From the NCBI GenBank assembly GCA_044376085.1, contig JBILLN010000017.1:3186-67185 (forward strand): a stretch of 64,000 bases of DNA, written 5' to 3'. The notes beneath the pieces are model-generated. The model saw only the letters and a program-made list of their open reading frames with translations, had not been told where the DNA came from and ran no database searches. This DNA comes from Bradymonadia bacterium (GTDB lineage Bacteria; Myxococcota_A; Bradymonadia; UBA7976; UBA1532). A program made the translations under genes and the position numbers. Below, one piece after another: positions 1-64,000 of this stretch (within the stretch, counting starts at the first letter, position 1; each line of letters begins with the position of its first letter).

Positions 1-197
1 TCGACCTCCACGGGCAGGTCGATGCAGCGACACAGGTCGGCGATGAACGGGAAGCTGCCGCGCAGCACGCCCACGAGCACGAGCTCGCCCCGACCGCGGT
101 AGTCCGCTGTAATCTGCGCACCGAGCTCGCGATTTCGCGCTTCGATCGTGGCCGCGTCGTAGAGGACCTCGAGGTGTTTCGGATCGTAGTAGGGCAC
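1..197 (-). CDS. hpt: Hypoxanthine-guanine phosphoribosyltransferase, N-terminal part only; the gene runs off the window start.
   Basis: The minus-frame translation is VPYYDPKHLEVLYDAATIEARNRELGAQITADYRGRGELVLVGVLRGSFPFIADLCRCIDLPVEVD. This matches the Hpt N-terminus, including the VLVGVLKGS...FMADL core. A GTG start has GAGG 5 nt upstream, directly downstream of upp. Confidence 0.55.
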   Translation of the reverse strand, partial: MPYYDPKHLEVLYDAATIEARNRELGAQITADYRGRGELVLVGVLRGSFPFIADLCRCIDLPVEV

Positions 198-205
198 GGT
201 GCCTC

Positions 206-1003
206 TCAAACCCAGCTGTTGTTCATCAGCTCGCCGAATCCACCGCCGCCGGGCACGATGTACTGGCGCTCGTCGAGTCCCGACTCCTCGTCCCATCGCT
301 CGCCGGGGCGGGTGGCCAGGACGTCGGGCGGGGACATGCCTCTGTCGAGGCGCAGCGCGTAGATGCAGACGTCGGGGATCTCTCGCTTCAGCCGCCGGAT
401 GAACTCCGGCGTGACGATCAGGTTCAGCGTGACGACCTTGCGCGGTTTACCGAGGCCGCCGTCGACGTAGCTGTGGATCGCGGTGCACAGGCTGCCCCCC
501 GTGGCCCCCATGGGGTCGGGGAACAGCACGATGCAGCCGTCTGCGGAGCCGCCGATCTTCGCGCCGGAGATGGCGGCTCCCGTGACCTGATGCGCCTGAT
601 TGGTCGTCCGCGCCATGATCAGGTGGTCCTGACGCACGACCGGCGGGTCGAGCAGGTGGTTCAGCGTGTCGAAACAGACCTGGCTTGGCAGGATGCCGGC
701 CCGGGCGATGTCGACGACGACGGTCGGCGTGCGGGTGTCGATGACCTCGCCGCGAAAGACGCCGTTGCGGTTCGTCGCGAGCATGCGGGTCGGGATCTCC
801 GCGGCCACCCGCGGGAACTCGACGTTGATGACCGCCCGGATCAGGCTCGTGTAGAGCTGAGCGATGAGGTCGTTGAAAGCGGGCTGCTGGGTCTGAGGCG
901 AGCACAATCGGGCGAGCTGCGTCGTCAGAAACGGATCGTTCAGGATGTGTACGCCATCGCCGTACCGGTGTTCGATCTCGCTGAGACGGTATGGGGGGCT
1001 CAT
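206..1003 (-). CDS. upp: Uracil phosphoribosyltransferase-family protein.
   Basis: It carries the PRPP-binding loop VLFPDPMGATGGS and the C-terminal YIVPGGGGFGE motif, equivalent to IIPGLGDAGD in Upp. It lies 4 nt downstream of tdk. Confidence 0.65.
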   Translation of the reverse strand: MSPPYRLSEIEHRYGDGVHILNDPFLTTQLARLCSPQTQQPAFNDLIAQLYTSLIRAVINVEFPRVAAEIPTRMLATNRNGVFRGEVIDTRTPTVVVDIARAGILPSQVCFDTLNHLLDPPVVRQDHLIMARTTNQAHQVTGAAISGAKIGGSADGCIVLFPDPMGATGGSLCTAIHSYVDGGLGKPRKVVTLNLIVTPEFIRRLKREIPDVCIYALRLDRGMSPPDVLATRPGERWDEESGLDERQYIVPGGGGFGELMNNSWV

Positions 1004-1006
1004 CGA

Positions 1007-1690
1007 TTACTCCCGAAAGGGCATCGGTAACTGTTCGGGGATGGCCGGACGCGGCGCCGGCTCGGTGGAAATGGGCAGTGACTGCTGTTCGGGCGCCGAG
1101 ATCGGGTGCGCCTGATGGCAGCGGCGGCATCGGGCCTCGTAGGTATCGTGCGCCCCGATGACGACTCGGCTCTCGCTGGCGGACAGACGCTGCGAGCGAT
1201 TGGCCGGCGCGCCGCAGACCATGCAGACGGCCAGCGTCTTGGTGATGACCTCGGCGATGGCGAGGAGCTGCGGCATGGGCTCGAACGGGCGCCCCTGATA
1301 GTCCTGGTCGAGACCGGCGCAGATGACGCGCACGCCCCGGTCGGCGAGCAGATTCACCACCTCGACGAGCTCGAGGTCGAAGAACTGGACCTCGTCGATG
1401 CCGACCACCGCGGTATCCGGCTCGACGCCTTCGAGGATGTCCTGTGCGGACTCGACGGGGATGCCATGGACCCGGAGGTCGCTGTGGCTGACCACGGCCT
1501 CCGCATCGTAGCGGTCGTCGATGCGGGGCTTGAAGACCTGGACCTTCTGGCGTGCGATCGCGGCTCGGCGGATGCGACGGATGAGCTCCTCGGTCTTACC
1601 CGAGAACATGCTGCCGCAGACGACCTCGACCCAGCCGGTGCCGGGTTGCAGGTGGCCGGGAAAGCCGGCGCCGGGGTGGGTTCCGAACAT
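1007..1690 (-). CDS. tdk: Thymidine kinase.
   Basis: It has the [15 protein letters not shown]-loop, the [10 protein letters not shown] motif, and the C-terminal zinc-ribbon cysteines (CMVCG...CRRCH). The start may lie about 20 codons inside the ORF. Confidence 0.85.
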
Positions 1691-1732
1691 CGGGCGCGGA
1701 ATCTACCCGAGGGGCGGCGGCCCCACAACGGC

Positions 1733-3916
1733 CTATTGGCGGGGCGTGACGGGGCGCACTTCGCGGGCCATCCACTGACGGAGCCGAGCGTTCAGACGAG
1801 CCCGGATCTCGGGCTCGGCCTCCGCGAGATCCCGCTTCTCGTCGGGGTCCTCCGCGAGGTTGAAGAGGGTGTACTCGTCGAACGTGATGCCCCATTGGTA
1901 CTTCCACGGCCAATCGACGATCGCCCGTCGGTCGGAGTGGTTGCTGTCGCGCACCATCTCGATGAAGACGGGCCCCCGATTCACGGTGCCTCGCGGGGTG
2001 CCGAAGGGGAGCAGGCTGACGCCGGGCAGGTCCGGTCCGCGCCGGAGACCGACGAGGTCGAGCACCGTCGGCACGATGTCGAGCAATGCGACGGGGGTCT
2101 CGACGACGCGCCCGGACAGCCCGGGGCCGGCGATGATGAGCGGCACCCGCACCTGGTCGTTGAACAGGTGCTGACCGTGGTAGCGATAGTCGTGCTCGCC
2201 GAAGCCTTCGCCGTGGTCGCCGTGCACGACGACGTAGGTGTTCCGGCCCCAGCCGCGCTCCTCGAGCGTATCGAGCAGGCGACCGAGGTGTTCGTCCATG
2301 AACCGGATCTCCTCGTCGTACCGGTCCGAGTCCGAATCTCCGAGGTCGGTGGGGAGATCGTGGCTCTGATAGTAGTGGTGCGGGTCGAAGTAGTGGATCC
2401 AGAGGTAGTAGGGCCCGCCGTCGGGCGCATGCCGCCCGAGCCACTCCAGCGTGAGGTCCGTGGTTGGCCCGCTCGTCGAGACGTTGACCATGCGGGGGCC
2501 GTACTTGTTCACCAGCGTCAGATCCCAGTCGATGAAGCCCTGATTCAGGCCGTACGACGGCAGGAAGAAGCGATGCGCCGGAAACCCGGCGGTGTGGTAC
2601 CCCGCGTCCCGGAGGCGCTCGGCGAGGGTGATGTTCTCCGGCCAGATGGTCGCCCACGAGTCCGGTGAGCGATCGACCTCGGAGAAATATCGGCCGGTGA
2701 AGACCGAGGGCATGGAGACTTTGGTCTGCGCGCCTTGAGCGAAGGCCCAGTGGAACCGCAGACCGCTCGCCGCGAGCGCGTCGAGCCGTGGCGAGGTGCC
2801 GCGGGGGTACCCCCACGCGCCCAGGCGGTCGGCGCGCAGGGTATCGATCGTGACGAGCACCACGTTCGGACGGTGGACGAGGGCAGGGCGGGGGGGACCA
2901 TCGGTGGGGTCGGCGGCCTCTGCGACGGCGGCCGGCTCGCTGCTGCCCGGCGCATCGCCGCCGTAACAGTCGTCGTCGACCCCGTTCAGGGGCAGCTCCG
3001 GGGCCCCCGGATGGACGTCGGCGTTGTCGTCGTCGCAGTCGCCGCCCCCCAGGAGTCCGGCGAAACCGTCGCGGTCCGCGTCGAAGAACGGCTGCGCCTG
3101 CATCACCAGGGGCTTGAAGAGGAGCGTCTGGTCGAGGAGCGCGGCCTTCACCGCGGGACGGGCCTCCATGAAGCGCACGAGATCTCCGGTGCCGACCAGG
3201 GCGAGGGCGGCGGCGACGACCGCGCTCCGCGCCCATGCGGGGTGTCTCAGGCCGGTGTGGGCCCGACGGTACAGCACCATCGTGGTGGCCGCGGCCACCA
3301 CCGGCCAGGAGAAGAGGACGACGGGCGGCCACGCGCCGAAGCTCTCCTGGAGGGCGTCGTTCTTCAGGAACGTCGCGATGCCCAGGGAGAGGACGAACGC
3401 CAGGACGCCGGCGCCCAACGCCCGACTCGGCGTGATCCGACCACCACCCCACCGTGCATCGAGCGCCCCGAGGAGACGTCGGAGCACGGACCAGAGGTAG
3501 AACGACGCGCCGAGCGCGAGGGGGGCGAAGAGCGCGAGCGCTGTGGCTCCGAGGCCGCGGTGATGGGTGCGCGTCGCCACCAGGAAGGCGGCGACGAAGC
3601 ACGTGGCGGCGAAAAAGACCAAGGCGACGAGCCCGGCCGGCCCGTCCGCCGTCGGCTCGTTCTCCGGGAGATCGGGCGCCGAACGCGGGCGGGCCCGGGT
3701 CCAGAGCGCGGTCAGGAAACCCGCCGTCGCCGCCGCCACCGCCCCGAACGCGACGAAGGGGGCCGAGGCGTAGAGCGCCGCCAAGAGACGCGTCGTGGCG
3801 CTGGCGTCCCCCGGACCGACGAGCAGGACGACCGCGTCGACGAGGGCGACGCCGGCCGAAGCGGACAGGAGGCCGAAAAAAGCGGCGCGGGCGAGGGAAC
3901 GCTGCACGGGGCGCAC
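1733..3916 (-). CDS. Polytopic membrane protein with a C-terminal alkaline-phosphatase-superfamily (sulfatase-like) domain. It is likely a phosphoglycerol/phosphoethanolamine-type transferase rather than a true sulfatase.
   Basis: The N-terminal half is hydrophobic with multiple TM helices. It contains the myxobacterial metal-binding motif DADRDGFAGLLGGGDCDDDNADVHPGAPELPLNGVDDDCYG. The sulfatase-fold region is NVVLVTIDTLRADRLG, with a degenerate active-site box SMPSVFTG that lacks the C/S-x-P-x-R arginine. Confidence 0.6.
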   Translation of the reverse strand: MRPVQRSLARAAFFGLLSASAGVALVDAVVLLVGPGDASATTRLLAALYASAPFVAFGAVAAATAGFLTALWTRARPRSAPDLPENEPTADGPAGLVALVFFAATCFVAAFLVATRTHHRGLGATALALFAPLALGASFYLWSVLRRLLGALDARWGGGRITPSRALGAGVLAFVLSLGIATFLKNDALQESFGAWPPVVLFSWPVVAAATTMVLYRRAHTGLRHPAWARSAVVAAALALVGTGDLVRFMEARPAVKAALLDQTLLFKPLVMQAQPFFDADRDGFAGLLGGGDCDDDNADVHPGAPELPLNGVDDDCYGGDAPGSSEPAAVAEAADPTDGPPRPALVHRPNVVLVTIDTLRADRLGAWGYPRGTSPRLDALAASGLRFHWAFAQGAQTKVSMPSVFTGRYFSEVDRSPDSWATIWPENITLAERLRDAGYHTAGFPAHRFFLPSYGLNQGFIDWDLTLVNKYGPRMVNVSTSGPTTDLTLEWLGRHAPDGGPYYLWIHYFDPHHYYQSHDLPTDLGDSDSDRYDEEIRFMDEHLGRLLDTLEERGWGRNTYVVVHGDHGEGFGEHDYRYHGQHLFNDQVRVPLIIAGPGLSGRVVETPVALLDIVPTVLDLVGLRRGPDLPGVSLLPFGTPRGTVNRGPVFIEMVRDSNHSDRRAIVDWPWKYQWGITFDEYTLFNLAEDPDEKRDLAEAEPEIRARLNARLRQWMAREVRPVTPRQ

Positions 3917-3957
3917 TATACCCCAGCGCGGCGTGGCGACTATACTCGCGCCCCCTG

Positions 3958-5601
3958 ATGCGCACCGAAGCCCGACCGACGCGAATTCTGGGGATGCTCG
4001 TCCTGGCGGCCTGCGCCGGGTATCTGGGTGTGTTTCTCTGGGTGGCCGCCCTGCGCCTCGTCTATCCGTTCGAAGTCGAGTGGATGGAAGGCGGCATGCT
4101 CACCCATGCCGCGCGCCTGCTCGACGGGCAGCCCATCTATGCCGCTCCGAGCGCGGACTTCGTCCCGTTCTTCTACACGCCGCTCTACCCGACGCTGCTC
4201 GCCGGCCTCTCCCACCTGACGGGTGGCTTGAGCTTCACCCTCGGGCGCGGCGTGTCGCTCTTCTTCACCCTCTACACGTTCGCGCTCCTGTTCTACATCG
4301 GCCGGCGAGAGGCCGGTCCGCGGGCCGGGCTCGTCGCCGCCGGACTCTACGCGGCGATGTTCCGGTTCACCGGCGCCTTCTACGACGTGGCGCGCCCGGA
4401 CGCGATGTTCGTCGCGCTGGTCCTGAGCGGGTGCGCCCTGGCCTACTACGATCGTTCGTGGCGGGGGGTGTGCCTCTCGGCCGTGCTCTTCGTGCTCGGA
4501 CACTTCACGAAACAGACGACGAGCGTGTTCGTGCCGATGGTCGGGTTGTGGCTTCTGTTCCGCAGTCCCCGGCAGGCGGTGGTGTTCGGGGCGCTGGTGG
4601 GTGTACTCGCCGTGCTCGGCACCGTTCTGTACGACCGAGCCACCGGGGGATGGTTCTGGACCTATATTTTCGAGGGTCACCAGGGCCATCTGTTCTACTG
4701 GAAGAATATCTTGATGGAGTACTGGCGGGATGTGCTGTTTCTCGCCCCGATTCTGCTGTTGATGCCCCTCTTGTGGTTCTCGTACCGGATCCCGGTGACG
4801 ATTCTGTCGCTCTTTCTGGTCGTACACTGGGCGTATGCGTTCTGGTTCCGCGCCACAACGCTCGACTACGTGCCCCATATGTACTATCAGGAACTCTGGT
4901 ACGAGACGCCTCGCTGGGCGATCCTCGTCCCCCCGTTGCTCATCGGTGGGCTCGTGGCACTGTACCGGTGGCGATATCGAGGGACACCGCCAGGGCCGCT
5001 CTCCGTCAACGTCTTCTTCCTGCTGTGTTACGTGGCCGGTACCGGCTCGAGCGGGCTCAACCACAGCACCCAGTGGGCCTACGCGAACTGTTTCATGCCG
5101 ATCGCGGTCTTCGGCGCCCTGTTCCTGGCGCTCGTGGCCGAAGATCTGAGCCGGACGCCCCTGGGCGGGGGCCTCGTACGGGGTGCGCTGCTCGTGCAGC
5201 TCGCCGCCTTCGTCTATCACCCGGGGCGGCAGGTCCCCGGGCGCGCCGACTACGAGGCGCTCACGGAGCTGCACGCGGCCCTCGAGGCGCACCCGGGGCG
5301 ATTGTTCGCGCCCGCCCATCCTTTCCTGGCCTGGTCCCGGGACGGCCGCGTTCACGTTCACCAGATGGGTATTCAGGATGTCGCCTTCATGGGCGGCGTC
5401 CGCGACCTGGAACGCCGGCTCGCCGCCCACGAGTGGGGGGTCGTCCTGCTCGAGGAGCAGAACCGCATCCCCGGCCTCGAGCGGCACTATCGTCAGGTCC
5501 GGCGCTTCCAGTGGGCCGACCCCGACGCATTGCGGGCGAAGACCGGGTTCCTCGTTCGGCCGCAGAGCCTGTGGGTGCCGAAGGTCGGCCCGGCGCGCTG
5601 A
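3958..5601 (+). CDS. GT-C fold membrane glycosyltransferase (GT39/GT83-like; PMT/ArnT family).
   Basis: The product has about 12 predicted TM helices rich in aromatic residues. The N-terminal loop YPFEVEWMEGGM resembles the acidic loop-1 motif of lipid-linked sugar transferases. The start was chosen at MRTEARPTRILGML, because the longer ORF overlaps the upstream minus-strand gene. Confidence 0.55.
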   Translation: MRTEARPTRILGMLVLAACAGYLGVFLWVAALRLVYPFEVEWMEGGMLTHAARLLDGQPIYAAPSADFVPFFYTPLYPTLLAGLSHLTGGLSFTLGRGVSLFFTLYTFALLFYIGRREAGPRAGLVAAGLYAAMFRFTGAFYDVARPDAMFVALVLSGCALAYYDRSWRGVCLSAVLFVLGHFTKQTTSVFVPMVGLWLLFRSPRQAVVFGALVGVLAVLGTVLYDRATGGWFWTYIFEGHQGHLFYWKNILMEYWRDVLFLAPILLLMPLLWFSYRIPVTILSLFLVVHWAYAFWFRATTLDYVPHMYYQELWYETPRWAILVPPLLIGGLVALYRWRYRGTPPGPLSVNVFFLLCYVAGTGSSGLNHSTQWAYANCFMPIAVFGALFLALVAEDLSRTPLGGGLVRGALLVQLAAFVYHPGRQVPGRADYEALTELHAALEAHPGRLFAPAHPFLAWSRDGRVHVHQMGIQDVAFMGGVRDLERRLAAHEWGVVLLEEQNRIPGLERHYRQVRRFQWADPDALRAKTGFLVRPQSLWVPKVGPAR

Positions 5602-5628
5602 GTGCGGCTCGAGCCACGGGCAAAGAAA

Positions 5629-5648
5629 AGGGCGCCCTGGGGCGCCCT
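5629..5648 (-). terminator. Rho-independent terminator for the lipoprotein gene; it may act bidirectionally for the convergent GT-C gene.
   Basis: A perfect 8-bp stem AGGGCGCC-CTGG-GGCGCCCT is followed on the minus strand by TTTTCTTTG (forward caaagaaaag at 5621-5629). Confidence 0.5.
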
Positions 5649-5680
5649 CCGTCACGGTCCCCGTCGGGGGCCGCTCGAAC

Positions 5681-6949
5681 TCACTGCGCCGCGGCGACGC
5701 CCGTGATGTTCACGCCTTCCATCTCGACCTGGAGGCAGACGCCGATGGCGTTGCAGTCCCCGGTCTGGGGGTTGCAGTCGCCGGGCGCGCCGGCGTCGTC
5801 GACCTTGGAGTCGAAGCCACCGAGGAAGCTGCTGATGAGGTCGATGCCGGCCTGGCAGTCCTCGGGGGTGCAGGACCCCGGAGGCAGGATGCTGTTCAGC
5901 GTGCTGCAGAAGCTCGGGGGCTCGGGGGCCGCGCAGGCGCCCTGGAGACCCGAGAGCAGGCCGACGATCGAGTCCTGCGTGAGGTAGCCGCCGATGAGGC
6001 CGTCCGTGAACTTGTACCCCACGCCGTTGGCGCCGATGCCGACGTAGCCGGCGACCTGGGAGGCCTCCAGCGCGAGGGAGATCGGCAGACCCTGGATCGG
6101 CAGGGTGAGCGCGAAGCGGGAGCTCGGCGTCCGGAGCGCGCCGTTCGCCCCAATGGTGGCGCCCGGGAAGTGGATCAGCGGGGTGGTGCCGTCCGCGGCG
6201 AAGCTGGCGGGGTCGATGAGCCATTCGCCCTCGGCCGCGCCGGAGTCACCCGTGTAGAGCTGAAGGTCGATGTCGCCGGTGGCCCCGAAGGCCTCACCGT
6301 CGTCGGCGCCCACGAGGCGGCTGAGCAGCTTGAGCTGGATCTCGCCGGTCTCGTCGGGCTGCACGAAGCTGCCGAGGCCCGAGTCGCCGCAGGCGGCGGG
6401 GTCGGCCGGGGGGGCATCCGGGTTGAGCAGCGGGAGCAGGCCGGCGAGCGCCGTGCCCTTGGAGGCGCCGTACAGGCGGCAACCGACGTCGATCGCGCAC
6501 TGCGGGCTGGCCGGGACGTTGATCCAGTTCACGCGGGCCGCGGGGCCGAAATCGCCGGGGGCGGCCCAGGTGCAGGGCTCGGTGTCGCAGGGGGTCTGGC
6601 TCGGGGGCCCGGCGCAGACGGCGTCGCCATCGACGCAGCCCTCGGGGGGCGGGGGGAGCTCACCGCCGGTCGCGCCGCCGGTGCTGCCACCGGTGCTGCC
6701 GCCCGTGGTACCACCCTCGGGCTCGGTGCCGCCGGTGGTGCCGCCCGTCGGCGTCCCGCCAACGGGGGTGCCGCCCGTGGGGGTGCCGCCCGTCGGCGTG
6801 CCGCCGGTGGTCCCACCGGTCGCCTCGCCGCCGCTGCCGGAGCCGGCATCCGACTTGTCGCCGCCCTCGGCGCTCGTCGAGTCCTCACCACACGCAACCA
6901 GGGCCGCCGTGGCCAGGGCTGCAACCAGAAGCTCGTTCAGCTTCACCAT
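5681..6949 (-). CDS. Secreted lipoprotein with a Gly/Thr/Pro-rich linker and a Cys-containing C-terminal domain.
   Basis: The signal peptide ends in the LVAC lipobox (MVKLNELLVAALATAALVACG), and GGAGG lies 7 nt upstream of the ATG. Residues about 40-95 are GGTTGGTPTGG repeats. The start was chosen inside the longer ORF. Confidence 0.6.
   Translation of the reverse strand: MVKLNELLVAALATAALVACGEDSTSAEGGDKSDAGSGSGGEATGGTTGGTPTGGTPTGGTPVGGTPTGGTTGGTEPEGGTTGGSTGGSTGGATGGELPPPPEGCVDGDAVCAGPPSQTPCDTEPCTWAAPGDFGPAARVNWINVPASPQCAIDVGCRLYGASKGTALAGLLPLLNPDAPPADPAACGDSGLGSFVQPDETGEIQLKLLSRLVGADDGEAFGATGDIDLQLYTGDSGAAEGEWLIDPASFAADGTTPLIHFPGATIGANGALRTPSSRFALTLPIQGLPISLALEASQVAGYVGIGANGVGYKFTDGLIGGYLTQDSIVGLLSGLQGACAAPEPPSFCSTLNSILPPGSCTPEDCQAGIDLISSFLGGFDSKVDDAGAPGDCNPQTGDCNAIGVCLQVEMEGVNITGVAAAQ
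6661..6840 (-). repeat. Imperfect tandem 15-nt repeats encoding the (GGTPT)n linker.
   Basis: Units such as ggtgccgcccgtcgg and ggtgccgccggtggt recur and encode GGTPTGGTPTGGTPVGGTPTGGTTGGT. Confidence 0.6.
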
Positions 6950-7081
6950 TGATTCCTCCGCGCGGGCCAGAAGTTCCCCGCTTCGACCGTGTTTCGACGC
7001 CGACTTGACGCGTCGGGTGCTTTTAGCAGAAGCGCGACGAACGGTGCAAAGGGACAGTGTGGGCAAACGCCACACCCGCAT

Positions 7082-8878
7082 TCATTCGCCGTCGGATTCG
7101 GGTTCGCCCCGGGTGATCGCCAAGTGGCGGAAGATCGTTCGGGGATCGACGCCGAGATCGCGGGCGGTCTTCGTCCGGTTGCCGCCATTGAGCGCGAGGA
7201 CCTCGTCGATGTAACGGCGCTGGAAGGCCTCCTTCGCCTCCGCGAGTGGCAGGACGCGGCCCGCAAGGACGTCGTCGGAGAGGTCGAGGTCCCTGGGCGA
7301 GAGCTGGAGGTCGTCGGCGAGGACGACCGCCTTCTTGATCCGGTTCTCGAGTTCCCGGATGTTGCCCGGCCAGGCGTGCTTCCGCAGGGCGATGATGGCT
7401 TCGCGGGTGAAGCCGTGAATGGGCCGGCCGAACTCCTTCGAGAACTTCTCGAGCAGGAAACGCGCGATGAGCACGACGTCTTCGTCCCGGGCTCGCAGGG
7501 GCGGGAGTTCGATGCTGACGACGTTGAGGCGGTAGTACAGGTCCTCGCGAAAACGGCCGAGCTTGATGGCCTCTTCGAGATTGACGTGCGTGGCGGCGAC
7601 GACCCGGATGTCCACCGGTGTGGGGCGCGTCTCGCCGACCGCAGTGACGACGCGCTCCTGGATCGCCCGTAGCAGTTTCACCTGCAGGTTGGGCGGCATC
7701 TCGCCGATCTCGTCGAGGAAGAGGGTTCCGCCGTGGGCCGCCTGGAAGCTGCCCATCTTGTTCTCCACCGCACCGGTGAACGCCCCCTTGCGATGCCCGA
7801 ACAGCTCGCTCTCCATCAGCGACTCGGGAATGGCGCTGCAGTTGATCGCCACGAAGGGCGCGTTCTTGCGTCGAGAACGCCGGTGGATCTCGCGGGCGAT
7901 GAGCTCCTTGCCCGTGCCGGTCTCGCCGAGGATGAGCACGCCGATGTCCGCGACCGCGATCTTCTCGACCCGACGGAAGACCTCGCGCATCACGTCGCAG
8001 GCCCCGATGATCTCGCCGAATTTCTGGCGCTCGAGGTCGAGGCGGAGCTCGGCGGTCTCGGCGCGCAACGCTTGCACCTGCATTGCGTGCTGAAGCAACA
8101 GGGCGGCCTGCGACGCGAAGACCGCGAGCAGCTCGAGCGAGCGCGGTTCGAAGAGGTTCACGACATTGTCGTTGCCCACGTAGATGACGCCCAACAGATT
8201 GCCCTGGAAGAGCAATGGAACGCACATCACGCTGCACAGACGCAGCTGCATGACCGAAATGCTGGCGTTGAACGCCGAATCGTTGAGGGCATCGCTGACG
8301 ATCAGCGGCTCGCGAGACTCCAGCACCCGATTGATGATGCTGTCGCTGACGTGGTCGAGGCTGGCCGCGATGCTCTCCTTGTTCAGATTCCGGGCCGTGC
8401 AGACCCGCGGCTCACCATCGCGCATGATGAGCAGGAACCCCTTGTCCGCGCCGGTCAAGGCCACGACCTCGTCGAGCAGCGCCTCGAGCAGCTCGTCGAC
8501 CCCCACACGGCGCGCAAGGTGATCCGAAAAGGCCGCCAGCCGGCGGTAGGCCTGGAGTTCGTCGACCGCGGGCCCCGCCTCTCGCTCCATGGTGGTGCGG
8601 TCGTCCCAGAGGTGGAACTTCAGCGCCGTCTGACCGAGGAGAATGGCGTCCCCGTGCTCGAGGATGTGTTTGCGGACCGCTTTGCCGTTGACGAGGACGG
8701 GATACGCCCGATGCTCGAGGGCCACGAGAACGAACCGGCCCTCTTCGAGGCGCACGTGCGCATGGGTGGCGGCCACGCCGGGGCCGTGGACGACGACGTC
8801 GTTCTCGGGATCCGCGCCCACGGACGAGAGTTTGCGCACCAGGGGCTGGGAGCGGCCCGCAAAGATCAGACTGGGCAT
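7082..8878 (-). CDS. Sigma-54-dependent transcriptional activator with N-terminal FHA and GAF domains.
   Basis: The FHA region is VGADPENDVVVHGPGVAATHAHV...NGKAV. The central AAA+ region has GETGTGKE, ESELFGHRKGAFTGA (the GAFTGA sigma-54 contact) and LFLDEIGEM. A C-terminal Fis-type HTH is present. The start was set at MPSLIF, because the upstream part of the ORF is occupied by a separate gene. Confidence 0.8.
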   Translation of the reverse strand: MPSLIFAGRSQPLVRKLSSVGADPENDVVVHGPGVAATHAHVRLEEGRFVLVALEHRAYPVLVNGKAVRKHILEHGDAILLGQTALKFHLWDDRTTMEREAGPAVDELQAYRRLAAFSDHLARRVGVDELLEALLDEVVALTGADKGFLLIMRDGEPRVCTARNLNKESIAASLDHVSDSIINRVLESREPLIVSDALNDSAFNASISVMQLRLCSVMCVPLLFQGNLLGVIYVGNDNVVNLFEPRSLELLAVFASQAALLLQHAMQVQALRAETAELRLDLERQKFGEIIGACDVMREVFRRVEKIAVADIGVLILGETGTGKELIAREIHRRSRRKNAPFVAINCSAIPESLMESELFGHRKGAFTGAVENKMGSFQAAHGGTLFLDEIGEMPPNLQVKLLRAIQERVVTAVGETRPTPVDIRVVAATHVNLEEAIKLGRFREDLYYRLNVVSIELPPLRARDEDVVLIARFLLEKFSKEFGRPIHGFTREAIIALRKHAWPGNIRELENRIKKAVVLADDLQLSPRDLDLSDDVLAGRVLPLAEAKEAFQRRYIDEVLALNGGNRTKTARDLGVDPRTIFRHLAITRGEPESDGE

Positions 8879-8910
8879 GGGACTTCCGGTGGCGCTGGGC
8901 CGGCAGGGGT

Positions 8911-9795
8911 TCAGGGACCGAAGAAGCGGAACAGGGCGCCGGTCGGTTCGACCGCCGGGGACGGACCGAGGTCCGGACGCGCGCCGGGCGCCGAAAATTC
9001 GCGGTTGATTTCGGTGTTCTCCCGGAACGTGAGCTGGGCGTGCAGGATGCCACCGAGCGCGACGAGCAGCGCACCGTATCCGAGCCCGAGCTGTGCGGCC
9101 TGATAGGCCTCGGCTCGCTCCGCATCGGACGGGGCGTAGCGCCCCGACGGCTGACGCAGGCTCTCGACGCCCTGGGCGAAGCCGATGGACAGGCCGGCGA
9201 GGACGAGCTGGGTGCCGAGGAGCAGTCCGCCCGTCACGTACTGCCCGTCCTGAAGCTGACCCGCACCGAGGGGCATCGCCGCGACGAAGCGACTGTTGCG
9301 CCGGAGCTCGACCTTCTCGACGACGGTATTGGCGCGGCGACGGCGCTCGTCCTCTTCGGCGAGCTGCTTCTCGAGCGCCGCCTTCTGGCGGGCGAGCTCC
9401 TCGGCCAGGGAAGCGCGGACGTCTTCGTAGAACTGAACCGCCGGCGGTGGCACGAGCAGCGGATCGAGGTGCTTCTCGGGTTCGAGCCGCACCAGGCGTT
9501 CGAAGTACTTGCGGGCCTCGGCTTCGCGCCGCTGGTAGAAACACGCGAGTCCGAGGAGCTCGTAGCTTCGGGCGAGGTCGACACGGTCGGCCAGGAGGCT
9601 CTTCGGCTCCACGAGCGGGGTGAGCTTGTCGATGACGCGGTCGAAGTCTCCGTAGGTGAACCACCCCTCCGCGTCGCGCAGATCGTCCGTCGGGCCGGCG
9701 AATGCGGGGCCGGCGGTCAGCAGGGCACAGAGCGCCGTGGCGAGCCGGAGCCGGTGACGCGCCGCTCGGCGAGGCGGGGTGGCACACGGGGACAT
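8911..9795 (-). CDS. Hypothetical secreted/membrane protein with a TPR-like N-terminus, a coiled coil and C-terminal TM helices.
   Basis: The signal peptide is RLRLATALCALLTAGPAFAG. An acidic coiled-coil stretch (ARQKAALEKQLAEEDERRRR) is present. Two hydrophobic segments follow. The gene lies between the kinase and activator genes with 14-nt and 32-nt gaps. Confidence 0.45.
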   Translation of the reverse strand: MSPCATPPRRAARHRLRLATALCALLTAGPAFAGPTDDLRDAEGWFTYGDFDRVIDKLTPLVEPKSLLADRVDLARSYELLGLACFYQRREAEARKYFERLVRLEPEKHLDPLLVPPPAVQFYEDVRASLAEELARQKAALEKQLAEEDERRRRANTVVEKVELRRNSRFVAAMPLGAGQLQDGQYVTGGLLLGTQLVLAGLSIGFAQGVESLRQPSGRYAPSDAERAEAYQAAQLGLGYGALLVALGGILHAQLTFRENTEINREFSAPGARPDLGPSPAVEPTGALFRFFGP

Positions 9796-9809
9796 CGGTC
9801 GTTCGGCGC

Positions 9810-11636
9810 TCAGAAATCCACGGTTTCGGTGGTGGTCTTGCCGGCCGCGAGGCTCACGTCGCGGGTCTGGAGGCTAACCCCGGGCTCCCCGATGGTCAAG
9901 CGGAGGGCCTGTCGGATCGCGGTCATCGGCACTTCGATCTCCGCGTTGGTCTGCCCGAGCAACTGGCCGTCGGATTTCCGTCGGACCGGGGCGTCTCTGT
10001 TCGAGGCGATGCGCAGCCGCGCGGGGAGGGGGCTGCACCGGGCGACGAGCGGGGGGACGCGTTCCTGACCCGGTTCGATCACGACCGGCAGGAGCAGTCG
10101 CTGGCAGGATTCGTGCCGGATGTCCACGACATGCTGGCCGGGGGCGAGGAGCAGGCCCTCGGCGCGCTTGACCTCGTACATGTAGCCGTGACGTGCGCCG
10201 TCGACGTAGACGTGGCTGCTCATCAGATCGGCGCGGACGTCGACCCGGACCGGACGGGCGGGCGGGGTGACGGACGGGGCGGTCGGGGCGGCGCTGCGAG
10301 GCCCCGGAGGCGGTCGACTCGGGCGCGCGGCGACGGAGGCGGGCGCCGACGGGGGCGCGGTGGTGGGGGGCGTCGTGCCGGGGACGGGCCCGCTCGGCGG
10401 CGGGGGGGCGCTCGGCCGAGTGGCCGGGGTGGAAGGGGGCGCAGCGGAACTCGCCGCCACGGGCGCGGGCTGCAGGTCCGGTGGCGGGTCCGGAGCGGGC
10501 GCCGGCCAGAAGGCGACGACCGTCGCGACCGCGGCGGTCGTCGCCACGCCCCCGAGCAGGCCGACGACGAAGCGGCGCCGGCGATGCCCGCGTTCGATGC
10601 GGGTCAGGAGCGCTCGTGCGGCGGGATGGGTCTCGTCGAGGGCGAGCACCCGGTCCAGGAAGTCGAGGGCGCGCGCCGTCTGCTTCGCCGCGAGCGCGCG
10701 CTCGGCGGCGGCGAGGTAGGGCGGGATGACGCGCTGCGGCAGGGCGTCTTCGTAGGCGACGGGGTGGTCGAAATAGGCGGCGAGCTCCTTGGGCAGGTCA
10801 CCGAGACCGGCCTCCGCGAGCTGTGCCCGGAGCGCGTCCGCCACCACCCGGGCCCGCTGCGGTCGGTCGGCGGGATCCCGCTGGAGGCACTGCTCGATCA
10901 GCCGTGCCAGGGGTTTGCCCGCCGTCGGGCGTCGCTGCAGGACCGGGTCGAAACGACACTCGAGAATGCGACGAAACAGCGCGGCGGGATTGGGGCCGGT
11001 GAAGGGAAGAACGCCGCACACGAGCCAGTAGAGCACCGTACCCGCGCTGAAGACGTCCGCGCGGGCCGTCACGTTCTGGCCGTCGACGACCTCGGGGGCC
11101 ATGTGGGCGGGCGAACCCAGAATCGTGCCCGTTTGCGTGAGCGTCTCCATGTCCACGAGCTGCGCGATGCCGAAGTCCATCAGAATCGGCAGACCGTTGC
11201 GCGCGATCATCACGTTCTCGGGTTTGACGTCCCGGTGAACGATGCCGGACTCGTGCGCGTGGTCGAGCGCGTCGAAGAGGGGAACGGCCAGCAGGGCGGC
11301 CACCTCGGTGCGGCGCAGCGGGTGCTCGTCGACGAACGCCCGCAGCGTGGGGCCGTCGATGAACTCCGAGACGATGTACGCGCGCTCGGAATCCGGCGGC
11401 GCGAAGTCGAAGACCTCCAGGATGCTGGGATGGTGCAACCGGGCCACCGCCTGCGCCTCGCGCTCGAACCGCTCGCGAGACTCGGCCCGGGCGGCGAGGT
11501 GGGGGTGAAGCACCTTCAACGCCACCGTCCGCCCCAGGGCGGGATCGCGGGCGCGGTAGACGACGGACATTCCGCCCCGCCCGATCTCGCGATCTATCTC
11601 GTAGCGGCCGAGCCGCTGTGGCGTTGACGTATCCAT
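9810..11636 (-). CDS. Hanks-type Ser/Thr protein kinase with one TM helix and a Pro/Ala-rich extracytoplasmic C-terminal region.
   Basis: Kinase motifs present: GRGGMSVVY, VALKVL, HRDVKPENV, DFGIA and APE. A TM segment (FVVGLLGGVATTAAVATVVAF) follows the kinase domain. The start was set at MDTSTPQRLGRYEI. Confidence 0.8.
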   Translation of the reverse strand: MDTSTPQRLGRYEIDREIGRGGMSVVYRARDPALGRTVALKVLHPHLAARAESRERFEREAQAVARLHHPSILEVFDFAPPDSERAYIVSEFIDGPTLRAFVDEHPLRRTEVAALLAVPLFDALDHAHESGIVHRDVKPENVMIARNGLPILMDFGIAQLVDMETLTQTGTILGSPAHMAPEVVDGQNVTARADVFSAGTVLYWLVCGVLPFTGPNPAALFRRILECRFDPVLQRRPTAGKPLARLIEQCLQRDPADRPQRARVVADALRAQLAEAGLGDLPKELAAYFDHPVAYEDALPQRVIPPYLAAAERALAAKQTARALDFLDRVLALDETHPAARALLTRIERGHRRRRFVVGLLGGVATTAAVATVVAFWPAPAPDPPPDLQPAPVAASSAAPPSTPATRPSAPPPPSGPVPGTTPPTTAPPSAPASVAARPSRPPPGPRSAAPTAPSVTPPARPVRVDVRADLMSSHVYVDGARHGYMYEVKRAEGLLLAPGQHVVDIRHESCQRLLLPVVIEPGQERVPPLVARCSPLPARLRIASNRDAPVRRKSDGQLLGQTNAEIEVPMTAIRQALRLTIGEPGVSLQTRDVSLAAGKTTTETVDF

Positions 11637-11800
11637 CCCGACCGTGACCCGTTGGGGCACCCGCGTCCGGGGAGAGTAAAGCCGGCGGTGTCGCGGCACC
11701 AGCAGGTCCTGAAGGTTCCTGCCCACTTGGCCCGCGCGCAGGGTTTACAAGGCGGCCGACCCGGTGGATAGTCCCTGGGAACGCTGGTCGACGGGTCCCC

Positions 11801-12202
11801 ATGGCGGATGAGAAAGAAAAGAAGAACATCCTCGTCATCGAGGACGAGGGCCACGTGCGAACGCTCGTCAGCCGACTCCTCGAGAAGAACGGGTACACCG
11901 TCCGGACGGCCGAGGACGGCCTCGACGGGTTGCGCGCGCTCGAGGTTTTCCGCCCGGACCTCATCATCGCGGACGTGATGATGCCCAACCTCGACGGCCT
12001 CACCTTCACCAAGGCCCTCAAGAACCGCCGCGAGACGAAGGCCATCCCGGTGATCTTCCTGACGGCCAAGACGGACCCGCTCTCGATGATCGAGGGCATC
12101 AACGTCGGTGCGAAGTTCTACATCACCAAACCGTTCCAGATCGAAGACGTGCTCGCGAAGGTCAAGAAGGTCCTGACCGAGCGCGGTCACCGCATCGACT
12201 GA
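11801..12202 (+). CDS. Single-domain response regulator (CheY-like receiver).
   Basis: It has acidic residues (EDE) near the N-terminus, the phospho-acceptor context DLIIADVMMPNLDG, and the conserved T (LTAKT) and K (ITKPF) residues. Confidence 0.85.
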   Translation: MADEKEKKNILVIEDEGHVRTLVSRLLEKNGYTVRTAEDGLDGLRALEVFRPDLIIADVMMPNLDGLTFTKALKNRRETKAIPVIFLTAKTDPLSMIEGINVGAKFYITKPFQIEDVLAKVKKVLTERGHRID

Positions 12203-13359
12203 GGTCGGCCGGCCTCGGTCGGGCCGGGCTCCGGCGGTCGTGCGGCGATGCGCTGCACGATGATCTCGATTCGGCGGTTTCGACTGCGTCCGTCCCGAGT
12301 GCCGTTGTCTGCAATCGGGTCCTCGCCACCTCGACCGACCACGGTGAGGCGGTGGGCGCCGATGCCGCGCTCCACCAGACGGTCCCGGATGGCCGTGGCG
12401 CGACCGGCGCTCGTCGCGAGGGCGGCCGCGACATCGGCTCGCGCGTCGGTGTGCCCCTCCACCCGGAGGGCGAGGGCCTCGGTGGTCGCCAGCAAGGCGG
12501 CGACCCGGTCGACGTAGGGCAGACGATGCGGCATCACGGCCTGGGAACCGTCGGCGAAGAGCTGGCGCATCGTCAGAACGAGGCCGCGTCCTTCGAGGCG
12601 GGCCTCGAGCTCGGGGACGCCGCTGGCCTGCGCCAGGAGTCCGCGGAGTTGCTCCTCGACCGCCTGGCGTCGCCCTTCCTCGGCAAATCGCGGCGTCACG
12701 TCGGACAGCAGACGCTGGGAATGCAGCGTGGCGCGGTCTACGGCCAGCTGTCGCTCCGCGGGTCCCGTGCGGCCGTCCTCGAGGGCGGCGAGCGCGCCTT
12801 GCAGGGCGTGCAGGGCCTGCAGATCGTCGGCCGGGGCGAGTCGGGCCGAAGCGCGTGCGTCTGCAAGGCGGAGCGCGGAGAGCGCTTCTGCGAGCCGCTG
12901 GCCATCGGGCGACGCGCGGCGACCGGCGAGACGGGTCTCCATCTCGGCGAAACGGGCGGCCCGCTCGACCCCTTCGATGGCCGTGCGTTCCCGTCGACGA
13001 GCGTCGGCGAGGCGTTCGTCCATCAGTCGTTGGCGGTTCAGCACCTCGGCCAGGCGCATCTGGTGGGTCTTGCGCTGGGCGTAGGCCTCCGCGGCCAGGA
13101 ACTGCCACCGCGCGAGACGGGCAAGGTGCGCGGCCTCCTCGAACCGTCCGGCATCGTCGGCGGCCTCGGCCTGCAGGAAGAGCGCATCGGCGGTCGCCGT
13201 GAGCTTCGGCAGCGTCCGGGCGACGTCGTCGCCGGCCGGCGACGCCCGGAGGCGTTTGTACTCCCGCAGATCGGAGATGCCTCGCGTGCCGCCGCAGGCC
13301 GCGAGCAGGGAAACCAGCACGGCGAGGGCCGCCGTGACGCCCGGTCCCGTAGGCCTCAC
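12187..13359 (-). CDS. OmpA/MotB-domain lipoprotein.
   Basis: The signal peptide ends in the LAACG lipobox. A long Ala/Arg-rich coiled-coil region is present. The C-terminal OmpA-like peptidoglycan-binding domain is LVLTMRQ...VEGHTD...NRRIEI. Confidence 0.7.
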   Translation of the reverse strand: MRPTGPGVTAALAVLVSLLAACGGTRGISDLREYKRLRASPAGDDVARTLPKLTATADALFLQAEAADDAGRFEEAAHLARLARWQFLAAEAYAQRKTHQMRLAEVLNRQRLMDERLADARRRERTAIEGVERAARFAEMETRLAGRRASPDGQRLAEALSALRLADARASARLAPADDLQALHALQGALAALEDGRTGPAERQLAVDRATLHSQRLLSDVTPRFAEEGRRQAVEEQLRGLLAQASGVPELEARLEGRGLVLTMRQLFADGSQAVMPHRLPYVDRVAALLATTEALALRVEGHTDARADVAAALATSAGRATAIRDRLVERGIGAHRLTVVGRGGEDPIADNGTRDGRSRNRRIEIIVQRIAARPPEPGPTEAGRPQSMR

Positions 13360-13826
13360 GGAGCGGCCGAGCCCGGGGCGGCGGTCCGCAGACGGTCCTC
13401 GGCGGCCCGGGCGCGGACCTCCGCTTCGGTCATGACGAGCGCCGTCTGGGCCAACTGCGCCTCGGCGCGGCCGAGCGCGACCTCGACTTCGACCTGCGAG
13501 AGCAGCGCGTCCACCATGTCCATCTGCGCGGAGACTTCCGCCCGGAGCTGATCGAACCGGCCGAGGTCGTTCCGCGCAAGCGCGAGGGAGGCCGCTTGCA
13601 GGTTCTTCTTCACGGCGACGAGGGGCGCGCCGATCCGGCCTCGGGCCGTGCCGAGTTCGGCGCCCCCGGCGTCGCCCCCCTCGAGCCGATGGATGCGGAG
13701 CAACTGCTCGACGAGGAAGGCCCGGCGCGACTCGACGACGACGGGCTCGGCGCCGTGGGCCGCCGGCGCCAGCACGGCGATCAGACCGGGGAGGGCCGCC
13801 GTCGCAATCCGGGACCGGGCCCGCAC
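13356..13826 (-). CDS. Hypothetical secreted coiled-coil protein.
   Basis: A signal peptide is present (ATAALPGLIAVLAPAAHGA). Its start lies 5 nt after the prkA stop, and its stop overlaps the next start (ATGA). Confidence 0.4.
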   Translation of the reverse strand: MRARSRIATAALPGLIAVLAPAAHGAEPVVVESRRAFLVEQLLRIHRLEGGDAGGAELGTARGRIGAPLVAVKKNLQAASLALARNDLGRFDQLRAEVSAQMDMVDALLSQVEVEVALGRAEAQLAQTALVMTEAEVRARAAEDRLRTAAPGSAAP

Positions 13827-13831
13827 GGTGG

Positions 13832-16066
13832 TCAGCTCGCCCGGTGGCGCTGTTTCAGGAGCGCGCCCACGACGTCCCGGGCGACCGCCGGGGCGTACCC
13901 GAAGTCGTCGTTCAGGCGGGCGAGGGTCGAGTCGACGACCGTCCGCTCCTCGTCGGTGAGGTGGGCACCGTCGTCGAGGAGCGCCGCCAGCAGGTTCTTC
14001 TTGATGCGGTCCGCCGCCTGCCGCTTCTCCTCGTAGAACGAGTCGGTGAGGCGGGCATGCTGATCACCGAAGATCTCGACGAGATCGAAGGTGGCGTCGG
14101 GGTGGTCCATGCGCCAGGCCCCGATGCGATGCAGCACGCCGCCGCGGACGTCCTGCGGGGAACCATCCTGGCCGAGCCGCCGCTCGACGTCGCGCATCAG
14201 GCCCTCGTCGGGGTCTTCGTAGCGGCCCGTCAGGGGGTTGAGGCGCTTCTCCTTCTTGACCCAGTGGGTGACGTGCTCGACGTAGCGCTTGAAGAGGTCG
14301 GCCGTGCGGTCGGCGTCGATGAGCCCCATCGCCTGATGCAGCTCTTCCTCCAGGAGAGCGTAGTACCACTCCCGGACGGCGTCGACGAAGACCTCGGGCT
14401 TCTGGTAGTCGCCGTCCGGTTCCACGCGCAACCAGTCGTAGATCTGGGCCTGCTTGCAGAGATCGGTCAGCTCGTCGAAGAGCGCCACGGGGGAGAGGCA
14501 CGCGTGACCTTCGCGCCGGGCGGCGCCGAGCAGCGCGGCCTTGATCTCCCGCGGGCTGGCGCCCAGGCGCCCTTCGTACGGTTTGCCGGGCTCCGATTCG
14601 CGATGCAGGACGGGAATGTACGTGCGCAGCTCGTTCACGACGTCCCGCGGCAGGCCCCCGGGCACTTTGCCGCGCGCGTAGAGTTCGGCCTTCTGCAGGG
14701 GCGTGAGGCGGGCGAGCGACTTGCGCAGGGGCGTCGGGGCGAGCTCGGCGACGGGGCGCCGCAAGCGCGTGAGCACGGCCCACAGCGCGGCGACCGTCTC
14801 CGTGTGGGGGGCGACCGCGCGCCGGATGACGGCCGGAGAGAGCTGCTGACGGTAGATCCGGGCCTCCTCCGTGTAGTCCGTCAGATACGGGACACGGACC
14901 AGCTCGATGCGGGCCTTGAAGCTGGCGAAATCGCCCATCTCCGTGAAGGCGTCGAGGTGGTTCGCATTGCTGCTCCCGATGAAGACCGCGTCGAGGTGCA
15001 GGGTCATCATGTCGAGGCTGGCCGTGCCCTTCTCGCACGTCGACAGGATGTACTTGAAGGCCTCGATCGGCCGCTTGAGCAGGTCGTTGAACTCCAGCAC
15101 GCCCCGGTTCGCGTCGACGAGATCACCCACCGCTTCGTAGAGATTCAGGTTCTGGAGCGAGGGGGGAAGCGCCGAAACGCTGCGGTCCGCCGTGATCTGG
15201 CGCGCCCCGGCGTCCACCCGCATCTGCGGATCGACCGTGACGGCGGCGGCCCGGTACCGGCGCGAGATGTGGAAGCGCTCGACCTGGACGTGGCGCAGCA
15301 CCTCGCCCAGATCGCCGCCCGAGGCCTTCAGGAGGGCGTCGAAGATCGCCCGGGAGCGGGGCGAGAGGTCGCCTTCCGCCAGGGCGTCCGGCAGGGGCGC
15401 ATCCGGACCGAGGAGGCCTCGGAGGAACTCGATCCTGGCCTCGCGGGGCAGCAGCAGGAGGGGGTGGTCCCGCAGCTCGCTGCGGATGCGGGCGTCGACG
15501 TCGGCGTCACCGAGGTGCGCGAACGTTTCCAGATTCTGAACGCCGCTCTGCGCCCCGAAGCCGATGCTGGAGCGTTCCAGCTTGCGGGTCGGGAAGACCC
15601 AATTGAACGTGTAGAGCGCGCCCTCGGGCTCGCGGCTGTAGTGCTCGAGGGCCCGCAGCACGCAGGCGATGAAACTGCTCTTCGCGCTGCCGTTCGGCCC
15701 GTGCAGCAGGATCAGCTTGTTGACCCGGCCCTCGCGCACGAAGTCCTGGACGAGGCCGAAGACCTGCTCCTGGACCGCTTCGTGCCCGATGAGGGGGTCG
15801 CGCCCGCCGTCGAACGGACAGTCGAAGAGTTTGAAGCGGGTCAGCTTGCCGTAGGGTCGCTCGAGCTTCTCCGTGCCGTAGTAGAGAAAGCAGTCGCGCA
15901 GATACGTGGCGGCGTCGCGGGCCTGGTGAGCGGGCGCCTGGCGGACCACCTCCAGGTAGTCGGCGAACGAGAGGAGGCTCTTCTCCGCCACGAACCGCTC
16001 CCGCGTCCGGGCGATGGTCGCGTCGAGGAACGCCCCGGAGCCGGGGACGGGTGCGGGATCGGGCAT
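13832..16066 (-). CDS. prkA: PrkA-family serine protein kinase (YeaG-like; AAA+ domain plus kinase domain).
   Basis: The P-loop LILLHGPNGSAKSS is present. The long PrkA-specific N-terminal segment is FDGGRDPLIGHEAVQEQ. The length and overall order match PrkA/YeaG. Confidence 0.8.
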   Translation of the reverse strand: MPDPAPVPGSGAFLDATIARTRERFVAEKSLLSFADYLEVVRQAPAHQARDAATYLRDCFLYYGTEKLERPYGKLTRFKLFDCPFDGGRDPLIGHEAVQEQVFGLVQDFVREGRVNKLILLHGPNGSAKSSFIACVLRALEHYSREPEGALYTFNWVFPTRKLERSSIGFGAQSGVQNLETFAHLGDADVDARIRSELRDHPLLLLPREARIEFLRGLLGPDAPLPDALAEGDLSPRSRAIFDALLKASGGDLGEVLRHVQVERFHISRRYRAAAVTVDPQMRVDAGARQITADRSVSALPPSLQNLNLYEAVGDLVDANRGVLEFNDLLKRPIEAFKYILSTCEKGTASLDMMTLHLDAVFIGSSNANHLDAFTEMGDFASFKARIELVRVPYLTDYTEEARIYRQQLSPAVIRRAVAPHTETVAALWAVLTRLRRPVAELAPTPLRKSLARLTPLQKAELYARGKVPGGLPRDVVNELRTYIPVLHRESEPGKPYEGRLGASPREIKAALLGAARREGHACLSPVALFDELTDLCKQAQIYDWLRVEPDGDYQKPEVFVDAVREWYYALLEEELHQAMGLIDADRTADLFKRYVEHVTHWVKKEKRLNPLTGRYEDPDEGLMRDVERRLGQDGSPQDVRGGVLHRIGAWRMDHPDATFDLVEIFGDQHARLTDSFYEEKRQAADRIKKNLLAALLDDGAHLTDEERTVVDSTLARLNDDFGYAPAVARDVVGALLKQRHRAS

Positions 16067-16075
16067 GGGAGTCCT

Positions 16076-16579
16076 TCAGGGTTTGACGTCGACGTCCCAG
16101 GAGAGCTTTTCGTCCCGGATGAGCTTGCACGTCGTGTCGTTGCAGACGGAAAAGTCGCCGAGACCCGCGAGCGTGGCCTTGCCGGCGGCGCCCGCGCTGA
16201 ACGCCACGCTGAACCGGAGGTGAGCCTCGGTGAGCTCGGCGTCGTCCTTGGTGAGATCGGGCTTGGTCACCGTCACGCCGGCCGGCGGCGTGACGCGCAG
16301 GCGCGCCGGGAACTCGAGGTTCATGTGGAAGCCCGGGGCCGGTCGGACTTCGATCACGCTCGTCGCCGGCTTGCCGGCCACGGCGGCGCCTGGGGCGATG
16401 TGCACCGTGTACGGGGCGGCGGCGGAAGGGGTGGCGGCGGCCGCGGAGGCGGCTGCGCTCGGCGCGGGCGTCGCCGCGGAGGGCGCGGCCGGAGCGACTG
16501 GTTTCGCCGCCTCCGGAGCGCCCTGACAGGCGAGCGTGGTGGCGAGGGTGCAGACCGCGACGAAAGAGATTCGAATCAT
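16076..16579 (-). CDS. Small lipoprotein.
   Basis: The signal peptide ends in the TLACQ lipobox, followed by an Ala/Pro-rich linker. The stop lies 9 nt upstream of the prkA start. Confidence 0.5.
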   Translation of the reverse strand: MIRISFVAVCTLATTLACQGAPEAAKPVAPAAPSAATPAPSAAASAAAATPSAAAPYTVHIAPGAAVAGKPATSVIEVRPAPGFHMNLEFPARLRVTPPAGVTVTKPDLTKDDAELTEAHLRFSVAFSAGAAGKATLAGLGDFSVCNDTTCKLIRDEKLSWDVDVKP

Positions 16580-16721
16580 GCGTTGACCCGGGGCCGACCG
16601 CGGCCCGTAGAAGCGCGGGGCGCTGGTGCGGCGGGATGCCGCGCACCGCCCACGACGCCGCGGGATCTAACACCCGGGCCGGTGGATTGCAACGGGACCT
16701 CCGCCGCGCTATCCGTAGCGG

Positions 16722-18038
16722 ATGCGAAGGCCGCGCTGGCTCGGACCGTACCGATTGCTGTACCGGATTGCCTCGGGCGGCATGGCGGAGATCTATCGCG
16801 GCGCGCGGACGCTGCCCGACGGGACGGTCTGCCCGGTCGCGGTGAAGTGCATCCTGCCGCTCTACACGAGCGATCCCGAGTTCGTCGGGATGCTCGAGGA
16901 CGAGGCCCGGACCTGCGGCCTGCTCGACCACCCCAACATCGCCCGGATCTACGAGCTCGCCAACGTCGACGAACAGTGTTTCCTGGCGATGGAGTTCGTC
17001 GACGGCATGGATCTGCGCTCCATCGTTCGCCGGGGTCGCGAACGCGATGCCGAACTCCTGCCCGCGTGGGCCGTCCACATCGTCGAGCGCGCCCTCCGCG
17101 GCCTGCAGGCCGCACACGCGCAGGGCGTCGTTCACCGTGACTTCACCCCGTCGAACATCCTGGTGAGTTACCAGGGCGAGGTGAAACTCATCGACTTCGG
17201 CATCGCGAAGGCGGCCCACAACCGCTCCCAGACCCGCAGCGGGGTGATCAAGGGCAAGGTTCGCTACATGAGCCCCGAGCAGACGATGGGGAAGCGCCTC
17301 GACGCGCGCTCGGACGTCTTTGCGGCGGGCGTGGTGCTGTACGAGGCGATCACCGGTCACGCGCCGTTCCACGCACCGGACGACGTCTCGCTGATGGAGG
17401 CCATCCGCAACCAGGAGCCCGATCCGCCGTCGCACCATCACGGAGGCCTGCCGCCCGCCCTCGACGCCGTGTTGGCCCGCGCCCTCGCGAAGGAGATCGA
17501 CGCCCGCTTCCCGACGGCCGCGATGTTCGCCGACGCGCTCGCACCCCTGCTCGGCGAAATGGCCCCGGGATTCGAACCGTCGGAGCTCGGCGCGTTCCTC
17601 TGCCGGATCTTCGCACGGGAGCGACGGGAGGCGGAGGAACAGCTCAGCGAGTTCGATCTCGACGTGAGCCCCGACGACCTCACGCCGACCGGCGCTCGCC
17701 AGGGATACACCCGGCTGGTCGGGATCGGTCCGTTCGCGGAGCAGCCGCCCGGCGAGGATCTGCGAGACGTGGTCGACGAGTGGCTCGCCGCGCGTCGGGC
17801 CGCCCGCGCGAGCGACGTTCCGGGCGCCGGCGCCCCCGTCGAGGCCACGCCGGCGGCGAACGGCGAAGAGAGTCCGTGGTCCGGCGACGTCCGCCCGGTC
17901 TGGGTCGAAGAGACGGGTCGGACGCTGGAACTCGAAGCCATTCACAGCGCCCTGCACGAGACCGGCGAAACCGAACGCCCGGATACCGGCGTCTTCGAAC
18001 GAGAGAACGAAACGACGACCCGGAACCCCACCGAATGA
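16722..18038 (+). CDS. Hanks-type Ser/Thr kinase homolog with a degenerate catalytic loop (HRDFTPSN).
   Basis: The VAVKCI lysine, the alpha-C glutamate, DFG and SPEQ are present. The glycine loop is SGGMAEIY (third Gly replaced by Ala). The catalytic loop is HRDFTPSN, lacking the Lys of HRDLKxxN. Confidence 0.75.
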   Translation: MRRPRWLGPYRLLYRIASGGMAEIYRGARTLPDGTVCPVAVKCILPLYTSDPEFVGMLEDEARTCGLLDHPNIARIYELANVDEQCFLAMEFVDGMDLRSIVRRGRERDAELLPAWAVHIVERALRGLQAAHAQGVVHRDFTPSNILVSYQGEVKLIDFGIAKAAHNRSQTRSGVIKGKVRYMSPEQTMGKRLDARSDVFAAGVVLYEAITGHAPFHAPDDVSLMEAIRNQEPDPPSHHHGGLPPALDAVLARALAKEIDARFPTAAMFADALAPLLGEMAPGFEPSELGAFLCRIFARERREAEEQLSEFDLDVSPDDLTPTGARQGYTRLVGIGPFAEQPPGEDLRDVVDEWLAARRAARASDVPGAGAPVEATPAANGEESPWSGDVRPVWVEETGRTLELEAIHSALHETGETERPDTGVFERENETTTRNPTE

Positions 18039-18787
18039 CGCCTTCGGCCACGCCTGCGAATCCCTTCGGCGAGGACGCACCCGATGCGTTCGACGCGGCC
18101 CTGCCCGTCCGGTTCGGCCCGGTTTTCGAGGGTCTGCGTCGCGTCTTCCGACACGAAGTCCGCGGGCTCGAGCACCTGCCGGCACGGGGACCGGCCCTGC
18201 TGGTGCTCCATCACGGACCGTTTCCGGTCGACGCCGTCCTGCTGTCCCACGTTCTGCGCGTCGAGCACGGACGCTGGCCACGGTTCCTCGGGGAGCGGCT
18301 GATCTTCGAGTCACCGTTTCTGGACGACCGTCTCTCGCGCTGGGGCGTCGTCGAGGGCAATCACTATCAGGCGCGGCGGCGGTTCGATGCCGGTGATCTG
18401 GTCGCCGTCTTTCCCGGGGGGGCGCGGGAGGCCTGGAAGCCCGTGGGCGAACGTCGGCGGCTCCGCTGGGAGGGCCGGTCGGGGTTCGTGCGCCTGGCGT
18501 TCAAGGCCGGGGTGCCCATCGTTCCCATCGCCTGTCCGCGGGCCGAGGACCTCTACCTCGTCCTGAACGACGGTCTCGCGTGGGGCCGCCGCGTCTTCGG
18601 AGAGGGGCGCAACTGGCCGTTGCCGCTCGTGATCGGGCTCGGTCTGCTTCCCTTCCCGTGGCGGCTCGTTCACCACGTCGGGCGGCCGATTCGCCCCGAT
18701 CGTCGGCCGGGTGAGACGGTCGAGCAGGCCATCGAGCGCATCCGGGCGGAGGCCGAAGCGTCGATGCTGGAGCTGCTCGGTCGCTGA
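18035..18787 (+). CDS. PlsC-family acyltransferase (lysophospholipid acyltransferase-like).
   Basis: The HX4D box is HHGPFPVDAV. FPGGARE is also present. The start ATG overlaps the kinase stop (ATGA). Confidence 0.65.
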   Translation: MTPSATPANPFGEDAPDAFDAALPVRFGPVFEGLRRVFRHEVRGLEHLPARGPALLVLHHGPFPVDAVLLSHVLRVEHGRWPRFLGERLIFESPFLDDRLSRWGVVEGNHYQARRRFDAGDLVAVFPGGAREAWKPVGERRRLRWEGRSGFVRLAFKAGVPIVPIACPRAEDLYLVLNDGLAWGRRVFGEGRNWPLPLVIGLGLLPFPWRLVHHVGRPIRPDRRPGETVEQAIERIRAEAEASMLELLGR

Positions 18788-18801
18788 CGGCCGGGCGCCC
18801 G

Positions 18802-20328
18802 TCAGCCGCCGGCACGTTCGCGGCAGGCAAAGTCGCACCGGCGCCGCTCCGGGCAGCCGTAGGCACAGCCTGCGGCCCCGGCGAAGGCCTCCAATCGTCG
18901 TTCGGCGTCCGGTCCGGGACCCGCGGCCCGCCGGACCGCTGCCGAGGCGGCCGCCAGGGCTGCGCCATCGGGCGCATACGGCGTTGCCAGGAAACCCAGG
19001 CGAAAGAGGATATCCCTCAGGTTGCGGTCCGGCAGCGCGGTGAAGGCCGCGAGGCCCTCCCTTCGGACAATCCCGGCGTCGTCCAGGGCGCGCAGCATCC
19101 AGAGGATTTCCAGACCGAGAAGGCCGCGCCCCAAGGCCTGGTCGAGTCGGTCGAAGACGCCCGCGGCGGTCGGTTCCCGATCGAGCGCCGCGGCGAGCTC
19201 CGGCAATTCGGCGAATCGGCGGGCCAGCAGGGACGTCCAGAGCAGTGCCTGCGCGTCGGCGGTGGTCGCGAGATCGTCGGGCGCGGAGCCGTCGTAGAGC
19301 GGGTCCAGAAGCCCCTCGAGCCCATCCCAGGCGGCCCGCGCGGCTTCGGGCGACAGTCTCAGGACGAGGGTCGACGCCACGGCGAGCCGAAAGAGGCAGC
19401 GCTCGGCGTCTTCGTTCCACGCCTCGGCGTCGAGTCCGAACAAGGCCGCGCCCGGGGCGGGGGCCGTCTCGGGGAGGGCGCGCGCCCAAGCGGTCAGCCG
19501 CTCGGTGGTGTCCGCGAGGACGGTGTCGGCGAAGACGCCCACCGTGGCGAACCGGGCCGTGGGGACCGGTCGGGCGTGCCCGAGCGGACTCGGCAGGCCG
19601 CCGTTCGGGCGGGGCGAGGTCGCACCGACGCGGCGGACGGGGGGGGCAGGGACGGCGAGTACCGCGGGCTCGGTCCGGGCGTCGGGCGCCTCCGCCGGAG
19701 CGGGCGGCGCCACCGGTTCGACGGCCGGCGAGGGCGCCGCGCCTGTATCGGGACCGGCGGGTTCCGGCTCGTCCCGGTCTTCGTCGAAGAACTCGTCGAG
19801 GTCGAAGGCCTCGGCCTGCGCGAGGAACTTCTCGCCGAGCTTGTCGAGACCTAGGCGGATGCCCACGGGCTTGAAGATCTCGAGCCCCTGGGCGAGCTGA
19901 ATCCAGGCGGTCACCTGAGGACCGGTCAGGCGTGCGCCGGGGTACGCGAACGAGTCCACGTACTTGAGAATCTCGTTGGGGGAGTGCACCCGCTCCTTGA
20001 CTTGTTCGATCACGCACTTGAACAGGACGGGATTCACCTGCCAGAGGCGTTCGGCGAGCAGCTTGCGGGCGGCGGCGTCGTCGGGGGCGGCGGCCAGGGA
20101 CAGCACCAGCGGGGAGGGGGGGACGACCTCCGTCTGCGGCAGCCGCAGAAAACGGTGGAGCGCGGGCGCGCGCTCGCGCGTGTACATCCCGTTGGCCTTG
20201 AGCCGGGCCCGGAGGTCCTTGAGCGGCTCTCCCTCTCGGGGGAACTTCCGGCAGAGCTGGATCAGCGCCTCGACGGCGGCTTTGAATTCGCCCTTGGGCA
20301 GAAGCGGGAATTCGGTGAACTGCGGCAT
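18802..20328 (-). CDS. Hypothetical protein with a structured about 200-aa N-terminal domain, a Pro/Ala-rich linker and a C-terminal Cys cluster.
   Basis: The amino-acid composition is non-repetitive in the N-terminal domain (MPQFTEFPLLPKGEF...). The C-terminus is CAYGCPERRRCDFAC, with C-x3-C-x5-C-x3-C spacing. The start was chosen at the first ATG inside the longer ORF. Confidence 0.5.
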   Translation of the reverse strand: MPQFTEFPLLPKGEFKAAVEALIQLCRKFPREGEPLKDLRARLKANGMYTRERAPALHRFLRLPQTEVVPPSPLVLSLAAAPDDAAARKLLAERLWQVNPVLFKCVIEQVKERVHSPNEILKYVDSFAYPGARLTGPQVTAWIQLAQGLEIFKPVGIRLGLDKLGEKFLAQAEAFDLDEFFDEDRDEPEPAGPDTGAAPSPAVEPVAPPAPAEAPDARTEPAVLAVPAPPVRRVGATSPRPNGGLPSPLGHARPVPTARFATVGVFADTVLADTTERLTAWARALPETAPAPGAALFGLDAEAWNEDAERCLFRLAVASTLVLRLSPEAARAAWDGLEGLLDPLYDGSAPDDLATTADAQALLWTSLLARRFAELPELAAALDREPTAAGVFDRLDQALGRGLLGLEILWMLRALDDAGIVRREGLAAFTALPDRNLRDILFRLGFLATPYAPDGAALAAASAAVRRAAGPGPDAERRLEAFAGAAGCAYGCPERRRCDFACRERAGG

Positions 20329-20425
20329 GGCGGCATATTGGGGCCGACGCCCCGGGCATTCAAGGTCCGCGCCGCGCCGCCGGCCGTTGCCCGACTCCGG
20401 CGAGTCGGCTATCGTCCCCGACCCC

Positions 20426-21070
20426 ATGCGCCTGCGCATCACCGAGGTCTTCCACAGCATTCAGGGCGAGAGCACGTTCGCCGGTCGGCCGAGCGTGTTC
20501 GTGCGGCTCACCGGTTGTGATCTGCGCTGCTCCTGGTGCGACTCGACCTATACCTTCTCCGGGGGCGAGTGGCATCCCGTGGAGGCGTTGGTCGACCGGG
20601 TGCTCGCGTATGGGACGCCGCTGGTCTGCGTGACGGGGGGAGAACCCCTGCTGCAGCCGGACGTGCACGGTCTCATCGACCGACTTCTCGAGGCCCGGTG
20701 TACGGTCACGCTCGAGACGGGGGGCCACCGCGACGTCTCGGTCGTCGATCCCCGGGTGCACCGCATCCTCGACTGGAAACCCCCCGCTTCCGGCGAGGTC
20801 GACCGGAACCGATGGGAGAACCTGCCGCTGCTCACGGGGCGCGACGAGATCAAGTGCGTCCTGGCCGACCGGGCCGACTACGAGTGGGCGCGCGAACAGG
20901 TTCGGATTCGCGACGTGGTTTCGAGGGTCGGTGCCGTCCACTTCAGCCCGGTCCACGGACGCCTCGCCCCGCTGGATCTCGCGACGTGGATTCTCGAGGA
21001 CCGCTTGCCGGTCCGCCTTCAACTTCAGTTGCATAAGTACTTATGGGGAGCCGATGCCCGTGGGGTCTGA
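20426..21070 (+). CDS. queE: 7-carboxy-7-deazaguanine synthase (radical SAM).
   Basis: The Cx3Cx2C cluster is [17 protein letters not shown] is present. The length of about 214 aa fits QueE. Confidence 0.85.
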
Positions 21071-21758
21071 GAAAACCGCGGTGGTTCTGCTGAGCGGGGG
21101 TCTCGACTCCGCGACCGTCCTGGCCATCGCGCGGGCCGAGGGGTGGTCGGTGCACGCGCTGTCGTTCCGCTACGGGCAGCGTCACGCCTTCGAACTCTCG
21201 GCGGCGGCCGAACTCGCGCGCCGCGGCGGAGCGGTCGAGCACCTCGTGTGCACGCTCTCGCTCGACCTCTTCGGCGGGTCTGCCCTGACGGATCCGGCCC
21301 TCGCGGTGCCCCACGGACGCTCCGAGTCCGAGATGTCGTCCGGCGTGCCGATCACCTACGTGCCCGCCCGCAACACCATCTTTCTGGCGCATGCGCTCGC
21401 GTTGGCCGAGGTCCGCGGGGCCAGCGCGATCTTCATCGGCGTGAACGCCATCGACTACTCCGGATATCCGGATTGCCGGCCGGCGTACATCGCCGCGTTC
21501 GAGACGCTGGCCCATCTGGCGACCCGGGCGGGGGTCGAAGGGGGCGCGTTGCGCATCCATGCGCCGCTCCAGCACATGAGCAAAGCGGACATCATCCGCC
21601 GTGGCCTCGAGCTCGGCGTCGACTACGGTCTGACCCACTCGTGTTACGACCCGGACCCGACCGGCGCGGCCTGCGGCGCGTGTGACGCGTGCCAGCTCCG
21701 CCTCCGGGGCTTCGCCGAGGTCGGTCGTCCCGATCCCGCGCGGTACGTCGGGCGCTGA
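21054..21758 (+). CDS. queC: 7-cyano-7-deazaguanine synthase.
   Basis: The PP-loop is [12 protein letters not shown]. The C-terminal zinc-binding cysteines are [17 protein letters not shown]. It overlaps the queE 3' end by 17 nt. Confidence 0.85.
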
Positions 21759-21759
21759 G

Positions 21760-22470
21760 GTGGCCCGCCGGTTCCTGGTCGGGGCTCTGGCGGCTGCGGC
21801 CGGCTGCAACGGCGCCGCGGACGCGGCGCTCGAGCCGCCGCCGGCCGGCTTGCCATGGGTCGGTGCGGCGTACGACGTGCGGATCGGCGTGGCGGCCACC
21901 ACCTGCGGAGCGACCGGCCTGCCGTGGTCCTCGACCTTCTCGACGGCGACGGTCGAGCAGTCCGGCGTCCGGATCCGCCTGACGATCCGCGCCGGTGGGG
22001 ACGACGCCATCCGGGACGTCGTCCTCGACGGGTGCGTGGTCGAGTCGGCGCCGGGCGTCTATGCCTTGCGGCTCTCCGGGACGACGCGCGCCGCCGCCCT
22101 GCAGGGGGAGGCCGCGTGTGCCGTGCGTCTCAGCCTGCCCGGGGGGCTCGGTCGCTCGATCGATGCAGCGGAAGCGGCGGCGGAACTCGACGGTGTGGCC
22201 GCGACGACGCTCGGCACGACCGAGGATGCGTGGCAGGCCGCGGGCTGCCCGGCGGCAGTCGGCACGGCCGATGACTATCCGGCGTTCGACCTGCCGCTCT
22301 GCGCGGACGGCGGGCTGCGCGGGACGGTGGAGGCGCAGCTCGCCTGGGCCGGCGCGGCGTGCCACGCGGGCGAGCCGTGCACGCTTCGCCTGGCGTTCGA
22401 CGGCGTGCTGGCCGCGCCGCATCCGGACGAGCCACCCGACGCGCTGCGGGGGGGGGAATGCCCGGACTGA
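21760..22470 (+). CDS. Hypothetical lipoprotein.
   Basis: A GTG start lies 1 nt after the queC stop. The signal peptide is VARRFLVGALAAAAGC (lipobox AAGC). Paired Cys residues recur through the body. Confidence 0.4.
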   Translation: MARRFLVGALAAAAGCNGAADAALEPPPAGLPWVGAAYDVRIGVAATTCGATGLPWSSTFSTATVEQSGVRIRLTIRAGGDDAIRDVVLDGCVVESAPGVYALRLSGTTRAAALQGEAACAVRLSLPGGLGRSIDAAEAAAELDGVAATTLGTTEDAWQAAGCPAAVGTADDYPAFDLPLCADGGLRGTVEAQLAWAGAACHAGEPCTLRLAFDGVLAAPHPDEPPDALRGGECPD

Positions 22471-22489
22471 GTCGCGACCGGCGCGTCGG

Positions 22490-22700
22490 TCAGCGGTAGA
22501 ACAGCACGATCGTCAGGCAGTGGAACTGTTGGTCCGACGATTGCTGAACGACCGTGTCGACGATCTCGACCTCGGGACGTGCCGACAGCCACTCGGAGAT
22601 CTGGTCTCCGAGACGCTCTCGCTCGGCCGCCTTCGTCGCGGTGAAGACCTTGACGGCGCGATACCCGTTGACGGCGTGCTCCGGTGCGCGGGCACCCACG
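22490..22700 (-). CDS. Small hypothetical protein (about 65 aa) downstream of rpsU.
   Basis: The frame ends ...GYRAVKVFTATKAAERERLGDQISEWLSARPEVEIVDTVVQQSSDQQFHCLTIVLFYR. Its composition is less biased than that of spurious high-GC ORFs. It is a C-terminal fragment of a longer ORF in the track, and the start is uncertain. Confidence 0.3.
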
Positions 22701-22704
22701 CGGC

Positions 22705-23007
22705 TTACTTCTTGGGCTTGCTCGTCGCGCGGAGCTGACGGCGGCGCTCCTTGCGGCGGCGGCGCTCGGCCTCGCGCTGCTTGCGCTTCGTCTTGACCGA
22801 CGGCTTCTCGTAGAAGCGGCGGCGCTTCAGCTCCTTGTAGATGCCCTCCTGCGCGACCTTGCGCTTGAGGGCCTTGATGGCACGCTCGACGTTGTCTCCC
22901 TCGACGATGACCTCGAGGGGCCGCAGCACCAACTCGTTCGAACTCAAGTTCACACCTCGGTGACCGCCGTTCTTGTTGGCGGCGGACGTTGGACGCTCTG
23001 ACGACAA
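22705..23007 (-). CDS. rpsU: 30S ribosomal protein S21.
   Basis: LEVIVEGDNVERAIKALKRKVAQEGIYKELKRRRFYEKPSVKTKRK matches the S21 core, including the FYEKPS and KRK box. A highly basic tail follows. The ORF start in the track is TTG, and a GTG at 22929 is an alternative, so the 5' end is uncertain. Confidence 0.7.
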   Translation of the reverse strand: MSSERPTSAANKNGGHRGVNLSSNELVLRPLEVIVEGDNVERAIKALKRKVAQEGIYKELKRRRFYEKPSVKTKRKQREAERRRRKERRRQLRATSKPKK

Positions 23008-23061
23008 TAGGGCCCCGTCGGACCCGTAAGGGCGGCGGGAGGGTAAGGAGCCTGTCCGCCC

Positions 23062-24081
23062 TTGTCAAGCGCCTCTCTCCGGGGTATTTCGAATCCCGTG
23101 TCGAAACGTGAATCCCTGCCCCTCCTGCCCCCCGATGCCCACCCAACGACCCCCTGCGGCGACGCACTTCCGGGGCACCCGTCCGGCGATCGTTTCGGGC
23201 GGGACCGCGCCGCCCTGCGCAAGCCCGACTTCCTGAAGCGCCCCGTCGGCAAGGGCGAGGCCGTCGCCGGCGTCAAGCGCCTCTTGCGAGGGGGCGGGCT
23301 CGTGACCGTCTGCGAGGAGGCGCGCTGCCCGAACCTGGGGGAGTGCTTCGAGCGGCGGACGGCGACCTTCATGATCCTCGGCAAGGACTGTACGCGCGCG
23401 TGCGGTTTCTGCGCCGTGGGGACGGCCCGTCCGGAGCCCCCGGCGCCGGACGAGCCGGAGCGCGTGGCGACGGCCGCGGCCCGCCTCGGTCTCTCGCACG
23501 TGGTCGTCACCAGCGTCAACCGGGACGACCTGCCCGACGGCGGTTCGGCGCACTTCGCCGCGGTGATGACGGCGCTGCGGGCGGCCCTGCCCTCGGCGAC
23601 GCTGGAGGTCCTGACGCCCGACTTTTGCGGTGATCTCGACGCCGTCCGCCGCGTGGCCGAGTCACCCATCGACGTCTACAATCACAACATCGAGACGGTT
23701 CCGCGGCTCTACGAGCGGGTGCGCCCCCGTGCGCGCTACCCCCGCAGCCTGGAGGTTCTGCGGACGGTGGCCGACGAATTCCCTGCGCTCGCGGTCAAGA
23801 GCGGGTTGATGGTCGGGCTCGGCGAGAGCCGCGCCGAAGTCTTCGACCTGATGGCCGATCTCCGGGCGAACGGCGTGCAGATCGTCACCATCGGTCAGTA
23901 CCTTCGGCCGAGTCTGGTGCAGGTGCCCGTCGCCGAATACCTCACGGAGGCGGCCTACGAGGCCTTCCGGGCGCATGGGCGCGCGTTGGGGTTCGACCAC
24001 GTCTTCGCGGGCCCGTTCGTCCGTTCCTCGTACAACGCCGCGGAGGCCCTGCACGAGGCCCGGCGGAGCACGGGCGCGTGA
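23062..24081 (+). CDS. lipA: Lipoyl synthase.
   Basis: The auxiliary cluster is CEEARCPNLGEC. The radical SAM cluster is CTRACGFCAV. ETVPRLY and RSSY are present. The TTG start has AAGGAG 11 nt upstream, and a GTG at 23098 is an alternative. Confidence 0.85.
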   Translation: MSSASLRGISNPVSKRESLPLLPPDAHPTTPCGDALPGHPSGDRFGRDRAALRKPDFLKRPVGKGEAVAGVKRLLRGGGLVTVCEEARCPNLGECFERRTATFMILGKDCTRACGFCAVGTARPEPPAPDEPERVATAAARLGLSHVVVTSVNRDDLPDGGSAHFAAVMTALRAALPSATLEVLTPDFCGDLDAVRRVAESPIDVYNHNIETVPRLYERVRPRARYPRSLEVLRTVADEFPALAVKSGLMVGLGESRAEVFDLMADLRANGVQIVTIGQYLRPSLVQVPVAEYLTEAAYEAFRAHGRALGFDHVFAGPFVRSSYNAAEALHEARRSTGA

Positions 24082-25202
24082 GCGCGGGTGACCGCGTCCT
24101 GATTTCCGAAGTCCACGCCCACGGGACGGACCTCGAGGCCGCGCGTGTCCGGCGCCGGGCGTCGCTGCTCGCGCGCACGGGCGGCGGCGTCCTCGTCTCG
24201 CCCGTCCTGGCGGGGGAGCGTGTCCTGTATCCGGGCTTGCGGCACCGGCCGATCCGGGTCGCGCCGGGCCTGTCGCCGGACGCCCTCGCGGCCGAAGTGG
24301 CAGAGCGCGTGGGCGACGTGCTCGATGACCTGCGGCCGCACCTGGTTCATGCGATGGGTGTGTCCTGCGCGATTCCGGCCCTGCTTCGGCGTCGAGGGGG
24401 CTGCCGGATCGTGATCGAACCCGGGCTCCTGCCCTCCCAGTGGCTTCGCGACCACGAGCCGAAGCTGCCGCCCGAGCGCCTGTCCGACATGGTCGCCCTC
24501 GAGGACCGCACGCTGGCCCGGGCGGACGCCGTGGTGGCCCGGTCGATGATCGAGGGCGCCACCCTCGTGCAGCGCGGGGTGTCGCACGAACGCATCCACA
24601 CGGCGCTCGACGGCGTGCCGCTCGGGGTGGACGCCGGCGACGCCCCGGACCTGCCCAACGTGATCTACATCGGCGACACGGCTCCCTGGAGCGGGCACCG
24701 GGTCCCGCTGGACGGGCTCGCCCGGGTGCACCGGCCGTGGCGACTCACCGTGGTCGTCCCGCCCGAGGCGCCCGCCGGGACGTTCGAAGCGCAGGCGCGC
24801 GCGCTCCGGGTCGCGGAGCGGCTGACGGTGAGCCGGGACGCGTCGTTCGAGAATCTGGTGTCCCGGCTGAGGGGCGCGGCGGTCGTCATCTGCCCGCTCC
24901 TCCACACGCGGGCGACGGAGGCCGGGGGCGTGCTGCCCGAGGCGGCGCTGTGGGCCCTGGCGGCCGGTCGACCCCTCGTGGCATCGGAACTGCCGATCGT
25001 GCGGACCTACGCAGGGGCGGCGGCGCGCTATTTCGAGCCGGGAGATGCCGAGCGCCTCGCCGAGCATCTGCGCGTGCTCCTGAGTGATCCCATGGCGCGG
25101 CACGCCTTGGCGGACGCGGCGGTGGCCGTCGCGGGGACCCTGGAGTGGGGTGCCACGGAACGTCCGGTCGCCGACCTCTGGGCCATGCTGCTCGAATCCT
25201 GA
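24078..25202 (+). CDS. GT-B fold glycosyltransferase-like protein.
   Basis: The C-terminal half has a GT4-like E-x6-E region TEAGGVLPEAALWALAAGRPLV. The GTG start overlaps the lipA stop (GTGA). Family assignment is tentative. Confidence 0.5.
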   Translation: MSAGDRVLISEVHAHGTDLEAARVRRRASLLARTGGGVLVSPVLAGERVLYPGLRHRPIRVAPGLSPDALAAEVAERVGDVLDDLRPHLVHAMGVSCAIPALLRRRGGCRIVIEPGLLPSQWLRDHEPKLPPERLSDMVALEDRTLARADAVVARSMIEGATLVQRGVSHERIHTALDGVPLGVDAGDAPDLPNVIYIGDTAPWSGHRVPLDGLARVHRPWRLTVVVPPEAPAGTFEAQARALRVAERLTVSRDASFENLVSRLRGAAVVICPLLHTRATEAGGVLPEAALWALAAGRPLVASELPIVRTYAGAAARYFEPGDAERLAEHLRVLLSDPMARHALADAAVAVAGTLEWGATERPVADLWAMLLES

Positions 25203-25249
25203 CCCGGCGCGTTGCGCCGGAGGACGGACCTCTCTAGGATGCCGCCGCC

Positions 25250-28200
25250 ATGCCGCGGCGCACAGACATCCGGAAGATCCTCATCATCGGCAGCGGCCCG
25301 ATCGTCATCGGGCAGGCCTGCGAATTCGACTACTCGGGCACTCAGGCCTGCAAGGCCTTGCGTCGCGAGGGCTTCGAGGTCGTGCTGATCAACAGCAACC
25401 CGGCCACGATCATGACCGATCCCGAGACGGCGGATCGCGTCTACATCGAGCCGATCACGCTGGAGTTCGTCCGTCGCGTGATCGAGAAGGAGCGGCCGGA
25501 CGCGGTTCTGCCCACGCTCGGCGGTCAGACGGCCTTGAACATGGCGCTTGCCCTGCACGACGCGGGCGTGCTCGCCGAGTTCGGCTGCGAGCTCATCGGG
25601 GCGAAGGTCGAGGCCATCCGCAAGGCCGAGGACCGCGAACTCTTCCGGCAGGCGATGCAGCGCATCGGACTCGACATGCCGCGCAGCGGCGTCGGGCGGA
25701 CGCTCGAGGAAATCCGGACGATCGTCGAGACCACCGGCTATCCGGTCATCCTGCGGCCGAGCTTCACGCTGGGCGGCACCGGGGGCAGCATCGCCCGCAC
25801 CCCGGCAGAGCTCGAGGAGTTCGGCCGCTGGGCGCTGGACATGTCGCCGACGCGAGAGGTGCTCGTCGACGAGTCGATCCTCGGCTGGAAAGAGTACGAA
25901 CTCGAGGTCATGCGCGACACGGCGGACAACGTCGTGATCATCTGCAGCATCGAGAATCTCGATCCCATGGGTGTCCACACCGGGGATTCGATCACCGTGG
26001 CCCCGGCCCAGACGCTCACGGATCGCGAGTACCAGTATCTCCGTGACGCCTCGCTGGCGGTCATTCGGGAGATCGGGGTCGACACGGGCGGCAGCAACGT
26101 CCAGTTCGGCGTCTGCCCGACGACGGGCCGCGTGGTCATCATCGAGATGAACCCGCGCGTCAGCCGCAGCTCCGCCCTGGCCTCGAAGGCCACGGGCTTC
26201 CCCATCGCCAAGATTGCCGCCCTCCTGGCCGTCGGGTACCACCTCGACGAGCTGAAGAACGACATCACGCGGGTGACTCCGGCCAGCTTCGAGCCGACGA
26301 TCGACTACGTCGTCACCAAGATCCCGCGGTTCACCTTCGAGAAGTTTCCGGGGACGGAGCCCGTTCTCGGGACGCAGATGAAGTCCGTCGGCGAGGCGAT
26401 GGCCATCGGCCGGACGTTTCAGGAGAGTCTGCAGAAGGCGCTGCGCAGCCTGGAGACCGGGACGTGGGGCCTCGTGCCGAGATACGTGGACGAGGCGGCC
26501 GCCCACGACCCCGAGGCGGACACCCCGGAGGCCGCGGAAATCCGGACCCTGCTGCGCGAGGCGCTGAAGGTGGCCCACCCCGAACGCCTCCTGCACGTCG
26601 CCGACGCGATGCGGGTCGGTCTGTCGGATGCCGAGATTTACGGCCTGTGCCACTTCGACCCGTGGTTCCTCCGCCAGATCCGGGGCATCGTCGAGCTCGA
26701 GAACACGCTCTGGGCCACTCGGGGCAGCCCCCTCTCGCCGGCCTTGCTGCGGCGCGCCAAACGGGCCGGGTTCGCCGACCGCCGCCTGGCGACGCTGCTC
26801 GGGCTCGACGAGGCCAGTGTCCGCGCCCTGCGTCGAACCCACGGCGTGCAGCCGGTGTACAAGGCCGTGGATACCTGCGCCGCGGAGTTCGAGGCGTTCA
26901 CCCCCTACCTGTACTCGACCTACGAGGTCTTCGACGAGGCGCCCCCGAGCGACCGCCGCAAGATCATGATCCTGGGGGGCGGCCCGAACCGAATCGGCCA
27001 GGGTATCGAGTTCGACTACTGCTGCGTCCACGCCGCGCTCTCGCTCCGCGAGGACGGGTACGAGACCATCATGGTCAACTGCAATCCCGAGACGGTCAGC
27101 ACGGACTACGACACCAGCGACCGCCTCTACTTCGAGCCCCTGACGCTCGAAGACGTGCTCGCCATCGTCGAACGCGAGCGACCCCTGGGGGTCATCGTTC
27201 AGTTCGGCGGGCAGACCCCCCTGAAACTCGCCGTGCCCCTGGAACGCCTGGGCGTGCCCATCCTGGGCACCTCGCCGGACGCCATCGACCGCGCCGAGGA
27301 CCGCGAGCGTTTCGCCGCGCTGCTCGACACGCTCGGCCTGAAGCAGCCGCCCAACGGCATCGCCCGCAGCCTCGACGAGGCCCTGCGAGTGATCGAGGGC
27401 ATCGGCTACCCGGTGGTCGTGCGACCCAGCTACGTCCTCGGCGGGCGCGCCATGGAGATCGTCGGCGACGAAGAGAACCTGCGCCGCTACATGCGCGACG
27501 CCGTGCAGGTCAGCCCGGAACACCCGGTTCTCATCGATCGGTACGTCGGCGGCGCCGTCGAACTCGACGTCGACTGCGTCTCGGACGGCGAGCACGTCGT
27601 CATCGGCGGCGTCATGGAGCACGTGGAGGAGGCCGGCATTCACAGCGGCGATTCTGCGTGCAGCCTGCCGCCGTACAGCGTGCCGGACCGCGTCGTGGAC
27701 GCGCTGCGGGTGCAGACGGCCGCGATGGCCCGGGCGCTCGGCGTCGTCGGTCTCATGAACGTCCAGTTCGCCGTCCGTTTCGGACCCGATCGCGAAGACG
27801 AGATCTTCGTGCTCGAGGTCAATCCCCGCGCAAGTCGCACCGTGCCGTTCGTGAGCAAGGCCATCGGACGCCCCCTCGCGAAGATCGCCGCCCGCGCGAT
27901 GGCCGGGCAGTCCCTCGCTTCGCAGGGATTCACGCGGGAGATCGTGCCGCGGTACACCTCGGTGAAGGAGTCGGTCTTCCCCTTCGTGAAGTTCCAGGGC
28001 GCGGACAGCGTGCTCGGACCCGAGATGAAGTCGACGGGGGAGGTCATGGGGGTCGACGTCGACTTCCCGTGCGCTTTCGCCAAGGCGCAGGCCGCGGCCT
28101 TCAACGCGCTGCCGACGCGCGGTCGGGTCCTCGTTTCGCTCGCGGACGAAGACAAGCAGGGCGCCGTCGAGCTCGCGCGTCCGCTCGTCGAGCTCGGCTT

Positions 28201-28528
28201 CACCGTGCTCGCGACGGCGGGCACGGCCTTGGTGCTCGAGGCGGCCGGCGTCGCCTGCGCGCGGATCGCCAAGGAGTACGAACCGGCTCCGAACACGATT
28301 ACGGCACTGTCCGAGCGCTCGATCCATCTGGTATTTACGACGGTGCGTCACAAGCAAGGCATCCGCCGGTCCCAAGGGCTGCGACGGGCGGCCCTGCGCA
28401 ACGGCGTGCCCTATTTCACGACGCTGGCGGGGGCGCGGGCCGCGGTGGCAGCCCTCGTTCGACTGGCGGGCACCGGCCCCCTCGAGGTCCGGTCGCTGCA
28501 AGCGCTCCACGGCGCCCCGTCGCCCTGA
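25250..28528 (+). CDS. carB: Carbamoyl-phosphate synthase large subunit.
   Basis: The N-terminus is [37 protein letters not shown]. Both ATP-grasp halves are duplicated. The C-terminal MGS-like domain is present. Length is 1092 aa. Confidence 0.95.
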
Positions 28529-28546
28529 AACCGAGACGAACCGACG

Positions 28547-29023
28547 ATGTCCGAACGCCTCCCCATGACCCGTGCCGGGTTCGAGACGCTGCGCGAGCGG
28601 CTCAACCGCCTCAAGACGACGGACCGCCGCGAGGTCGCGCGCGAAATCGAGATTGCTCGGGGCCACGGTGACCTGCGCGAGAACGCCGACTACGACGCGG
28701 CAAAGAACAAACAGGGCATGATCGAGGCCAACATCCGCGATCTGGAGGACAAACTCGCCCGCGCCGAGGTCATCGACGTTGCCACGTTGTCGGGTGAACG
28801 CGTGGTCTTCGGCGCGACGGTGACGATCTCGGATACGAAGGACGGCGCCGAGCAGACGGTGCAGATCGTCGGCGAGGTCGAAGCCGACACCAAGAACGGG
28901 CGCATCTCCGTGACGTCGCCGCTGGCGCGGGCGCTGGTCGGCAAGAGTGTCGGAGACACGGTCAAGGCGCAGACGCCCGGCGGCGTGCGCGAGCTCGAAA
29001 TCATCGACGTTGTCTTCCGGTGA
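28547..29023 (+). CDS. greA: Transcription elongation factor GreA.
   Basis: It has the N-terminal coiled coil with the REIEIARGHGDLRENADYDAAK acidic tip and the C-terminal FKBP-like domain. Length is 158 aa. Confidence 0.9.
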   Translation: MSERLPMTRAGFETLRERLNRLKTTDRREVAREIEIARGHGDLRENADYDAAKNKQGMIEANIRDLEDKLARAEVIDVATLSGERVVFGATVTISDTKDGAEQTVQIVGEVEADTKNGRISVTSPLARALVGKSVGDTVKAQTPGGVRELEIIDVVFR

Positions 29024-29111
29024 ACCGAGCCCGCGGCCGCGGGCGCTGAGCCCGGCCGCGCGGGAGGCGTTCGCGGCCCTCGCACGGGTCGCAGGCAAGC
29101 TCGGCGCGACC

Positions 29112-31646
29112 GTGCCCTCGGAGACGGCGCAGGCGCTCGTCGCGCCGTTGGGGGTGGTTGCGCAGGCGTTCGACGACACGCCCGAGGCGGCCATTCTGCG
29201 GCGGCTGCGGGTCGGTGCCGTCTCGATCCCGACGGCCCCTCCCGAGCGGCAGGCGGCGTACGCCCGGGCGCTGCGCGAGGTCGTGGGCGCCCTGCGGCCC
29301 GCCGTCGAGGCCCCCACCGCGCCGGCAACCGGGTCTTTTGTCGCCGCGCCCGCCCCGATCCCCCGGGGCCCGGCAGCCCCGGTCCGCCGCCGCACGGCGG
29401 ACGCCGTGAACGGCTCGACGGCCCCGGCGGCGGAGGCCGATCCCGTGCGCCCGGCGCCGCCCGCGCAGCGGCCCCGCCGGGCCGAAGCCCCTCCGCCGGC
29501 GCCCCCCCCGCCGCCGCGGGAGGACCATCAGCTTCCGCCGACACCCCAGGCGGCGGCCTTCGATCGCCTCTGCCCGACCCCCCTGACGTCGCTGCCGGGG
29601 GTCGGTCCCTCGGTGGCCGCCCGGCTCGAAGCGGCCGGCATCCGGGACATCGGCGACCTTCTGCTGCTGCGTCCTCGCAAGTACCAGGACCGGCGCGACG
29701 TCACCCCCATCGCGGCGCTGACGGCCGGTGAGTTCGCCGTCGTACACGGTCGCATCACGCGCGCCAGCGCGGGGTTCGGGGGCGGCGGTCGGCGTTTCAT
29801 GATGGACCTCACCGACGATACGGGCACCCTCGTGTGCACGTTCTTCCGGATCAACACGGGCTTCGCAGCCCGCCAGTGGACGGTCGGGCGCGAAGTGACG
29901 GTGGCGGGTCCCGTGACCCTGTACCGCGAACGCCTGCAAATGGCCCATCCGGCCGTCGATCTGGGGGACGCGGCGTCGTCGACGGGCGAACTGCGGCCGA
30001 TCTACCCCGAGATCGAGGGCCTCGGAGAACGGATCGTCCGCAAGCTCGTGCGCGCCGCGCTGGACGGACACGCCGGGGAGTTGCCCGAGTCGCTGCCCCC
30101 GGCCGTGCTCGAGCGGACGGGCCTGCCCGGCCTCGGGGACGCCCTCCGCCGGGTCCACGCCCCCCCGCCGGACGCCGATCCCGCCGCGTTCCTTCAGTTC
30201 CGGGACCCCGCGCTGAAGCGATTCATCTTCGACGAGCTGCTCGCCCTTCAGCTCGCGCTGGGTTTCCGTCGACGAACGGCGGAGACGCGGGCGCCGGCCC
30301 CCATCGCGCCCCCCGCGGATCTGGACGGGTGGCTGGGCCGCGTGCTGCCGTTCGCCCCCACCGGAGCGCAGCGCCGCGTCATCGGGCACATCCGGGACGA
30401 TTTGGCCGCCGGGCGTCCCATGAACCGGCTCCTCCAGGGGGACGTGGGCAGCGGCAAGACGGCGGTGGCATACGCGGCCGCGCGGTTGATGCAGACGGCC
30501 GGCTTCCAGACCGCTTTGATGGCGCCCACGGAGATCCTCGCCCAGCAGCACCTGCGAACCCTCGGGCCCCTTTTCGAGGCGGCCGGACTCCGGGCCGCCG
30601 TACTCACGAACGGCCTGCCGCGGCGTGAGCAACGTCTGATCCGCGAGCTGACGCTGGCGGGGGCGGTGCACTGCCTGATCGGGACGCACAGCCTGCTCTC
30701 CGAGGATCTCGGGTTCGCCCGCCTCGGGCTGGCGATCGTGGACGAGCAGCACCGCTTCGGGGTCCGGCAGCGGCTCGCCCTCCGACAGAAGGCGGTGGTC
30801 CCGCACCTGCTCGTCATGACCGCCACGCCGATTCCCCGGACGCTCGCGCTGACGGCCTATGGCGACCTCGAGGTTTCGGTGCTCGACGAGCTGCCCCCGG
30901 GGCGGCTGCCGGTCAAGACGACCCTTCACCGCCGCAGCATCCGCGACGAGGTCTTCACCCGGGTCCGCGGCCTCATCGCCGAGGGTCGACAGGCCTATGT
31001 GGTCTTCCCCCTCGTCGAAGAGTCGGAGGCCAGCGACCTCGCCGACGCGACCTCGTCCCACGAGGCTTTGAGTCAGGGCGCGTTCGCCGGCCTTCGGGTG
31101 GGGCTCATCCACGGTCGCATGGCCCCCGAGGCCAAGGACGCCGCGCTTCGCGCGTTCGCGGCGGGTGCGCTCGACGTGCTGGTCACCACCACGGTCATCG
31201 AGGTCGGGATCGATGTCCCGAACGCATCGGTGATGATCATCGAACACGCCGAACGGTTCGGGCTCAGCCAGCTGCACCAGCTCCGGGGGCGGGTCGGGCG
31301 CGGCGGACACGCGGGCTTCTGCCTGCTGCTGTGCGACGAGCACCCGACGGAAGAGGCTCTCGAACGCCTCCGGACGATGGTGCGGACGCAGGACGGCTTC
31401 GAAATCGCCCAGGCCGATCTCGAGCAACGCGGGCCGGGGGAGGTCCTCGGCACCCGCCAGGCCGGTGTCACGGATCTGCAGATCGCCGATCTGGTGCGCG
31501 ACGCCGCGCTCGTCGAGCTCGCCCGCGAGGTCGCCACCGAGCTCTTGACCCGCGATCCGCAGCTGCGCGCCGCTGAGCATGCCGTCCTGCGGCGGGTGGT
31601 CTGGTCGAAGTGGGGCGAACGCCTCGAGCTCGTCGAGGCCGGTTAG
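29112..31646 (+). CDS. recG: ATP-dependent DNA helicase RecG. The 5' end is uncertain because a Pro/Ala-rich region precedes the wedge domain.
   Basis: LTSLPGVGPSVAARLEAAGIRDIGDLLLLRPRKYQDR matches the RecG N-terminal signature. Walker A is GDVGSGKT. The DEQH box is present. The TRG motif is HQLRGRVGRG. The open frame extends back to 28947, overlapping greA. The first plausible start is a GTG at 29112, and others occur up to about 29530. Confidence 0.8.
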   Translation: MPSETAQALVAPLGVVAQAFDDTPEAAILRRLRVGAVSIPTAPPERQAAYARALREVVGALRPAVEAPTAPATGSFVAAPAPIPRGPAAPVRRRTADAVNGSTAPAAEADPVRPAPPAQRPRRAEAPPPAPPPPPREDHQLPPTPQAAAFDRLCPTPLTSLPGVGPSVAARLEAAGIRDIGDLLLLRPRKYQDRRDVTPIAALTAGEFAVVHGRITRASAGFGGGGRRFMMDLTDDTGTLVCTFFRINTGFAARQWTVGREVTVAGPVTLYRERLQMAHPAVDLGDAASSTGELRPIYPEIEGLGERIVRKLVRAALDGHAGELPESLPPAVLERTGLPGLGDALRRVHAPPPDADPAAFLQFRDPALKRFIFDELLALQLALGFRRRTAETRAPAPIAPPADLDGWLGRVLPFAPTGAQRRVIGHIRDDLAAGRPMNRLLQGDVGSGKTAVAYAAARLMQTAGFQTALMAPTEILAQQHLRTLGPLFEAAGLRAAVLTNGLPRREQRLIRELTLAGAVHCLIGTHSLLSEDLGFARLGLAIVDEQHRFGVRQRLALRQKAVVPHLLVMTATPIPRTLALTAYGDLEVSVLDELPPGRLPVKTTLHRRSIRDEVFTRVRGLIAEGRQAYVVFPLVEESEASDLADATSSHEALSQGAFAGLRVGLIHGRMAPEAKDAALRAFAAGALDVLVTTTVIEVGIDVPNASVMIIEHAERFGLSQLHQLRGRVGRGGHAGFCLLLCDEHPTEEALERLRTMVRTQDGFEIAQADLEQRGPGEVLGTRQAGVTDLQIADLVRDAALVELAREVATELLTRDPQLRAAEHAVLRRVVWSKWGERLELVEAG

Positions 31647-31677
31647 TCCCGGACGGTGCCCGAGCGGGGCGGAAGAC

Positions 31678-32982
31678 CTACCGGTCTCCGAGGCGCTCGA
31701 GGCGCTCCAGATTGCGACGCAGCACGTCGGATCCCGGCCGTTGCCGAAGCGCTTCCGTGAAGTGCCGACGCGCGCACGGCAGGTCGCCGGCCTCGGCGCA
31801 GGTCGCGCCGAGATTCTGGTGGGCCACGAAGCTGTCCGGATCCGCCTGAAGTTCGGCCGTCCAGAGCGTCGACTCCGTCTGCCAGTCTGCGGCGCGGAGC
31901 GGCGTGAGCGCCAGACCGAGCAGGGGCGGGAGGGCCAGACCGAGGCGGGCGGGCGGGCGCAGGCGGTCCCAGAGCGCCGCGACGACGAGGCCGAGGCCAA
32001 CCAGCGGCACGTACAGGTACCGCGGCGCGACGAGGGTGCTGATGGGCACCAGATGCAGCACGGGGAGGAGCGTCCCGAGCGCGAGGAGCGTCCCCCAACG
32101 AGCGACGCCTCGTCCGCGCCACACGAGAGCGGCGCCGCCCACGAGCAGGACGATGCCGACGATCGTGTCGAAACCGAAGTGCGGGAGGTCCGGCAGCGCG
32201 TAGACCGCCCGGAGATCGATCGGCAGGACCGCCAGAGCGGCGTAGAACGCCGTCAGGTTCGGCACGGCGACCGGACGGTCGGCCGGGTCCACCAGGCGAA
32301 GGGCGGGGCCCTCGACGTCCGCCAGCAGGCGGCCGGCGATCACGGCCACGGCGACGGCACCCAGGGCGAGTCCGACCGTGCGCCGGTGCCGACCCGGCGC
32401 CGCCAGCAGACAGAGCGCCGGCAGGGCACCGAGGGCGACCTCCTTCGAACCGAGCGCCAGGCAGAAGGCCAGGAGGGCACCCAGCGAACCCCATCGCGTC
32501 CCCGCGACGACCCCGTGGGCGGCCAACAGGCAGAAGAACGCCGCGAACAGGTCGGTCCGCCCGGAGATGAAGTCGACCGCCTCCGTCAGGGCCGGATGCA
32601 GACCGAACGTGGCCGCTCCCAGCGCGGCGGCCACGGTGGACAGGCCAAGGCGTCGCCCGAGCCCGAAAACGAGCGCCACGTTTGCCAGATGCACGAGCAG
32701 ATTGGTCAGGCGGAACGCGAGCGGCGCCCCTTCGGTCAGCTGCCAGGTGACGGCATTGACCAGCACGGGCAGCGGCCGGAGGTACCCTCCGCCGGGCGCC
32801 GAGAGGGTCGCGGGAAAGAAGTCCGAGAGCGCCTCGGGCAGCGCGGTGTCGACGCGGTGCGCCGTCGGGCGGTCCCGGAGAAGAATGAGGTCGTCCCAGA
32901 CGAAACCGCCCCCCAGCGAGGGGACGTGCACGAGGGCGCACACGAAGAGGAGGCCGAAGAGGAGGCGGTGGGCGAGGGTCAA
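31678..32982 (-). CDS. Polytopic membrane protein with C-terminal TPR repeats (GT-C/PMT-like membrane domain plus TPR; TMTC-like architecture).
   Basis: It has about 11 hydrophobic helices and the N-terminal loop GGGFVWDDLILLRD. The C-terminal TPR region is HQNLGATCAEAGDLPCARRHFTEALRQRPG. It lies immediately downstream (68 nt) of metalloprotease gene 1. Confidence 0.6.
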   Translation of the reverse strand: MTLAHRLLFGLLFVCALVHVPSLGGGFVWDDLILLRDRPTAHRVDTALPEALSDFFPATLSAPGGGYLRPLPVLVNAVTWQLTEGAPLAFRLTNLLVHLANVALVFGLGRRLGLSTVAAALGAATFGLHPALTEAVDFISGRTDLFAAFFCLLAAHGVVAGTRWGSLGALLAFCLALGSKEVALGALPALCLLAAPGRHRRTVGLALGAVAVAVIAGRLLADVEGPALRLVDPADRPVAVPNLTAFYAALAVLPIDLRAVYALPDLPHFGFDTIVGIVLLVGGAALVWRGRGVARWGTLLALGTLLPVLHLVPISTLVAPRYLYVPLVGLGLVVAALWDRLRPPARLGLALPPLLGLALTPLRAADWQTESTLWTAELQADPDSFVAHQNLGATCAEAGDLPCARRHFTEALRQRPGSDVLRRNLERLERLGDR

Positions 32983-33051
32983 GAGCGGGCCTGGGGCGGC
33001 CCGGGCCGCGGGTGAGGGGGAGCCGCGGGGGAGGGGGCGGGGCGCCGGCGG

Positions 33052-36000
33052 TCAGTCGTCGTAGGGTTCGCTGACGCGGCGGAACATGCGGAACTGGCTG
33101 ATGAGGTCGCTGAAGTGACCGAGCTGGGCCCGGCGCTGCTCGAGCTCGGTCAGCGCGGCGGGCTCCGTCGGGTTCTGCTCCTCGAGCGCCGCGAGGGCGG
33201 CGGCCTGCTCGTTGAAGTAGGTCAGCAGCGACACGCTGATGGACTCGCCGTCGACGACCTGGGGCGCCACGTACGTCACCCGGGTGATCGGGTCGAGGTA
33301 CTTGACGACGGGCGTGTCTTCGGGGAGCTCCCGCGCCTCACCGGACCCCTCTTCGAAGAGCATGATGTAGTCGCGGAAGTCGGTCTCGCCGTCGAAGGAC
33401 GAGGAGTTGTAGACGGCCGACAGACCGAGCGTGCGCCAGAGCAGGGCAGGGGGCACCTGAGCGTCGATGCGCAAGGGCATTTCGGTGGGCGACGCCGCCT
33501 CGGCGGGCGCGCCGGGGTCGGCCTCGAAGCCCCAGGTCTGCGGATCGACCAGGTTTTCGGCCGTGACCCGGCCCTCGTCGTCCACGACCAGGCCGGTGTG
33601 GCTCAGGGTGCCGATGCCGAGGTAGGAGAACAGCATGTCCTTGGCCATCTTCACGAGCTCGGGGCGGAACAGCCGGTAGTAGTTGATGGAGAACCGCCGG
33701 CTGTCACCGAAGTCCGTGACGTTGAAGAAGTTCGTCGAGTCGTCGAGCAGGAACTGGAGGAACGCCGACTTGTCGAAGAACGTCCCGATGTAGTCGATGT
33801 TGTAGAGGTACTGGTCGTCGTACCGGAGGAACTGGTCACGCCCGAGGCCCTCGGGCACGTCCACGTACTGCTCACAGGTCTGTCCGGTCTCCGGCAGGAA
33901 GACCCCGCGGGTCGCGTCGAGGCAGTGCCGACCGGGGACCGGCGTGCCCATCACGCGCGAGATGAAGTTCAGGGACTCGAGCGCGGCCTTCAGGTAGTCG
34001 CGGCCGATCGCGGAGGTCTGGTTGCCGTAGACGTAGTACCGGACAGCGTAGGTCAGGTCGTCGATGAGGCCGGCCTGCCGCCCCATGAACCCGTTGACGA
34101 ACCCGCTCTCCATCCGCCCGCGCCGGAAGTTGTTGAAGAAGTAGTAGTTCCAGTAGCGGCTGATCGAGTTGTGGACGACCTCGTGGTTGCTCGAGCCCTG
34201 GTCGAACATCTTGCAGCGGGACCGGAAGAGATACGCGTGCTCGCAGTACGCATAGGGCACCTCCCGGGCAGTATGGAAGGTGACGTCCGGATCGCTGATC
34301 GAGTCGATGATCGCGGCTGTATTGGCCTGGATGCCGGCCGAACGCTCGCGGACGACCTCGTGCACGTCGGCGTCCTTGCGGGCCTTGAGGGCGTCGAGGT
34401 CGTCGTTGAGGAGCGACGGCACGGCGTCGGCGCCGTAGACGTAGGCGACGTAGAGGCCGAAGCCCGGGATGACCGGGAGCTTCACGCTGTCCTCGAAGAC
34501 CTCGATCTTGCGCGCATAGGCAGCCTTCATGGCGGCGTGGTCGTACTTGCCGAGGCCCTTGGTGTCGCTGTTGAAGCGCCCGTGGTAGTCCATGATGGTC
34601 GAGTAGGTGTACTCGGGGACGCGAGCCTCCGCGCGGTCGTCGATACCGTTGTCGTCGTTGTCCCCCGGGGCGATCTCGGCGACCTTCTTCCAGTACTCGT
34701 CCTGGTAGTTCAGCGCGTCGACGGAGCCCTCGAAGTTGTGCGTGAGGCCCATCGTGTGGCCGATCTCGTGCAGCGTCACCCCGCGGTAGATCTCGCGGCG
34801 GAGAATCTGGAAGAGCTCCTCGGGATCCCGGTCCTTGAGCTCGAGGGCCAGGCCGATCACCGCGTCGTCCATCATCTCGAAGGTGTCGATGCGGTGGTTG
34901 CCGAGCCAGGCATTGCGCTTTTCCATGCGCTCCGCGTAGGCACGCAGATCGGTCGCTGCCTCGGTGGCGGCCTGCTTCAGGGCCGGGCTGGGGCGATCGG
35001 CGGGCTCGCCGGCGTTGAAGACCGGGGCCAGGAGCTGCTGGAGCTCGTTCGGCACCATCATCGCCGCGAAGTCCGGATCCTCCATGGCCCGGGCGAGGCG
35101 GGCCTGACCTTCGCTCTGGACGGCCCGCTCGAGGGTGGCCGGTTTCGCCAGGGCGCGGACCGCCTTGAACTCGTCGCCCATCGCGCGCGGATCGACGCGT
35201 TTGCCGGGCTGCACCGCCGAGGGGACGAGCCCCATCTGGTTGCGGGCCTTCTGGCGGCGGGCCTCCGCTTTGGCGACGGTCGCAGCGGACAGGCCCTGAG
35301 TGGCCGTCTCCGTCCCGCGGCTGCGCTCCAGCCAATCGGAGACGTTCTTGCCCTGGAGGAGGTCGGCGAGGGCCAGGTCGCCGTTGATGGCGCGGACGGT
35401 ATCGACGGCGTTGCGGGCGTAGTTGTCGAGGGCGGCGCCGTAAATGTTCGCGTTGGCGCTGATGATGCGGCCGTTCTCACCATCCGTGCCCGAGGGACCG
35501 TACCCGAGGGGGCCGTCGGGCTGCTGCTCGTTGACCCAGTTCAAGAAGCTGAACCGGACGTCCCCGACCTTCTGGTACTGGAAGTAGTCGGCCTCGCCGG
35601 CGTCGAGGGTGGCGCGCTTGAGGGCCGCGCAGACGCGGTGCAGGTTGCCGGGGACGAGGACCTTCCGGAGGCGGGCGACCGCCGTGGCGTCGAAGTCCGT
35701 CGGTTCGTCGCCGGACAGGATGTGGGTCTGCGGCTTCGTTTCGTCGGCGACGAGGGCCGCCTCGACGTGGGGGTAGAACGCGGGGTGCTCGGTGAGGTAG
35801 TCGACCACGCCCCGGACGCCGCAGGTGTTCTCCCGAATCTGGTACATCCCCCGATGCTGGAGTTCGTCGCCTTCGATGAAGTAGTGGCGGCCGGGCTGGG
35901 CCTTGCTGTAGGCCTCGATCTCCGAGCGGAGGGCGGCATCGTCCCGACCGGTCCCGGCCCGGACGGCGTCCATCATGGCCGCGTCCCAATCCTGCGCGAT

Positions 36001-37578
36001 GCGGACCGTCTCGGCCTTGAGGTCTTCGGGGAAGTCGATGTTCAGGTAGTAGACGATGGGCCGCGGCTTCCGGTCGGCCATCGGGATGGCCTTGGGCTGA
36101 CCGTCGGTGCCGGCGACGCGGACGGGCTTCCCCTCGGCGTCGAGCACGATGGTGGGCTGGCCGTCTTCGCCGGGCTCGGTCTCGAACTCGTAGGCCGTCT
36201 GCCAGATGGGGTGGATGTTGACGAAGTACTGGCGCTGCTCGTCGCGACCCGCGCCGGTCTGGCGGTCGTATCCGGGGCGCTCCGTGCGGAAGAAGCCATG
36301 GCGCTCGAACTGCTGGAAGCTCGAGTCGTCGCAGTCGCGCTCGGTGTAGTACCCGGGGGCGAAGTAGTTATCGAGCGCCGTGAAGAGGTCCGGATTGCAG
36401 GCCACCTCGGCGAAGGGCACGGAGCACTCGCCGGGGCGCCCGGCCTGCGCGTCGTCGAACGTGCGGATGCAGGCTTCGTTCTCGGTGCACTCCGAGTCGG
36501 CGAGGCAGTTCGGCTGGCAGAGACCATCGCGGCAGGCGTTGCCGAAGCTGCACGCCGTCGAATCCGTGCAGCCGCGGCACAGGCCCTCGACGCACGTCAG
36601 CCCGTCCGAGCAGTTGGCGTCCGACGCGCACTGGCAGTTGGCGTCGACGCAGACGCAGAGGCCCTCCTGACACTCGAGGCCGTCCGGGCAGGCCGTCCGC
36701 TCGTCGCAGCTCCGGGACGGATCGTTGCTGCCGAACCGCTTGAGCGGGACGGGCAGGAACATCGTCTTCAGCGGCTTGCCATCGTCGTCGGTGTGCAGCA
36801 GCAGGTCGTCGTACTGGGTCGGCTCGAAGCGGGCCGACTCGACGTGGTCGATCTGCCAGAACGAGTGGCGAAGCCGAACGTCGGAGGAGGCGCAGCCCCA
36901 CTCGCCGTAGAGATAGCCGCACGTGAAGTCGTCGCCGACGATCCGCCGTGTGGTCATTTCGATGTAGCCGGGCTCGATGACCGGCTGGTGGGGCGAGAAG
37001 CGGTACTCGGTGTCGAGGTCCAGGCGAACGACACCGCCGACGACGGAGTTCACGAAGTTCAGGAACTCCCCGAAGTCCGCGGCACCGCCGACCGCGGTGT
37101 CGACCCTGATCCGGAAGTACTCGCGCTCGTCCCAGGGACGGTCCGAACTGTTCTCGCCGATGACGTTCGACTGCTCGCCGGTCGCCGAGTTGTAGCTGCG
37201 CTTGATGTCGAAGTGGCTGACGACGTCGAACATCGCAACGGGGTCGCCCTTGTAGTCGGACCCGGGCAGCGTGCGGTCTTCGTCGATGCCTGGCACGCCT
37301 TCGTGCGTGCGGTAGGCGATGAGTTTGTCCTCGCGGATCTCCCAGCGAATCTTCTCGATGTCCGCCTCGAGGCCGACGAACGCGCCCGAGAGGCCGGTGC
37401 CCGGATCGGACTCGACGATGGTCTGCCGGTAGTACCACTCCTTCTCGAAGAGGGACTTGGACAGATAGCCGGGCTGAACGGTGTTGATGTCCCCGACGGG
37501 CTCCGCACAGGCGGCCGCCAGGAAGCTCACGGCGAGGGCGGCGAGGCCGCGGGTCGTGCGATTGAGATGAGCGATCAT
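33052..37578 (-). CDS. Giant metzincin-type zinc-metalloprotease lipoprotein (about 1508 aa) with an inserted myxobacterial cysteine-rich repeat module.
   Basis: The signal peptide with lipobox is MIAHLNRTTRGLAALAVSFLAAAC, with GAGGGAG upstream. The zinc site is HEIGHTMGLTHNF (HExxHxxGxxH), and the Met-turn is STIMDY. The Cys-rich insert is CDERTACPDGLECQEGLCVCVDANCQCASDANC... The start was set inside the 1701-aa ORF. Confidence 0.7.
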   Translation of the reverse strand: MIAHLNRTTRGLAALAVSFLAAACAEPVGDINTVQPGYLSKSLFEKEWYYRQTIVESDPGTGLSGAFVGLEADIEKIRWEIREDKLIAYRTHEGVPGIDEDRTLPGSDYKGDPVAMFDVVSHFDIKRSYNSATGEQSNVIGENSSDRPWDEREYFRIRVDTAVGGAADFGEFLNFVNSVVGGVVRLDLDTEYRFSPHQPVIEPGYIEMTTRRIVGDDFTCGYLYGEWGCASSDVRLRHSFWQIDHVESARFEPTQYDDLLLHTDDDGKPLKTMFLPVPLKRFGSNDPSRSCDERTACPDGLECQEGLCVCVDANCQCASDANCSDGLTCVEGLCRGCTDSTACSFGNACRDGLCQPNCLADSECTENEACIRTFDDAQAGRPGECSVPFAEVACNPDLFTALDNYFAPGYYTERDCDDSSFQQFERHGFFRTERPGYDRQTGAGRDEQRQYFVNIHPIWQTAYEFETEPGEDGQPTIVLDAEGKPVRVAGTDGQPKAIPMADRKPRPIVYYLNIDFPEDLKAETVRIAQDWDAAMMDAVRAGTGRDDAALRSEIEAYSKAQPGRHYFIEGDELQHRGMYQIRENTCGVRGVVDYLTEHPAFYPHVEAALVADETKPQTHILSGDEPTDFDATAVARLRKVLVPGNLHRVCAALKRATLDAGEADYFQYQKVGDVRFSFLNWVNEQQPDGPLGYGPSGTDGENGRIISANANIYGAALDNYARNAVDTVRAINGDLALADLLQGKNVSDWLERSRGTETATQGLSAATVAKAEARRQKARNQMGLVPSAVQPGKRVDPRAMGDEFKAVRALAKPATLERAVQSEGQARLARAMEDPDFAAMMVPNELQQLLAPVFNAGEPADRPSPALKQAATEAATDLRAYAERMEKRNAWLGNHRIDTFEMMDDAVIGLALELKDRDPEELFQILRREIYRGVTLHEIGHTMGLTHNFEGSVDALNYQDEYWKKVAEIAPGDNDDNGIDDRAEARVPEYTYSTIMDYHGRFNSDTKGLGKYDHAAMKAAYARKIEVFEDSVKLPVIPGFGLYVAYVYGADAVPSLLNDDLDALKARKDADVHEVVRERSAGIQANTAAIIDSISDPDVTFHTAREVPYAYCEHAYLFRSRCKMFDQGSSNHEVVHNSISRYWNYYFFNNFRRGRMESGFVNGFMGRQAGLIDDLTYAVRYYVYGNQTSAIGRDYLKAALESLNFISRVMGTPVPGRHCLDATRGVFLPETGQTCEQYVDVPEGLGRDQFLRYDDQYLYNIDYIGTFFDKSAFLQFLLDDSTNFFNVTDFGDSRRFSINYYRLFRPELVKMAKDMLFSYLGIGTLSHTGLVVDDEGRVTAENLVDPQTWGFEADPGAPAEAASPTEMPLRIDAQVPPALLWRTLGLSAVYNSSSFDGETDFRDYIMLFEEGSGEARELPEDTPVVKYLDPITRVTYVAPQVVDGESISVSLLTYFNEQAAALAALEEQNPTEPAALTELEQRRAQLGHFSDLISQFRMFRRVSEPYDD

Positions 37579-37592
37579 TGGTCGGGTCTCCC

Positions 37593-40500
37593 TCACTTCC
37601 CGAGGTCCATGACGGAGCGCAGGAGGCGCATGTCGTCGATGGTGCTGAGGTAGAACTCGAGGGTCTGGTCGGCGTTCTCGAGGTCGTTCTCGCGTTGCGG
37701 ATTCTCCGGATCGGCGTCGAAGGCGCGCTTGGCGGCGTTCCAGTCTTCGGCGGCCTGCTTGGCGACGCGGAGGAGTCGGTAGGCGACGGAGAGCCCGTCG
37801 CGGGTCTGCGGGGCCTGGAAGATCTGGCCGGTCTTGGGGTTCTCGAACGTCGCGACCAGCGCCCCGTCCGCGATGGCCCGATCGTCGCCCGAGCCCTTCT
37901 CCTGCACGGCGATGTACTCGTAGAAGTCGAGCTTGGTATCCCCGGGGCGCGAGTTGAGCTGGGTCCCGGCGAACAGCCAGTACCGCATGAGGTCGAAGGG
38001 CGTGTTCGTCCAGATCTGCACGGGCTCGATCTCGTCGCCGTTCTCGTCGACCGGCGCCTCGGAGTGGCCGGGCAGGCGGCCGTCGACGGTGGAGAAGTCG
38101 AACATCGTGGGGAAGGTGTGCACCGCCTCGCCCTTCTCGTTCTTCGTCGTCGACCACTGGAACGCCCGGTGTCCGAAGTTGCCGAGGCCGGCGTCGAGGA
38201 GGTCGAGCGTCAGGTCGAGCAGGCGGTCCTTGAAGACGTCGTAGAACCCGAAGCGGAGGTCGATCTCGCCCGCGGCGTTGACCGGCGGGCGGATGAAGAC
38301 GTTGCCGGCGTTCAGGAGCGGGATGATGAAGTTCTGCTTCTCGAAGAACGAGCCCATGTACTCGTACTTGGTCTGATAGTCGTCCGAGAGGTCGATGTAC
38401 ATGTCGCGGCCGACGCCCAGGGGGAGTTCCATCCGGTCACAGGCCTCGCTGCGGAAGTAGTCCGGGTTGAACCCGAAGGCCCAGTACGGGACGTAAGTGA
38501 TCTGCTCCTTGAGGGAGTTGCCCGTATTGGCCTTGCAGTACCAGCCCGGCTCGGGCGCGCCGACGACCTGCATCGTGAAGTCGGTGGCGATCATGGCGGC
38601 GCGCAGGAGGTCCTCGGTCAGGTCCATCGGGGTGCCGTCGCGATTCACGTACTGCTGGAAGAACGAGTAGTGCTTGTAGGGGTAGTTCAGGTAGGGCAGC
38701 AGGCGGCCCATGCGGCTGAAGAACCCGAGATAGAACTGGTACTCGTCCCGACCGCGGCGCCAGGAGTTGAAGAAGTAGTAGTTCCAGTAGCGCTGGATGG
38801 CCGAGCGGACGGCTTCTTCGTGGGTGGGGCCCTCGTCCCAGGTGCGGCACTTGGGGTCGCGACCGTTGAAGTAGTCGAAGCAGTAGAAGTACGGCACCGT
38901 CCGGTCGCGCCAGTAGCCCTCCGCGCCGGCGTCCGGGCTCTCCGCGAAGCGCTTGCCGTTCTCGCGGATGCCTTCGCGCGCCTCGGCGATGACCTCGTCG
39001 ACGAGACGGTCCTCGCGGCGGGTCAGGTTTGCGGTGCTGCCGCCGAGAAGCTGCGGGATCTTGGTGTAGTGGTCGTACTCGAGGTGGAGATCCAGCCGGC
39101 TGGGGACCTCCACGCTCTCGTCGAAGGCCTCGATGAGCCCCGTGTACGCGAACTTGATGGCGGCCTGGTCGTACTTGCCGAGGCCGTGGAAGTCCGAGTT
39201 GAAGCGGGCGCCGTAGTCCATGATCGAGGTGTAGCGGTACTCGGGCTGAAGGTGCTCGTCGCGCTCCTCGTCCGTGTCGTAGCGCTCCTCGAGGTCCCAG
39301 AACGTGTCGAAGTAGTTCAGCGCGTCGTGCGAGGCCCGGAAGTTGTGGGTCATGCCCAGCGTGTGGCCGATCTCGTGGAGCATCACGCCGCGGAAGATCT
39401 CCTTGCGGAGGTCCTCGTAGACCTCGACCGGGTCCCGCCCCTTGAGGCTGAGCGCCCGGCCGATGACCGCGTCGTCGTAGAACTCGGGCAGGGTGATGTT
39501 GCGCTCGATGTAGAAGTCGGCGCGCTTCTGCATGTGTTCCGAGATGGCGGCGGGGTTGGCGGCGACCTCGATGGTGGCCTCGAGGAGGTCCTCCGGCATG
39601 TCCTCGCCCTCGTGGGCGTTGGGGTCCCACTGGAACAGGCGGTAGAGCATCGACATCACGGGGCGGGGGAGCATGCGGGTGCGGAGCTCCGGGTTGTCCC
39701 GCAGGCGCTGCTTCATGAGGTCCATCGGATCGGGTCCGGCGGCCTGGGCGAACATGGGGTCGTCCGCCCGCTTCAACTCCGACCGCGTGACCATGTCGTG
39801 GGACATGCGGCTCAGGTCGACCTTGCCGTCGGCCGAGCGGAAGCTCTCGGGGTTGGCGGCCTGGAACGTCGAGAAACGCTGCTTCAACGCGGCGCGCTGG
39901 GCCTCCGTGACGGTGAGGGGCTGGTCGGCCACGCTCTTGTTCCGAAGGTCGAGCCAGTCGGTGATCGTCTTGCCCGAGGCGATGTCCTCGAAGGCGTCGT
40001 CGATGTCACCATTGAGGAAGCGGACGAGGTCCATCGAGTCCCGGGCGTAGCCGTCGACCGCCGCGCCGTACACGTAGGCGTTGCCGCTGATGATGCGGCC
40101 CGTCTCGGCGTCGGGGCCGGAGGGGCCGAAGCCGAGGGGACCGGAGGGCTGGTCTTCGTTGACCCAGTAGACGAAGTTCCAGCGAACGTCACCGACCTGC
40201 TGGTAGGTGAACTTCTCGAGGCCGCGGGCGCGGCTCTCGGCCGTCAGCGCGGAGCAGACGGGCTCGAGGTTGCCGGCGAGGATGTTGTTGGGGTTGCCGG
40301 CATCCACCGCGTCGCTGTCGAGGTCGTCGGCGTGCGTCACCGAACGGACGACGTCGACGAGTTCGGGGACGCGCTCGAGATAGGCGTCGATGACCTCGCG
40401 GCGGCAGTCGTTGTCGTCGATGCGGTAGGCCGCGCCGTGACCGGTCTGCTTCTTCAGCTCGGCGCGCAGGGCCTCGGGCGACTTGCCCTGAGCCGAGGCG

Positions 40501-41792
40501 ATGGCATTGACGAAGAGGCGGTCCCAGTCGGCGGCGATCTCCTGGGCGGTGCCCTTGAGGTCCTCGGGGAAGTTCACGTTCAGGTGGTAGACGATGGGCC
40601 GCACCTTGCGGTCCTTGACCGGGATGACCACCGGATTCCCGTCGGCATCCCGCTTCAGTTTGGGCTTGCCGGCCTCGTCACGGGCAATGACCGGCGCGCC
40701 CGTCTCGTCCTCGGTCATCTCCCACGCGTAGACCTGTTCCCAGATCTTGTGGTGGTTGGCGTAGAAGTTGCGCAGCTCGTCGTGCCCGTTGGGGAGCCGG
40801 CGGTTGGCGTCGTAGCGCTCCGTGCGGAAGAACCCGAAACGACCCATCTGGTTGTGGGTCAGCGGCTTGCAGTCCTCTCGGCGGTACTTGCCGCGGAGCT
40901 GCTCGAGCACGTCGTCGGTGCACTCGACGTCGACGTAGTCGACCCCGCCGTCCGGCTTGGGGACCGAGACGGTCAGCGAGTACATGATGGCCCCGTTCTC
41001 GTCGCGGACGAACTCGCGGTCGAGGTAGGAGCGCGGCTCGAACTGCGCGGCGTCCTCGGGGTCGATGCGCACGAAGCTGTGGCGCACCTTGACCTCGCCG
41101 AGACCGCAGGAGTTCCGGGTGTTCGTGGACGTCCGGTAGAAACCGTACTCGATGAAGCAGGTGTAGCCGCCGTCGGTGACGGTGTACGACGTCGTGAACG
41201 AGATCGTCCCGTCCTCCAGATCCGCCTGGAAGTGGTCCGGATTGGCGATCTCCGTCTCACGGGCCCAGTAGGTGCCCGTCGAGAACGTCGCGAACAGCTT
41301 GGCGAAGTCCTGACCGACCGCCGCCGCCGACGACCAGTCCGCCCGGAAGAAGTCGCGCTCGAACCAGGGACGCAGCGAGCTGTCCTCGTTCAGGACGTTG
41401 CTCTGGGTGCCGTTGGCGCTGTTGTAGTCGCGCACGATGTCGAAGTGTTCGACGCCGCTGACGCGCAGGATGGTGTCGCCCTCGAACGTGGCGCCGGGCC
41501 GCGTCTCGTCCTCGTCGAGGCCGCGGATGCCCTCGTGCGTCCGGCGGGCGTGCAGCGCATCGCCGTAGAACTCGAACTTGACCTTCTCGACCTTGCCCTC
41601 GAGGCCGACGAAGCCGATGCCGACGTCCGGCGGGACGTCGACGATCGTCTGGCGGTAGTACCACTCGCCATCGAGCATCGCCTTCTTGAAGTAGTGCGGT
41701 TGGACCCGGTTGACGTCCTTCACCTCTTCCGCACACGACGGCAGAAGAGAGATGAGCGCGGGTACGACGGCGGCCTGCCAGAAACGTCGCAT
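37593..41792 (-). CDS. Giant metzincin-type zinc-metalloprotease lipoprotein (1399 aa), a paralog of the downstream gene.
   Basis: The signal peptide is MRRFWQAAVVPALISLLPSC (lipobox). The zinc site is HEIGHTLGMTHNF, and the Met-turn is TSIMDY. It is colinear with gene 1 over most of its length (EWYYRQTIV, QSNV, FFRTER, LGFGPSGPD, RYWNYYFFN). Confidence 0.7.
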   Translation of the reverse strand: MRRFWQAAVVPALISLLPSCAEEVKDVNRVQPHYFKKAMLDGEWYYRQTIVDVPPDVGIGFVGLEGKVEKVKFEFYGDALHARRTHEGIRGLDEDETRPGATFEGDTILRVSGVEHFDIVRDYNSANGTQSNVLNEDSSLRPWFERDFFRADWSSAAAVGQDFAKLFATFSTGTYWARETEIANPDHFQADLEDGTISFTTSYTVTDGGYTCFIEYGFYRTSTNTRNSCGLGEVKVRHSFVRIDPEDAAQFEPRSYLDREFVRDENGAIMYSLTVSVPKPDGGVDYVDVECTDDVLEQLRGKYRREDCKPLTHNQMGRFGFFRTERYDANRRLPNGHDELRNFYANHHKIWEQVYAWEMTEDETGAPVIARDEAGKPKLKRDADGNPVVIPVKDRKVRPIVYHLNVNFPEDLKGTAQEIAADWDRLFVNAIASAQGKSPEALRAELKKQTGHGAAYRIDDNDCRREVIDAYLERVPELVDVVRSVTHADDLDSDAVDAGNPNNILAGNLEPVCSALTAESRARGLEKFTYQQVGDVRWNFVYWVNEDQPSGPLGFGPSGPDAETGRIISGNAYVYGAAVDGYARDSMDLVRFLNGDIDDAFEDIASGKTITDWLDLRNKSVADQPLTVTEAQRAALKQRFSTFQAANPESFRSADGKVDLSRMSHDMVTRSELKRADDPMFAQAAGPDPMDLMKQRLRDNPELRTRMLPRPVMSMLYRLFQWDPNAHEGEDMPEDLLEATIEVAANPAAISEHMQKRADFYIERNITLPEFYDDAVIGRALSLKGRDPVEVYEDLRKEIFRGVMLHEIGHTLGMTHNFRASHDALNYFDTFWDLEERYDTDEERDEHLQPEYRYTSIMDYGARFNSDFHGLGKYDQAAIKFAYTGLIEAFDESVEVPSRLDLHLEYDHYTKIPQLLGGSTANLTRREDRLVDEVIAEAREGIRENGKRFAESPDAGAEGYWRDRTVPYFYCFDYFNGRDPKCRTWDEGPTHEEAVRSAIQRYWNYYFFNSWRRGRDEYQFYLGFFSRMGRLLPYLNYPYKHYSFFQQYVNRDGTPMDLTEDLLRAAMIATDFTMQVVGAPEPGWYCKANTGNSLKEQITYVPYWAFGFNPDYFRSEACDRMELPLGVGRDMYIDLSDDYQTKYEYMGSFFEKQNFIIPLLNAGNVFIRPPVNAAGEIDLRFGFYDVFKDRLLDLTLDLLDAGLGNFGHRAFQWSTTKNEKGEAVHTFPTMFDFSTVDGRLPGHSEAPVDENGDEIEPVQIWTNTPFDLMRYWLFAGTQLNSRPGDTKLDFYEYIAVQEKGSGDDRAIADGALVATFENPKTGQIFQAPQTRDGLSVAYRLLRVAKQAAEDWNAAKRAFDADPENPQRENDLENADQTLEFYLSTIDDMRLLRSVMDLGK

Positions 41793-41907
41793 TCTTCACA
41801 CCTCGTGGGTTGGCATTCGAGCGGCCCCCCGTTTGGGACCCGCGCCACCCCCCCTGCATGCCGAAGCGTGCATGGATTGACGCGAATCAAGGGCCGGGGG
41901 CGACGTA

Positions 41908-41924
41908 GGCAACTCCCGTGCCGC
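41908..41924 (-). promoter_or_regulatory. Sigma-54 (-24/-12) promoter upstream of metalloprotease gene 2.
   Basis: The minus-strand sequence is GCGGCACGGGAGTTGCC, i.e. GGCACG-N4-TTGC with canonical GG/GC spacing. It lies about 115 nt upstream of the ATG at 41792. An A-tract is immediately upstream and two G8 tracts lie further upstream. Confidence 0.5.
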
Positions 41925-42014
41925 TTTTTTGGCAAGCGAAAACGCGCGGTCGGGGGGGGCGGTCCGGTCGGAGCGGCGCCGGGGGGGGCGAACGTGAAGA
42001 AACGAACGGCGGGT

Positions 42015-43028
42015 TCAGGTCTCGGGGACGGGGTCGGCAGCGGGTCCGCCGCTGAGGGCGGGATCGGGATCGCGGCTGGGGGCGCGGCGACCGTTCGGGC
42101 GGTGGCGGGCGAAGTACCAGGCCGCCGAGCAGGCGGTCTTGACCGTGTCGGCCACGCCCATGCCCTCCAGGTTGGGCCAGAACAGATTGCACTCGCCGCA
42201 GGGTTCGATCTCCTTGCGGCGACCCGTGCGGTGGTACTCGCGGTACTTCGAGGCGGTATTGCCCCGGTACACCTCGAGCACGGACTGCTCGCGCACGTTG
42301 CCCCAGGTGTACTCGCCCTCGTGGTCCTGGCAGCAGAGCGTGACCTTGCCGTCGCTCAGGATGTCGAGGCGGGTGATGTGTTCGCAGCCGTAACTCGGGA
42401 CGGGGAACGCGGAAGGGATGTCGCCCTTGTAGTTGAACTGCCCGACGATGAAGGGCTGCACCCCCATGCTTTCGCAGTAGTCCGAGAAGGCGTCCTGCTC
42501 TTCCAGCGTGGTGTCTTCCATCCGGACCATGCGGAACTGGATCTTGGGGGCGACCTTGCTGCGCCGGACGGGGTCGACCAGGTACTTCATGTTGTCGAGC
42601 GTGCGCTCGAGCTTGAAGCCCATGATGTTCTTGTACCGGACGGGATCGAGGGTGTTCAGGCTGATGGTCAGGCGGTCGACGCCCCCGATGGAGACGAGCT
42701 CGTCGATGCGCTTCGGCACGAGGCCGTAGCCGTTCGAATACAGGCCGAGGCGGGTCTTCGGCAGGCGACTGCGGATGTGCTGGAGCCGACCGATGATGCG
42801 GGGGTCGACGAAGGGCTCGCCGTTGAGGAACGGTTCGATCTCTTCGAGCGGGAAGGCCCGGCAGTCCTCGACGATCTTCTCGAAGAGGTCCTGGTCCATG
42901 TGGAACTTGTCGCGAGCCTTGAAGTTGTACGGGCAGAACGGGCAGGCGGCGTTGCAGCGGCTGGTCGTCTCGATGGAGACCATGCGCGGGTACTCACCGC
43001 CATCCATGACGCGTTGACGGAAGATCAT
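42015..43028 (-). CDS. Radical SAM enzyme with a SPASM/twitch-like C-terminal Cys-rich region.
   Basis: The radical SAM box is SIETTSRCNAACPFCPY (Cx3Cx2C). The C-terminal Cys residues are LCCQDHEG ... CGECNLFWPN. The composition (rich in K, N, Y, F) is atypical for this window. The start is at MIFRQRVMDGG, with GAGGA 7 nt upstream. Confidence 0.75.
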   Translation of the reverse strand: MIFRQRVMDGGEYPRMVSIETTSRCNAACPFCPYNFKARDKFHMDQDLFEKIVEDCRAFPLEEIEPFLNGEPFVDPRIIGRLQHIRSRLPKTRLGLYSNGYGLVPKRIDELVSIGGVDRLTISLNTLDPVRYKNIMGFKLERTLDNMKYLVDPVRRSKVAPKIQFRMVRMEDTTLEEQDAFSDYCESMGVQPFIVGQFNYKGDIPSAFPVPSYGCEHITRLDILSDGKVTLCCQDHEGEYTWGNVREQSVLEVYRGNTASKYREYHRTGRRKEIEPCGECNLFWPNLEGMGVADTVKTACSAAWYFARHRPNGRRAPSRDPDPALSGGPAADPVPET

Positions 43029-43071
43029 GTGGACGTCCTCGCGGAGAGTGAGATGAATCGAGGGCCGTCGA

Positions 43072-43086
43072 GCAAGATGCGTGCCC
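43072..43086 (-). promoter_or_regulatory. Sigma-54 (-24/-12) promoter upstream of the radical SAM gene.
   Basis: The minus-strand sequence is GGGCACGCATCTTGCT, i.e. GGCACG-N4-TTGC. It lies about 45 nt upstream of the ATG at 43028, within the 157-nt gap after the GT4 gene. Confidence 0.5.
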
Positions 43087-43185
43087 GGGACCCGAGGTTG
43101 CGGGTCGTCGTTTCCGGAGTACGCCTGCTCCAGATCGACCTCCCCCTGGCGCACGGATACCGCAGGTCGACGCGGGTATGCGAGG

Positions 43186-44361
43186 TCAACGCCGCGCGGC
43201 CAGCCGCTCCTCGTAGAAGGCCCGCAGGCGCTCGCCCCGCGCGTCCCAGGTCAGCGAGGCCGCCAGCGTCCGGGCGCCCCGGGCGAGACGTGCCCGGAGG
43301 TCCGGGGCCTCGAGCAGGCCGCGCAGGGCGCTCACCAGAGCGGGGACGTCGTCGGGGTTCACGAGGCGCGCGTTCTCGCCGTCGCGCAGAAGCTCCGTCG
43401 TATCGGGCAGGTCCCCGGCCAGCACGGCGCGGCCGGCCGCCAGATAGGTGAAGAGCTTCAGGGGCATGACCGTCGTCCCCTCCTCGGTGAGGGGGCGGCG
43501 GCTGGGCGGAACGAGCAGCACGTCGGCCGCCAGGTGGGCCTGCTCGAGGCGCTCACCCGTGAGAAATCCGAGGAAACGCACGTTCTCGAGGCCCTGGGCA
43601 GCGGCTTTCATCTCGCGCGCGTCGTCGGTCCCGTCGTGGCCGACGAAAACGAAGCGGACGTCCGGCATCCGGCGGGCGGCGTCGATGAAGAGGTCGCAGG
43701 CTTTGGCGCGCCCGAGCCGGCCCGCGTACACGGCGGTGGGCCCCTCGGAAAGTCCGAGGGCGGCGCGCGCCGAGGCGGGGTCGCGGTCCGTCGCGAGGAG
43801 TCGGGCATCGAACCCGTTGTACAGCGTGACGACCTTCTCCGGGGGCACGCCGTCTCGAACGAACTGCTCCCGGACGAGTCGGGAGTGGACGATCAGCCCG
43901 GCGAAGGCGCGCAGCGGCGTCAGGTGGCGAAAGACCGGGCGCACGGCGGGGAACTGGGCCGTCAGCGGGCGATAGGTCTCGAAGAAGAGCGGTCGTCGCG
44001 CGCCCAGCATCGCCAGGGACGGCAGGAGCGTGCGGGTGTGGACGAGGTCGTAGGGGCGTCGCAACGCCGAGCCCGTGGCCAGCGCGCCGCCGGCGAGCTT
44101 CGTCAGCAGGCGCGGGCCGCTCAGCGCGCCCGGAACGGGGCAGAGTCGAAACTCGCAGCCCGTGGCGTAGTGGGCCCTCAGGGCGTCGTGGAGCGCCGCC
44201 CGGGCGGAGGCGTCCCGGACCGCCGCGGCGTTCGGCGCAACGGGGAAGTACAGGTCGACGGCCACGCCCGTGCGGCCGAGCGCCGACAGGGCGTTGACGA
44301 ACTGAATCGTGTCCGCCCCGTGGCCGGGCAGGACTTCGTCGGTCAGAAAGGCGATGCGCAT
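43186..44361 (-). CDS. GT4-family glycosyltransferase (GT-B fold).
   Basis: The N-terminal domain is MRIAFLTDEVLPGHGADT. The C-terminal nucleotide-sugar domain is EEGTTVMPLKLFTYLAAGRAVLAGDLPD (an EX7E-like region). The start was set at MRIAFL inside the longer ORF. Confidence 0.7.
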   Translation of the reverse strand: MRIAFLTDEVLPGHGADTIQFVNALSALGRTGVAVDLYFPVAPNAAAVRDASARAALHDALRAHYATGCEFRLCPVPGALSGPRLLTKLAGGALATGSALRRPYDLVHTRTLLPSLAMLGARRPLFFETYRPLTAQFPAVRPVFRHLTPLRAFAGLIVHSRLVREQFVRDGVPPEKVVTLYNGFDARLLATDRDPASARAALGLSEGPTAVYAGRLGRAKACDLFIDAARRMPDVRFVFVGHDGTDDAREMKAAAQGLENVRFLGFLTGERLEQAHLAADVLLVPPSRRPLTEEGTTVMPLKLFTYLAAGRAVLAGDLPDTTELLRDGENARLVNPDDVPALVSALRGLLEAPDLRARLARGARTLAASLTWDARGERLRAFYEERLAARR

Positions 44362-44396
44362 GGCGCGGCGCGCATGCGACGATCGTGCCAGCGACG

Positions 44397-45374
44397 TCAG
44401 GGGATGTCGGACGCCAGCCACGCCGCGAGGGGCGCGAAAACCGCCCGCTCGGCGGGCTCGCTGATGAAGAGGTCCGCGTGAGCCATCGGCGTCGCGGCGT
44501 CGCCGGCGACGACCACGCGCCGGGCGTGCGCCGGTGCACCGATGGTCTCGTCCCCCGTGCGAACGACCGCCTCGGGAACGATGCCGTCGGCGTTGGCGAC
44601 GATCGTGAGGAGGGGGTGCGCGACCCGGGCGAGATCGGTGGTCAGGTTTCGCCGATCGAGCACGAGGTCCCGCTGGCGGATCCAGCGGGCGATCTCGAAG
44701 TTGATGCGCGCGACGGGGTCGTCGACGGTGTTCACCAGGCTTTCGGGTCGGCTGAGGTCACAGATGCGCGGGTTCAGGTAGAGGTCGAGCGCGCCGGGCA
44801 CGCGGGCGATGGCGGGCAATGCCAGCCGCGCCAGGGTGCGGGTGCCGCGCATGGCGGGCAACCCGAGGGGAAGCTGTGCCAGCGCCCGCACCAGCGGATG
44901 CGCCGTCGTCCAGGAGAGGGGGCCGCCCAGATTCACGAGGCGGCGGAGGGGCGCGTCGGGACGCCACGCCGCCTGCATGAAGACGTAGGTCGCGCCGAGG
45001 CTGCATCCGATGGCGTCCACCGGGCCGGGCGGCAGCGCGCTGTGGCGGGGGACCGCGTCGAGGACCGCCCCCAGATCCACGACGCCCACGTCCGCGAGGC
45101 CGAACCCCCTGCGCCGGCCGCGACCGGGGATGGGGTGTGCGTGACCCTGCCCGCGCAATTCGACGCAAAAGACCTCGAACCCGCGGTCTGCCAGGTATGC
45201 GGCCAAGGGTCGACCCGTGGGGTGGTACCCCAGGATGTACGCGTTCATGGCGAAGCCCGGCACGATGACCACGGGGCGGCGGTGCAGGTCGAGGCGCTGC
45301 GGATCGCGATAGCGGTGCAGGGCGAGGCGCCAGCCAGCCCCGTTCTCGGTGAAGTAGGTCCGTCGTTCGAGCAT
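44397..45374 (-). CDS. Alpha/beta-hydrolase fold protein (esterase/lipase/thioesterase-like).
   Basis: An HG-type oxyanion region is VVIVPGFAMN. The nucleophile elbow is GCSLGA (GxSxG). C-terminal Asp/His candidates are present. The start was set at MLERRTYF inside the 763-aa ORF. Confidence 0.65.
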   Translation of the reverse strand: MLERRTYFTENGAGWRLALHRYRDPQRLDLHRRPVVIVPGFAMNAYILGYHPTGRPLAAYLADRGFEVFCVELRGQGHAHPIPGRGRRRGFGLADVGVVDLGAVLDAVPRHSALPPGPVDAIGCSLGATYVFMQAAWRPDAPLRRLVNLGGPLSWTTAHPLVRALAQLPLGLPAMRGTRTLARLALPAIARVPGALDLYLNPRICDLSRPESLVNTVDDPVARINFEIARWIRQRDLVLDRRNLTTDLARVAHPLLTIVANADGIVPEAVVRTGDETIGAPAHARRVVVAGDAATPMAHADLFISEPAERAVFAPLAAWLASDIP

Positions 45375-45527
45375 GGACCGCAGTCTGACGAACCGGGGTC
45401 GTCGTGTCACGGCTCGCGCGCGGCCGGCGCCTGCGGTGGCCACCCGAAGGCCACCCGGGGCGCCAGTTCGAGGCGTCCGGACCCACCCGCGCCCTCGCTT
45501 TCGGCGAGCGAAGGGCCCCGGACGCCC

Positions 45528-45542
45528 GGCCCGAGGTTTGCA
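45528..45542 (+). promoter_or_regulatory. Candidate sigma-54 promoter upstream of the ACP gene (one mismatch in the -24 box).
   Basis: CGGCCCGAGGTTTGCAA is GGCCCG-N4-TTGCA. The GG-to-GC spacing is correct and TTGCA is a perfect -12 box. GGAGG is 5 nt before the ATG at 45573. Confidence 0.25.
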
Positions 45543-45572
45543 ACCCGGGTGAGCGACGCCCCGGAGGCGGAC

Positions 45573-45866
45573 ATGGACGACCTGATGCGCGTGCCGATCT
45601 TCCAGCGCCTGAAGCACATCCTGGTGACCGACTTCGCCAAGGACGAGGCCCTCGTGACGCCGTCCGCGACGTTGCGCGGGACGCTGATGATGGACAGCCT
45701 CGACCTCGTCGATCTCGTGTTCTTCCTCCAGCGGGAGTTCCACCTCGAGGCCCGGCTCGAGGACCTTCGCGACGTGAAGTCGCTCGACGCGCTCGTGACC
45801 TACATCGCCCGCAGCGCCGGCTCGGCGACGAGCCCGGCGACGACGCCGGCAGCCGCCGCGGGCTGA
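45573..45866 (+). CDS. Acyl/peptidyl carrier protein.
   Basis: It is a 97-aa acidic protein with the phosphopantetheine attachment motif LMMDSLDLVDLVFFLQ (DSL). GGAGG is 5 nt upstream of the ATG. Confidence 0.7.
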   Translation: MDDLMRVPIFQRLKHILVTDFAKDEALVTPSATLRGTLMMDSLDLVDLVFFLQREFHLEARLEDLRDVKSLDALVTYIARSAGSATSPATTPAAAAG

Positions 45867-46001
45867 GGCGGACCCGGCGCCGGGGCCAAGGAGCCGCGTC
45901 GGCCGTTGCCCGTCGGGCTGGCTCCGGCGTACCATGCTCCCCGACGCCGGGGCGGACCCGGCCAGGCTTCTCTCCACGGACCCCGGACGGTTCCCCAAGG
46001 C

Positions 46002-49000
46002 ATGCAGCCAGGCCAGGTCGTCGGCGACCGCTACCGCATCGAGCAACTCATCGGCGAGGGCGGCATCGGCCAGGTCTTCCGCGCCCGCGACCTCATGACC
46101 CGCGAGCTCGTGGCCCTGAAGGCGCTCCGCCCCGAGTTCGCGCGAGACGCCCGCATCAAGCGACGTTTCATGCGCGAGGCCCGGGCCGTCGCGCGCCTGC
46201 AGCATCCCCACATCGTACGGCTCTTCGCGTGCGGGGACAGCGACGACGCCCCGTACATCGCCATGGAGCTCATCGAGGGTCAGGCCCTCTCCGAGCACCG
46301 GGACCAGGGCCTGCATCTCGATACGCTGCTCCAGGTCATCGACCAGACGCTCGCAGCGCTCGCGTTCGCTCACGCCCGGGGCGTCGTCCATCGCGACGTC
46401 AAACCCGAGAACATCCTGGTCTCGTGGGTCGACCGCGGTCGGCGTCCGTTCGTCAAGTTGCTCGACTTCGGGTTCGCGCGCGTGGAGGGCGACCAGGACA
46501 TCAAGCTCACTCAGGTTCAGGGCGATGCCTTCGGAACGCCGCTGTACATGGCGCCCGAGCAGGCCTCGGCCAAGGGCAACGTCGGGCCCGAGACGGACCT
46601 CTACGCCATCGGCGTGATTCTGTTCGAGTTTCTGTCCGGCCAGCCGCCGTTCACGGGGGCACACGGGATGGCCGTCGCCCTCAAACACGTCATGGAGCCC
46701 GTCCCCGATCTGCGCGCGCGGGCGGGGCTGGCCATGCCCTTCGGACTCGAGGACGTCGTCCGCCGCGCCCTCGAAAAGGAGCCCCGCAGCCGGTGGCGAA
46801 CCGCTGCGGACCTGCGTCGGGCACTCGCACAGTTTTCCCAGGGCACGGAGTCGGCCCCGCCCGAGGACGACGCCGACGACCAGACCATGGCCGGTCCCGC
46901 CGGCCCGCCACCGCCCGTTTCACCCTTGGCCGGCGCGGCGCCGGCGATGCCCTTCGACGACGGGCCGCGCAGCGACCCCACCCTCGTCACGGGGCTCGGT
47001 CGGGGCCCGACGACCGGCGCGCATCCCGTCCCCCTGTTTCGCGCGCTCGAGCCGGAGCCCTCGGGCGCCGGTGTCGAGGAAGCCCTGGTGGCCGATCCGG
47101 ACACGCAGGCCCTCGTCGGTCGAGAAGCCGAACTCATGTGGCTGTGGGAGCGGGCCCGGGAGGTCTGCGACCGGGGGGAGGCGCGCATCGTCCTGCTGGG
47201 CGGCACGCCGGGCATGGGCAAACGTCGGCTCCTGAGCTGGCTCGAGGACCAGGTCGCGGAGGGAGCGTGGATGCTCCACGTCAGCGGGAGCCGACCGACC
47301 GCGCCCGACGCCGGCCCTCGGACGGACCTGCGAGCCCTCCTGGCCGCGGTTTTCGGCAGCCTGCCGGCCGAGCGCCGGCCCGCGGAGCAGATCATCCTGC
47401 AGATGCTCGAGCGGTGGGCGGGCATGCCCAGCGGGTTGCCCCGGCCCGAGCCGGCCATGCTGGGCGTCCTGGCGACGACGATGGCAGCCTGGCTGTGCCC
47501 GGCGCCCGGCGCGCTGGCCACGGACGAGATGGGAGAACTGCGCGGCGAAGCGCTGTACGCCCGCGCCCTGGAACTGCTGCAGATCGCCGCCCGCGAGCGG
47601 CCGGTGCTGCTGACCGTCGAGTCCATCGAGGACGCCGGCCACGAGACGTGCGGTTTCCTGGCCTGGGCGAGTCGATGGTTGCGGCGGGTCGAACTGCCCC
47701 TGCTCGTGGTGGCCGGGTACACCGTCGACGATGGCGGAGCAGCCCGGCACCCGATGGCCGGCGCCTTTGTCGGCTCGCTGTCCGCCGTCGGCGGCCCCGA
47801 GGTGCAGTCCCTCCTGCTCAGGCCCCTGGACGCGGCCACGGTCGCCGACCTCCTGGCCAGCATCGCACCGATCGACGCGACCGTCGCCGAAGCCATCGCG
47901 CGGCGGACCCATGGCAACCCGTACTTTGCCCGGGAACTGCTGCTGTGGGCCTCGCAGGCCGGGGAACTCGTCACGGAGCGCGGCCGGCTGGTGCTGTCGC
48001 GCAGCGCGCGGCCCCAGGCGTGGCCCACCTCGCTGCCGGAGACGCTGCTCCTGCGGACGGACGAGACGCTGGGGCGCAAGCCGGGGGGAGACGCCGCGCG
48101 CCGCGTTTTGGAGTGCTCGGCCTTGCTCGGCGAGCACTTCGAGTACGAGCTGCTCGTGGCGTTCATGGTGCCGTTGGTGGGCGACCGCGCCACGGTGGAG
48201 CGCGGCATCGAGCTTCTGCTGCACTGCAACATCTACGGGGAGTCGGGCACGCTGGAGGGCGATCGGCTCTTTCTGCGGCACGACGTGATGCTCGGTCCCC
48301 TGCGGGAGCGCCTCGCCGCCGGCGGGCAGCTCCCCCGACTCCATCGGCTGGCGGCCGATACGATGCTGCGGATCTACACCCGCAACCCCACCCCCTTCGC
48401 CGAGCCGATCGGCGCACATCTCGAGGCTGCGGGTGCGACGACGGAGGCGGCGCAGCAGTTCCAGCTCGCCGCGGCCGCGCGCCGCGAACACGGACAGCTC
48501 GCCGCCGCGGCGGATCTCCTCGAACGCGCGGACGCGCTGCTGGCGCAGTCGACGGAGGTCGGCGCAGACCTGAAACGTGCCGCGGGCTGGCTCGACCTGG
48601 GGGAGCTCGAGCTGCGGCGCGGGCAACAGCCTCGGGCACGAACCCTGGCGGGCCGGGTCTACACCTGGGCGCGGCAGAACGGTCAGGCGGGTCTCGAGGG
48701 CCGGGCGCTGCTGCTCGTCTCGGATCTCTTTCGTCGCCAGAACCAGCTCGGCGAGGCCGGGCGCGGGTACGCGCAGGCCCGGGCGGTTTTCGAACGGGCC
48801 CAGGATCGCGCCGGATACGCTCGATCGCTGCTGGGGGCGGCCATGGTGGAGCGGAGCCTCGGACGGGTGGAGTCGGCGGTCGAACTGTTCGAACTCGCCC
48901 GTCAGGCGATGGAGGCGGCCGGCGACCATCACGGCCTGGCCCGGGCCTGGCGGGGGCAGGGGGAGATTGCGCTGCGGATGGGGGAACTCCTGGCGGCGCG

Positions 49001-49715
49001 GGACCGCCTCGAGCTCGCACGGCAGGCCTACGGAACCGCCGGTGATACGCACGGCGTCACTTTTTGTCACTGGCTCCTGGGGGAGACGTTCCGGTTGCTC
49101 GGGCAGCCGGATCTGGCGGTCTCCTATTTCGAGGCGTCGCGTCGCGGGCACGAAGTGCTGCGGGACGACCTCGGGCGCGGGCGGGCCCACCTCTCGCTGG
49201 CGCGGCTCTTCCGGGACCGCGGTCTCTGGGCGGATGCCGAGTCGCACTTCGAGGGCGCGGTGCTGGCGTACGACGCGGCCGGCGATGCGGCCCGTGCGGC
49301 CGCTGCGCGCGCCGAACTCGGTCTCGGGGCGCTCCTCCAGCGCCGGTTCGACGCCGCGCGCGACCACCTCGGAACGGCGCTGGCGCATGTGCTGCAGTCG
49401 GGAGACGCCGACCGGGCGGTCGTGCTGCGGACCTCGCTGGCCTGGGTGTACGCCGAGCAGGGCGACGAAGCGCTCGCCGAACCGGAACTCCGGGCGGCCC
49501 TCGCCGCGGACGCCGCCCGACCGGTCGTGGATCCGGACTTCGCGCGAGCCCTCGAGGGCATCGCCGAGGTGGACCTCTACCTCGGCCGTCGACACCGGGC
49601 GGGCGCGCTGCTGCAGCGGGCCGCGGACGTCGCGGCCGCACTCGGTCAGCCGGCGGAGGCCGACCGCCTGCTGCGCAAACTGACGCTGCTCGGCCCACGG
49701 GGAGGACGGGGATGA
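46002..49715 (+). CDS. Ser/Thr protein kinase fused to a STAND-type NTPase and TPR repeats (PknK/AfsR-like architecture).
   Basis: The kinase motifs are GEGGIGQVF, VALKAL, HRDVKPENIL, DFGFAR and APEQ. The P-loop NTPase is LLGGTPGMGKRRLL. The C-terminal half is long TPR/alpha-solenoid. Confidence 0.8.
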   Translation: MQPGQVVGDRYRIEQLIGEGGIGQVFRARDLMTRELVALKALRPEFARDARIKRRFMREARAVARLQHPHIVRLFACGDSDDAPYIAMELIEGQALSEHRDQGLHLDTLLQVIDQTLAALAFAHARGVVHRDVKPENILVSWVDRGRRPFVKLLDFGFARVEGDQDIKLTQVQGDAFGTPLYMAPEQASAKGNVGPETDLYAIGVILFEFLSGQPPFTGAHGMAVALKHVMEPVPDLRARAGLAMPFGLEDVVRRALEKEPRSRWRTAADLRRALAQFSQGTESAPPEDDADDQTMAGPAGPPPPVSPLAGAAPAMPFDDGPRSDPTLVTGLGRGPTTGAHPVPLFRALEPEPSGAGVEEALVADPDTQALVGREAELMWLWERAREVCDRGEARIVLLGGTPGMGKRRLLSWLEDQVAEGAWMLHVSGSRPTAPDAGPRTDLRALLAAVFGSLPAERRPAEQIILQMLERWAGMPSGLPRPEPAMLGVLATTMAAWLCPAPGALATDEMGELRGEALYARALELLQIAARERPVLLTVESIEDAGHETCGFLAWASRWLRRVELPLLVVAGYTVDDGGAARHPMAGAFVGSLSAVGGPEVQSLLLRPLDAATVADLLASIAPIDATVAEAIARRTHGNPYFARELLLWASQAGELVTERGRLVLSRSARPQAWPTSLPETLLLRTDETLGRKPGGDAARRVLECSALLGEHFEYELLVAFMVPLVGDRATVERGIELLLHCNIYGESGTLEGDRLFLRHDVMLGPLRERLAAGGQLPRLHRLAADTMLRIYTRNPTPFAEPIGAHLEAAGATTEAAQQFQLAAAARREHGQLAAAADLLERADALLAQSTEVGADLKRAAGWLDLGELELRRGQQPRARTLAGRVYTWARQNGQAGLEGRALLLVSDLFRRQNQLGEAGRGYAQARAVFERAQDRAGYARSLLGAAMVERSLGRVESAVELFELARQAMEAAGDHHGLARAWRGQGEIALRMGELLAARDRLELARQAYGTAGDTHGVTFCHWLLGETFRLLGQPDLAVSYFEASRRGHEVLRDDLGRGRAHLSLARLFRDRGLWADAESHFEGAVLAYDAAGDAARAAAARAELGLGALLQRRFDAARDHLGTALAHVLQSGDADRAVVLRTSLAWVYAEQGDEALAEPELRAALAADAARPVVDPDFARALEGIAEVDLYLGRRHRAGALLQRAADVAAALGQPAEADRLLRKLTLLGPRGGRG

Positions 49716-52700
49716 GCGGCGGGGGCGAGCCGGGCGGGCTCGAGGCCGGCACGTTGCTGGGCGGGCGCTATCGGCTCGCCGAGATTCTCGGCCACGGCGG
49801 CACCGGCACGGTCTGGTCCGGGCTGGACCTCGGCGTCCATCGAGAAGTGGCCATCAAAGTGCTCCGCCCGGAGCTGACCCGCGACGCCCGCCTGCGCCGT
49901 CGCCTGCGCCGGGAGGCGCGGGCCGTCGCCCGGCTGGAACACCCCAACATCGTGCGCCTCTTCGGCATCGGCGACCTGCCCGACGGCAGCCCGTACCTGG
50001 CGATGGAGCGCGTCCACGGCGTGCCGCTGCACCACCTCCTGGCCCGCGGCCTCCCGTTGTCGCGGAGCGTGGCCGTCTTCGAACAGGTGCTGGCGGCGCT
50101 CGCGTTCGCACACGCCCGAGGCGTCGTTCACCGCGACCTCAAACCGCAGAACGTCCACGTCATGCGGGGGCCCGGGGGCGAGGACGTCGTCAAGCTCCTC
50201 GACTTCGGCTTCGCCCGGGTGGAGAACGACAGCGACGATGGGTTGACCGCCGCGGTGAAAGACGTTTTCGGCACGCCGACCTACATGAGCCCCGAGCAGG
50301 CCACGGGGGACCACGAGGTCGGTCCGCCGGCGGACCTGTACGCGGTGGGCGTCATGCTGTGGGAAGCCGTGTGCGGGGCGCCGCCGTTCACCGGGGCCAC
50401 CGGAACGGCCGTGGTCGTTCAGCACGTGACGGCGCCGCTGCCACCGTTCCTCCCGCGGGCCGACCTGCTCCCCCCGCACGGACTGGAAGCGGTCGTCCGG
50501 CAGGCTCTCGAGAAAGAACCCGTGCGCCGCCATGCCAGCGCCGCGGCGTTCCGGCGGGCGTTGCTCGCGGCATTCGAGGACGGGGACGCCGACGACGAGT
50601 CGTTCACGACGGTCAATGCCGTGACCTCGGTGACGTCCGTCATGACCAGCAGCCAGCCGCCCGCGTTCGAACGCACGAACACGGAGCCGGGCCTGACCAC
50701 CCTGGCAGAGGCGCGGGTGATCGACGCGCCGCGGGCGCCGGCGACGCCCGTGGGGGCGGGGGACCTGGGGCCGAGCCGGGACGATCTGCCCCTCGTCGGT
50801 CGCGAGTCGCTGCAGCGGTGGCTCTGGGAGCGGGCGGTCGATACGTGTCAGACGGGGCAGCCCCACTTCGTGCTCCTCGACGGCCCCGTCGGCATCGGGA
50901 AGAGCCGCCTGTGCGCCTGGCTTCATCAGACCATGGCCGAGGGCGGCTGGATGTGGCCATTGAAGGGCCGCCACCGGATCGGGAGCGGCGACGGTGGTCT
51001 GCGCGATGTCGTGCGGGCAGCGCTCGGTCTCCCGAGGCAGCCCGGCACGTTGGGTCGCGACGCGGTCCCGCAGGCGCTGGCGGAGCTCGATCCCGAAGGG
51101 GCGCTCGATCCGCAGCTCCTGACCCGCTGGCTCTGGCCGGTGCCCGAACGTCCGTGTCCACCCGGCTCGGCCGTGCGCCTGGTCGAGCAGCTCGCGCGGC
51201 GGCTGAGTCGGCGCCGACCGCTCTATCTCTGGCTGGACGACGTCCACCACGCCGACGCCGAGGCGTTCGTCATCTTCGATCACCTGGCGTCGAACCTGAC
51301 CGCGCGACCCGCTCCCGTGTTCGTCGTGGCGACGCGCCGGACGGACGCACCGGCGTCCGGGACGCCGGCCCTCGACGCGATGGCGGCCTTTCTGAAACGT
51401 CACCATGAGCGCATCGAGCTGCGCGAGGTGCCGCGCCTCGACGAGCGGGCCATTCAGGCGCTGGCCGCGCACGCGGCACCGCTCGATGCGAATGCCGTGG
51501 CGTTCGTCTCCGGTGCGGCCCGGGGCAACCCGCTGCATGCGCTCGAGCTCGTCCGCTATCTCCAGGACACCGGCACGCTCACGCCCGCCGGCATCCTCGC
51601 GCCGCAGGGTCGAGGCGCCGTGCCGCGCAGCCCGGTGGAGCTCGTCCGGGCGCGGCTCCAGGGCGCGCTGCACGGGCGCGATCCCGAGCTCGGCGCGCTG
51701 GCGGAGCGCCTCTCGCTCCTCGGCGGCGCCTTCCCGTTCGCCGCGGCCGAGACGGTCGCCCGGCGCATCGGACTCGACGCGGTGCGGCTCGATACCGGGC
51801 TCGAGGCGCTGGTGCGGATGGGCGTTCTGGCGGACGACGCGGCGGAGACCTACGCCTTCCGGCACGAGCTGGTCCGCGAGGCGCTCGCCGAGGAACTGGC
51901 CGACCGACCGGACGCGGCCACGGCGCACCTCGCGGTGGCCGAAGCGCTCCTGGCCGTCCACGGCGAGCGGTCGGGGGAGGTCGCGCTGGCGGTCGCGCGC
52001 CACTTCCGGATGGCCGGAGACGTCGCGCGGGCGGTCGAACGCCAGTTGGCGGGGGCGCGATACGCCCGGAGCGTCGGGCAGGGGACGGCGGCGGTCGCCG
52101 CCCACCAGGAAGCGGAGCGCTGGCTTTCGGAGGTCGAACCGACGCCCGCCCTTCAGGCCATGCTCGCCGACTGCTGGCGCGGCCTGGCCGAACTCGCCCT
52201 CGACCAGAACGATACGGACCGCGCGCTGCGCCTGGCCGAACGGTTGGAGACGTGGGCGCGCATGGTCCGCGATCACGGGCGCGCCGCCGCCGCGCTGCGG
52301 TTGCGGGGCGAGGCGCAGCTCGCGTCGGGCCGCTGGCTCGAGGCCGAGAAGCTGCTGGCCGACGCCCGCGCGCGCTTCGAGACCATGGGCGACGATCGCG
52401 TGGTCGCCCAGATCGATCTCTCCCTGGGGCGAGCGGCCCTCCAGTCGAGCCGCGTCGAGGTCGCCCAGGCCTGTTTCGCCCGGGCAGCGGGGCGGTTCGC
52501 GGCGGCCGGCGACGGCGCGGGGGAGGCGGCCTGTCGGCGCGCGCTGGGAGAACTGGCCGTGCGCGCGGGCGACCGACCGACGGCCACCCGCCTGTTGACC
52601 GAAGCGGCCGCCATGGGGGAAGCCGCCCTGGATCACCGGCTGGTCGGTCAGGCCGCGTGGCGCCTCGGGGAGCTCCTGCGACAGGGGGGACAGGCCGAAG

Positions 52701-53269
52701 CGGCGGTCGGCCGGTATCAGCAGGCCGTGGAGAACTGCGAGGCCGTGGGCGACCTGGCCGGGCTCGGGCGCGCCCTTCGCGGGCTCGGAGATACCGAGCG
52801 GATGCTGGAGCGGGTGACGGCCGAGAGCAGCTACCGCCGGGCCGTCGAGGTCTTCGAGTCCGTCGGCGACCAGTTCCAGCTCGCGATCTGCCACACCCAG
52901 CTCGGTCGCATGGCCGCCGAACGCGATGACCTCATCACCGCGGAGGCCGCCTTCGAACGGGCATTGCGCACGCTCGAGAGCTTCGACGATCCCGTCCGGG
53001 TGGGCGTGTTGCACGCCTATCTGGCGCGCATCGCCGACCGGCGTGGGGACCGTGTCGCGCGGGACCACCGCCTCCAGGTGGCCCTGCGCTTCGACGCCCA
53101 CCGTCCGCTCGTGGTCCGTGAATGGCCGATGATCCTCGAGGACGTCGCGGCGCATCTGGTCGCGGAAGGGGAGCCGCACCGGGCTCGGGCGCTCCGGGAG
53201 CGGGCGGCTCAGATCTGGACGGCGCTCGGCCGGCCGGACGACGCGGCGCGCTGTCTCGCGGGAGGGTGA
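49712..53269 (+). CDS. Ser/Thr protein kinase fused to a STAND-type NTPase and TPR repeats, a paralog of the upstream gene.
   Basis: The kinase motifs are GHGGTGTVW, VAIKVL, HRDLKPQNV, DFGFARV and SPEQ. The P-loop is LLDGPVGIGKSRL, followed by TPR. The ATG overlaps the upstream stop (ATGA), with GGAGGA upstream. Confidence 0.8.
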   Translation: MSGGGEPGGLEAGTLLGGRYRLAEILGHGGTGTVWSGLDLGVHREVAIKVLRPELTRDARLRRRLRREARAVARLEHPNIVRLFGIGDLPDGSPYLAMERVHGVPLHHLLARGLPLSRSVAVFEQVLAALAFAHARGVVHRDLKPQNVHVMRGPGGEDVVKLLDFGFARVENDSDDGLTAAVKDVFGTPTYMSPEQATGDHEVGPPADLYAVGVMLWEAVCGAPPFTGATGTAVVVQHVTAPLPPFLPRADLLPPHGLEAVVRQALEKEPVRRHASAAAFRRALLAAFEDGDADDESFTTVNAVTSVTSVMTSSQPPAFERTNTEPGLTTLAEARVIDAPRAPATPVGAGDLGPSRDDLPLVGRESLQRWLWERAVDTCQTGQPHFVLLDGPVGIGKSRLCAWLHQTMAEGGWMWPLKGRHRIGSGDGGLRDVVRAALGLPRQPGTLGRDAVPQALAELDPEGALDPQLLTRWLWPVPERPCPPGSAVRLVEQLARRLSRRRPLYLWLDDVHHADAEAFVIFDHLASNLTARPAPVFVVATRRTDAPASGTPALDAMAAFLKRHHERIELREVPRLDERAIQALAAHAAPLDANAVAFVSGAARGNPLHALELVRYLQDTGTLTPAGILAPQGRGAVPRSPVELVRARLQGALHGRDPELGALAERLSLLGGAFPFAAAETVARRIGLDAVRLDTGLEALVRMGVLADDAAETYAFRHELVREALAEELADRPDAATAHLAVAEALLAVHGERSGEVALAVARHFRMAGDVARAVERQLAGARYARSVGQGTAAVAAHQEAERWLSEVEPTPALQAMLADCWRGLAELALDQNDTDRALRLAERLETWARMVRDHGRAAAALRLRGEAQLASGRWLEAEKLLADARARFETMGDDRVVAQIDLSLGRAALQSSRVEVAQACFARAAGRFAAAGDGAGEAACRRALGELAVRAGDRPTATRLLTEAAAMGEAALDHRLVGQAAWRLGELLRQGGQAEAAVGRYQQAVENCEAVGDLAGLGRALRGLGDTERMLERVTAESSYRRAVEVFESVGDQFQLAICHTQLGRMAAERDDLITAEAAFERALRTLESFDDPVRVGVLHAYLARIADRRGDRVARDHRLQVALRFDAHRPLVVREWPMILEDVAAHLVAEGEPHRARALRERAAQIWTALGRPDDAARCLAGG

Positions 53270-53281
53270 GCCGCGCGGCTC
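53268..53281. terminator. Hairpin between the convergent kinase and OMP genes; a possible bidirectional terminator, although it lacks a U-tract.
   Basis: It is the perfect inverted repeat GAGCCG-CG-CGGCTC. Confidence 0.3.
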
Positions 53282-53287
53282 GGCGCC

Positions 53288-53956
53288 TCAGAACGAGCTG
53301 CGCAGACCCAGGCTGACCGGCACGGTATTGAGGTTCAGCGTGGCATCGTCGCCATAGGTCGTGGTCGTGTAGTAGCCCACGGCCGTGAAGGCGGCGACGC
53401 TGTCGTTGAACTTCCAGCCCGCGCCGAAGTTGAACCGCAGGCTCCAGCCGAAGCGCGTGTCGCGCGTCGGGTCGCCCTTCACCGCTTTGTCGTTGCCCAC
53501 CCAGATCGTCGGCCCCAGACCGAGCAGGCCGTCGAACGAGAGCCCCTGCCAGATGGGGAACGTCATGCGGGCCCGCAGGTGGGGGCTCATGATGAGGCTG
53601 CGTTCGTCGGGCGCGCCCTTCTCGTCGGAGCCGGCCCAGACGAACATGTACTCGCCGCCGATGCCGAAGTTCCGGCCGAGCATCTTGTCGAAGCCGGGGA
53701 CGATGCCGAGCGTGGCCTTGCCGTCGGACTCGACGACGTCACCCCCGTCGGGCTCGGCCTCGAACGTCGACCCGAGGCCGAGCAGGAACTCGAGGGACGC
53801 GGCCAGTTTCGGTGCGGCCTCGGCGGATTCGCTCTTGGGCTCGTCGGCCTCCCCCTTGCCCTTGGCAAGGGCGGACTGCGGGGCGGCGAGCGCCGTCCAC
53901 GCGGCGAACGAGAGAGCGAAGACGGCGGGGGATTTTCGGGCAGTGATCGGGCTCAT
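53288..53956 (-). CDS. Outer-membrane beta-barrel protein (OmpA-like/porin-like small barrel).
   Basis: The signal peptide is MSPITARKSPAVFALSFAAWTALAAPQSALA. Alternating hydrophobic beta-strands end in a terminal LGLRSSF (C-terminal Phe). AGGAG is 6 nt upstream of the chosen ATG. Confidence 0.55.
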   Translation of the reverse strand: MSPITARKSPAVFALSFAAWTALAAPQSALAKGKGEADEPKSESAEAAPKLAASLEFLLGLGSTFEAEPDGGDVVESDGKATLGIVPGFDKMLGRNFGIGGEYMFVWAGSDEKGAPDERSLIMSPHLRARMTFPIWQGLSFDGLLGLGPTIWVGNDKAVKGDPTRDTRFGWSLRFNFGAGWKFNDSVAAFTAVGYYTTTTYGDDATLNLNTVPVSLGLRSSF

Positions 53957-54065
53957 GAAGACTCCTGGCATGCGGCGCGCGTTTTAACAGCCCGGGGGTG
54001 GCGCGTGCAATCGCCGGGGCCGTGCTTACCTTGCCCTCGTCCACCCAACGACGAGAGAGTCGCCG

Positions 54066-56678
54066 ATGAATCCGAACAAGATGACGAATGCCGTGCGCGA
54101 GGCCCTCGCCTTCGCCGTCGACGAGGCCCGCCGGGACGGCGCGCCGGAGCTCGTGACCGAGCACGTGCTGCGGGCGCTCCTCGGCCAAACCGAGGGCGTG
54201 ACGCGCTCCCTGCTCCGCGAGATCGGGGTCGAGCCCGCGGCGCTGCTCCGGGCCGTCCAGGAGAACCTCGCCCGCAAGCCCAAGGTCAAGGGAGACAGCC
54301 GGCTCAGCGAGAGTCCGGGTCTGGTCCGGGCGCTCGAACGCGCCGACGACGAGGCCCGCAAGATGGGGGACGAGTACGTCTCCGTCGAGCACGTCCTGCT
54401 GGCGCTCGCCGACGAACGCGAGGGCGCGGGCGAGGTGCTGCGCAAGCACGGCGTGACTCGGGATGCGCTGATGTCCGCATTGCAGGCCGTCCGGGGCAAT
54501 ACCCGGGTCACGGATCCCGAGCCCGAGGGCAAGTACGACGTGCTCCGCAAGTACACCCGGGACCTGACCGAGATGGCCACCCGCGGCAAGCTCGACCCCG
54601 TGATCGGCCGCGACGAAGAGGTGCGCCGCGTCATGCAGGTGCTGCAGCGCCGCACGAAGAACAATCCGGTGCTCATCGGCGAGCCCGGCGTCGGCAAGAC
54701 GGCCATCGTCGAGGGGATCGCCCAGCGGATCGCCGCCAACGACGTGCCCGAAGGCCTGCGCGACCGGCGACTGCACAGTCTCGATCTCGGCGCGCTCATC
54801 GCCGGGGCCAAGTACCGCGGGGAGTTCGAAGAGCGCTTGAAGGCGGTCCTGAAGGAGGTCGCGGCCGCCGAGGGCCAGGTCATTCTCTTCATCGACGAAC
54901 TGCACACCCTCGTCGGCGCCGGCGCGAGCGAAGGCGCGATGGACGCCTCGAACATGCTCAAACCCGCGCTGGCTCGCGGCGAGCTGCGCTGCATCGGCGC
55001 GACCACGCTGGACGAGTACCGCAAGCACATCGAGAAGGACGGGGCCCTCGAACGTCGGTTCCAGCCCGTGTTCGTGGGCGAGCCCAGCATCGAGGACACC
55101 ATCTCGATCCTCCGCGGCCTGAAGGAGAAGTACGAGATTCACCACGGCATCCGCATCCAGGACGGTGCGCTCGTGGCCGCTACGAAACTCTCGCAGCGGT
55201 ACCTGCCGGACCGACAGCTTCCCGACAAGGCCATCGACCTGATGGACGAGGCCGCGAGCCGCATCCGCATGCAGCTCGACAGCCGGCCCGCGGCCATCGA
55301 CGATGTGGAGCGGCGCATCACGGGCCTGGAGATCGAGGCCGTCAGCCTCCGACAGGAGAAGGACGACGCGTCGAAGCAGCGCCTCGCCGCCCTGGAGCGC
55401 GAACTGGCGGACCTTCGGGAGAAGAGTGGCGCCGTGAATGCGCGCTGGTCTGCCGAGAAGGGCGCGCTGCAGCGGACCAACGGGCTGCGCGAACAGCTCG
55501 AGCAGCTCGGCTCGGAGGAGGACCGGCTGCGCCAGATGCTGCCCACCGTCGTCGAGTACCAGGCGCGCGAGCGCATGTACCAGCGTGCGGGTGAACTCCA
55601 GGCGCGCAAGCTCGGGTTGCAGCGAGAGCTCGCAGAGGCGGAAGGTCGGCTCGAGGCCATCCAGCGGGAGGGCAGCTTCCTGCGCCAGGAGGTCACCCCG
55701 GACGACATCGCGGCGGTCGTCGCCCGCTGGACGGGCATCCCGGTCGAGAAGATGCTGGAGGGTGAGCTCGAGCGGCTCACCCAGATGGAGGGGCGCCTGC
55801 ACCGCCGCGTCGTGGGACAGAACGAAGCGGTCACCGCGGTGGCGAACGCCGTCCGACGCGCCCGGGCGGGGTTGTCCGATCCCAACCGCCCCATCGGCAG
55901 TTTCCTGTTCCTGGGGCCCACGGGCGTCGGCAAGACCGAGCTCGCGCGCAGCCTCGCGGACTTCCTGTTCGACGACGAGCGGGCCACGGTGCGCATCGAC
56001 ATGTCCGAGTACATGGAGAAGCACAGCGTCTCGAGGCTCATCGGCGCGCCGCCCGGCTACGTGGGCTACGACGAGGGCGGCCAGCTCACCGAAGCGGTCC
56101 GACGCCGGCCCTACGCGGTGCTGCTGCTCGACGAGGTCGAGAAGGCCCACCCGGACGTGTTCAACGTGCTGCTCCAGCTCCTCGACGACGGTCGATTGAC
56201 CGACGGACAGGGGCGCACGGTGGACTTCCGCAACGTCGTCGTCATCATGACGAGCAACCTCGGAAGTGATGTCATTCAAGCCTACGACGACGGGCACAAG
56301 CCGGACATGGACGCGCAGGTCCTCGCCGTCGTGCGGGCGCACTTTCGGCCCGAGTTCCTCAACCGGGTCGACGATATCGTGGTCTTCGAGCGCCTCGGCC
56401 GGCAGCACATCGACGCCATCGTCGATCTGCAGCTCGAGCGGTTCCGCAAACGCCTCGCCGAGCGGCAGCTCACGCTCACGCTCAGCGAGGACGCCCGTCG
56501 CCTGCTCGCCGACGAAGGCTACGATCCGGCCTACGGCGCCCGGCCGCTGAAGCGGGCCATCCAGCGCCTGCTCGAGAACCCGCTGGCCATGCGTCTGCTC
56601 GCCGGTGACTTCCCGGAACGCACGGACATCTTGGCGGAGCGGGATGGGAGCCGTCTCGTGTTCCGGGCCGCGCGCTGA
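54066..56678 (+). CDS. clpB: Chaperone ClpB (Hsp100 disaggregase).
   Basis: The N-domain is present. NBD1 has GEPGVGKT. The long coiled-coil M-domain is present. NBD2 has GPTGVGKTE, the sensor-2 GAR and the RPLKRAIQ motif. Length is 870 aa. Confidence 0.95.
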
Positions 56679-56754
56679 CCCCGTGTCGATCGGACGTGCC
56701 CCGCCGGTGCGCCTGAGCGCCCTCTGCCGCGGCGCCCGGTCCGAAGCGCTCGCG

Positions 56755-57012
56755 ATGGCCCGCGACGCGCTCGGCGACGCCGGCCTTTTCGTCACGGACG
56801 TGCAGCTGTACAGCGATCTCGCGGCCTGCCTGACGTTCGAGGGCGAGGCGCCCGGGCTCGCGCGGCTCGCAGCGCGCTTCGAACTCGATGCCGAGAGCCT
56901 TGCCGGCCTCGAACAGGGCCCGTCGACCGGGGAGGTGGTCGGCACCCTGGCCTTGACGTTCGCGCAGGGCCAAGGGGATCTGCGGCACGAAAAGCCGGCG
57001 GTGCCGGGGTAA
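56755..57012 (+). CDS. Possible small hypothetical protein; it may be non-coding.
   Basis: An open frame starts at MARDALGDAGLFVTDVQLYSDLAAC, downstream of clpB. No motifs are recognisable. The longer form in the track overlaps the clpB 3' end. Confidence 0.2.
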   Translation: MARDALGDAGLFVTDVQLYSDLAACLTFEGEAPGLARLAARFELDAESLAGLEQGPSTGEVVGTLALTFAQGQGDLRHEKPAVPG

Positions 57013-57023
57013 GCGGCGTCGCG

Positions 57024-57914
57024 TCAGCGGGCGATGACGCGGAAGTCGGCGGCCTGATCGAAGAAGCCGCCCTGGGTCGTCGCCGTCGGCGCGGCGGCGG
57101 ACTGCTCTTCGGCCGAGAGGCCGAGGGGCTGGGCCAGCAGGGCGCGGAACCAGGTGCGGACGTCCCAGGTGACCACGAGGACCTGGGCATCGGGCGCGAC
57201 CTCGACCTGCCCCGCGAAGAACTCGTAGGCGCGGGTGGAACGCACGTAGATGCGCTCGGCGGCGGCTTCGGCCGCACCGGACTCGGCCTTGCCGCGCGCA
57301 GGCGTGGGGGTCGGCTCGGCGGGCGTCGGTGTGGGTTCGGCGGGCGTCGGCGTGGGTTCGGCCGGAGTCGGCGTCGGCTCACCGGGAGCGTCGCCCGGGT
57401 TCGCCGGGGTCGGCGTGGGTTCGGCAGGCGTCGGCGTCGGCTCCGCGGGCGTCGGCGTCGGCTCGTCGTCGGCCTTGCCCCGTGCCAGCGAACCGACGTA
57501 TCCGCCCGTGACCTCGACGGAGGTGCCGTCGGCGTCGGGTCGCACCCGCACGAGCAGGCGATACCGCCCGGGCTCGGCCAGTGTCAGGGCGCCGTCCGGC
57601 ACGACGGTCGACGGAATGCCATCGACGAGGTCGAACGCGATGCCGACGGCGTCGCCCACCGCGTCGTCGTCGCCCTCAGGGAGGAGGTAGAGGTCCGCCT
57701 CGAAGTGGACGTCCGTGACGAGCAGGTCGTCGTACACGTCGGCGAGGCCCACGAGTTCGACCCGAGGGGCCAGCGTCAGGGGGGCCTCGTCACCGGTGGG
57801 GGCGGGCCCCGCCGCCTCGGCCGGCGTGCCCGAAACCGGTGCACGCGCCTCGTCGGTGCCACAGGCCGACAGGGCCAGGGCCATCAGCAGGGACGTGCCG
57901 AGCATGCGGTTCAT
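57024..57914 (-). CDS. Lipoprotein with an (EPTPTPA)n repeat linker.
   Basis: The signal peptide ends in the LSAC lipobox. About seven EPTPTPA heptads are central. The start overlaps the stop of the upstream sigma-54 activator gene by 4 nt. Confidence 0.6.
   Translation of the reverse strand: MNRMLGTSLLMALALSACGTDEARAPVSGTPAEAAGPAPTGDEAPLTLAPRVELVGLADVYDDLLVTDVHFEADLYLLPEGDDDAVGDAVGIAFDLVDGIPSTVVPDGALTLAEPGRYRLLVRVRPDADGTSVEVTGGYVGSLARGKADDEPTPTPAEPTPTPAEPTPTPANPGDAPGEPTPTPAEPTPTPAEPTPTPAEPTPTPARGKAESGAAEAAAERIYVRSTRAYEFFAGQVEVAPDAQVLVVTWDVRTWFRALLAQPLGLSAEEQSAAAPTATTQGGFFDQAADFRVIAR
57296..57475 (-). repeat. Tandem 21-nt repeats encoding the (PTPTPAE)n linker.
   Basis: Units such as ggcgtcggcgtgggttcggcg and ggcgtcggcgtcggctccgcg recur at 21-nt period. 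They also generate spurious plus-strand ORFs (57250-57690). Confidence 0.6.
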
Positions 57915-60900
57915 GAGTCGCCGACCTCGCGTTTCAGGTCACCCAATGCTGGGATCGCATGGATTATCTGCGAAAGTCGAGGTCTTTTCATCCCCAAACG
58001 CTCGGCGGCGCGGGTGATGTTGCCGCCGGAAGCGCGCAGGGCTCGTGCGATCGCCTCGAACTCGATGCGCTTCTTGAGCTCGAAGAGGCCGCCTTCCGAG
58101 GCGACGGCGCGATCGAGCCAGTCCGAATCGAAGACGCTGCCGGCGCCCTCCGGGACGGGCATGGGGGTGGCGAGGCGGGCGAGGGTCGCCGAGTAGTCGT
58201 CGTCGTCGTCCGAGCGCGGGCCGACCCGCGGGGGGACGACTTCGGCCGCGTCGCTCCTCGTCTCTTCGGGGTCCGGTTCGGCTGGATGCGCAGAGGGTGG
58301 TGCCGGGTCGGGGGGGCCGTCGGCGGGCGCCGGCGGCAGACCCCGGTGTTCGAGAAGCTCGGCGGCGGAGAGGACCGCCTGTTCGTCCGGCGGGCGGAAG
58401 AAGTCCCCGAGCTCGCGCAGTTCGCTCAGGCCGATGGTACCGCCGTCGGCGAACAACGCCGCGCTTCGGACCACGTTCTCGAGCTCCCGGACGTTGCCCG
58501 GCCAGTCGTGCTGCATGAGGCTGGCCAGGGCCTCGGGTGAGACCCGGATCGCCGGTGCGGCCGCGCCACCCGCCTCGGGGGCGGCCTGTGACCGCCGCGC
58601 CAGGAAGTGCTCGACGAGCAGGGGAATGTCCGTTCGGCGGTCCCGCAGAGACGGCAGCTCGATGATGACGCCGCGGAGACGGTAGTAGAGGTCGGCCCGG
58701 AACTCGCCGCGGCGGACCATTTCCTCCAGCGTGCGGTGCGTGGCGCACAGGACCCGGACGTCCACCGACAGCGTCTCCGAGCCGCCGACGCGCTCGAACG
58801 TCCCCTCCTGGAGAACCCGGAGCAGCGCGACCTGCGTATTCGGGGAGATGTCACCGATCTCGTCCAGGAAGAGCGTGCCGGTATCGGCGAGCTCGAACCG
58901 GCCCTTCTTGCGCGCCACGGCACCGGTGAAGGCGCCCTTCTCGTGACCGAAAAGCTCGCTGAGGAGCAGGGTCTCGACGAATGCCGAGCAGTTGACCTTG
59001 ACGAAAGGCCCCTCGGCCCGCGGGCTGTTGGCGTGGAGCGCGGCGGCGACGAGCTCCTTGCCCGTGCCGCTCTCTCCGCGGATCAGGACGATCGCATCGC
59101 TGCCCGCGACCCGGTCCAGTGCGTTGAAGACCGTGAAGAGGGCCGGGGCCCGGCCGAGAATCTGCGGATACCGCTCACCCCAGTGAGGCTGGTACCGCGG
59201 CGCGCGGAGGGCGCGGCCGTCGCCGGCGGGCGCGGGCGGGGCGAGCAGAGGGTGGTGGGGTCCGATGCCTGCCCGGACGCGTCGGAGCGCCGCCCCGATC
59301 TGACGGCGATCGGGGGCCTCCAGGTAGCTGGTGCGCAGCCCTTCGGGCAGGCGCCGGGCGACGCGCTCGATCAGTTCGGCGGCTTCCCCGAGGGCCTGGA
59401 GGGCTGCCGCGCGATCCCGGGCCTCCCACGCGAGCCGGGCCTCGAGGAAGAGGGCGCGCCACCGGGTCTCCTGGTCCCCGGCCGTCTGGGCTGCGGCCTG
59501 GGCGGCCGCGGCTTCCGCCCTCGCCGTGGCGGCATCCCCGCGTTTCCGGGCCAGCGAGGCCCGGCTCAGAAGGAGCGCCGCGGCCCGCATCGGATCGGGG
59601 GTCGAGGCCGGGCCCTCGGTCGCGCGGGCGAGCGTGGCCTCGGCATCGTCGAGCGCGTCGGCCTCGATCTGGAGATCGGCCAGGCCGATGAGCAGGGAGA
59701 GCCGGCTCAGCGCCTGCGCCGGCTCCGTCGCGGCCAGCGCCGCCCGGTAGTGCTGCTCGGCCCGCGCGCGGTCGCCGGCCGCCGCGGCCAGTTGCGCGTC
59801 CAGCAGGGCGCATTGCGCCTCGAGCGAGCGCAATCGGGCCCGCCGGATCTGGCTGCGGCTGATCTCGGTGAGGCGCCGTGCGCGCTCGGCGTCTCCCATC
59901 ACGAGGTACAGCTCCGCCAGGTTCAGGGCGGTGTGGGCGAGGTGATGCCCCTGGCCGAGCTTGCGGAACGCCTGCGTCGAGTGGTGGTACATCGCCAGCG
60001 CCGCGCCGAAGTCCTGCCGCCGGTGGAAGAGGACGGCCAGGTTGTCCAGGGAGATGGCCAGATTTCGGAGATCCCCGGCGTCTGCGGCCAGGCGTCGGGC
60101 CTCGGCGTAGCGTTCGGCGGCGACCTCGGCTTCTCCGCTCTGCAGCGAAACGATGCCGAGGTTGATGAGCGAGCGGATCTGCGGCGTGATGGCCCGCAGA
60201 CGTCGCGCCGACTCCAGGTTGTGCGTGAAGAGGGCCCGGGCGGTCTCGAGCCGCTCCCGGGCCAGGTGGACCTTGCCCAACGTATTGCGCAGCGACAGCG
60301 TCTCGGCGTCTTCGAGGTCGCCGGCGGCGGCGAGGCCCGCCTCTGCCCGGCTCTCGGCGCGCCCCGGGTCCCCCGCCTGCCACGCGATCTCCGCCGCCAG
60401 CGCCCCGGCCGCGTGCCGGAGGGCATCGGGCAGGGGACCGCTCTCGGCGGCCGCCACCGCGGCGGTGGCGCGGTCGACCCAGCCGGCGGTGAGGCAGAGG
60501 CGTGCGAGGCGCAAGTGGACCGTGGCGCGGTCCGCTTCGTCTCCGGCGAGGGCCGCGCGCTGCTCCAGGGCCTCCTCGGCAGCCCGGAACTCGCCCGTGC
60601 GCGCGTACAGTTCGGAAAGCCGGTCGAAGATGTCCCGACGGAGCGGACCGTCGGTCGACGTGACGATCTGCGTCAGCAGCTCGGCGGCACGGGCATGTGC
60701 GAACGCGGCCTCGAGGCGGTCCGCGGCGGCGAGCGCGAACGGGACGGCTTCGGCGGCCGCGGCGCCGGCGAGGTAGTGCGTCGCGACCTCCTCGGCCTCG
60801 ACACCGCGTCCCGCGAGCGGGACGAGGCGTTCGGCGATGTGGCGATGAAGGGCGGCCCGCTCCACGGGGTCGAGGGCCTCGTACCAGCACTCCCGCGCCG

Positions 60901-61984
60901 CGGCGGGCGCGAAGTGGAACCGCACTTCGCCGCGGTCCAGCACGCGGCCGACGAGTCCGCGTTCCTGCAGGGCCTGCAGCGCGACGAGGGGGGCGGAGCC
61001 GGCGGGCAGCACGTCCCGCAGTTGGTCGAGGGACACCGGCCGCCCCAGAACGGCGAGGGCGTCGAGGATCGGACGGTGCTCCGGCGCGACCTCGGCGAAC
61101 CGGCGGGCCCAGAGCGTGTCCGGGGAGTCTCCCAGGCCGGAGAGGAGCTGCCCGAGGGCCGCCGGATTCCCGCCGGAGGCCCGGAGCATGCGCTCGACGA
61201 CGGCGTCGGACTGGAGATAGGCCCTCAGCGCGTCGCGATCGAGGGGGCCCAGCACGAGCGCTTCGATCGCCGAGGAGGCCCGACCGAGCTCCAGCAGGGG
61301 CCGGGTGGTCTCCACCTCCCGAAACGACAGGACGAGCAGACCCCGGAACGCGCGCGACTCCTCGCCCCCCTCCGGCGCCCAGTCGAAGGCCGGATCCGCC
61401 ATGAGGTTCTCGATCAGGTAGCGGATCAGGGCCAGCGTCGCGACGTCCGCGCGGTGCAGATCGTGGAGGTGAAGCACCGGCGGGCGCGCCCCCATGAGCT
61501 CGACCACGGCGCGACGCACGACCTCGAAGAAGTGCAGCCGCAGGTCGTCCGCCCGGGCCGCCTGAGGCAGGTCTCCCGGACCCGGGAGACCCGCGATGAG
61601 GGACAGGGCGCGCTCCGTGGCCGGCGCCGGTCGACCGAGATCCGCGAGGGCGCCGGCCGCCTGCCCCAGGAGTTCCACGAGGGAGCCGTAGGGGCGATGA
61701 TCCGTCTGCCGACACCGGCCTTCGAAGACGACCTCGCCGGCGGCCCGCATCGAGCGCTTGAAGGCGTCGAGCAGGTGCGACTTGCCGATGCCCGCCGGAC
61801 CCACGACCAGCGCGCATCGACCCCGGCCCACTGCCCGGGCCTCGTCGAACAGACTCCGGAGGCGCGTGAGTTCGCGGGTCCGGCCGAACGGCGCCGCGTC
61901 CTCGCCGCGAGGGGGCGTCGGCGCACCCGCGGGGGCGGCCATCGCGGTGGCGGGCGAGCGGTCTCCTCGATCCTGGGGGCTCAC
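57911..61984 (-). CDS. Sigma-54-dependent transcriptional activator with an N-terminal STAND-type NTPase plus TPR sensor module (1357 aa).
   Basis: The N-terminal P-loop is ALVVGPAGIGKSHLL with a Walker B-like LHLHDLHRAD. A roughly 600-aa TPR region follows. The central sigma-54 AAA+ domain has GESGTGKE, EKGAFTGAV and LFLDEIGD. A C-terminal Fis-type HTH is present (NITRAAERLGMKRPRLSQ). The start is GTG at 61984 or the ATG at 61942. Confidence 0.75.
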   Translation of the reverse strand: MSPQDRGDRSPATAMAAPAGAPTPPRGEDAAPFGRTRELTRLRSLFDEARAVGRGRCALVVGPAGIGKSHLLDAFKRSMRAAGEVVFEGRCRQTDHRPYGSLVELLGQAAGALADLGRPAPATERALSLIAGLPGPGDLPQAARADDLRLHFFEVVRRAVVELMGARPPVLHLHDLHRADVATLALIRYLIENLMADPAFDWAPEGGEESRAFRGLLVLSFREVETTRPLLELGRASSAIEALVLGPLDRDALRAYLQSDAVVERMLRASGGNPAALGQLLSGLGDSPDTLWARRFAEVAPEHRPILDALAVLGRPVSLDQLRDVLPAGSAPLVALQALQERGLVGRVLDRGEVRFHFAPAAARECWYEALDPVERAALHRHIAERLVPLAGRGVEAEEVATHYLAGAAAAEAVPFALAAADRLEAAFAHARAAELLTQIVTSTDGPLRRDIFDRLSELYARTGEFRAAEEALEQRAALAGDEADRATVHLRLARLCLTAGWVDRATAAVAAAESGPLPDALRHAAGALAAEIAWQAGDPGRAESRAEAGLAAAGDLEDAETLSLRNTLGKVHLARERLETARALFTHNLESARRLRAITPQIRSLINLGIVSLQSGEAEVAAERYAEARRLAADAGDLRNLAISLDNLAVLFHRRQDFGAALAMYHHSTQAFRKLGQGHHLAHTALNLAELYLVMGDAERARRLTEISRSQIRRARLRSLEAQCALLDAQLAAAAGDRARAEQHYRAALAATEPAQALSRLSLLIGLADLQIEADALDDAEATLARATEGPASTPDPMRAAALLLSRASLARKRGDAATARAEAAAAQAAAQTAGDQETRWRALFLEARLAWEARDRAAALQALGEAAELIERVARRLPEGLRTSYLEAPDRRQIGAALRRVRAGIGPHHPLLAPPAPAGDGRALRAPRYQPHWGERYPQILGRAPALFTVFNALDRVAGSDAIVLIRGESGTGKELVAAALHANSPRAEGPFVKVNCSAFVETLLLSELFGHEKGAFTGAVARKKGRFELADTGTLFLDEIGDISPNTQVALLRVLQEGTFERVGGSETLSVDVRVLCATHRTLEEMVRRGEFRADLYYRLRGVIIELPSLRDRRTDIPLLVEHFLARRSQAAPEAGGAAAPAIRVSPEALASLMQHDWPGNVRELENVVRSAALFADGGTIGLSELRELGDFFRPPDEQAVLSAAELLEHRGLPPAPADGPPDPAPPSAHPAEPDPEETRSDAAEVVPPRVGPRSDDDDDYSATLARLATPMPVPEGAGSVFDSDWLDRAVASEGGLFELKKRIEFEAIARALRASGGNITRAAERLGMKRPRLSQIIHAIPALGDLKREVGDS

Positions 61985-62059
61985 GTCGGGCTCGCGGGCT
62001 TCTCGCGGTTCTCGCGGTCAGGGGGGCAGTGATGGTATGGGTGGGGTGGACGGGATGCA

Positions 62060-62899
62060 ATGCTCTGGCTCTGGCTCATACTGGTCTGCCTCGTGGCGAT
62101 GGTCGTCGTGCCGCCGGTGGTCGCGATCTGGGAGGCCTGGTCCACCCGCGCGACGACCGCAGACGTCGGCTTCTGGACGCTCGCCCGCTCGGTCGCCGGC
62201 TCCTGCCACGTCCCGTGGGGCCGCCGGGGCTGGCCCATCGTCCGGTTTCCCCTCCGCTTCGGTGAGGGGCGGCTGAAGGTCCTGCGGACGCCCGGACGGG
62301 CGGGGCGGACCCTCGAAGTGCGGGCGTACCAGCAACGGCCGTTCGGGTTCTCGGCCCGCATCTGCTCGCCCCCGGCCGCCCCCGCCCGCTGGCACGCGCC
62401 GGGGCTCGCGCCGGTTCTGCTCGAGGCCGCGGGCGGTCTCGAACTCGGCTTCTGTTCGCTCGAGGCGACGGACGAGCGCCTTTTGCGGTGGCTGTTGCGA
62501 CACCCCGAGACCCGGCGCACGGTCGATCGGCTCCAGCTCGCCAGCAACGCCGACGCCGTCGAGATCGTGCTCGCCGGTCGGGTCATCCTCGTGCGGGCCG
62601 CGACGACGGCCCCGGGACCCCCGGGGGCACTGGCGGAGACGATGGCGCCGGAACTCATTGAGGCCCTGCGCCTTTTGTCGGATGATCTGCACGATCTGGC
62701 GTGCGCACTCGAAGACGCGGGAGAGCCGATGACCTTGAGCATCTTGTGCCGCGGCTGCGGTGCCCGCCTGGGTGAGGACCCCTGGCATTGTCCGAAGTGC
62801 GGCCACGCGTTGCACCGCGGCTGCCGGGAGATGACGGGCGGCTGCGCGAATGCGGCCTGCGAGGCCGCGCCGGACGCGTTGCCGGCGGTGGTCGCGTGA
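62060..62899 (+). CDS. Hypothetical membrane-anchored protein with a C-terminal zinc-ribbon.
   Basis: The N-terminal TM helix is MLWLWLILVCLVAMVVVPPVVAIW. The C-terminal cysteines are CRGCGARLGEDPWHCPKCGHALHRGCREMTGGCANAAC. It is divergent from the activator gene. Confidence 0.45.
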   Translation: MLWLWLILVCLVAMVVVPPVVAIWEAWSTRATTADVGFWTLARSVAGSCHVPWGRRGWPIVRFPLRFGEGRLKVLRTPGRAGRTLEVRAYQQRPFGFSARICSPPAAPARWHAPGLAPVLLEAAGGLELGFCSLEATDERLLRWLLRHPETRRTVDRLQLASNADAVEIVLAGRVILVRAATTAPGPPGALAETMAPELIEALRLLSDDLHDLACALEDAGEPMTLSILCRGCGARLGEDPWHCPKCGHALHRGCREMTGGCANAACEAAPDALPAVVA

Positions 62900-63534
62900 C
62901 GCGCGCCCGGTCGAGCGCCATTGCGCTGTCGGCCCTGTCGCTCGGCCTGTCCGGTTGCGCGCTGCCCGGCGACACGCTCGGCGTGGACGATGCCACGATC
63001 ATCACCGTCAAGACGGAGATCCCGCTGACGGCCGAGCTGCCGCCGCTGGCGGTGGCGCCGACGGACCGCGAGATCTCCTATGCGTTCACGGTCGCGGTGC
63101 CCGTCGATGTCGTGGCCGAGCTCGAGAAGCGCGGCAAGAAGAAAACGGCGAAGCGCCTGCGCGAGAACGAAGACAAGCTCATGGCGGTCTCCCTCGACAC
63201 GCTGGAGTACGCCATCGAGGCGCCCAACGCGTTGCCGGTGCAGATCGACCCCGTGACCGTCTACATCGCCCCCGAGGACGCCTTGCTGCCCGATGCCCGC
63301 GCTCGCGAACTCGGGCGGACGGAGGTCATCGGCCCGCACGAGGTCGTGGCCTCGCGCCCCCTGGTCGTCACGAGCACGGGCCTTCCGGACGCCTCCGACG
63401 GCCTCACGAGCCTGCACTTCGCGCTGCTCTTCGACGCGGCGCTCCGGGTACCGCGGGCCCAGGCGGTGCCGGCCAATGCGCTGCGCGCCAAGATCCGGCT
63501 CCGGCTCACCGCGCGGGTGGACCTGGCGGAGTAG
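62896..63534 (+). CDS. Hypothetical lipoprotein.
   Basis: The GTG start overlaps the upstream stop (GTGA). The signal peptide is ALSALSLGLSGC (lipobox). Confidence 0.45.
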   Translation: MTRARSSAIALSALSLGLSGCALPGDTLGVDDATIITVKTEIPLTAELPPLAVAPTDREISYAFTVAVPVDVVAELEKRGKKKTAKRLRENEDKLMAVSLDTLEYAIEAPNALPVQIDPVTVYIAPEDALLPDARARELGRTEVIGPHEVVASRPLVVTSTGLPDASDGLTSLHFALLFDAALRVPRAQAVPANALRAKIRLRLTARVDLAE

Positions 63535-63548
63535 GGGACGAGGCGGCC

Positions 63549-64000
63549 ATGCGGATGCGTGTTCTCCTGTTCGGTGTCGGCGTGGGTCTGACCGCCTGCG
63601 CGCAGGAGCAGGGGTCCGGTGCCCTGACCGGGTTCCTGTCCGTTCCCGGGTGCGTGACGCCGCCCGCCGGCGTCGAGTCCTGCAGCGGTGCGCCCGAAGA
63701 TCCGCCCGCCGTCTGCGAGCACTTCGATCTGCACCCGAACTTCTTCACGTTGGAGACGGCGGCCGACGATGCCGTGCTGCGGATGCAGTACGGGGGCGAA
63801 GACTTCGCCCGGGAGGATGGCCTTCAACTGCACGTCCGGGATGTCCGCGGCCTTCCGGGGCGCCTCGGCGAGCCCCTCGCGGTCGGTCCGGAGGAGCCGG
63901 TGCGAGCCGCCCTCGACCTCTTCGAACGGTGCCCGGAGGTCACGGAGAGCCTCGAATTGCGAGGCACGGTGACCTTCGATTCCTTCGGACTGCACAAGGG
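63549..64000 (+). CDS. Hypothetical lipoprotein, truncated by the window end.
   Basis: ATG at 63549, followed by MRMRVLLFGVGVGLTACA (lipobox LTAC). There is no stop within the window. Confidence 0.4.
   Translation, partial: MRMRVLLFGVGVGLTACAQEQGSGALTGFLSVPGCVTPPAGVESCSGAPEDPPAVCEHFDLHPNFFTLETAADDAVLRMQYGGEDFAREDGLQLHVRDVRGLPGRLGEPLAVGPEEPVRAALDLFERCPEVTESLELRGTVTFDSFGLHK

What the first reader, a model, noticed from the sequence alone, without database searches (positions are those of the whole stretch)
7082..11636. Operon pairing a transmembrane Hanks kinase with an FHA-domain sigma-54 activator
Gene order on the minus strand is kinase (with periplasmic C-terminal domain), then a 294-aa secreted/membrane coiled-coil protein, then an FHA-GAF-AAA+-HTH activator, with 14-nt and 32-nt gaps. 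FHA domains bind phosphothreonine, so the kinase is the obvious partner that would recruit or regulate the activator. This is a eukaryote-like phospho-relay feeding into sigma-54 transcription. The middle gene, with signal peptide and two TM helices, may be a co-sensor. The target promoter is unknown; none was detected in front of the adjacent lipoprotein gene.
Basis: partly seen in the sequence, partly recalled or inferred. Interest (0 to 1): 0.55.

Follow-up and report, generated by a model that had tools for sequence, protein, structure and literature searches.

The report
Kinase, membrane partner, sigma-54 activator operon
A membrane Ser/Thr kinase, an uncharacterised membrane protein and a sigma-54 transcription activator form a three-gene unit kept together in dozens of myxobacterial genomes, but the activator's FHA domain lacks the residues that normally bind phosphothreonine, so how the kinase controls it is still unknown.

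Summary
Three co-directional minus-strand genes lie 14 and 32 nt apart: a catalytically intact Hanks kinase with one TM helix and an extracytoplasmic C-terminal domain, a 294-aa signal-peptide/TPR/long-helix/2-TM protein, and an FHA-GAF-AAA+-HTH sigma-54 activator.

The pairing is not chance. Of 65 species-level Myxococcota loci with enough upstream sequence, 64 keep the middle gene and 61 keep kinase, middle gene and activator.

Aligned to GarA, the phosphothreonine contacts R81, S95 and N117 correspond to A22, A36 and Y59. The Ser is essentially absent family-wide and the Arg is nearly absent in this window's clade. Functional coupling is well supported. Canonical pThr docking is not.

In a sister clade (57 loci) the activator gene is followed by a palindrome TGACA-N4-TGTC, a helically phased sigma-54 promoter and two lipoprotein genes, a likely direct target. 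The window's clade has a different lipoprotein behind a conserved sigma-70-like motif. The window holds no such palindrome, although the DNA-recognition helix is identical in both clades.

Linking Ser/Thr kinases to FHA-type activators in myxobacteria dates from 2005. I rate this a new variant of a known kind, of moderate interest.

The parts
9810..11636 (-). Hanks-type Ser/Thr kinase, 608 aa. Kinase domain at aa 12-265, helical TPR-like juxtamembrane region, TM helix at aa 355-379, Pro-rich linker, then an extracytoplasmic C-terminal domain from about aa 466 to 608 with no Pfam family.
   Evidence: Searches give the domains, motifs and TM helix. One search finds no family for the C-terminal domain. 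One search shows the activation-loop T-x-T-G invariant in six orthologues.
8911..9795 (-). Middle membrane protein, 294 aa. Signal-like N-terminus, two TPR-like repeats, a long helix, the invariant motif P-[FL]-G-x-G-Q-[FL]-Q-[ND], two TM helices and a disordered tail.
   Evidence: No Pfam or NCBIfam family. 1328 representatives at E<=1e-10. Directly upstream of the activator gene in 64 of 65 loci.
7082..8878 (-). Sigma-54 enhancer-binding protein, 598 aa, with architecture FHA-like, GAF, AAA+, HTH_8.
   Evidence: Pfam. (Walker A, GAFTGA, Arg finger). (NifA/NorR-like from residue 113, below every equivalog cut-off).
8600..8878 (-). FHA-fold domain (aa 1-93) lacking the canonical pThr contacts: G21-A22 in place of G-R, A36..H39 in place of S-x-x-H, and no Asn in the beta6-beta7 loop.
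   Evidence: alignments. (pLDDT about 90 or higher). (Foldseek match to GarA 6i2q_B, rmsd 1.4 A, 28% identity).
8563..8599 (-). Disordered FHA-GAF linker (aa 94-105) holding T95 and T96. A Thr in the motif WD[ED]PxTxE is conserved in clade I and is a candidate phospho-acceptor. This is inference only.
   Evidence: pLDDT below 50 for residues 94-105. (linker alignment).
8084..8566 (-). GAF domain (about aa 105-265).
   Evidence: (Foldseek matches to the Lcd1 and PtsP GAF domains).
7283..8011 (-). Sigma-54 interaction AAA+ module and lid (aa 290-532).
7127..7231 (-). Fis-type HTH (aa 550-584). The helix GNRTKTARDLGVDPRTIFRHL is identical in clade I and clade II.
7021..7050 (-). Conserved promoter-like motif TTTGCAC-N14-CTGCTAAAA. 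It reads as a sigma-70-type promoter: -35 TTGCAC, 18-nt spacer, TGn, then TAAAAG. It lies between the activator stop codon and the lipoprotein gene.
   Evidence: present with fixed spacing in 15 of 16 clade I loci and in the window. The loose pattern occurs only 23 times in 2.07 Mb of locus sequence counted on both strands.
5681..6949 (-). Gly/Thr-rich, Cys-rich lipoprotein (422 aa, lipobox LVAC). It is the conserved downstream neighbour in clade I only and is unrelated to the clade II lipoproteins.

Best explanation
This is one copy of a conserved Myxococcota signalling operon.

Shown by computation:
- A catalytically competent membrane Hanks kinase, an integral-membrane TPR protein and a sigma-54 activator are inherited as a unit.
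- The activator has every feature needed to remodel sigma-54 RNA polymerase.
- Its N-terminal domain has the FHA fold but not the canonical phosphothreonine pocket.
- In the sister clade the activator gene is followed by a palindrome, a phased sigma-54 promoter and lipoprotein genes.

Inferred mechanism:
- The kinase, together with the middle protein, senses an envelope or periplasmic cue through its extracytoplasmic domain.
- The kinase then acts on the activator's N-terminal regulatory region, made up of the FHA-like domain, the disordered Thr-containing linker and the GAF domain.
- It does so by docking through a non-canonical FHA surface and probably by Thr phosphorylation.
- This relieves GAF/FHA-mediated inhibition of AAA+ ring assembly.
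- The activator then binds TGACA-N4-TGTC sites and fires sigma-54 promoters of envelope lipoprotein genes.

In this window's clade the cis-linked target has been replaced. The neighbouring lipoprotein gene has a sigma-70-like promoter. The target of this copy must therefore lie outside the 64-kb window.
For: - Synteny: 64 of 65 loci keep the middle gene and 61 of 65 keep kinase plus middle gene upstream of the activator. The flanking genes differ between loci.
- The kinase motifs are intact and the activation-loop T-x-T-G is conserved.
- The activator has GAFTGA, Walker A/B, an Arg finger and an HTH.
- The FHA fold is modelled with confidence and matches GarA.
- The linker is disordered and holds a conserved Thr.
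- In clade II a sigma-54 promoter follows the activator gene in 41 of 55 loci, against 1.3% of background windows.
- In clade II the palindrome is present in 37 of 54 loci, against 0.125 expected per window. Its distance to the promoter clusters at 67-69, 78-81 and 88-91 nt.
- The palindrome-plus-promoter composite occurs in 39 clade II loci. It occurs in no clade I locus and not in the window.
- The recognition helix is identical in both clades.
- A GAF domain inhibits the AAA+ module in the myxobacterial activator PexR (PMC12754779).
Against: - The canonical pThr contacts are absent: A22, A36 and Y59 against GarA R81, S95 and N117.
- Three of 65 loci keep the middle gene and the activator without an adjacent kinase.
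- The window has no sigma-54 promoter or palindrome near the operon, and no palindrome with one mismatch or fewer anywhere in 64 kb.
- No conserved Ser or Thr is found in the cytoplasmic loop of the middle protein.
- Nothing here is experimental, and almost all relatives are uncultured MAGs.
Confidence: 0.5

Rival explanations
1. The FHA domain is a classical phosphothreonine reader. It docks on autophosphorylated Thr residues in the kinase activation loop or juxtamembrane region, as mycobacterial FHA proteins do with PknB.
For: - The FHA fold is present and its best structural match is GarA, including the PknB-GarA complex 6i2p.
- The T-x-T-G motif in the kinase activation loop is conserved.
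- Synteny is tight.
- R or K is retained at position 22 in 33 of 56 clade II loci.
Against: - All three canonical contacts are substituted in this protein.
- Ser36 is essentially absent in both clades, and Arg22 occurs in 1 of 16 clade I loci.
- The Pfam score for the YscD-type FHA-like model is as high as for FHA itself.
- YscD- and PrgH-type FHA folds lack the pThr motif, and the authors concluded they are unlikely to bind pThr proteins (PMC3635987).
Confidence: 0.15
2. The FHA-like domain is a phospho-independent interaction or oligomerisation module. It holds the activator on the kinase or the middle protein, or keeps it inactive. The actual signal enters through the GAF domain, either as a small ligand or metal or through phosphorylation elsewhere.
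For: - The pThr pocket is lost while other surface residues stay invariant: K16, T38, R/K57, K70, H71, H75.
- The middle-gene/activator pairing is tighter than the kinase/activator pairing (64 against 61 of 65), and three loci lack the kinase.
- There is precedent for phospho-independent FHA folds and for GAF-sensed control of myxobacterial activators.
Against: - The kinase is still retained in 94% of loci.
- The conserved R/K57 lies in the loop that canonical FHA domains use to contact phosphate, so an alternative phosphate pocket is not excluded.
- No ligand-binding residues were identified in the GAF domain.
Confidence: 0.3
3. The genes are only neighbours. They are co-transcribed or co-inherited, but the kinase does not signal to the activator.
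For: - Myxococcota encode very many kinases and activators.
- Part of the clade I synteny (PrkA, OmpA-like protein, response regulator, PMT_2, sulfatase) only reflects relatedness of the genomes.
Against: - The three-gene core persists while everything around it changes, across clades as low as 41% identical.
- The intergenic gaps of 14 and 32 nt contain no terminator-like site on the coding strand.
Confidence: 0.05

Closest known systems
FHA-type sigma-54 enhancer-binding proteins of Myxococcus xanthus (Jelsbak, Givskov and Kaiser 2005, PNAS; for example MXAN_4899)
   Same: An N-terminal FHA domain is fused to a sigma-54 AAA+ module and an HTH. Both are myxobacterial. A link to the abundant Ser/Thr kinases was already proposed. 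(The 2005 paper is cited in PMC11980068. Its content is from my own knowledge because the paper is not held.)
   Different: MXAN_4899 is 459 aa. Its length leaves no room for a GAF domain, which is my inference and was not checked. The protein here has an extra GAF domain and a degenerate pThr pocket. It sits in a conserved operon with a kinase and a membrane protein. I could not test orthology to any M. xanthus gene.
PknB or PknG with GarA in mycobacteria
   Same: GarA is the best sequence and structure match for the FHA domain. A membrane Hanks kinase controls an FHA protein, and a Thr-containing flexible segment lies next to the FHA domain.
   Different: GarA keeps R81, S95 and N117 and regulates metabolic enzymes, not transcription. 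Here those residues are A22, A36 and Y59, and the output is a sigma-54 ATPase.
PknH with EmbR in Mycobacterium tuberculosis (from my own knowledge)
   Same: A transmembrane Hanks kinase is encoded next to a transcription regulator that carries an FHA domain and is its substrate.
   Different: EmbR is a SARP-family regulator with a canonical C-terminal FHA domain and acts with sigma-70-type RNA polymerase. There is no GAF domain, no AAA+ module and no conserved membrane partner.
PpkA, Fha1 and TagQRST, the threonine-phosphorylation pathway of the Pseudomonas type VI secretion system (reviewed in PMC10482370; details from my own knowledge)
   Same: A membrane Hanks kinase with a periplasmic domain works with accessory envelope proteins upstream of it and an FHA protein downstream.
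   Different: The output is post-translational assembly of a secretion machine, and the FHA domain is canonical.
Cytoplasmic FHA-fold domains of YscD, PrgH and MxiG in type III secretion systems
   Same: The FHA fold is present but the pThr-binding motif is not conserved (PMC3635987). The Pfam model Yop-YscD_cpl scores 35.7 bits on this protein.
   Different: Those are structural ring components of a secretion machine, not regulators fused to an ATPase.
GAF-regulated sigma-54 activators: NifA, NorR, FhlA and M. xanthus PexR
   Same: The GAF-AAA+-HTH core is shared. The NCBIfam NifA and NorR models align from residue 113 onward. In PexR the GAF domain inhibits the AAA+ module.
   Different: All scores fall below the equivalog cut-offs. 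None of those proteins has an FHA domain or an operonic Hanks kinase.

Membership tests
Bacterial sigma-54 enhancer-binding proteins | Sigma-54 interaction AAA+ domain with Walker A/B and an Arg finger | tested here: met
   PF00158, E 6.5e-72 over the full-length profile. GETGTGKE and REDLYYR are present, and LFLDEIGE can be read in the sequence.
Bacterial sigma-54 enhancer-binding proteins | GAFTGA loop that contacts sigma-54 | tested here: met
   GAFTGA at residue 365.
Bacterial sigma-54 enhancer-binding proteins | C-terminal DNA-binding HTH | tested here: met
   PF02954 HTH_8, 30.2 bits against a cut-off of 22.
Bacterial sigma-54 enhancer-binding proteins | A sigma-54 (-24/-12) target promoter with an upstream activator site | tested here: not met
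   None is near the operon or recognisable in the 64-kb window. The feature is met in clade II relatives: promoter in 41 of 55 loci and palindrome in 37 of 54. In the window the target is simply not found, so this does not argue against membership.
FHA domain as a phosphothreonine-binding module | FHA beta-sandwich fold | tested here: met
   PF00498, 34.8 bits against a cut-off of 20.7. AF2 pLDDT about 90 or higher for residues 1-93. Foldseek match to GarA with rmsd 1.4 A.
FHA domain as a phosphothreonine-binding module | Conserved Gly-Arg, where the Arg contacts the phosphate (GarA R81) | tested here: not met
   The protein has G21-A22. Clade I has Arg in 1 of 16 loci. Clade II has R or K in 33 of 56.
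FHA domain as a phosphothreonine-binding module | Ser of the S-x-x-H motif (GarA S95) | tested here: not met
   The protein has A36, while His39 is kept. Position 36 is A in 66 and G in 29 of the 121 aligned sequences. Ser occurs there in 2 of 56 clade II loci.
FHA domain as a phosphothreonine-binding module | Asn or Thr of the beta6-beta7 loop (GarA N117) | tested here: not met
   Y59 aligns to N117 and the position is variable across the family. The neighbouring R/K57 is nearly invariant.
FHA domain as a phosphothreonine-binding module | Measured binding to pThr peptides | not testable with these tools
   This needs ITC, SPR or pull-down assays.
Hanks-type (eukaryote-like) Ser/Thr kinases | Catalytic motifs: Gly-rich loop, VAIK Lys, HRD, DFG and APE | tested here: met
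   GRGGMS (the same pattern as in PknB), VALK at 38, HRDVKPEN at 134, DFG at 154 and APE at 180. Pkinase E 5.9e-47.
PknB/Stk1 PASTA kinases | Extracellular PASTA repeats | tested here: not met
   NCBIfam PknB_PASTA_kin scores 282 bits against a cut-off of 450 and aligns only residues 10-331. The C-terminal domain matches no Pfam family at E<=10.
TPR proteins (middle gene) | TPR repeats above the Pfam threshold | tested here: inconclusive
   One TPR_2 hit at 25.2 bits against a cut-off of 27. The AF2 model shows four TPR-like helices with pLDDT above 90. Foldseek finds only generic TPR matches with E above 0.01.

The most novel reading that the evidence does not exclude
The operon is the core of an undescribed and widespread Myxococcota envelope-signalling pathway. 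In it a Hanks kinase and a dedicated membrane partner control a sigma-54 activator through an FHA fold whose classical phosphothreonine pocket has been replaced. The replacement is either a new phosphate pocket built from T38 and R/K57 or a phospho-independent docking surface. The output is a set of envelope lipoproteins driven from a TGACA-N4-TGTC site and a sigma-54 promoter.
Probability: 0.35. Interest if true: 0.6.

Novelty: new variant of a known kind. Interest (0 to 1): 0.45.

Why it matters
Myxobacteria encode unusually many Ser/Thr kinases and sigma-54 activators, and a link between them through FHA domains has been proposed since 2005. As far as my literature searches could find, no defined kinase-activator pair has been described.

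This module offers such a pair, fixed by synteny in dozens of species. In the sister clade it comes with a predicted binding site, promoter and target genes, so the hypothesis can be tested directly. The degenerate FHA pocket also warns against reading 'FHA domain' as 'binds phosphothreonine'.

Tried and rejected
- **Sigma-54 consensus scans.** I scanned the window and the loci next to the operon. There is no excess in the window (37 matches against 44 expected) and nothing near the operon.
- **Apparent sigma-54 matches inside the lipoprotein genes.** Sequences such as TGGCACCGGTGGTGC (L004, L006) arise from Gly/Thr-rich coding repeats and are not promoters.
- **The clade I motif as a sigma-54 promoter.** I tested TTTGCAC-N14-CTGCTAAAA in both registers and rejected it, because no GG lies at the required spacing. 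The simple sigma-70 scanner did not call it either, because the -10 hexamer lacks the final T. I keep it only as 'sigma-70-like'.
- **Homology between the downstream lipoproteins.** The window lipoprotein shows no homology to clade II lipoproteins A or B, and no A or B homologue exists anywhere in the window.
- **First palindrome search.** It used the wrong spacing (N5) and gave nothing. The correct spacing is N4.
- **Family searches.** Pfam found nothing significant for the kinase C-terminal domain or the middle protein, and NCBIfam had no model for the middle protein.
- **Fold search of the middle protein.** It returned only generic TPR matches.
- **PrkA upstream region.** No sigma-54 promoter was found.
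- **Literature.** The 2005 PNAS paper is not held. Searches for a described FHA-GAF activator paired with a kinase found nothing.
- **Orthology to a Myxococcus xanthus gene.** I could not test it, because only the best 80 of at least 589 genome hits were returned and all are from other lineages.


Full report
**Observation.** The window has about 70% G+C. On the minus strand three ORFs lie head to tail.
- The kinase is 9810-11636, 608 aa from the ATG that matches the orthologue starts.
- The middle gene is 8911-9795, 294 aa.
- The activator is 7082-8878, 598 aa.
- The gaps are 14 and 32 nt.

- The kinase has a Pkinase domain (E 5.9e-47).
- The activator has FHA (34.8 bits, cut-off 20.7) with an equally good Yop-YscD_cpl hit (35.7 bits). 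It also has GAF, Sigma54_activat (E 6.5e-72), AAA_lid_14 and HTH_8.
- The middle protein has only a sub-threshold TPR.

The catalytic motifs of the kinase are all intact, as are Walker A, GAFTGA and the Arg finger of the activator. Hydropathy places one TM helix in the kinase at residues 355-379. A Pro-rich linker and a roughly 140-residue C-terminal domain follow, and that domain matches no Pfam family. Because the kinase domain must be cytoplasmic, this C-terminal domain is extracytoplasmic (inference).

The middle protein has a signal-like N-terminus and two TM helices. Its AF2 model shows four TPR-like helices, one long helix and two TM helices.

**Is it more than chance?** The 120 closest activator homologues (54-94% identity; 116 of them carry a Pfam FHA hit) share the GAF-AAA+ core and, with a few exceptions, the HTH. 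Gene tables for five of them at 56-72% identity all show kinase, a small protein, then the activator. The flanking genes differ: pheST/rplT in L002 and UbiB in L004.

A scan of one genome per species with an FHA+GAF profile found at least 589 relatives. The best 80 are all Myxococcota MAGs (Polyangia, Kofleriaceae, Nannocystaceae, Bradymonadia, Haliangium). The closest is 94% identical.

I built HMMs from the kinases and the middle proteins and searched the loci. Of the 65 loci with at least 3.3 kb upstream, 64 have the middle gene directly upstream and 61 have kinase plus middle gene. Three loci keep the middle gene and the activator without an adjacent kinase. The core trio is thus a conserved unit, and the middle-gene/activator pair is its tightest part.

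The middle protein belongs to a sizeable family with no model. It has 1328 representatives at E<=1e-10 and no Pfam or NCBIfam family. The family has an invariant P-F-G-x-G-Q-F-Q-N motif before TM1 and conserved polar residues inside TM1.

**The FHA domain.** The fold is real. AF2 gives pLDDT of about 90 or higher for residues 1-93. Foldseek matches GarA with rmsd 1.4 A over 93 columns, and also matches the PknB-GarA complex.

The alignment to GarA places R81, S95 and N117 opposite A22, A36 and Y59. Only G21, H39 and the structural N64 are kept. The GarA numbering was checked against chain 2kfu_A.
- In the 121 aligned sequences (the query plus its 120 closest homologues), position 22 is S in 48, R in 33 and A in 25.
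- Position 36 is A in 66 and G in 29.
- Position 59 is variable.
- In loci of this window's clade, Arg22 occurs in 1 of 16.
- In the sister clade, R or K occurs in 33 of 56, and Ser36 in 2 of 56.

Other residues are nearly invariant: K16, T18, S19, T38 (next to the His), R/K57 (in the loop that normally carries the S-x-N-G-T residues), K70, H71 and H75.

Two readings remain. One is a rebuilt phosphate pocket using T38 and R57. The other is phospho-independent docking, as proposed for the YscD and PrgH FHA folds (PMC3635987).

The FHA-GAF linker (residues 94-105) is predicted to be disordered. It carries a conserved Thr in clade I (WD[ED]PxTxE; T95/T96 here). A different conserved Thr occurs in clade II. 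These are candidate phospho-acceptors, by inference only.

**Targets.** The relatives split into two groups by the gene downstream of the activator.
- Clade I is the window plus 17 fetched loci (16 distinct; L001 and L010 are the same contig), with the activator N-terminus at least 51% identical. These are followed by a homologue of the window's Gly/Thr-rich lipoprotein (5681-6949).
- Clade II is 57 loci at 41-47% identity. These are followed by lipoprotein A (about 170 aa, no Pfam family) and, in 45 of them, lipoprotein B (about 590 aa, CarboxypepD_reg-like).

In clade II a strong sigma-54 promoter (TGGCACG-N4-TGCT) lies within 300 nt of the activator stop codon in 41 of 55 loci. Only 1.3% of random windows reach the same score, and 0 of 14 clade I loci do. 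The promoter sits 25-60 nt upstream of the lipoprotein A start codon.

Upstream of that promoter, often overlapping the activator's stop codon, lies a palindrome TGACA-N4-TGTC(A). It is present in 37 of 54 loci against 0.125 expected per window. Its distance to the promoter clusters at 67-69, 78-81 and 88-91 nt, which is one-helical-turn steps. This is the classic layout of an upstream activator site with a sigma-54 promoter. It makes the lipoprotein pair a likely direct target of the adjacent activator (inference).

The palindrome-plus-promoter composite occurs in 39 clade II loci. It occurs in no clade I locus and not in the window. The window has no palindrome with one mismatch or fewer. 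Yet the HTH recognition helix (GNRTKTARDLGVDPRTIFRHL) is identical in the two clades.

Instead, clade I has a conserved motif TTTGC[AG]C-N14-CTGCTA[AC]AA at fixed spacing, usually 17-59 nt after the stop codon. It is present in 15 of 16 loci and in the window at 7050-7021. It reads best as a sigma-70-type promoter with an extended -10 element. The target of this copy must lie outside the 64 kb (inference).

**Mechanism.** My best reading (confidence 0.5) runs as follows.
- The kinase and its membrane partner sense an envelope cue.
- The kinase acts on the activator's FHA-like/linker/GAF region by non-canonical docking and probably by Thr phosphorylation.
- This releases the AAA+ module.
- The activator binds TGACA-N4-TGTC and drives sigma-54 promoters of envelope lipoprotein genes.

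GAF-mediated inhibition has precedent in M. xanthus PexR (PMC12754779). The rivals are classical pThr docking (0.15), a phospho-independent FHA with signal entry through GAF (0.3) and mere co-location (0.05).

**Comparison and novelty.** FHA-type sigma-54 activators and their proposed link to Ser/Thr kinases were described in M. xanthus in 2005 (cited in PMC11980068; the paper itself is not held). MXAN_4899 is 459 aa, too short to hold a GAF domain, which is my inference.

The PknH-EmbR and PknB-GarA pairs and the PpkA-Fha1-TagQRST pathway are the nearest mechanistic analogues. All of them use canonical FHA domains. No NCBIfam equivalog covers any of the three proteins. My literature searches found no description of this FHA-GAF activator with a kinase operon.

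I rate it a new variant of a known kind. The logic is known. What appears undescribed is the degenerate FHA pocket, the dedicated membrane partner and the conserved cis-regulatory output in the sister clade. Interest is moderate (0.45), for three reasons:
- It turns a 20-year-old hypothesis into a defined, testable pair.
- The window's own copy lacks an identifiable target.
- Almost all relatives are uncultured.

Noticed in passing
loci L027-L086, L002 and L004 (for example L038:8856-8963 and L050:8800-8896): In the sister clade the activator gene is followed by a palindrome TGACA-N4-TGTC(A), then a sigma-54 promoter TGGCACG-N4-TGCT, then two lipoprotein genes (about 170 aa, and about 590 aa with CarboxypepD_reg-like domains). 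The palindrome-to-promoter distance clusters at 67-69, 78-81 and 88-91 nt.
   Followed up: yes
window 7021-7050 (-): The conserved motif TTTGCAC-N14-CTGCTAAAA lies between the activator stop codon and the lipoprotein gene. It is shared at fixed spacing by 15 of 16 clade I loci. It looks like a sigma-70-type promoter with an extended -10 element, but which sigma factor uses it is unknown.
   Followed up: partly
window 43071-43086 (-) and 41908-41923 (-): Two intergenic sigma-54-like promoters. GGGCACGCATCTTGCT lies 45 nt before the ATG (43027) of a radical SAM/SPASM gene. CGGCACGGGAGTTGCC lies 116 nt before the ATG (41792) of a 1399-aa Met-zincin-like (DUF4953) gene. Neither has a TGACA-N4-TGTC site nearby, so a link to this activator is not supported.
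   Followed up: partly
window 11801-16066: A divergent single-domain CheY-like response regulator lies at 11801-12202(+). An apparent minus-strand operon holds PrkA (13832-16066), a 156-aa protein (13356-13826) and an OmpA-domain protein (12187-13359). These neighbours recur in clade I loci (PrkA in 11 of 16, OmpA in 12 of 16, response regulator in 13 of 16) but rarely in clade II.
   Followed up: partly
window 16719-18038 (+): A second Hanks-type kinase (439 aa, Pkinase E 2.7e-37) lies across a 650-nt gap upstream of PrkA, where an unannotated open frame on the PrkA strand may encode a small lipoprotein. A kinase also sits near PrkA in L006.
   Followed up: no
window 1733-5601: A sulfatase with a MopE-type metal-binding motif lies at 1733-4099(-) and a PMT_2-family glycosyltransferase at 3955-5601(+). 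Both are conserved downstream neighbours in clade I (12 and 14 of 16 loci).
   Followed up: no
window 5681-6949 (-), about residues 40-100 of the lipoprotein: A Gly/Thr-rich repeat region (GGTPTGGTPTGG...) followed by a Cys-rich part. In relatives the equivalent coding repeats create false sigma-54-like matches such as TGGCACCGGTGGTGC.
   Followed up: yes
window 7000-7016: A short inverted repeat CCGAC-N7-GTCGG lies in the 5' leader of the lipoprotein gene, just after the conserved promoter-like motif. It is also present in the 94% identical relative L007. Its function is unknown.
   Followed up: no
L001/L010 (GCA_020633465.1, JACKDN010000015.1), 4265-6100: The orthologous kinase gene is split into a 389-aa kinase part and a 146-aa C-terminal-domain part. 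This is a frameshift, an assembly error or a real pseudogene.
   Followed up: no
L028, L063 and L082: These three loci keep the middle gene and the activator without an adjacent kinase. In L082 the upstream genes are on the opposite strand.
   Followed up: partly
window 33052-41792 (-): Two very large ORFs (1794 and 1399 aa) each have a Met-zincin (DUF4953) hit. Their stop-to-stop frames overlap by about 840 nt, so the start of the downstream gene is uncertain.
   Followed up: no

Follow-up and report, generated by a model that had tools for sequence, protein, structure and literature searches.

A tandem pair of metzincin-motif lipoproteins and its neighbors in a Bradymonadia genome: probably a patchwork of separately acquired genes in a conserved housekeeping stretch

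Here we describe a compact locus in the window, the 64,000-nucleotide stretch of Bradymonadia bacterium DNA that was analyzed. Six co-directional genes, all on the minus strand, occupy positions 31678-45374 and encode a hydrolase, a GT4 glycosyltransferase, a radical SAM enzyme, two large lipoproteins (met1 and met2) and a GT-C membrane protein, separated in that order by exact gaps of 35, 157, 222, 14 and 69 nt. A seventh gene, for a carrier protein (ACP), diverges from the hydrolase. The seven genes and their surroundings are as follows.

23047-24081, plus strand: lipA, backbone
24078-25202, plus strand: GT4', backbone
25250-28528, plus strand: carB, backbone
28547-29023, plus strand: greA, backbone
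29010-31646, plus strand: recG, backbone
31678-32982, minus strand: GT-C (TMTC/PMT_2/ArnT-like) polytopic membrane protein with a short C-terminal TPR, 434 aa
33052-37578, minus strand: met2 lipoprotein, paralogue of met1 with a Cys-rich insert, 1508 aa
37593-41792, minus strand: met1 lipoprotein, HExxHxxGxxH zinc site, PF16313/DUF4953, 1399 aa
42015-43028, minus strand: radical SAM enzyme with a BtrN-like auxiliary Fe-S domain, 337 aa
43186-44361, minus strand: GT4 glycosyltransferase, recurrent backbone neighbor, 391 aa
44397-45374, minus strand: alpha/beta-hydrolase, backbone gene, 325 aa
45573-45866, plus strand: stand-alone acyl/peptidyl carrier protein upstream of the kinases, 97 aa
46002-49715, plus strand: Ser/Thr kinase-AAA_16-TPR (STAND) gene, first of a tandem pair, backbone
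49712-53269, plus strand: Ser/Thr kinase-AAA_16-TPR (STAND) gene, second of the pair, backbone
53288-53983, minus strand: OMP beta-barrel, backbone
53988-56678, plus strand: clpB, backbone

The kinases, OMP and clpB were assigned by Pfam, and lipA through recG by Pfam and public gene calls, these last five being compared with related loci by tblastn. Codon-position GC, the translations and an independent public set of gene calls for the identical contig all return the same seven genes, strands and gaps as an earlier note made from the sequence, and the functions that it proposed gene by gene are borne out by Pfam domains, conserved motifs and structural matches. Above the gathering score, Pfam recognizes Abhydrolase_1/Hydrolase_4, Glycos_transf_1/Glyco_transf_4, Radical_SAM plus SPASM, PF16313 in both large proteins, and PP-binding. 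Searches of Pfam, NCBIfam, PADLOC and the literature yielded no established system matching the seven-gene set, in agreement with the note.

Both large proteins begin with a signal peptide and a lipobox cysteine (LLPSC, LAAAC), and both exceed the gathering score of PF16313 ('Met-zincin', DUF4953; 39.5 bits for met1, 27.0 bits for met2), a family of zinc-dependent metalloproteases, which is also the label that NCBI gives to their relatives. With that family, and more loosely with astacin-type metzincins, they share the extended HExxHxxGxxH and, some 40 residues further on, a conserved Met. The lipobox cysteine, the motif HEIGHTxGxxHNF and the downstream SIMDY are invariant across 21 homologues, the met1 residues being Cys20, H806-E807-H810-H816 and M858. 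A model of the C-terminal 760 aa of met1 (pLDDT 84.5) found no fold match in the PDB; thus the earlier description of zinc metzincin lipoproteins stands for the lipobox and the zinc motif, while the metzincin assignment holds at the motif level only. A protein 100% identical to met1 is present on public contigs, and met2 is 36% identical to met1, with an insert of 19 Cys in 120 aa that is common to the met2 orthologues of loci L005, L006 and L164 and to metB of L165. All full-length relative loci that were examined, down to 37% identity, carry the tandem pair, which by sequence comparison is the sole invariant unit of the locus; distant homologues (24-29% identity) have none of the partner genes alongside.

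The hydrolase scores 46.9 bits against Abhydrolase_1, and 18 homologues all keep its Ser-Asp-His residues (GxSxG Ser125, Asp263 and His299). Besides the two domains named above, the GT4 protein matches Glyco_trans_1_4, and its scores against the specific NCBIfam models are all far under cut-off. The ACP carries a DSLD motif and reaches 26.3 bits against PP-binding (cut-off 20.8), and it falls under the cut-offs of the NCBIfam AcpP models. The radical SAM enzyme (Radical_SAM 58.4 bits, SPASM 43 bits) has invariant cysteines in CxxxCxxC (C25/C29/C32) and at C215, C232, C233, C277 and C280. The 'SPASM-like' region of the earlier note can be refined, since it has only about 4-5 conserved cysteines and aligns with BtrN's twitch domain, which holds a single cluster. 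No Pfam match was found for the GT-C protein's own sequence, and 18 of 52 homologues match PMT_2. Its AlphaFold model (pLDDT 93.9) gives as first structural matches ArnT, AglB, Pmt4, PglB, STT3 and Emb, with TM-scores of 0.41-0.48 only; ArnT comes top, as is also reported for TMTCs. The protein shares with TMTC/PMT_2/ArnT enzymes the layout of an N-terminal polytopic domain and a C-terminal TPR, and with TMTCs the DD in the first loop, the RP and KE motifs and a conserved Arg. It differs from these enzymes in having 434 aa only, its gene is a lineage-specific insertion at this place, and the TPR part of the earlier GT-C call shrinks to 2-3 sub-threshold repeats.

All comparisons with other genomes concern metagenome-assembled fragments with flanks of at most 10 kb, and adjacency was assessed within those flanks. 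The gene set, GT-C excepted, stands together only in L005 and L006, the window's immediate clade (radical SAM enzyme 96% and 88%). Both are collinear with the window across the whole compared stretch, including the flanking kinase and recG, so the co-localization of the set there matches general synteny. Although these relatives are at 85% nucleotide identity and retain the other genes, the GT-C position holds only a spacer (177 nt in L005, 54 nt in L006) with no remnant. Beyond the clade, L164 has hyd-met1-met2 beside recG-greA-carB without GT4 or radical SAM genes; L085 and L166 have carB-greA-metA-metB-GT4|hyd without the radical SAM gene, the pair being inverted relative to the flanks between this and the window-clade configuration; in L165/L169 the pair is separated from the hydrolase by two sulfatases and an MMPL gene; L172 has the pair with neither GT4 nor hydrolase; and L173 reads lipA-carB-greA-GT4|hyd-MscS|ACP-kin-kin-OMP-clpB with no metzincin. 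Conservation of the neighborhood across Myxococcota had been set beforehand as the refutation test for the earlier proposal of one system making and decorating the proteases; outside the immediate clade the parts occur in every combination, and the proposal largely fails.

What does persist is the surrounding backbone, lipA-GT4'-carB-greA ... hydrolase | ACP-kinase-kinase-OMP-clpB, in which the locus is embedded. The ACP-kinase order is kept in L164, L085, L169 and L173, the tandem kinase pair follows the ACP in L164, L169 and L173 too, and OMP and clpB lie beyond the kinases also in L164 and L173. Hydrolase orthologues (54-65% identity) adjoin the ACP-kinase block in L164, L085, L166, L169 and L173; partner genes are absent around more distant homologues (47-48%). 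L085, L166 and L173 have GT4 orthologues (48-53% identity), always with the hydrolase alongside, with or without metzincins.

We consider it likely that the genes of the locus were gained and lost separately within this housekeeping stretch, as an evolutionary patchwork rather than a dedicated system; the families are uncharacterized, and no new system is described here. An uncultured Myxococcota lineage would carry a backbone of lipA-(GT4')-carB-greA ... GT4, hydrolase, (MscS), ACP-kinase-kinase, OMP and clpB, with the space from greA to the hydrolase serving as a variable slot. Within that slot met1 and met2 would form one stable unit, an ancient tandem lipoprotein pair across a 14-nt gap, presumably co-transcribed, exported by Sec, lipidated at the invariant cysteine and active as zinc peptidases of the envelope or surface, where they may work as a hetero-pair. 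Since GT4 and hydrolase persist in the absence of a metzincin, their job appears independent of it; they may carry out cytoplasmic steps in the making of an envelope glycan or glycolipid, and the substrate of the hydrolase is perhaps an acyl-carrier thioester. The radical SAM gene, at this position in the window clade only, belongs to a tightly conserved Myxococcota family whose closest solved relative is the sugar/cyclitol dehydrogenase BtrN, and the GT-C gene, seen in this genome alone, a probable indel from an enormous family of lipid-linked-sugar transferases. On this pattern the co-directional layout would result from local rearrangement and two gains, each of the size of a gene, with the two largest gaps at their flanks, and transcription probably proceeds in three units, hyd-GT4, rSAM and met1-met2(-GT-C).

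Two observations run counter to this picture. In four of five lineages the hydrolase, and in three GT4, stays close to the pair despite its inversion, and selection for co-regulation could give the same pattern; and in the window clade all six genes point the same way with no gap over 222 nt, so that a single transcript is possible.

An unlikely alternative is that the metzincin pair, GT4 and hydrolase cooperate as a core, with GT4 and hydrolase building or trimming, for instance, a glycan or glycolipid that could be needed for peptidase anchoring, export or activity, and that the window clade added the radical SAM and GT-C enzymes to elaborate the same product. The hydrolase does lie no more than a few kb away from the pair in those four lineages (window clade, L164, L085, L166 and L169), GT4 directly adjoins it, co-oriented, in three (window clade, L085, L166), and both orthologue sets (48-65% identity) are better conserved than the metzincins (40-56%). 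However, L173 lacks a metzincin and yet retains both genes and the ACP-kinases in this backbone, L172 and L164 break the set in the ways described above, and carB and greA are conserved beside the pair to the same degree as GT4 and hydrolase, so that synteny explains the adjacency.

Less probable still is that the seven genes together make up one system for glycosylating or acylating both proteases post-translationally, in which the GT-C/TPR protein would be a periplasmic protein O-glycosyltransferase and GT4 and the radical SAM enzyme would make its lipid-linked sugar donor. In eukaryotes, GT-C enzymes of the TMTC type that carry TPR domains are indeed protein O-mannosyltransferases (PMC7801869), the GT-C gene lies just 69 nt downstream of met2, and a modified donor is possible in principle. 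Against this stand the absence of that gene from such close relatives, the size of its family (over 49,000 cluster representatives, in contexts of every kind), the separability of the parts, and the radical SAM orthologues (49-70% identity), which occur in about 50 Myxococcota genomes in unrelated contexts, with no metzincin, hydrolase or ACP match within the available flanks of those loci.

That the radical SAM enzyme is a RiPP-like maturase of a small precursor encoded in the flanking gaps, or of the Cys-rich met2 insert, is scarcely credible: SPASM-domain enzymes are often peptide maturases, the two largest gaps and a cysteine-dense target lie at hand, and NCBIfam gives weak maturase matches, but these all fall far under cut-offs, no RRE-type N-terminal domain was found (the core begins at about residue 15), the 222-nt gap downstream holds no credible small ORF, orthologues elsewhere have tight gaps, variable neighbors and no conserved small gene, the insert occurs in L164 and L165 with no radical SAM gene nearby, and the family profile reaches YydG at 3.5e-9, against 3e-21 for BtrN.

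BtrN, a 2-deoxy-scyllo-inosamine dehydrogenase with a twitch auxiliary cluster, is the closest solved relative; the profile aligns over the CxxxCxxC core and the C-terminal Cys-containing domain, and the cysteine pattern fits one auxiliary cluster, as in BtrN. The enzyme is not an orthologue, since the alignment covers two local stretches only, and its surroundings in Myxococcota are GT4, MMPL and polysaccharide genes rather than an aminoglycoside cluster. GT4 lies near about 10 of the other orthologue loci, of which there are about 52, and of 141 neighbor ORFs from 44 loci 11 belong to GT4 and 9 to MMPL, with no other family recurring, a combination that recalls PimA-type GT4/MMPL glycolipid export and favors a role in the chemistry of envelope glycans or glycolipids over one in maturing proteases. 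Some orthologues (L001, L002) lie inside polysaccharide or glycolipid clusters with GT4, Wzx and deacetylase; the window locus, unlike these, lacks flippase, polymerase, deacetylase, sugar-nucleotide and MMPL genes, GT4 being the sole shared component. The other, weaker earlier suggestion, read as a glycolipid or glycan pathway that just lies beside the proteases, is compatible with the data for GT4 and the radical SAM enzyme, perhaps also for hydrolase and ACP. By homology and context, the radical SAM substrate is most likely a sugar-like small molecule and not a protein.

The genes lying between recG and the carrier protein are best classed as further members of enzyme superfamilies already known, and their arrangement is best explained by synteny together with local gene gain. 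The tidy co-directional run that they form in a GC-rich myxobacterial genome was a false lead, now averted, that comes apart into backbone synteny and two gene-sized gains. Because the window has a G+C content of about 70%, mechanical ORF lists are full of spurious frames; gene frames were chosen by codon-position GC, with one frame per segment, and then translated. The resulting gene models, and the backbone genes found in the window itself, are:

44397-45374, minus strand: alpha/beta-hydrolase (hyd), 325 aa
43186-44361, minus strand: GT4 glycosyltransferase, 391 aa
42015-43028, minus strand: radical SAM protein (rSAM), 337 aa
37593-41792, minus strand: met1, giant lipoprotein, 1399 aa
33052-37578, minus strand: met2, giant lipoprotein, 1508 aa
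31678-32982, minus strand: membrane/TPR protein (GT-C gene), 434 aa
45573-45866, plus strand: carrier protein (ACP), 97 aa
46002-49715 and 49712-53269, plus strand: two kinase-AAA_16-TPR (STAND) genes with a 4-nt overlap
23047-31646: backbone genes lipA, GT4' (a second GT4, 24078-25202), carB, greA and recG
53288-56678: backbone genes for an OMP beta-barrel and clpB

These translated models reproduce exactly the gaps of 35, 157, 222, 14 and 69 nt reported in the earlier note, and independent gene calls on public contigs have equal lengths (325/391/337/1399/1508/434/97 aa); public metagenome contigs also carry a protein 100% identical to met1. The descriptive claims of that note are correct, and Pfam confirmed the hydrolase, GT4, Radical_SAM with SPASM, PF16313 in both large proteins, and PP-binding. 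No protein of the locus was assigned to any specific named family in an NCBIfam search. Across window 34001-44000, which covers the metzincins and rSAM, G+C drops to 0.66-0.69 vs 0.72-0.74 in the flanks, and third-position GC reaches about 0.95; the dip is probably a matter of amino-acid composition (low GC2) and not of foreign origin.

The same note had suggested that seven of these genes could be one system that makes and decorates proteases, or a glycolipid or lipopeptide pathway co-regulated with them. The reading as one dedicated protease-decorating system is not supported: the full set occurs only in the window clade (the window and the related loci L005 and L006), its components occur elsewhere in all partial combinations, and a comparison of gene neighbourhoods across related loci gave no co-occurrence beyond general synteny.

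Gene layouts in the window clade and related loci (identities in brackets; > and < give the strand; metA and metB, the metzincin pair in other loci; kin, Ser/Thr kinase-AAA_16-TPR gene; semicolons divide gene blocks)
Window clade: carB> greA> recG>; <(GT-C) <met2 <met1 <rSAM <GT4 <hyd; ACP> kin> kin> <OMP clpB>
L164 (met1 56%): window-clade layout without GT4, rSAM and the GT-C gene
L085, L166 (40-41%): carB> greA> metA> metB> GT4>; <hyd; no rSAM; past <hyd, ACP-kinase in L085 and MscS in L166
L165/L169 (43%): carB> greA> metA> metB>, two sulfatases, a 186-aa gene, an MMPL gene, <hyd <MscS; ACP> kin> kin>
L172 (40%): lipA> GT4'> carB> greA> metA> metB>, unrelated genes; without GT4, hydrolase and ACP
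L173 (hydrolase 54%, GT4 48%, ACP 51%): lipA> carB> greA> GT4>; <hyd <MscS; ACP> kin> kin> <OMP clpB>; no metzincin

The constant features are the backbone (lipA to greA and ACP to clpB) and the met1-to-met2 tandem, and what varies by lineage between greA and the hydrolase is GT4, rSAM, the GT-C gene, recG, sulfatases, MMPL and MscS; carB and greA are neighbours as constant as the supposed system components. L173 keeps GT4 and the hydrolase in this position and lacks metzincins, L172 has the pair and lacks both enzymes, and so neither can be an obligate partner of the other. Farther out, none of the partner genes lies near metzincin homologues at 24-29% identity or hydrolase homologues at 47-48%. 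We also observed that only in the window clade and L164 is greA separated from the metzincins by recG, which overlaps greA by 14 nt, that GT4' homologues lie upstream of carB in L165, L166 and L172, and that an IS200/IS605-type Y1 transposase separates GT4' from carB in L165 (1395-2342).

The two gains, rSAM and the GT-C gene, are recent arrivals. Window proteins were compared by tblastn with rSAM loci taken from one genome per species (79 loci, flanks up to 10 kb), and among these the whole set, the GT-C gene apart, was present only in L005 (rSAM 96%) and L006 (88%), where collinearity extends to the flanking kinase and to recG. About 52 other Myxococcota rSAM loci (49-70% identity) have no metzincin, hydrolase or ACP in the available flanks (at most 10 kb), and about 10 of them have a nearby GT4 that belongs to the same broad subfamily (30-37%). 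In the nucleotide alignment, the counterpart of window 31643-33055 is missing from the closest relatives, which leave only 177 nt (L005, 'Myxococcota bacterium MAG.78', the closest named genome at about 85% nucleotide identity) or 54 nt (L006) between met2 and recG where the GT-C gene would be; no trace of it survives in the L005 spacer, and the gene is an indel. At that exact position L005 has, at 20014-20170, 2.2 tandem copies (93% match) of a 71-nt unit that contains GC-rich inverted repeats; this may be a REP/MITE-like element and mark a hot spot for indels; the unit was searched for in the window and not found. No direct or inverted repeats flank rSAM or the GT-C gene, so there is no mobile-element signature; in the locus as a whole the met1/met2 paralogy is the sole repeat signal, and Rfam returned nothing at E<=0.1.

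The product of the GT-C gene has no Pfam match of its own (PMT only at E 0.25), and PMT_2 is matched by 18 of 52 sampled homologues, with a best value of 2.9e-12, in a family of 49,421 cluster representatives at E<=1e-3. Its predicted structure (pLDDT 93.9) shows a GT-C membrane fold: the top Foldseek matches in the PDB are ArnT, AglB, Pmt4, PglB, STT3, EmbA/B and Pmt1/2, with probabilities mostly of 1.00 (EmbA 0.97) and TM-scores of 0.35-0.48. Among the 52 homologues D30 and D31, the DD of the first extracytoplasmic loop, are invariant, and R69, P70, K180, E181 and R321 vary little or not at all; the DD, RP, KE and Arg motifs known from TMTC-type GT-C enzymes (PMC7801869) are all kept. Its TPR part amounts to two or three weak repeats.

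The other arrival belongs to a tightly conserved orphan family of Myxococcota, with 213 proteins at E<=1e-10 and 55-72% identity among the matches listed, accompanied by GT4 and MMPL genes. The radical SAM motif C25-x3-C29-x2-C32 (CxxxCxxC) is invariant, and both PF04055 (58.4 bits) and SPASM PF13186 (43 bits, above threshold) are matched. A full SPASM domain holds two auxiliary 4Fe-4S clusters and has the seven-Cys motif CX9-15GX4C ... CX2CX5CX3C ... C; here the only invariant C-terminal cysteines are C215, C232, C233, C277 and C280, the CX5CX3C part is missing, and the auxiliary region can be aligned with the twitch domain of BtrN, which holds a single cluster. BtrN is also the best match to the family profile among solved structures (3e-21, over the core and the auxiliary-cluster domain), followed by YydG (3.5e-9).

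GT4 and rSAM, as neighbours of the metzincins, may have a glycan or glycolipid function; their union with the proteases in one system is not supported. Our best guess at the rSAM substrate is a small molecule, a glycan or a glycolipid, since the closest relative of known structure is a sugar/cyclitol dehydrogenase and the recurrent neighbours are GT4 and MMPL. Within 2.5 kb of rSAM at 44 loci (141 ORFs, called for Pfam family counts only), GT4 (11) and MMPL (9) were the only recurrent families, and a few orthologues have lipid-headgroup genes nearby (CDP-alcohol phosphatidyltransferase, (myo-)inositol-1-phosphate synthase, LPG synthase); this company is a hint that the family takes part in lipid-headgroup or glycolipid chemistry. 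Given the BtrN relationship and the GT4/MMPL company, it is plausible, if unproven, that the landing of rSAM beside GT4 was not accidental; in the window it sits between the two largest gaps of the locus. The neighbourhoods of the orthologues (L001, L002, L007-L058) are very diverse, with an occasional polysaccharide deacetylase; in L001 and L002 the setting is a polysaccharide cluster containing GT4s, Wzx, a deacetylase and epimerases, and L003 is different again. The literature that we searched had nothing on a radical SAM/SPASM protein with a glycosyltransferase in Myxococcota.

Paired lipoproteins of this size, with a zinc-peptidase motif, no relative of solved structure and no trace in the literature that we searched (nothing on DUF4953, PF16313 or DUF5117/5118), are noteworthy in themselves. 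Both carry the extended motif HExxHxxGxxH (HEIGHTLGMTHNF in met1, HEIGHTMGLTHNF in met2); across 21 aligned sequences H806, E807, G809, H810, G813 and H816 are invariant, as is M858 of SIMDY, some 40 residues past the third His, a candidate Met-turn. PF16313 (DUF4953) scores 39.5 bits in met1 and 27.0 in met2 vs a gathering cut-off of 24.2, the astacin (M12A) model stays under its cut-off of 22.5 (20.1 and 16.3 bits), PDB astacins appear only at E 0.13-0.3, and a fold comparison of the modelled C-terminal 760 aa of met1 with the PDB gave no superposition on solved metzincins (five-stranded sheet plus three helices). Each signal peptide ends in a lipobox (...LISLLPSC/AEE in met1 and ...SFLAAAC/AEP in met2, the slash standing after the Cys), with Cys20 invariant in the 21 sequences, so that both proteins are predicted to be lipidated and located in the envelope, where they would act as peptidases and possibly as a pair. 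All 62 met1 homologues (about 1,300-1,500 aa, all but a few with PF16313) come from Myxococcota-type metagenomes, and the met1 and met2 paralogue lineages can be told apart down to 42-48% identity. A Cys-rich insert at residues ~275-415 of met2 (window ~36334-36756), with 19 Cys in 120 aa, repeated C..DG..C..G.C motifs and no Pfam match, is absent from met1 and common to the met2-lineage orthologues in L005, L006 and L164 and to metB of L165; orthologues without a nearby rSAM have it too, which argues against the insert as the rSAM substrate. It seems to us very improbable that the pair, as a structurally new zinc peptidase (HExxHxxGxxH, mostly helical, no solved relative), was recruited into a new operon with GT4, the BtrN-like rSAM and the TMTC-like GT-C enzyme, and that the peptidases or their anchor receive an rSAM-modified glycan.

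The putative transcription units are hyd-GT4, rSAM and met1-met2-GT-C. A scan of 31000-46500 for sigma-70 promoters and intrinsic terminators found no more sites than in shuffled sequence, with not one of them in a gap between genes, and is uninformative on operon boundaries. Three further candidates were rejected, namely a RiPP maturase (no RRE-type N-terminal extension, NCBIfam maturase models far under their cut-offs, no conserved small neighbour gene at the orthologous rSAM loci examined, and a precursor dropped because small ORFs scanned in the 222-nt gap had no support), an anSME-like role prompted by the two sulfatases in the L165 slot (no anSME model or structure matched, no sulfatase in the window) and an anti-phage defence system (PADLOC gave only generic kinase-domain matches and weak viperin-like rSAM matches).

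The giant zinc-peptidase lipoproteins and the orphan BtrN-like rSAM family make the locus moderately interesting, and with the conserved unit of a carrier protein and two STAND kinases, also noteworthy, they give three families that are reasonable targets for envelope work on uncultured myxobacteria, none of them surprising as a new type of system. What GT4, the hydrolase, the ACP and rSAM do chemically is predicted: GT4 has Glyco_transf_4 and Glycos_transf_1, both GT-B fold domains, above threshold and reaches no NCBIfam equivalog (the best, the WcaI family, gives 79 bits vs 276), and the hydrolase has the GxSxG Ser, the Asp and the His all invariant. The ACP matches PF00550 (PP-binding) at 26.3 bits vs a cut-off of 20.8, with the serine of DSL in an MMDSLDL motif, and falls under every NCBIfam AcpP cut-off; it is therefore not the housekeeping AcpP. 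A carrier protein at the head of a kinase pair is unusual, and this order, a DSLD-type ACP followed by two tandem STAND kinase genes (45573-53269, plus strand), is kept in at least four other lineages (L164, L169, L173, L085), with or without metzincins.

Follow-up and report, generated by a model that had tools for sequence, protein, structure and literature searches.

A conserved tandem pair of giant DUF4953-type metzincin lipoproteins predicted in a Bradymonadia bacterium

On balance, we favor the reading that two adjacent genes of this Bradymonadia bacterium, here called A and B, encode envelope metzincin endopeptidases that are co-expressed as an ancient pair, probably cooperate, and belong to a giant clade of DUF4953-type proteins. 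Both genes lie on the minus strand of the window, i.e., the whole stretch of 64,000 nucleotides that was analyzed. The features discussed below are as follows.

33052..37578, minus strand: gene B, the downstream "B-type" copy, lipoprotein metzincin, 1508 aa
36409..36726, minus strand: cysteine-rich insert of B, about residues 285-390, 18 Cys
B residues 937-949: B zinc site, HEIGHTMGLTHNF; TIMDY at 994-998
37579..37592, minus strand: spacer between the A stop and the B start, 14 nt
37593..41792, minus strand: gene A, the upstream "A-type" copy, lipoprotein metzincin, 1399 aa
37596..39107, minus strand: A C-terminal domain, residues 896-1399, family-specific (AF2)
39108..40610, minus strand: A split metzincin catalytic domain, residues 395-895 (hhalign and AF2)
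A residues 806-818: A zinc site, HEIGHTLGMTHNF; SIMDY at 856-860
40623..41732, minus strand: A N-terminal domain, residues 21-390, beta-rich, specific to the giant family (AF2)

The first-pass annotation had described tandem, colinear paralogs between 33052 and 41792, and both the paralogy and the boundaries were confirmed: 33052 is the first base of the stop codon of B, and 41792 belongs to the ATG of A. BLASTP aligned the two proteins colinearly from end to end at 33% identity (679 bits, E=0), and therefore their likeness is not due to chance. Gene B starts at the ATG at 37578, 14 nt past the stop of A, and gene calls in public contigs use this start as well. A ribosome-binding site, GGGAG, is located 9 nt upstream of this ATG and lies partly inside the last codons of A. 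The short spacer and this overlap indicate that the two genes are likely coupled in an operon-like manner. A 1701-aa reading frame opening with GTG (33052..38157) was rejected as B, as it is a mechanical over-extension into the 3' end of A. Promoter and terminator scans and an Rfam search gave nothing over background.

Each protein begins with a lipoprotein-type signal peptide, as proposed earlier. The lipobox of A is LLPSC, with Cys20 as the candidate lipidated residue, and that of B is LAAAC, with Cys24. Of the 51 sequences aligned, 50 have this cysteine, and the remaining one is an N-terminally truncated gene call. A PROSITE PS51257-like pattern was matched by 40 of the 51. LAAAC fits this pattern; LLPSC fails its strict form owing to an atypical Pro at -2, which is common to the close orthologs of A.

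The metzincin signature claimed for both proteins was found in each, namely, HEIGHTxGxTHNF followed by an (S/T)IMDY Met-turn. The core motif reads HEIGHTLGMTH from residue 806 in A and HEIGHTMGLTH from residue 937 in B. The third His and the Met-turn Met are separated by 42 residues in A (M858) and by 49 in B (M996), in line with the distance of about 40 given before. In a 42-sequence family alignment, the H, E, H, G, H, N, F, M, and Y of the signature are invariant, the Tyr standing two positions after the Met; together with the signal-peptide Cys, these are H806, E807, H810, G813, H816, N817, F818, M858, Y860, and C20 in A numbering. HExxHxxGxxH is invariant in 42 to 49 family sequences, and in one distant subfamily Asn replaces the Gly. 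A scenario in which each pair contains one pseudo-protease was rejected; the alignment shows HExxHxxNxxH, with all the ligands retained.

The proteins had been suggested to be of the DUF4953/DUF5117/DUF5118 type, and only the first of these assignments stood. The DUF4953 model of Pfam (PF16313, "Met-zincin") scored 39.5 bits with A and 27.0 bits with B, against a gathering score of 24.2, and the same domain is precomputed on almost every homolog. These matches are local, covering positions 6-103 of the 316-position profile in A and 10-36 in B, and neither extends over the whole domain. DUF5118 (PF17162) and DUF5117 (PF17148) gave no Pfam match in A or B at E<=0.1; the controls L056, L044, and L042 matched both strongly. 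Profile-profile comparison with ordinary DUF4953 proteins by hhalign aligned A223-577 (E=1.3e-25) and A793-895 (E=5.7e-20). The homology thus runs from the end of DUF5117, of which just the last ~65 residues lie inside the first alignment, through the catalytic N-subdomain, and it includes the zinc site. The remainder is family-specific: the profile of A21-240 did not resemble those of ordinary DUF5118/DUF5117 proteins (E=0.36), and neither the middle insert nor the C-terminal domain of A showed hhalign similarity to ordinary DUF4953 proteins. In total, only ~450 residues are homologous to the ordinary DUF5118-DUF5117-DUF4953 proteins.

The ordinary proteins, annotated as "zinc-dependent metalloproteases," occur in Bacteroidota, Planctomycetota, Gemmatimonadota, and Burkholderiales. 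They share with A and B the motifs HExGHTxGLxHN, the SxMDY Met-turn, and xGxYDxxAI, as well as "RxGFF," a "KPIVYY" strand, and a catalytic N-subdomain of the type "D-x-R-(Y/F)-S...GP...DPxTGEI." However, they are about 850 to 1000 aa long, A and B being 1.6 to 1.8 times longer, and A and B further differ in their lipoprotein signal and their conserved tandem pairing. A literature search on DUF4953, DUF5117, DUF5118, PF16313, and PF17148 found nothing and no characterized DUF4953 member; therefore, the name "protease" stands as an annotation-level inference.

Structure prediction delimited the domains and was mostly confident. The AF2 model of the A N-terminal domain (m969c174f3abd) has pLDDT mostly above 85. 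The catalytic domain comprises an N-subdomain (~395-577) and a last part (~790-895) that carries the zinc-site helix, the Met-turn, and the next helix; between them, directly ahead of the active-site helix, lies an insert of ~220 aa (~577-790) that is helical, variable, and predicted with low confidence. The C-terminal domain (896-1399) is alpha/beta and ends in a long helical hairpin (model md10aae1f2bb4; pLDDT 89.8, pTM 0.88). Foldseek searches of the PDB with both models gave no significant match, the best E values being 4e-3 and 0.3 and the TM-scores of the best matches, normalized to the query, below 0.1. The earlier view that most of each protein is uncharacterized is therefore sustained: beyond the catalytic core there is no significant PDB match, and for roughly two thirds of each protein the predicted structure is confident and has no solved relative. 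As Foldseek of the A model against the PDB retrieved no solved metzincin, the metzincin fold itself rests on sequence and profile comparisons. A PDB sequence search with A and B yielded only marginal astacin matches at the zinc site (E>=0.13).

The giant size noted for this locus is real and is not locus-specific. The family comprises at least 277 clusters at 50% identity (E<=1e-30), mostly of 1200 to 1800 aa, and a query with one subfamily returned at least 644 matches at E<=1e-20. Among the matches listed, full-length members came only from metagenome-assembled genomes of Myxococcota, Bradymonadia, and Oligoflexales, and all the named matches were from such genomes. Their annotation is merely "hypothetical" or "zinc-dependent metalloprotease."

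A duplication followed by a domain insertion had been envisioned. Both events are supported, the insert being the later one, but the duplication is neither local nor recent. The A/B pair was found in eight of eight loci of the subfamily, always in the same gene order, with spacers in the relatives ranging from -4 to 69 nt, including one 4-nt overlap. In neighbor-joining trees (BLOSUM distances, without support values), all the upstream copies form one clade and all the downstream copies its sister clade. The A-type proteins of the lineages that share the pair are only 37 to 40% identical, and the A-B duplication is ancient, predating the divergence of these lineages. The neighborhood of the subfamily is syntenic (carB, greA, GT4, hydrolase, and kinase genes), and adjacency and order of the pair are retained even where the surrounding genes are rearranged (L086 and L090). 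Besides the carB-greA synteny, no conserved partner gene was found around the subfamily loci, which points to the paralog itself as the partner. An upstream radical SAM/SPASM gene and a downstream gene for a 434-aa TPR membrane protein are not conserved outside the closest relatives; a general role of the radical SAM enzyme in maturing A or B was rejected on this ground.

Conserved tandem pairs also exist in other subfamilies (L005/L009/L030; L019/L028/L032/L033/L037/L038; L012/L014), with further pairs on shared contigs (P0056+P0333, P0290+P0334, and P0307+P0335). Both partners of the other-subfamily tandem pairs retain the zinc ligands, the Glu, the Met, and the Tyr, and the genes found next to members of those subfamilies are unrelated, housekeeping ones. 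Among the more distant family loci whose flanks are adequate, about half are single-copy, and therefore the fold does not require pairing.

The insert was described as confined to the downstream copy and about 110 aa long, and this proved correct. The site corresponding to A262-320 has 59 residues and 2 Cys in A, and 167 residues and 20 Cys in B, an excess of ~108 residues. The insert is built from four modules of the form D-x-x-C-x2-G-x2-C-x2-G-x-C, the fourth being degenerate. In contrast to the earlier proposal, it is not a repeat of the Myxococcus type. The isolated insert matched neither TIGR02232 nor PF13948 (DUF4215) in searches of NCBIfam and Pfam at E<=10, and this identity was rejected. 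The two do resemble each other in being rich in Cys, Asp, and Gly and in occurring in surface proteins of Myxococcota. The Myxococcus cysteine-rich repeat carries the signature CGDG...CDDGN, which we take to be absent from the B insert. Pfam matches were all sub-threshold (EB module, DUF7107, Dumpy DPY, and Dickkopf_N), the best being EB (22.5 bits, E=1.2e-4) and DUF7107 (22.1 bits, E=1.9e-4), below the respective gathering scores of 24.3 and 24.6; these families are mostly eukaryotic. The insert thus resembles the EB, DUF7107, and Dickkopf_N disulfide modules in cysteine spacing, a likeness short of established homology. Within the B clade, the module count rose from 0 to 2, 3, and then 4; basal B-type proteins lack the insert, and A-type proteins are uniform at this site. 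The insert is an EB/DUF7107-like module array, grown stepwise in part of the B clade. No tandem repeat was found at the DNA level within the insert, and hence the module duplication is not recent.

Astacins and meprins offer a further comparison. The Astacin model of Pfam (PF01400) scored 20.1 bits with A (E=5e-4) and 16.3 bits with B (E=8e-3), both below the gathering score of 22.5, and the matches are confined to the zinc site (PDB astacins, E=0.13 to 0.32). In astacins, the Met-turn is likewise followed by Tyr but reads SIMHY, where A has SIMDY. Meprin alpha and beta, of the astacin family (M12A), are likewise paralogs; both are multi-domain metzincins associated with the membrane, and they act as hetero-oligomers. 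A and B differ from them in having Asn and not Glu after the third His, and in their unrelated accessory domains. A and B may form a comparable hetero-oligomer.

In the scheme that we favor, A and B would each cross the membrane by the Sec route, receive a lipid on the invariant Cys, and thereby be anchored in the cell envelope. Each has a complete zinc site, made up of three His and the catalytic Glu together with a Met-turn that, as in astacins and serralysins, precedes a Tyr. This site lies in a catalytic domain that is interrupted by large insertions, with family-specific domains on its N- and C-terminal sides. Lipidation, localization, and proteolytic activity are thus predictions from sequence. 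The two proteins probably cooperate, most likely either as a hetero-oligomer or through complementary specificities toward a protein substrate that they share in the envelope or outside the cell. We infer such cooperation because both copies are retained next to each other in fixed order, with intact active sites, despite deep divergence. The cysteine-rich array of B would form a disulfide-knotted surface module in a length-tolerant loop, and it is probably a spacer or a binding module.

Tandem retention is also compatible with A and B being independent, sub-functionalized envelope or secreted metalloproteases that act on different substrates, form no complex, and stay adjacent through operon inertia and synteny. 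We regard this as a possible, though less likely, explanation. The identity of only 33% between A and B agrees with it, as do the existence of single-copy family members and the variation from 0 to 4 cysteine-rich units in the B clade against the uniform A-type proteins, which suggests divergent surface functions. Moreover, the neighborhood is syntenic as a whole, so that conservation of the genome in general may account for part of the adjacency. However, adjacency and order persist in all eight loci, even amid the rearranged neighbors mentioned above; the spacers are very short, with one 4-nt overlap; and tandem pairs recur across several distant subfamilies. At the other extreme, it is rather doubtful that A and B constitute an obligate, hetero-oligomeric, outer-membrane-anchored metzincin complex, with a DUF4953 core plus ~900 residues of unseen folds, restricted to Myxococcota, Bradymonadia, and Oligoflexia and serving a lineage-specific envelope or prey-degradation role. 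These three lineages are rich in predators.

A further alternative dispenses with proteolysis: A and B might be mainly structural or adhesive surface lipoproteins, or else hydrolases of a non-peptide substrate, and in either case their metzincin-like zinc site would have been kept to bind a ligand or to carry out a different chemistry. By Foldseek and hhalign, more than 900 of the ~1400 residues are unrelated to any known protease domain, the 220-aa low-confidence insert interrupts the catalytic domain just ahead of the active-site helix, and the literature search found no published DUF4953 biochemistry. Yet the metzincin catalytic residues are kept throughout ~50 sequences whose mean identity is just 24 to 31%, the pattern expected of an active enzyme, and we therefore consider this alternative very improbable.

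Myxococcota possess many secreted and surface hydrolases, few of which have been studied. The present analysis delimits a large family with repeated tandem pairs and active sites intact in both copies. If A and B form no complex, they would simply represent a well-delimited new subfamily of DUF4953 metalloproteases. If the complex were obligate, they would define a new peptidase family and introduce a quaternary logic new to bacterial metzincins. Should A and B form a complex at all, the pair would represent, in bacteria, a counterpart of meprins and other hetero-oligomeric metzincins, and would offer an entry point to an uncharacterized envelope function of these bacteria.

Because the window has a G+C content of about 70%, the mechanical ORF list held many spurious frames, and the real ORFs were therefore chosen by third-position GC. 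The upstream (A) and downstream (B) copies of the tandem giant metzincin lipoprotein genes are:

37593..41792, minus strand: gene A, 1399 aa, ATG start
33052..37578, minus strand: gene B, 1508 aa, ATG start at 37578

The ATG of B lies 14 nt past the stop of A, with GGGAG upstream, and this start was confirmed by public gene calls on identical contigs. A 1701-aa GTG ORF was rejected for gene B as over-extended, reaching into the 3′ end of A. Identical or near-identical A and B proteins occur in several metagenomes and one 'Myxococcota bacterium' MAG, whose A/B-like proteins (MCK6571864.1 and MCK6571865.1) are both annotated 'zinc-dependent metalloprotease'.

The first-pass annotation had described tandem paralogous lipoproteins with a metzincin signature and an insert in the downstream copy only. 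The alignment of A with B runs over the full length of both proteins (679 bits, 33% identity, E=0). The signature is present in both, as HEIGHTLGMTHNF at 806 with SIMDY at 856 in A, and HEIGHTMGLTHNF at 937 with TIMDY at 994 in B. In a 42-sequence family alignment, where column identity averages 31%, H806, E807, H810, G813, H816, N817, F818, M858, Y860, and the lipobox Cys20 are invariant. The DUF4953 model PF16313 ('Met-zincin') scores 39.5 bits for A and 27.0 bits for B against a Pfam gathering score of 24.2; the Pfam astacin, matrixin, and reprolysin models match at the zinc site only, below threshold. Lipoprotein-like N-termini are family-wide: the Cys is invariant in 50 of 51 aligned sequences, the remaining one being an N-terminally truncated gene call, and a PS51257-type lipobox is fitted by 40 of the 51. 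The lipobox of B (LAAAC) fits this pattern; in that of A (LLPSC), position −2 is an unusual Pro, as in the nearest orthologues of A. The insert site covers 59 residues in A (A262-320), 2 of them Cys; the corresponding stretch of B is 167 residues long and has 20 Cys. Therefore, the sequence-level statements all hold. The observation as a whole is genuine and, for the most part, was read correctly.

With A390-1399 as query, an exhaustive HMMER search returned 1475 representatives at E<=1e-3. Of these, 277 pass E<=1e-30, and most of that stricter set are 1200 to 1800 aa long. Among the matches listed, full-length relatives belong to Myxococcota (Polyangia, Myxococcia), Bradymonadia, and Oligoflexales-labelled MAGs (one-genome-per-species contigs), except for a few MAGs labelled uncultured bacterium, Proteobacteria, Deltaproteobacteria, or UBP6, and an Enterobacteriaceae-labelled one, which is probably mis-binned. 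For Bacteroidota, Planctomycetota, Gemmatimonadota, Burkholderiales, and others, the matches listed cover A ~775-895 only. These shorter proteins, the ordinary DUF4953 type, have 850 to 1000 aa and a DUF5118-DUF5117-DUF4953 architecture. Profile-profile comparison of the two groups gave similarity over the DUF5117 end, the 'RFGFFR' element, and the catalytic N-subdomain (A 223-577, E=1.3e-25) and from the zinc site to the Met-turn (A 793-895, E=5.7e-20); similarity was absent over A 21-240, 575-800, and 895-1399. Thus, as judged by profiles, the giant proteins are an elaborated branch of DUF4953 metzincins, differing from the ordinary ones by new N- and C-terminal domains, the latter of ~500 aa, and by an insertion of ~220 aa that immediately precedes the active-site helix. 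AF2 models of A, built with a 49-sequence alignment, gave a beta-rich N-domain followed by an alpha/beta catalytic region for A21-900 (pLDDT 82, pTM 0.78), with insert 577-790 helical at low confidence, and an alpha/beta domain ending in a long helical hairpin for A780-1399 (pLDDT 90, pTM 0.88).

The label 'Myxococcus-type' for the cysteine-rich insert of B was wrong. In a scan of its sequence by itself against Pfam and NCBIfam (E<=10), the insert matched neither model of the Myxococcus cysteine-rich repeat, TIGR02232 or DUF4215. Its best match was the EB module (22.5 bits, gathering score 24.3), followed by DUF7107 (22.1 bits, gathering score 24.6), Dumpy DPY, and Dickkopf_N, all sub-threshold. 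Four units of the type D-x-x-C-x2-G-x2-C-x2-G-x-C make up the insert, the last of them degenerate, and unit number at the equivalent loop differs among B-type proteins (the downstream copies; P-numbers denote family proteins).

Units and cysteines at the insert site of B-type proteins
0 units, 2 Cys: P0017-P0021, partner of P0016
2 units, 10 Cys: P0022, P0027, partner of P0011
3 units, 14 Cys: partner of P0004
4 units, 18-20 Cys: P0025, P0026, B of the window
Outside the unit series, 4 Cys: partner of P0024
Outside the unit series, 14 Cys in a longer irregular insert: partner of P0007

No DNA tandem repeat is left in the insert. This unit series without a residual repeat means that the units were added step by step, at an early time, within part of the B lineage. 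Three proteins of a distant subfamily (P0043, P0048, and P0053) have Cys-rich modules of another kind elsewhere in the sequence, with several insertions in the C-terminal domain of each and, in P0043, a module next to the active site; this suggests that the family repeatedly acquired disulfide-rich surface modules as a recurrent decoration.

The evolutionary history of the pair proved older and more general than the duplication followed by insertion put forward earlier. In genomic context retrieved for seven relatives of A (37-71% identical to A), a second family gene is directly adjacent in 7/7, at a spacing of −4 to 69 nt, and gene order is fixed in 8/8 loci with the window. In a neighbour-joining tree including the partners, upstream copies form one clade and downstream copies its sister clade, which indicates, as far as tree topology goes, a single duplication before the A/B-bearing lineages diverged. 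Tandem pairs are also present in more distant subfamilies, where the upstream copies from different genomes group together, as do the downstream ones (loci L005, L009, L030; L019, L028, L032, L033, L037, L038; L012, L014; and, among the matches listed, P0056+P0333, P0290+P0334, and P0307+P0335, one contig per pair). Of the distant loci with enough flanking sequence, about half hold a single copy.

The pair is flanked by carB-greA-recG on one side and by genes for a GT4 glycosyltransferase, an alpha/beta hydrolase, an ACP-like protein, and two tandem giant Ser/Thr kinases on the other. Much of this is syntenic in relatives, which suggests that it was inherited vertically as part of the core genome. 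The neighbouring genes include:

31678..32982, minus strand: polytopic membrane protein, 434 aa, C-terminal TPR region, immediately downstream of B
42015..43028, minus strand: radical SAM/SPASM protein, 222 bp upstream of A
46002..49715 and 49712..~53269, both plus strand: tandem paralogous Ser/Thr kinase-AAA16-TPR proteins, ~1200 aa each, 4-nt overlap
53288..53983, minus strand: OMP beta-barrel-domain protein (PF13505), ordinary-looking
53988..56675, plus strand: ClpB-type AAA+ chaperone, ordinary-looking

A conserved block of carB-greA(-recG), A-B, the glycosyltransferase, the hydrolase, and the small ACP-like gene spans 28529..46000 and recurs in L084, L085, L087, and L088 (loci of relatives of A), in lineages with 39-75% identity between their A-type proteins; it could reflect plain synteny or a functional link, e.g., envelope lipid/glycan modification. 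L084 and L085 have the kinase pair in synteny with the metzincin pair, and in L088, too, the metzincin pair is followed by two Ser/Thr kinase genes. The radical SAM/SPASM gene occupies its position in the window and the closest relative, L084, and is absent in L085-L090. Its best NCBIfam matches fall well short of their cutoffs (tungsten-cofactor radical SAM maturase, 92 bits vs 380; spiro-SPASM, 72 bits vs 250), and the PDB sequences BtrN and YydG match its N-terminal ~120 residues only. The 434-aa protein, found between B and recG in the window genome only among the loci compared, carries the motif 'FVWDD' close to its first loop and matches PMT, a GT-C mannosyltransferase, very weakly (E=0.23); it could be a putative GT-C-type glycosyltransferase. 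Owing to their confinement, both genes were rejected as parts of the system. Housekeeping synteny aside, the sole gene consistently beside family members in the A/B subfamily, and recurrently in others, is the paralogue. Rfam, promoter, and terminator scans at the pair gave nothing prominent.

The reading best supported, and a fairly probable one, is that A and B are a co-expressed, cooperating pair of putative envelope-anchored lipoprotein zinc endopeptidases. Meprin alpha/beta is a precedent for a hetero-oligomeric pair, and A and B may cooperate in that manner, possibly as a hetero-oligomer. The main rival, that they are two independent, sub-functionalised enzymes, is possible at a clearly lower probability. 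A non-proteolytic role is very unlikely because the catalytic residues are invariant. Motif loss in one partner of Myxococcaceae-type pairs was considered and came down to Asn in place of Gly (HExxHxxNxxH); Glu, Met, Tyr, and every zinc ligand are kept. Both partners everywhere therefore look, by their motifs, catalytically competent. The Asn form of the hallmark metzincin Gly (HEMGHTLNLRHN) occurs in P0056 and P0217-P0260, from Myxococcaceae/Archangiaceae-labelled MAGs, and the Gly is kept in the tandem partner (e.g., P0333).

The A/B-type proteins are a new, well-delimited branch of an already known but uncharacterised kind of metalloprotease, and they are of moderate interest because their pairing is conserved and much of their sequence is structurally unassigned.

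Follow-up and report, generated by a model that had tools for sequence, protein, structure and literature searches.

A conserved sigma-54-type promoter predicted upstream of a giant metalloprotease gene pair in Myxococcota

Introduction

Promoters recognized by sigma-54 (RpoN) stay inactive unless a dedicated ATPase activator switches them on, and transcription from them begins approximately 12 nt downstream of the C of the -12 element. The upstream activator sequence (UAS) of NifA reads TGT-N10-ACA, and the V. cholerae FlrC system is a sigma-54 system in which the enhancer lies downstream of the promoter. A downstream enhancer is likewise described for B. subtilis rocG/RocR (reference B138 in PMC3162934). 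Enterobacterial sigma-54 promoters, among them glnAp2, pspA and rtcB, are collected in the Barrios 1999 compilation (S2 Table, PMC12316311). In M. xanthus, actB, MXAN6732 and MXAN989 are targets of the NtrC-like enhancer-binding proteins (EBPs) Nla28 and Nla6, and the accepted sigma-54 promoters are more degenerate, with CGGCATG-N4-TTGCG at MXAN6732 and CCGCACG-N4-TTGCT at MXAN989 (PMC9765219). For M. xanthus 53 EBPs have been reported, and Myxococcota carry dozens; in organisms that possess sigma-54, correctly oriented sites located 0–200 nt before a start codon are reported to be mostly genuine (PMC3162934). Loss of rpoN by deletion is reportedly lethal to M. xanthus (PMC12316311).

Here, we describe a predicted sigma-54 promoter in a 64-kb stretch of Bradymonadia DNA, referred to below as the window. 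That a Myxococcota genome should contain a sigma-54 promoter is no surprise. What is new, as judged by comparing orthologous loci, is a promoter that appears to be ancestral to an unstudied pair of giant surface metalloproteases and that is accompanied by a downstream box at a fixed offset.

Results

A sigma-54-type core precedes a tandem zincin gene pair

The original prediction placed a near-consensus sigma-54 promoter before a giant metalloprotease operon, and the description of the operon is a fair one. Zincin A and its paralog zincin B are 34–39% identical, and both possess an intact metzincin motif (HEIGHTxGxTHN) together with a lipoprotein signal peptide, the lipobox of zincin A being LLPSC. 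The end of zincin A and the start of zincin B are separated by 14 nt, so the two genes are probably co-transcribed, and the tandem pair is kept across orthologous loci while the gene upstream of it changes. Naming at the NCBIfam equivalog level was found neither for the zincins nor for the hydrolase, and a full-text literature search for DUF4953 gave no papers.

Direct reading of the minus strand from 41924 to 41908 gives GCGGCACGGGAGTTGCC, in agreement with the sequence and coordinates originally claimed (Table 1). The -24 GG dinucleotide occupies 41922/41921 and the -12 GC dinucleotide 41910/41909, leaving exactly the 10 nt between them that the predicted spacing demands. On the same strand, the C of the -12 element precedes the zincin A ATG by 116 nt, where about 115 nt had been stated, and the site is intergenic, in a gap of 222 nt (41793–42014); it thus lies within the 0–200 nt interval, and in the orientation, in which sites are reported to be mostly genuine in sigma-54 organisms. 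The term near-consensus is somewhat generous: relative to TGGCACG-N4-TTGCW, 10 of the 12 positions agree and the GGCACG-N4-TTGC core is itself perfect, but C replaces T at -26 and W at -11. The motif also includes a perfect GGCA...TGCC inverted repeat. From the predicted transcription start, the 5′ leader would be approximately 105 nt long, and an in-frame TGA is situated one codon 5′ of the zincin A ATG.

Table 1 Features of the window and of the promoter-bearing orthologous loci. Positions are those of the window; GC to ATG is the distance from the -12 GC to the start codon.
Feature	Position	Strand	Sequence	Leader box	Remarks
Third sigma-54-like site	44375–44390	-	TGGCACGATCGTCGCA		In 35-nt gap before glycosyltransferase ATG (44361); 14.6 bits, rank 3
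Second sigma-54-like site	43071–43086	-	GGGCACGCATCTTGCT		About 44 nt before radical SAM/SPASM start (43028); 14.6 bits, rank 4
Radical SAM/SPASM gene	42015–43028				Upstream of zincin A
Upstream A-rich box	41993–42008	+	CGTGAAGAAACGAACG		Inverted relative to gene; just past radical-SAM stop codon
Predicted sigma-54 core promoter	41908–41924	-	GCGGCACGGGAGTTGCC		Direct reading and orthologous motif
Predicted transcription start, about 41897	41895–41899	-			From fixed sigma-54 promoter geometry
Leader box	41867–41882	-		CGTCAATCCATGCACG	About +16 to +31 of predicted transcript
Shine-Dalgarno and ATG of zincin A	41790–41804	-	GAGG		GAGG at 41804–41801, ATG at 41792–41790
Zincin A	37593–41792	-	HEIGHTLGMTHN		1399-aa lipoprotein; Met-zincin (DUF4953) domain (Pfam PF16313, 5e-10); motif at residue 806
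Zincin B	33052–37578	-	HEIGHTMGLTHN		1508-aa paralogous lipoprotein; lipobox
Enhancer-binding protein 1	7082–9787	-			FHA-GAF-sigma54 AAA+-HTH_8; GAFTGA intact; true start probably about 8900
Enhancer-binding protein 2	57911–61984	-			AAA_16/STAND-TPR-sigma54 AAA+-HTH_8; GAFTGA intact
Promoter, L001			CGGCACGggagTTGCC (same in window)	CGTCAGTTTGCGCACG	93% identity to zincin A; GC to ATG 114 nt
Promoter, L003			CGGCACAggagTTGCC	CGTCAGTCGTCGCACG	74% identity to zincin A; GC to ATG 105 nt
Promoter, L002			CGGCACGtaccTTGCG	CGTCATGAGACGAACG	58% identity to zincin A; GC to ATG 87 nt
Promoter, L004/L006/L007			CGGCATGgattTTGCT	CGTCAACCGACGCACG (L004)	55% identity to zincin A; GC to ATG 91 nt
Promoter, L015			TGGTACGgcagCTGCA	TGTCACTCCGCGCACG	44% identity to zincin A; GC to ATG 103 nt; leader box offset 41, counted by hand
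Promoter, L008			TGGCTTGataaTTGCA	CGTCAGGGGGCGCACG	43% identity to zincin A; GC to ATG 92 nt
Promoter, L009			TGGCGCGcgccTTGCA	CGTCAACCGATGCACG	40% identity to zincin A; GC to ATG 99 nt
Promoter, L010			TGGCGTGtatcTTGCA	CGTAACGACAAGCACA	39% identity to zincin A; GC to ATG 97 nt
Promoter, L013			TGGCACTaatcTTGCT	CGTAAAAAAAAGCACA	39% identity to zincin A; GC to ATG 70 nt

The window site scored alone lies at background level

The window has a G+C content of approximately 70%. The exact core GGCACG-N4-TTGC occurs twice in its 64 kb against an expectation of 0.25, a count of two being reached in 3 of 100 shuffles; each copy is intergenic and on the minus strand, and the two belong to one gene cluster. 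Sites with at most two mismatches to the 12-position consensus number six in the window, as compared to 6.7 in shuffled sequence. Their placement is uneven: three of them fall into three consecutive coding-strand gaps (41793–42014, 43029–43185 and 44362–44396), which together comprise 414 nt and in which, at the background rate of 5.6e-5 per nt, approximately 0.02 sites would be expected.

Scoring with a position weight matrix (PWM) had been proposed as a check on the original prediction. We built the matrix from 51 validated sigma-54 sites, 23 from E. coli and 28 from Desulfomicrobium (S2 Table, PMC12316311). With this E. coli/Desulfomicrobium matrix, the window site scores 6.13 bits, the 17th highest value in the window and lower than that of any training site. 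By this check the window site, taken alone, does no better than background: 16 sites in the window reach 6.13 bits, and random first-order Markov sequence of the same composition contains 14.9 ± 3.9. The low score stems almost wholly from the C at -26 and the C at -11, which also place the site under the training promoters, 48 of the 51 carrying T at -26 and 48 of the 51 carrying A or T at -11. We regard this outcome as a caveat rather than a refutation, since the penalty is dominated by the T at -26 and the W at -11, which are not conserved in the phylum. It is, moreover, outweighed by orthologous sites of other lineages, which rank first in their loci at 12–24 bits, and by the acceptance of CGGCATG-N4-TTGCG in M. 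xanthus.

The window motif taken alone is thus not statistically compelling, and with window statistics at background level, chance is excluded only through position and through conservation at orthologous loci. A general PWM would reject the site and phylogenetic footprinting rescues it; conversely, the PWM prefers two neighboring sites that lack conservation.

The core is conserved upstream of orthologous zincin genes

Orthologous loci were gathered by scanning contigs from genomes and metagenomes for patterns, supplemented with homologous proteins and the contigs that encode them; L002–L007 stem from freshwater samples. The nearest relatives of the window are Myxococcota metagenome-assembled genomes. 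A GG-N10-GC motif with sigma-54 flanks is present 70–116 nt before the orthologous ATG in eight lineages beyond that of the window, down to 39% protein identity, and the 10-nt spacing is kept in all nine orthologous sites. The prediction of a sigma-54 promoter for the metalloprotease operon is thereby strongly supported by eight further lineages, at a chance probability of approximately 0.01 per locus. This estimate derives from shuffles and is the probability of an intact GG/GC site with at most two mismatches per 300-nt upstream region; since the independent lineages number at least six or seven, each at approximately 0.01, chance is excluded.

Alignments were anchored on the motif, as MAFFT alignment of the upstream regions had mis-registered it in L002 and L004. 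In the anchored alignment of four lineages (the window, L003, L002 and L004), the sigma-54 positions alone are invariant, forming a C-GGCA-..-TTGC island with a variable 4-nt spacer and unalignable flanks. The gene located 5′ of the promoter varies as well, being a radical SAM gene, a divergent glycosyltransferase, an alpha/beta hydrolase, greA, carB or an unrelated gene.

In several lineages the orthologous site is the best PWM match of its locus, with 15.7 bits in L004/L007, 19.0 bits in L008, 12.0 bits in L009 and 24.0 bits in L013; because the site tops the ranking in these loci, the zincin family bears a bona fide sigma-54 signature. By this comparison the window copy is a lower-scoring variant within the zincin promoter family. 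The L002 site scores only 2.2 bits, and C at -26 is common to four separate lineages, namely the window group, L003, L002 and the L004 group.

The sigma-54 motif is absent upstream of the zincin gene in L014 and absent from L005, the zincin of which is 27% identical. At L017 the site is degenerate (CGGCGCG-N4-TCGAT, GA replacing GC), and at L012 an unclear start codon clouds the status of the motif. At L011, L012 and L016, it is the second zincin gene of the pair that encodes the matched protein.

Two conserved boxes flank the core

A 16-nt box with the consensus YGTMA-N6-YGCACR accompanies the promoter in every promoter-bearing locus. Measured from the first G of the -24 element, this leader box begins 37–42 nt downstream, corresponding to approximately +13 to +33 of the predicted transcript. 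Its outer triplets mostly follow CGT-N10-ACG, with TGT-N10-ACG in L015 and CGT-N10-ACA in L010 and L013. The pattern CGT-N10-AC[GA] is found at offset 37–42 in nine of the nine promoter-bearing loci tested, with a shuffle-derived probability of approximately 0.003 per locus; a joint probability over these loci would be inflated, as the definition of the pattern was post hoc.

Progressing further upstream, an A-rich box resembling CGTRAGAAARNGMACR is positioned 77–138 nt 5′ of the GG in six loci, approximately 100–160 nt 5′ of the predicted start. All 15 positions match in L004, L008, L009 and L015; 13 of the 15 match, in inverted orientation, in the window and in L003 (shuffle P 0.001–0.002, the window value being 0.002). 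The window copy starts 86 nt 5′ of the -24 GG, and the upstream box is absent in L001, L002 and L013; L014, which has no sigma-54 motif, lacks the boxes too. Within a genome the upstream and leader boxes are alike: both carry ATGCACGCCG in L009 and both carry ACGCACGG in L004.

Across the whole window, CGT-N10-ACG and the leader-box pattern occur about as often as expected by chance, so the boxes are meaningful only through their fixed position and their identity across lineages. An unbiased 9-mer enrichment analysis upstream of the promoters returned no enhancer above shuffle level. As this search stayed within shuffle levels and the generic pattern is at chance, the upstream box is less secure than the leader box.

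We also considered the leader box as an RNA structure and rejected this reading: when the leaders are folded one by one, the pairing of the box changes from lineage to lineage, and the complementarity of a CGT/ACG stem is broken in L010 and L013. With folds inconsistent and pairing broken, the boxes are read as DNA sites and not as RNA.

Activators and other signals around the operon

The claim that the window encodes two sigma-54 activators holds, both proteins possessing an intact GAFTGA motif, a Sigma54_activat domain and a Fis-type HTH (HTH_8). EBP 1 and EBP 2 are encoded approximately 32 kb and 16 kb from the promoter, respectively. In seven orthologous loci, searched up to 6 kb on each side, no EBP genes were found around the operon. 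Since Myxococcota carry dozens of EBPs, finding two of them in the window does not speak for a link to the promoter, and both are only candidate activators of the zincin promoter. Their intact GAFTGA motifs suggest a working sigma-54 system in the organism; rpoN itself is not encoded in the 64-kb window, where no RpoN box was found.

Between 41500 and 44600, a scan of both strands detected no sigma-70 consensus promoter (TTGACA-N16–18-TATAAT-like), a scan that misses divergent Myxococcota and ECF promoters, and an Rfam search of the same interval at E ≤ 1 returned no family. No intrinsic terminator was found in this interval between the radical-SAM gene and zincin A; one terminator-like site detected in the scan is intragenic and irrelevant. 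Read-through from the radical-SAM gene is possible in this genome, as there is no terminator in between, but it is not the conserved way of expressing the operon, since the upstream gene differs between lineages.

The two neighboring sigma-54-like sites, GGGCACGCATCTTGCT and TGGCACGATCGTCGCA, are kept only in L001 (93% identical) and are absent from L003, for which reason we do not claim them as established promoters; they may be promoters particular to this lineage, with a part in co-regulating the cluster. Initiation from the TGGCACGATCGTCGCA site would give an almost leaderless mRNA.

Discussion

Taken together, the geometry of the motif and its recurrence before orthologous genes argue that 41924–41908 is in all likelihood a functional sigma-54 promoter driving the two-gene zincin operon, and that this promoter is, as far as the compared loci indicate, an ancestral feature of the zincin operon in Myxococcota. 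A model can be outlined from established sigma-54 properties: the holoenzyme would bind the -24 GG/-12 GC elements to form a closed complex, an AAA+ EBP would remodel this complex by ATP hydrolysis such that transcription starts near 41897, and the operon would stay off unless a signal activates the EBP. The conserved boxes would bind the controlling regulator, a step suggested by their conservation.

Three other explanations were weighed. The first views the window site as a relic or weak sigma-54 promoter, decayed at -26 and -11, with expression mainly by read-through from 43071–43086 and 44375–44390. The scores invite this view, at 6.1 bits for the window site and 14.6 bits for each of the upstream sites, as do the lack of a terminator between the genes and the L017 site, the -12 GC of which has decayed to GA, demonstrating that decay is possible in the zincin family. 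We nevertheless consider it unlikely: C at -26 recurs in four separate lineages and so looks tolerated or preferred rather than decayed, the GGCACG-N4-TTGC core is perfect, promoters of lower quality work in M. xanthus (PMC9765219), and even L003 lacks the upstream sites.

Very unlikely, in our estimation, is that the motif serves as the operator of another DNA-binding protein (for example, one recognizing a GGCA-N7-TGCC dyad), with transcription starting from an unrecognized sigma-70 or ECF promoter. The inverted repeat of the window is consistent with an operator only locally, as the dyad is lost in L002 (GGCA...TGCG), L004 (GGCA...TGCT) and L008 (GGCT...TGCA), and its lack of conservation argues against a palindromic operator; what is conserved is specific to sigma-54, namely the GG, the TTGC and the exact N10 spacing. 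A consensus scan covers Myxococcota sigma-70 and ECF promoters poorly, and the leader box just downstream could belong to another promoter or operator; on the other side, no sigma-70 consensus was found in 41500–44600, and distant lineages come nearer to the full consensus TGGCAC...TTGCT/A, with PWM scores of up to 24 bits. Hardly credible is a chance match in a GC-rich 64-kb window, the operon being served by another promoter or by radical-SAM read-through: mismatch counts (6 vs 6.7) and a PWM score at background level and the lack of a terminator after the upstream gene would suit it, but the motif lies at the same distance in approximately eight lineages with unalignable flanks, at approximately 0.01 each, and the three sites in 414 nt of consecutive gaps exceed by far the approximately 0.02 expected.

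Returning to the sigma-54 promoter, the conserved boxes are probably regulator sites, as their conservation suggests. Most likely, to judge from their likeness within a genome, both would bind one dimeric DNA-binding regulator, which could be the cognate activator or a repressor. That this regulator is an activating EBP is a tentative proposal, and a repressor or looping role is equally open. If one regulator does bind both boxes, two modes of action can be envisaged: activation by an EBP from an enhancer close to the promoter on its downstream side, or repression, with the sigma-54 closed complex looped out or roadblocked. Either logic, if true, would be unusual and would define the regulon of the conserved giant surface metalloprotease pair. 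The arrangement may possibly, though this is doubtful, constitute an undescribed conserved control region in three parts: an upstream A-rich dyad box, the -24/-12 core, and a second box in the CGT-N10-ACG frame at +13 to +33. The three-part arrangement would span Myxococcota lineages with zincins that are only ~40% identical.

A conserved sigma-54 promoter would mean that cells produce the pair of 1400–1500-residue surface metalloproteases only in response to a specific signal. Signal-gated expression would narrow the search for the role of the zincins, with predation, envelope remodeling or development as possibilities, and signal-gated surface zincins would fit the proposed role of sigma-54 as chiefly a regulator of the cell exterior (PMC3162934). 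The conserved boxes could act as bait to capture the regulator and, used as search motifs, help to predict regulons among uncultured Myxococcota.

Among the closest characterized systems, the M. xanthus promoters come from the same phylum as the window site, share the TGGCACG-N4-TTGC(T/A) architecture and tolerate a base other than T at -26, MXAN6732 having the C-26 variant of the window (PMC9765219). Lipoproteins and envelope functions are among the products they control, and many EBPs are encoded in the genomes. The characterized M. xanthus sites are mostly intragenic, whereas the window site is intergenic, and the Nla28 half-sites (CT[C/G]CG[C/G]AG direct repeats) differ from what the zincin loci conserve. 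With the enterobacterial promoters the site shares a GG and a GC 10 nt apart, the TTGC -12 box and a distance of less than 200 nt to the start codon.

The conserved boxes resemble the NifA UAS in their 16-bp frame with outer dyad triplets, and the upstream box lies at a typical UAS distance, approximately -100 to -160. They differ from it in an outer base that is mostly C/G and not T/A, and in that the best-kept zincin box is downstream of the start at a fixed offset, unlike the arrangement of NifA sites. A NifA ortholog is not implied, as neither window EBP reaches the cut-off of any NCBIfam equivalog. The enhancers of rocG and FlrC lack the fixed and very close offset of the leader box, a candidate site at +13 to +33; rocG/RocR and FlrC nonetheless provide precedent for an EBP site past the transcription start, where the leader box lies.

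Conserved sequence boxes flank the zincin promoter

The promoter that precedes the zincin pair, the two paralogous genes for Met-zincin lipoproteins, is accompanied by two conserved boxes. Downstream of it, a 16-nt leader box, YGTMA-N6-YGCACR, keeps constant spacing in all promoter-bearing lineages; its offset from the −24 GG is +37 to +42 in nine of the orthologous zincin loci (L001–L004, L008–L010, L013 and L015). Upstream, an A-rich box, CGTRAGAAARNGMACR, lies 77–138 nt 5′ of the promoter at six loci; in each case it is similar to that genome's own leader box, and its orientation is reversed in the window and in L003. Two C8 tracts (minus-strand C runs) lie between the A-rich box and the promoter in the window intergenic region, and neither L001 nor L003 carries them.

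Positions of promoter-associated sequences and neighboring genes
Feature	Position	Strand	Remark
Leader box	41867-41882	-	window
A-rich box	41993-42008		window
A-rich box	~5800		L004
A-rich box	~3818		L008
A-rich box	~3750		L009
A-rich box	~2771		L015
C8 tracts	41981-41988; 41952-41959	-	window
Sigma-54-like site GGGCACGCATCTTGCT	43071-43086	-	intergenic gap 5′ of radical SAM/SPASM gene; PWM 14.6 bits
Sigma-54-like site TGGCACGATCGTCGCA	44375-44390	-	intergenic gap 5′ of glycosyltransferase gene; PWM 14.6 bits
Sigma-54-like site TCCGGCACGAATCCTGCCA	10102-10120	-	10.8 bits, rank 5; inside Ser/Thr kinase gene 9810-11726
Coding string ACTGGAACTACTACTTCTT	38770-38788; 34136-34154	-	PWM ranks 1 and 2
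carB	25250-28528	+	window
greA-sized ORF	28529-29023	+	window
Ser/Thr protein kinase genes	45906-53269; 9810-11726	+; -	three genes in window

Additional sigma-54-like sites in the window

The two highest positions in the window under the sigma-54 position weight matrix (PWM) are occupied by one identical string, ACTGGAACTACTACTTCTT, which encodes the peptide WNYYFF and is shared by the two zincin paralogs and every ortholog. This coding string turns up repeatedly as a false positive in sigma-54 scans. Two further intergenic sites, GGGCACGCATCTTGCT and TGGCACGATCGTCGCA, are both retained in L001 and missing from L003; mRNA initiated from TGGCACGATCGTCGCA would be almost leaderless. As to published matrices, S3 Table (supplementary file 4) of PMC12316311 is presented as a PSSM of seed sigma-54 promoters; its content is MEME protein motifs of enhancer-binding proteins (EBPs), YDWPGNVRELEN and VLITGESGTGKE, and it holds no DNA matrix.

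Gene order around the zincin pair

In five more distant lineages (L008, L009, L010, L013 and L017), carB-greA is followed directly by the zincin pair on the same strand. The window carB and greA-sized ORF lie only ~4 kb from the pair, yet they are encoded on the other strand, and recG and one unknown gene intervene; this suggests that an ancestral carB-greA-zincin-zincin order was inverted or rearranged here. Genes for a GT4 glycosyltransferase and for an alpha/beta hydrolase also lie near the pair in several lineages (window 42015-46688, minus strand; L002, L004 and L017), and this recurrent proximity hints at a functional link. Their placement and orientation vary by lineage: L002 has a divergent glycosyltransferase, in L004 the hydrolase sits upstream, and L017 has the glycosyltransferase downstream and the hydrolase on the other strand. 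Only the window group was seen to carry the radical SAM/SPASM gene.

Signaling genes and a candidate EBP promoter

The window is dense in signaling genes. Two of its three Ser/Thr protein kinases are tandem, very large kinase-STAND(AAA_16)-TPR proteins, and an AAA_16-TPR sensor region likewise occurs in one of the window EBPs. Upstream of the gene for the FHA-GAF EBP lies TCCGGCACGAATCCTGCCA, which could be an intragenic promoter of that gene.
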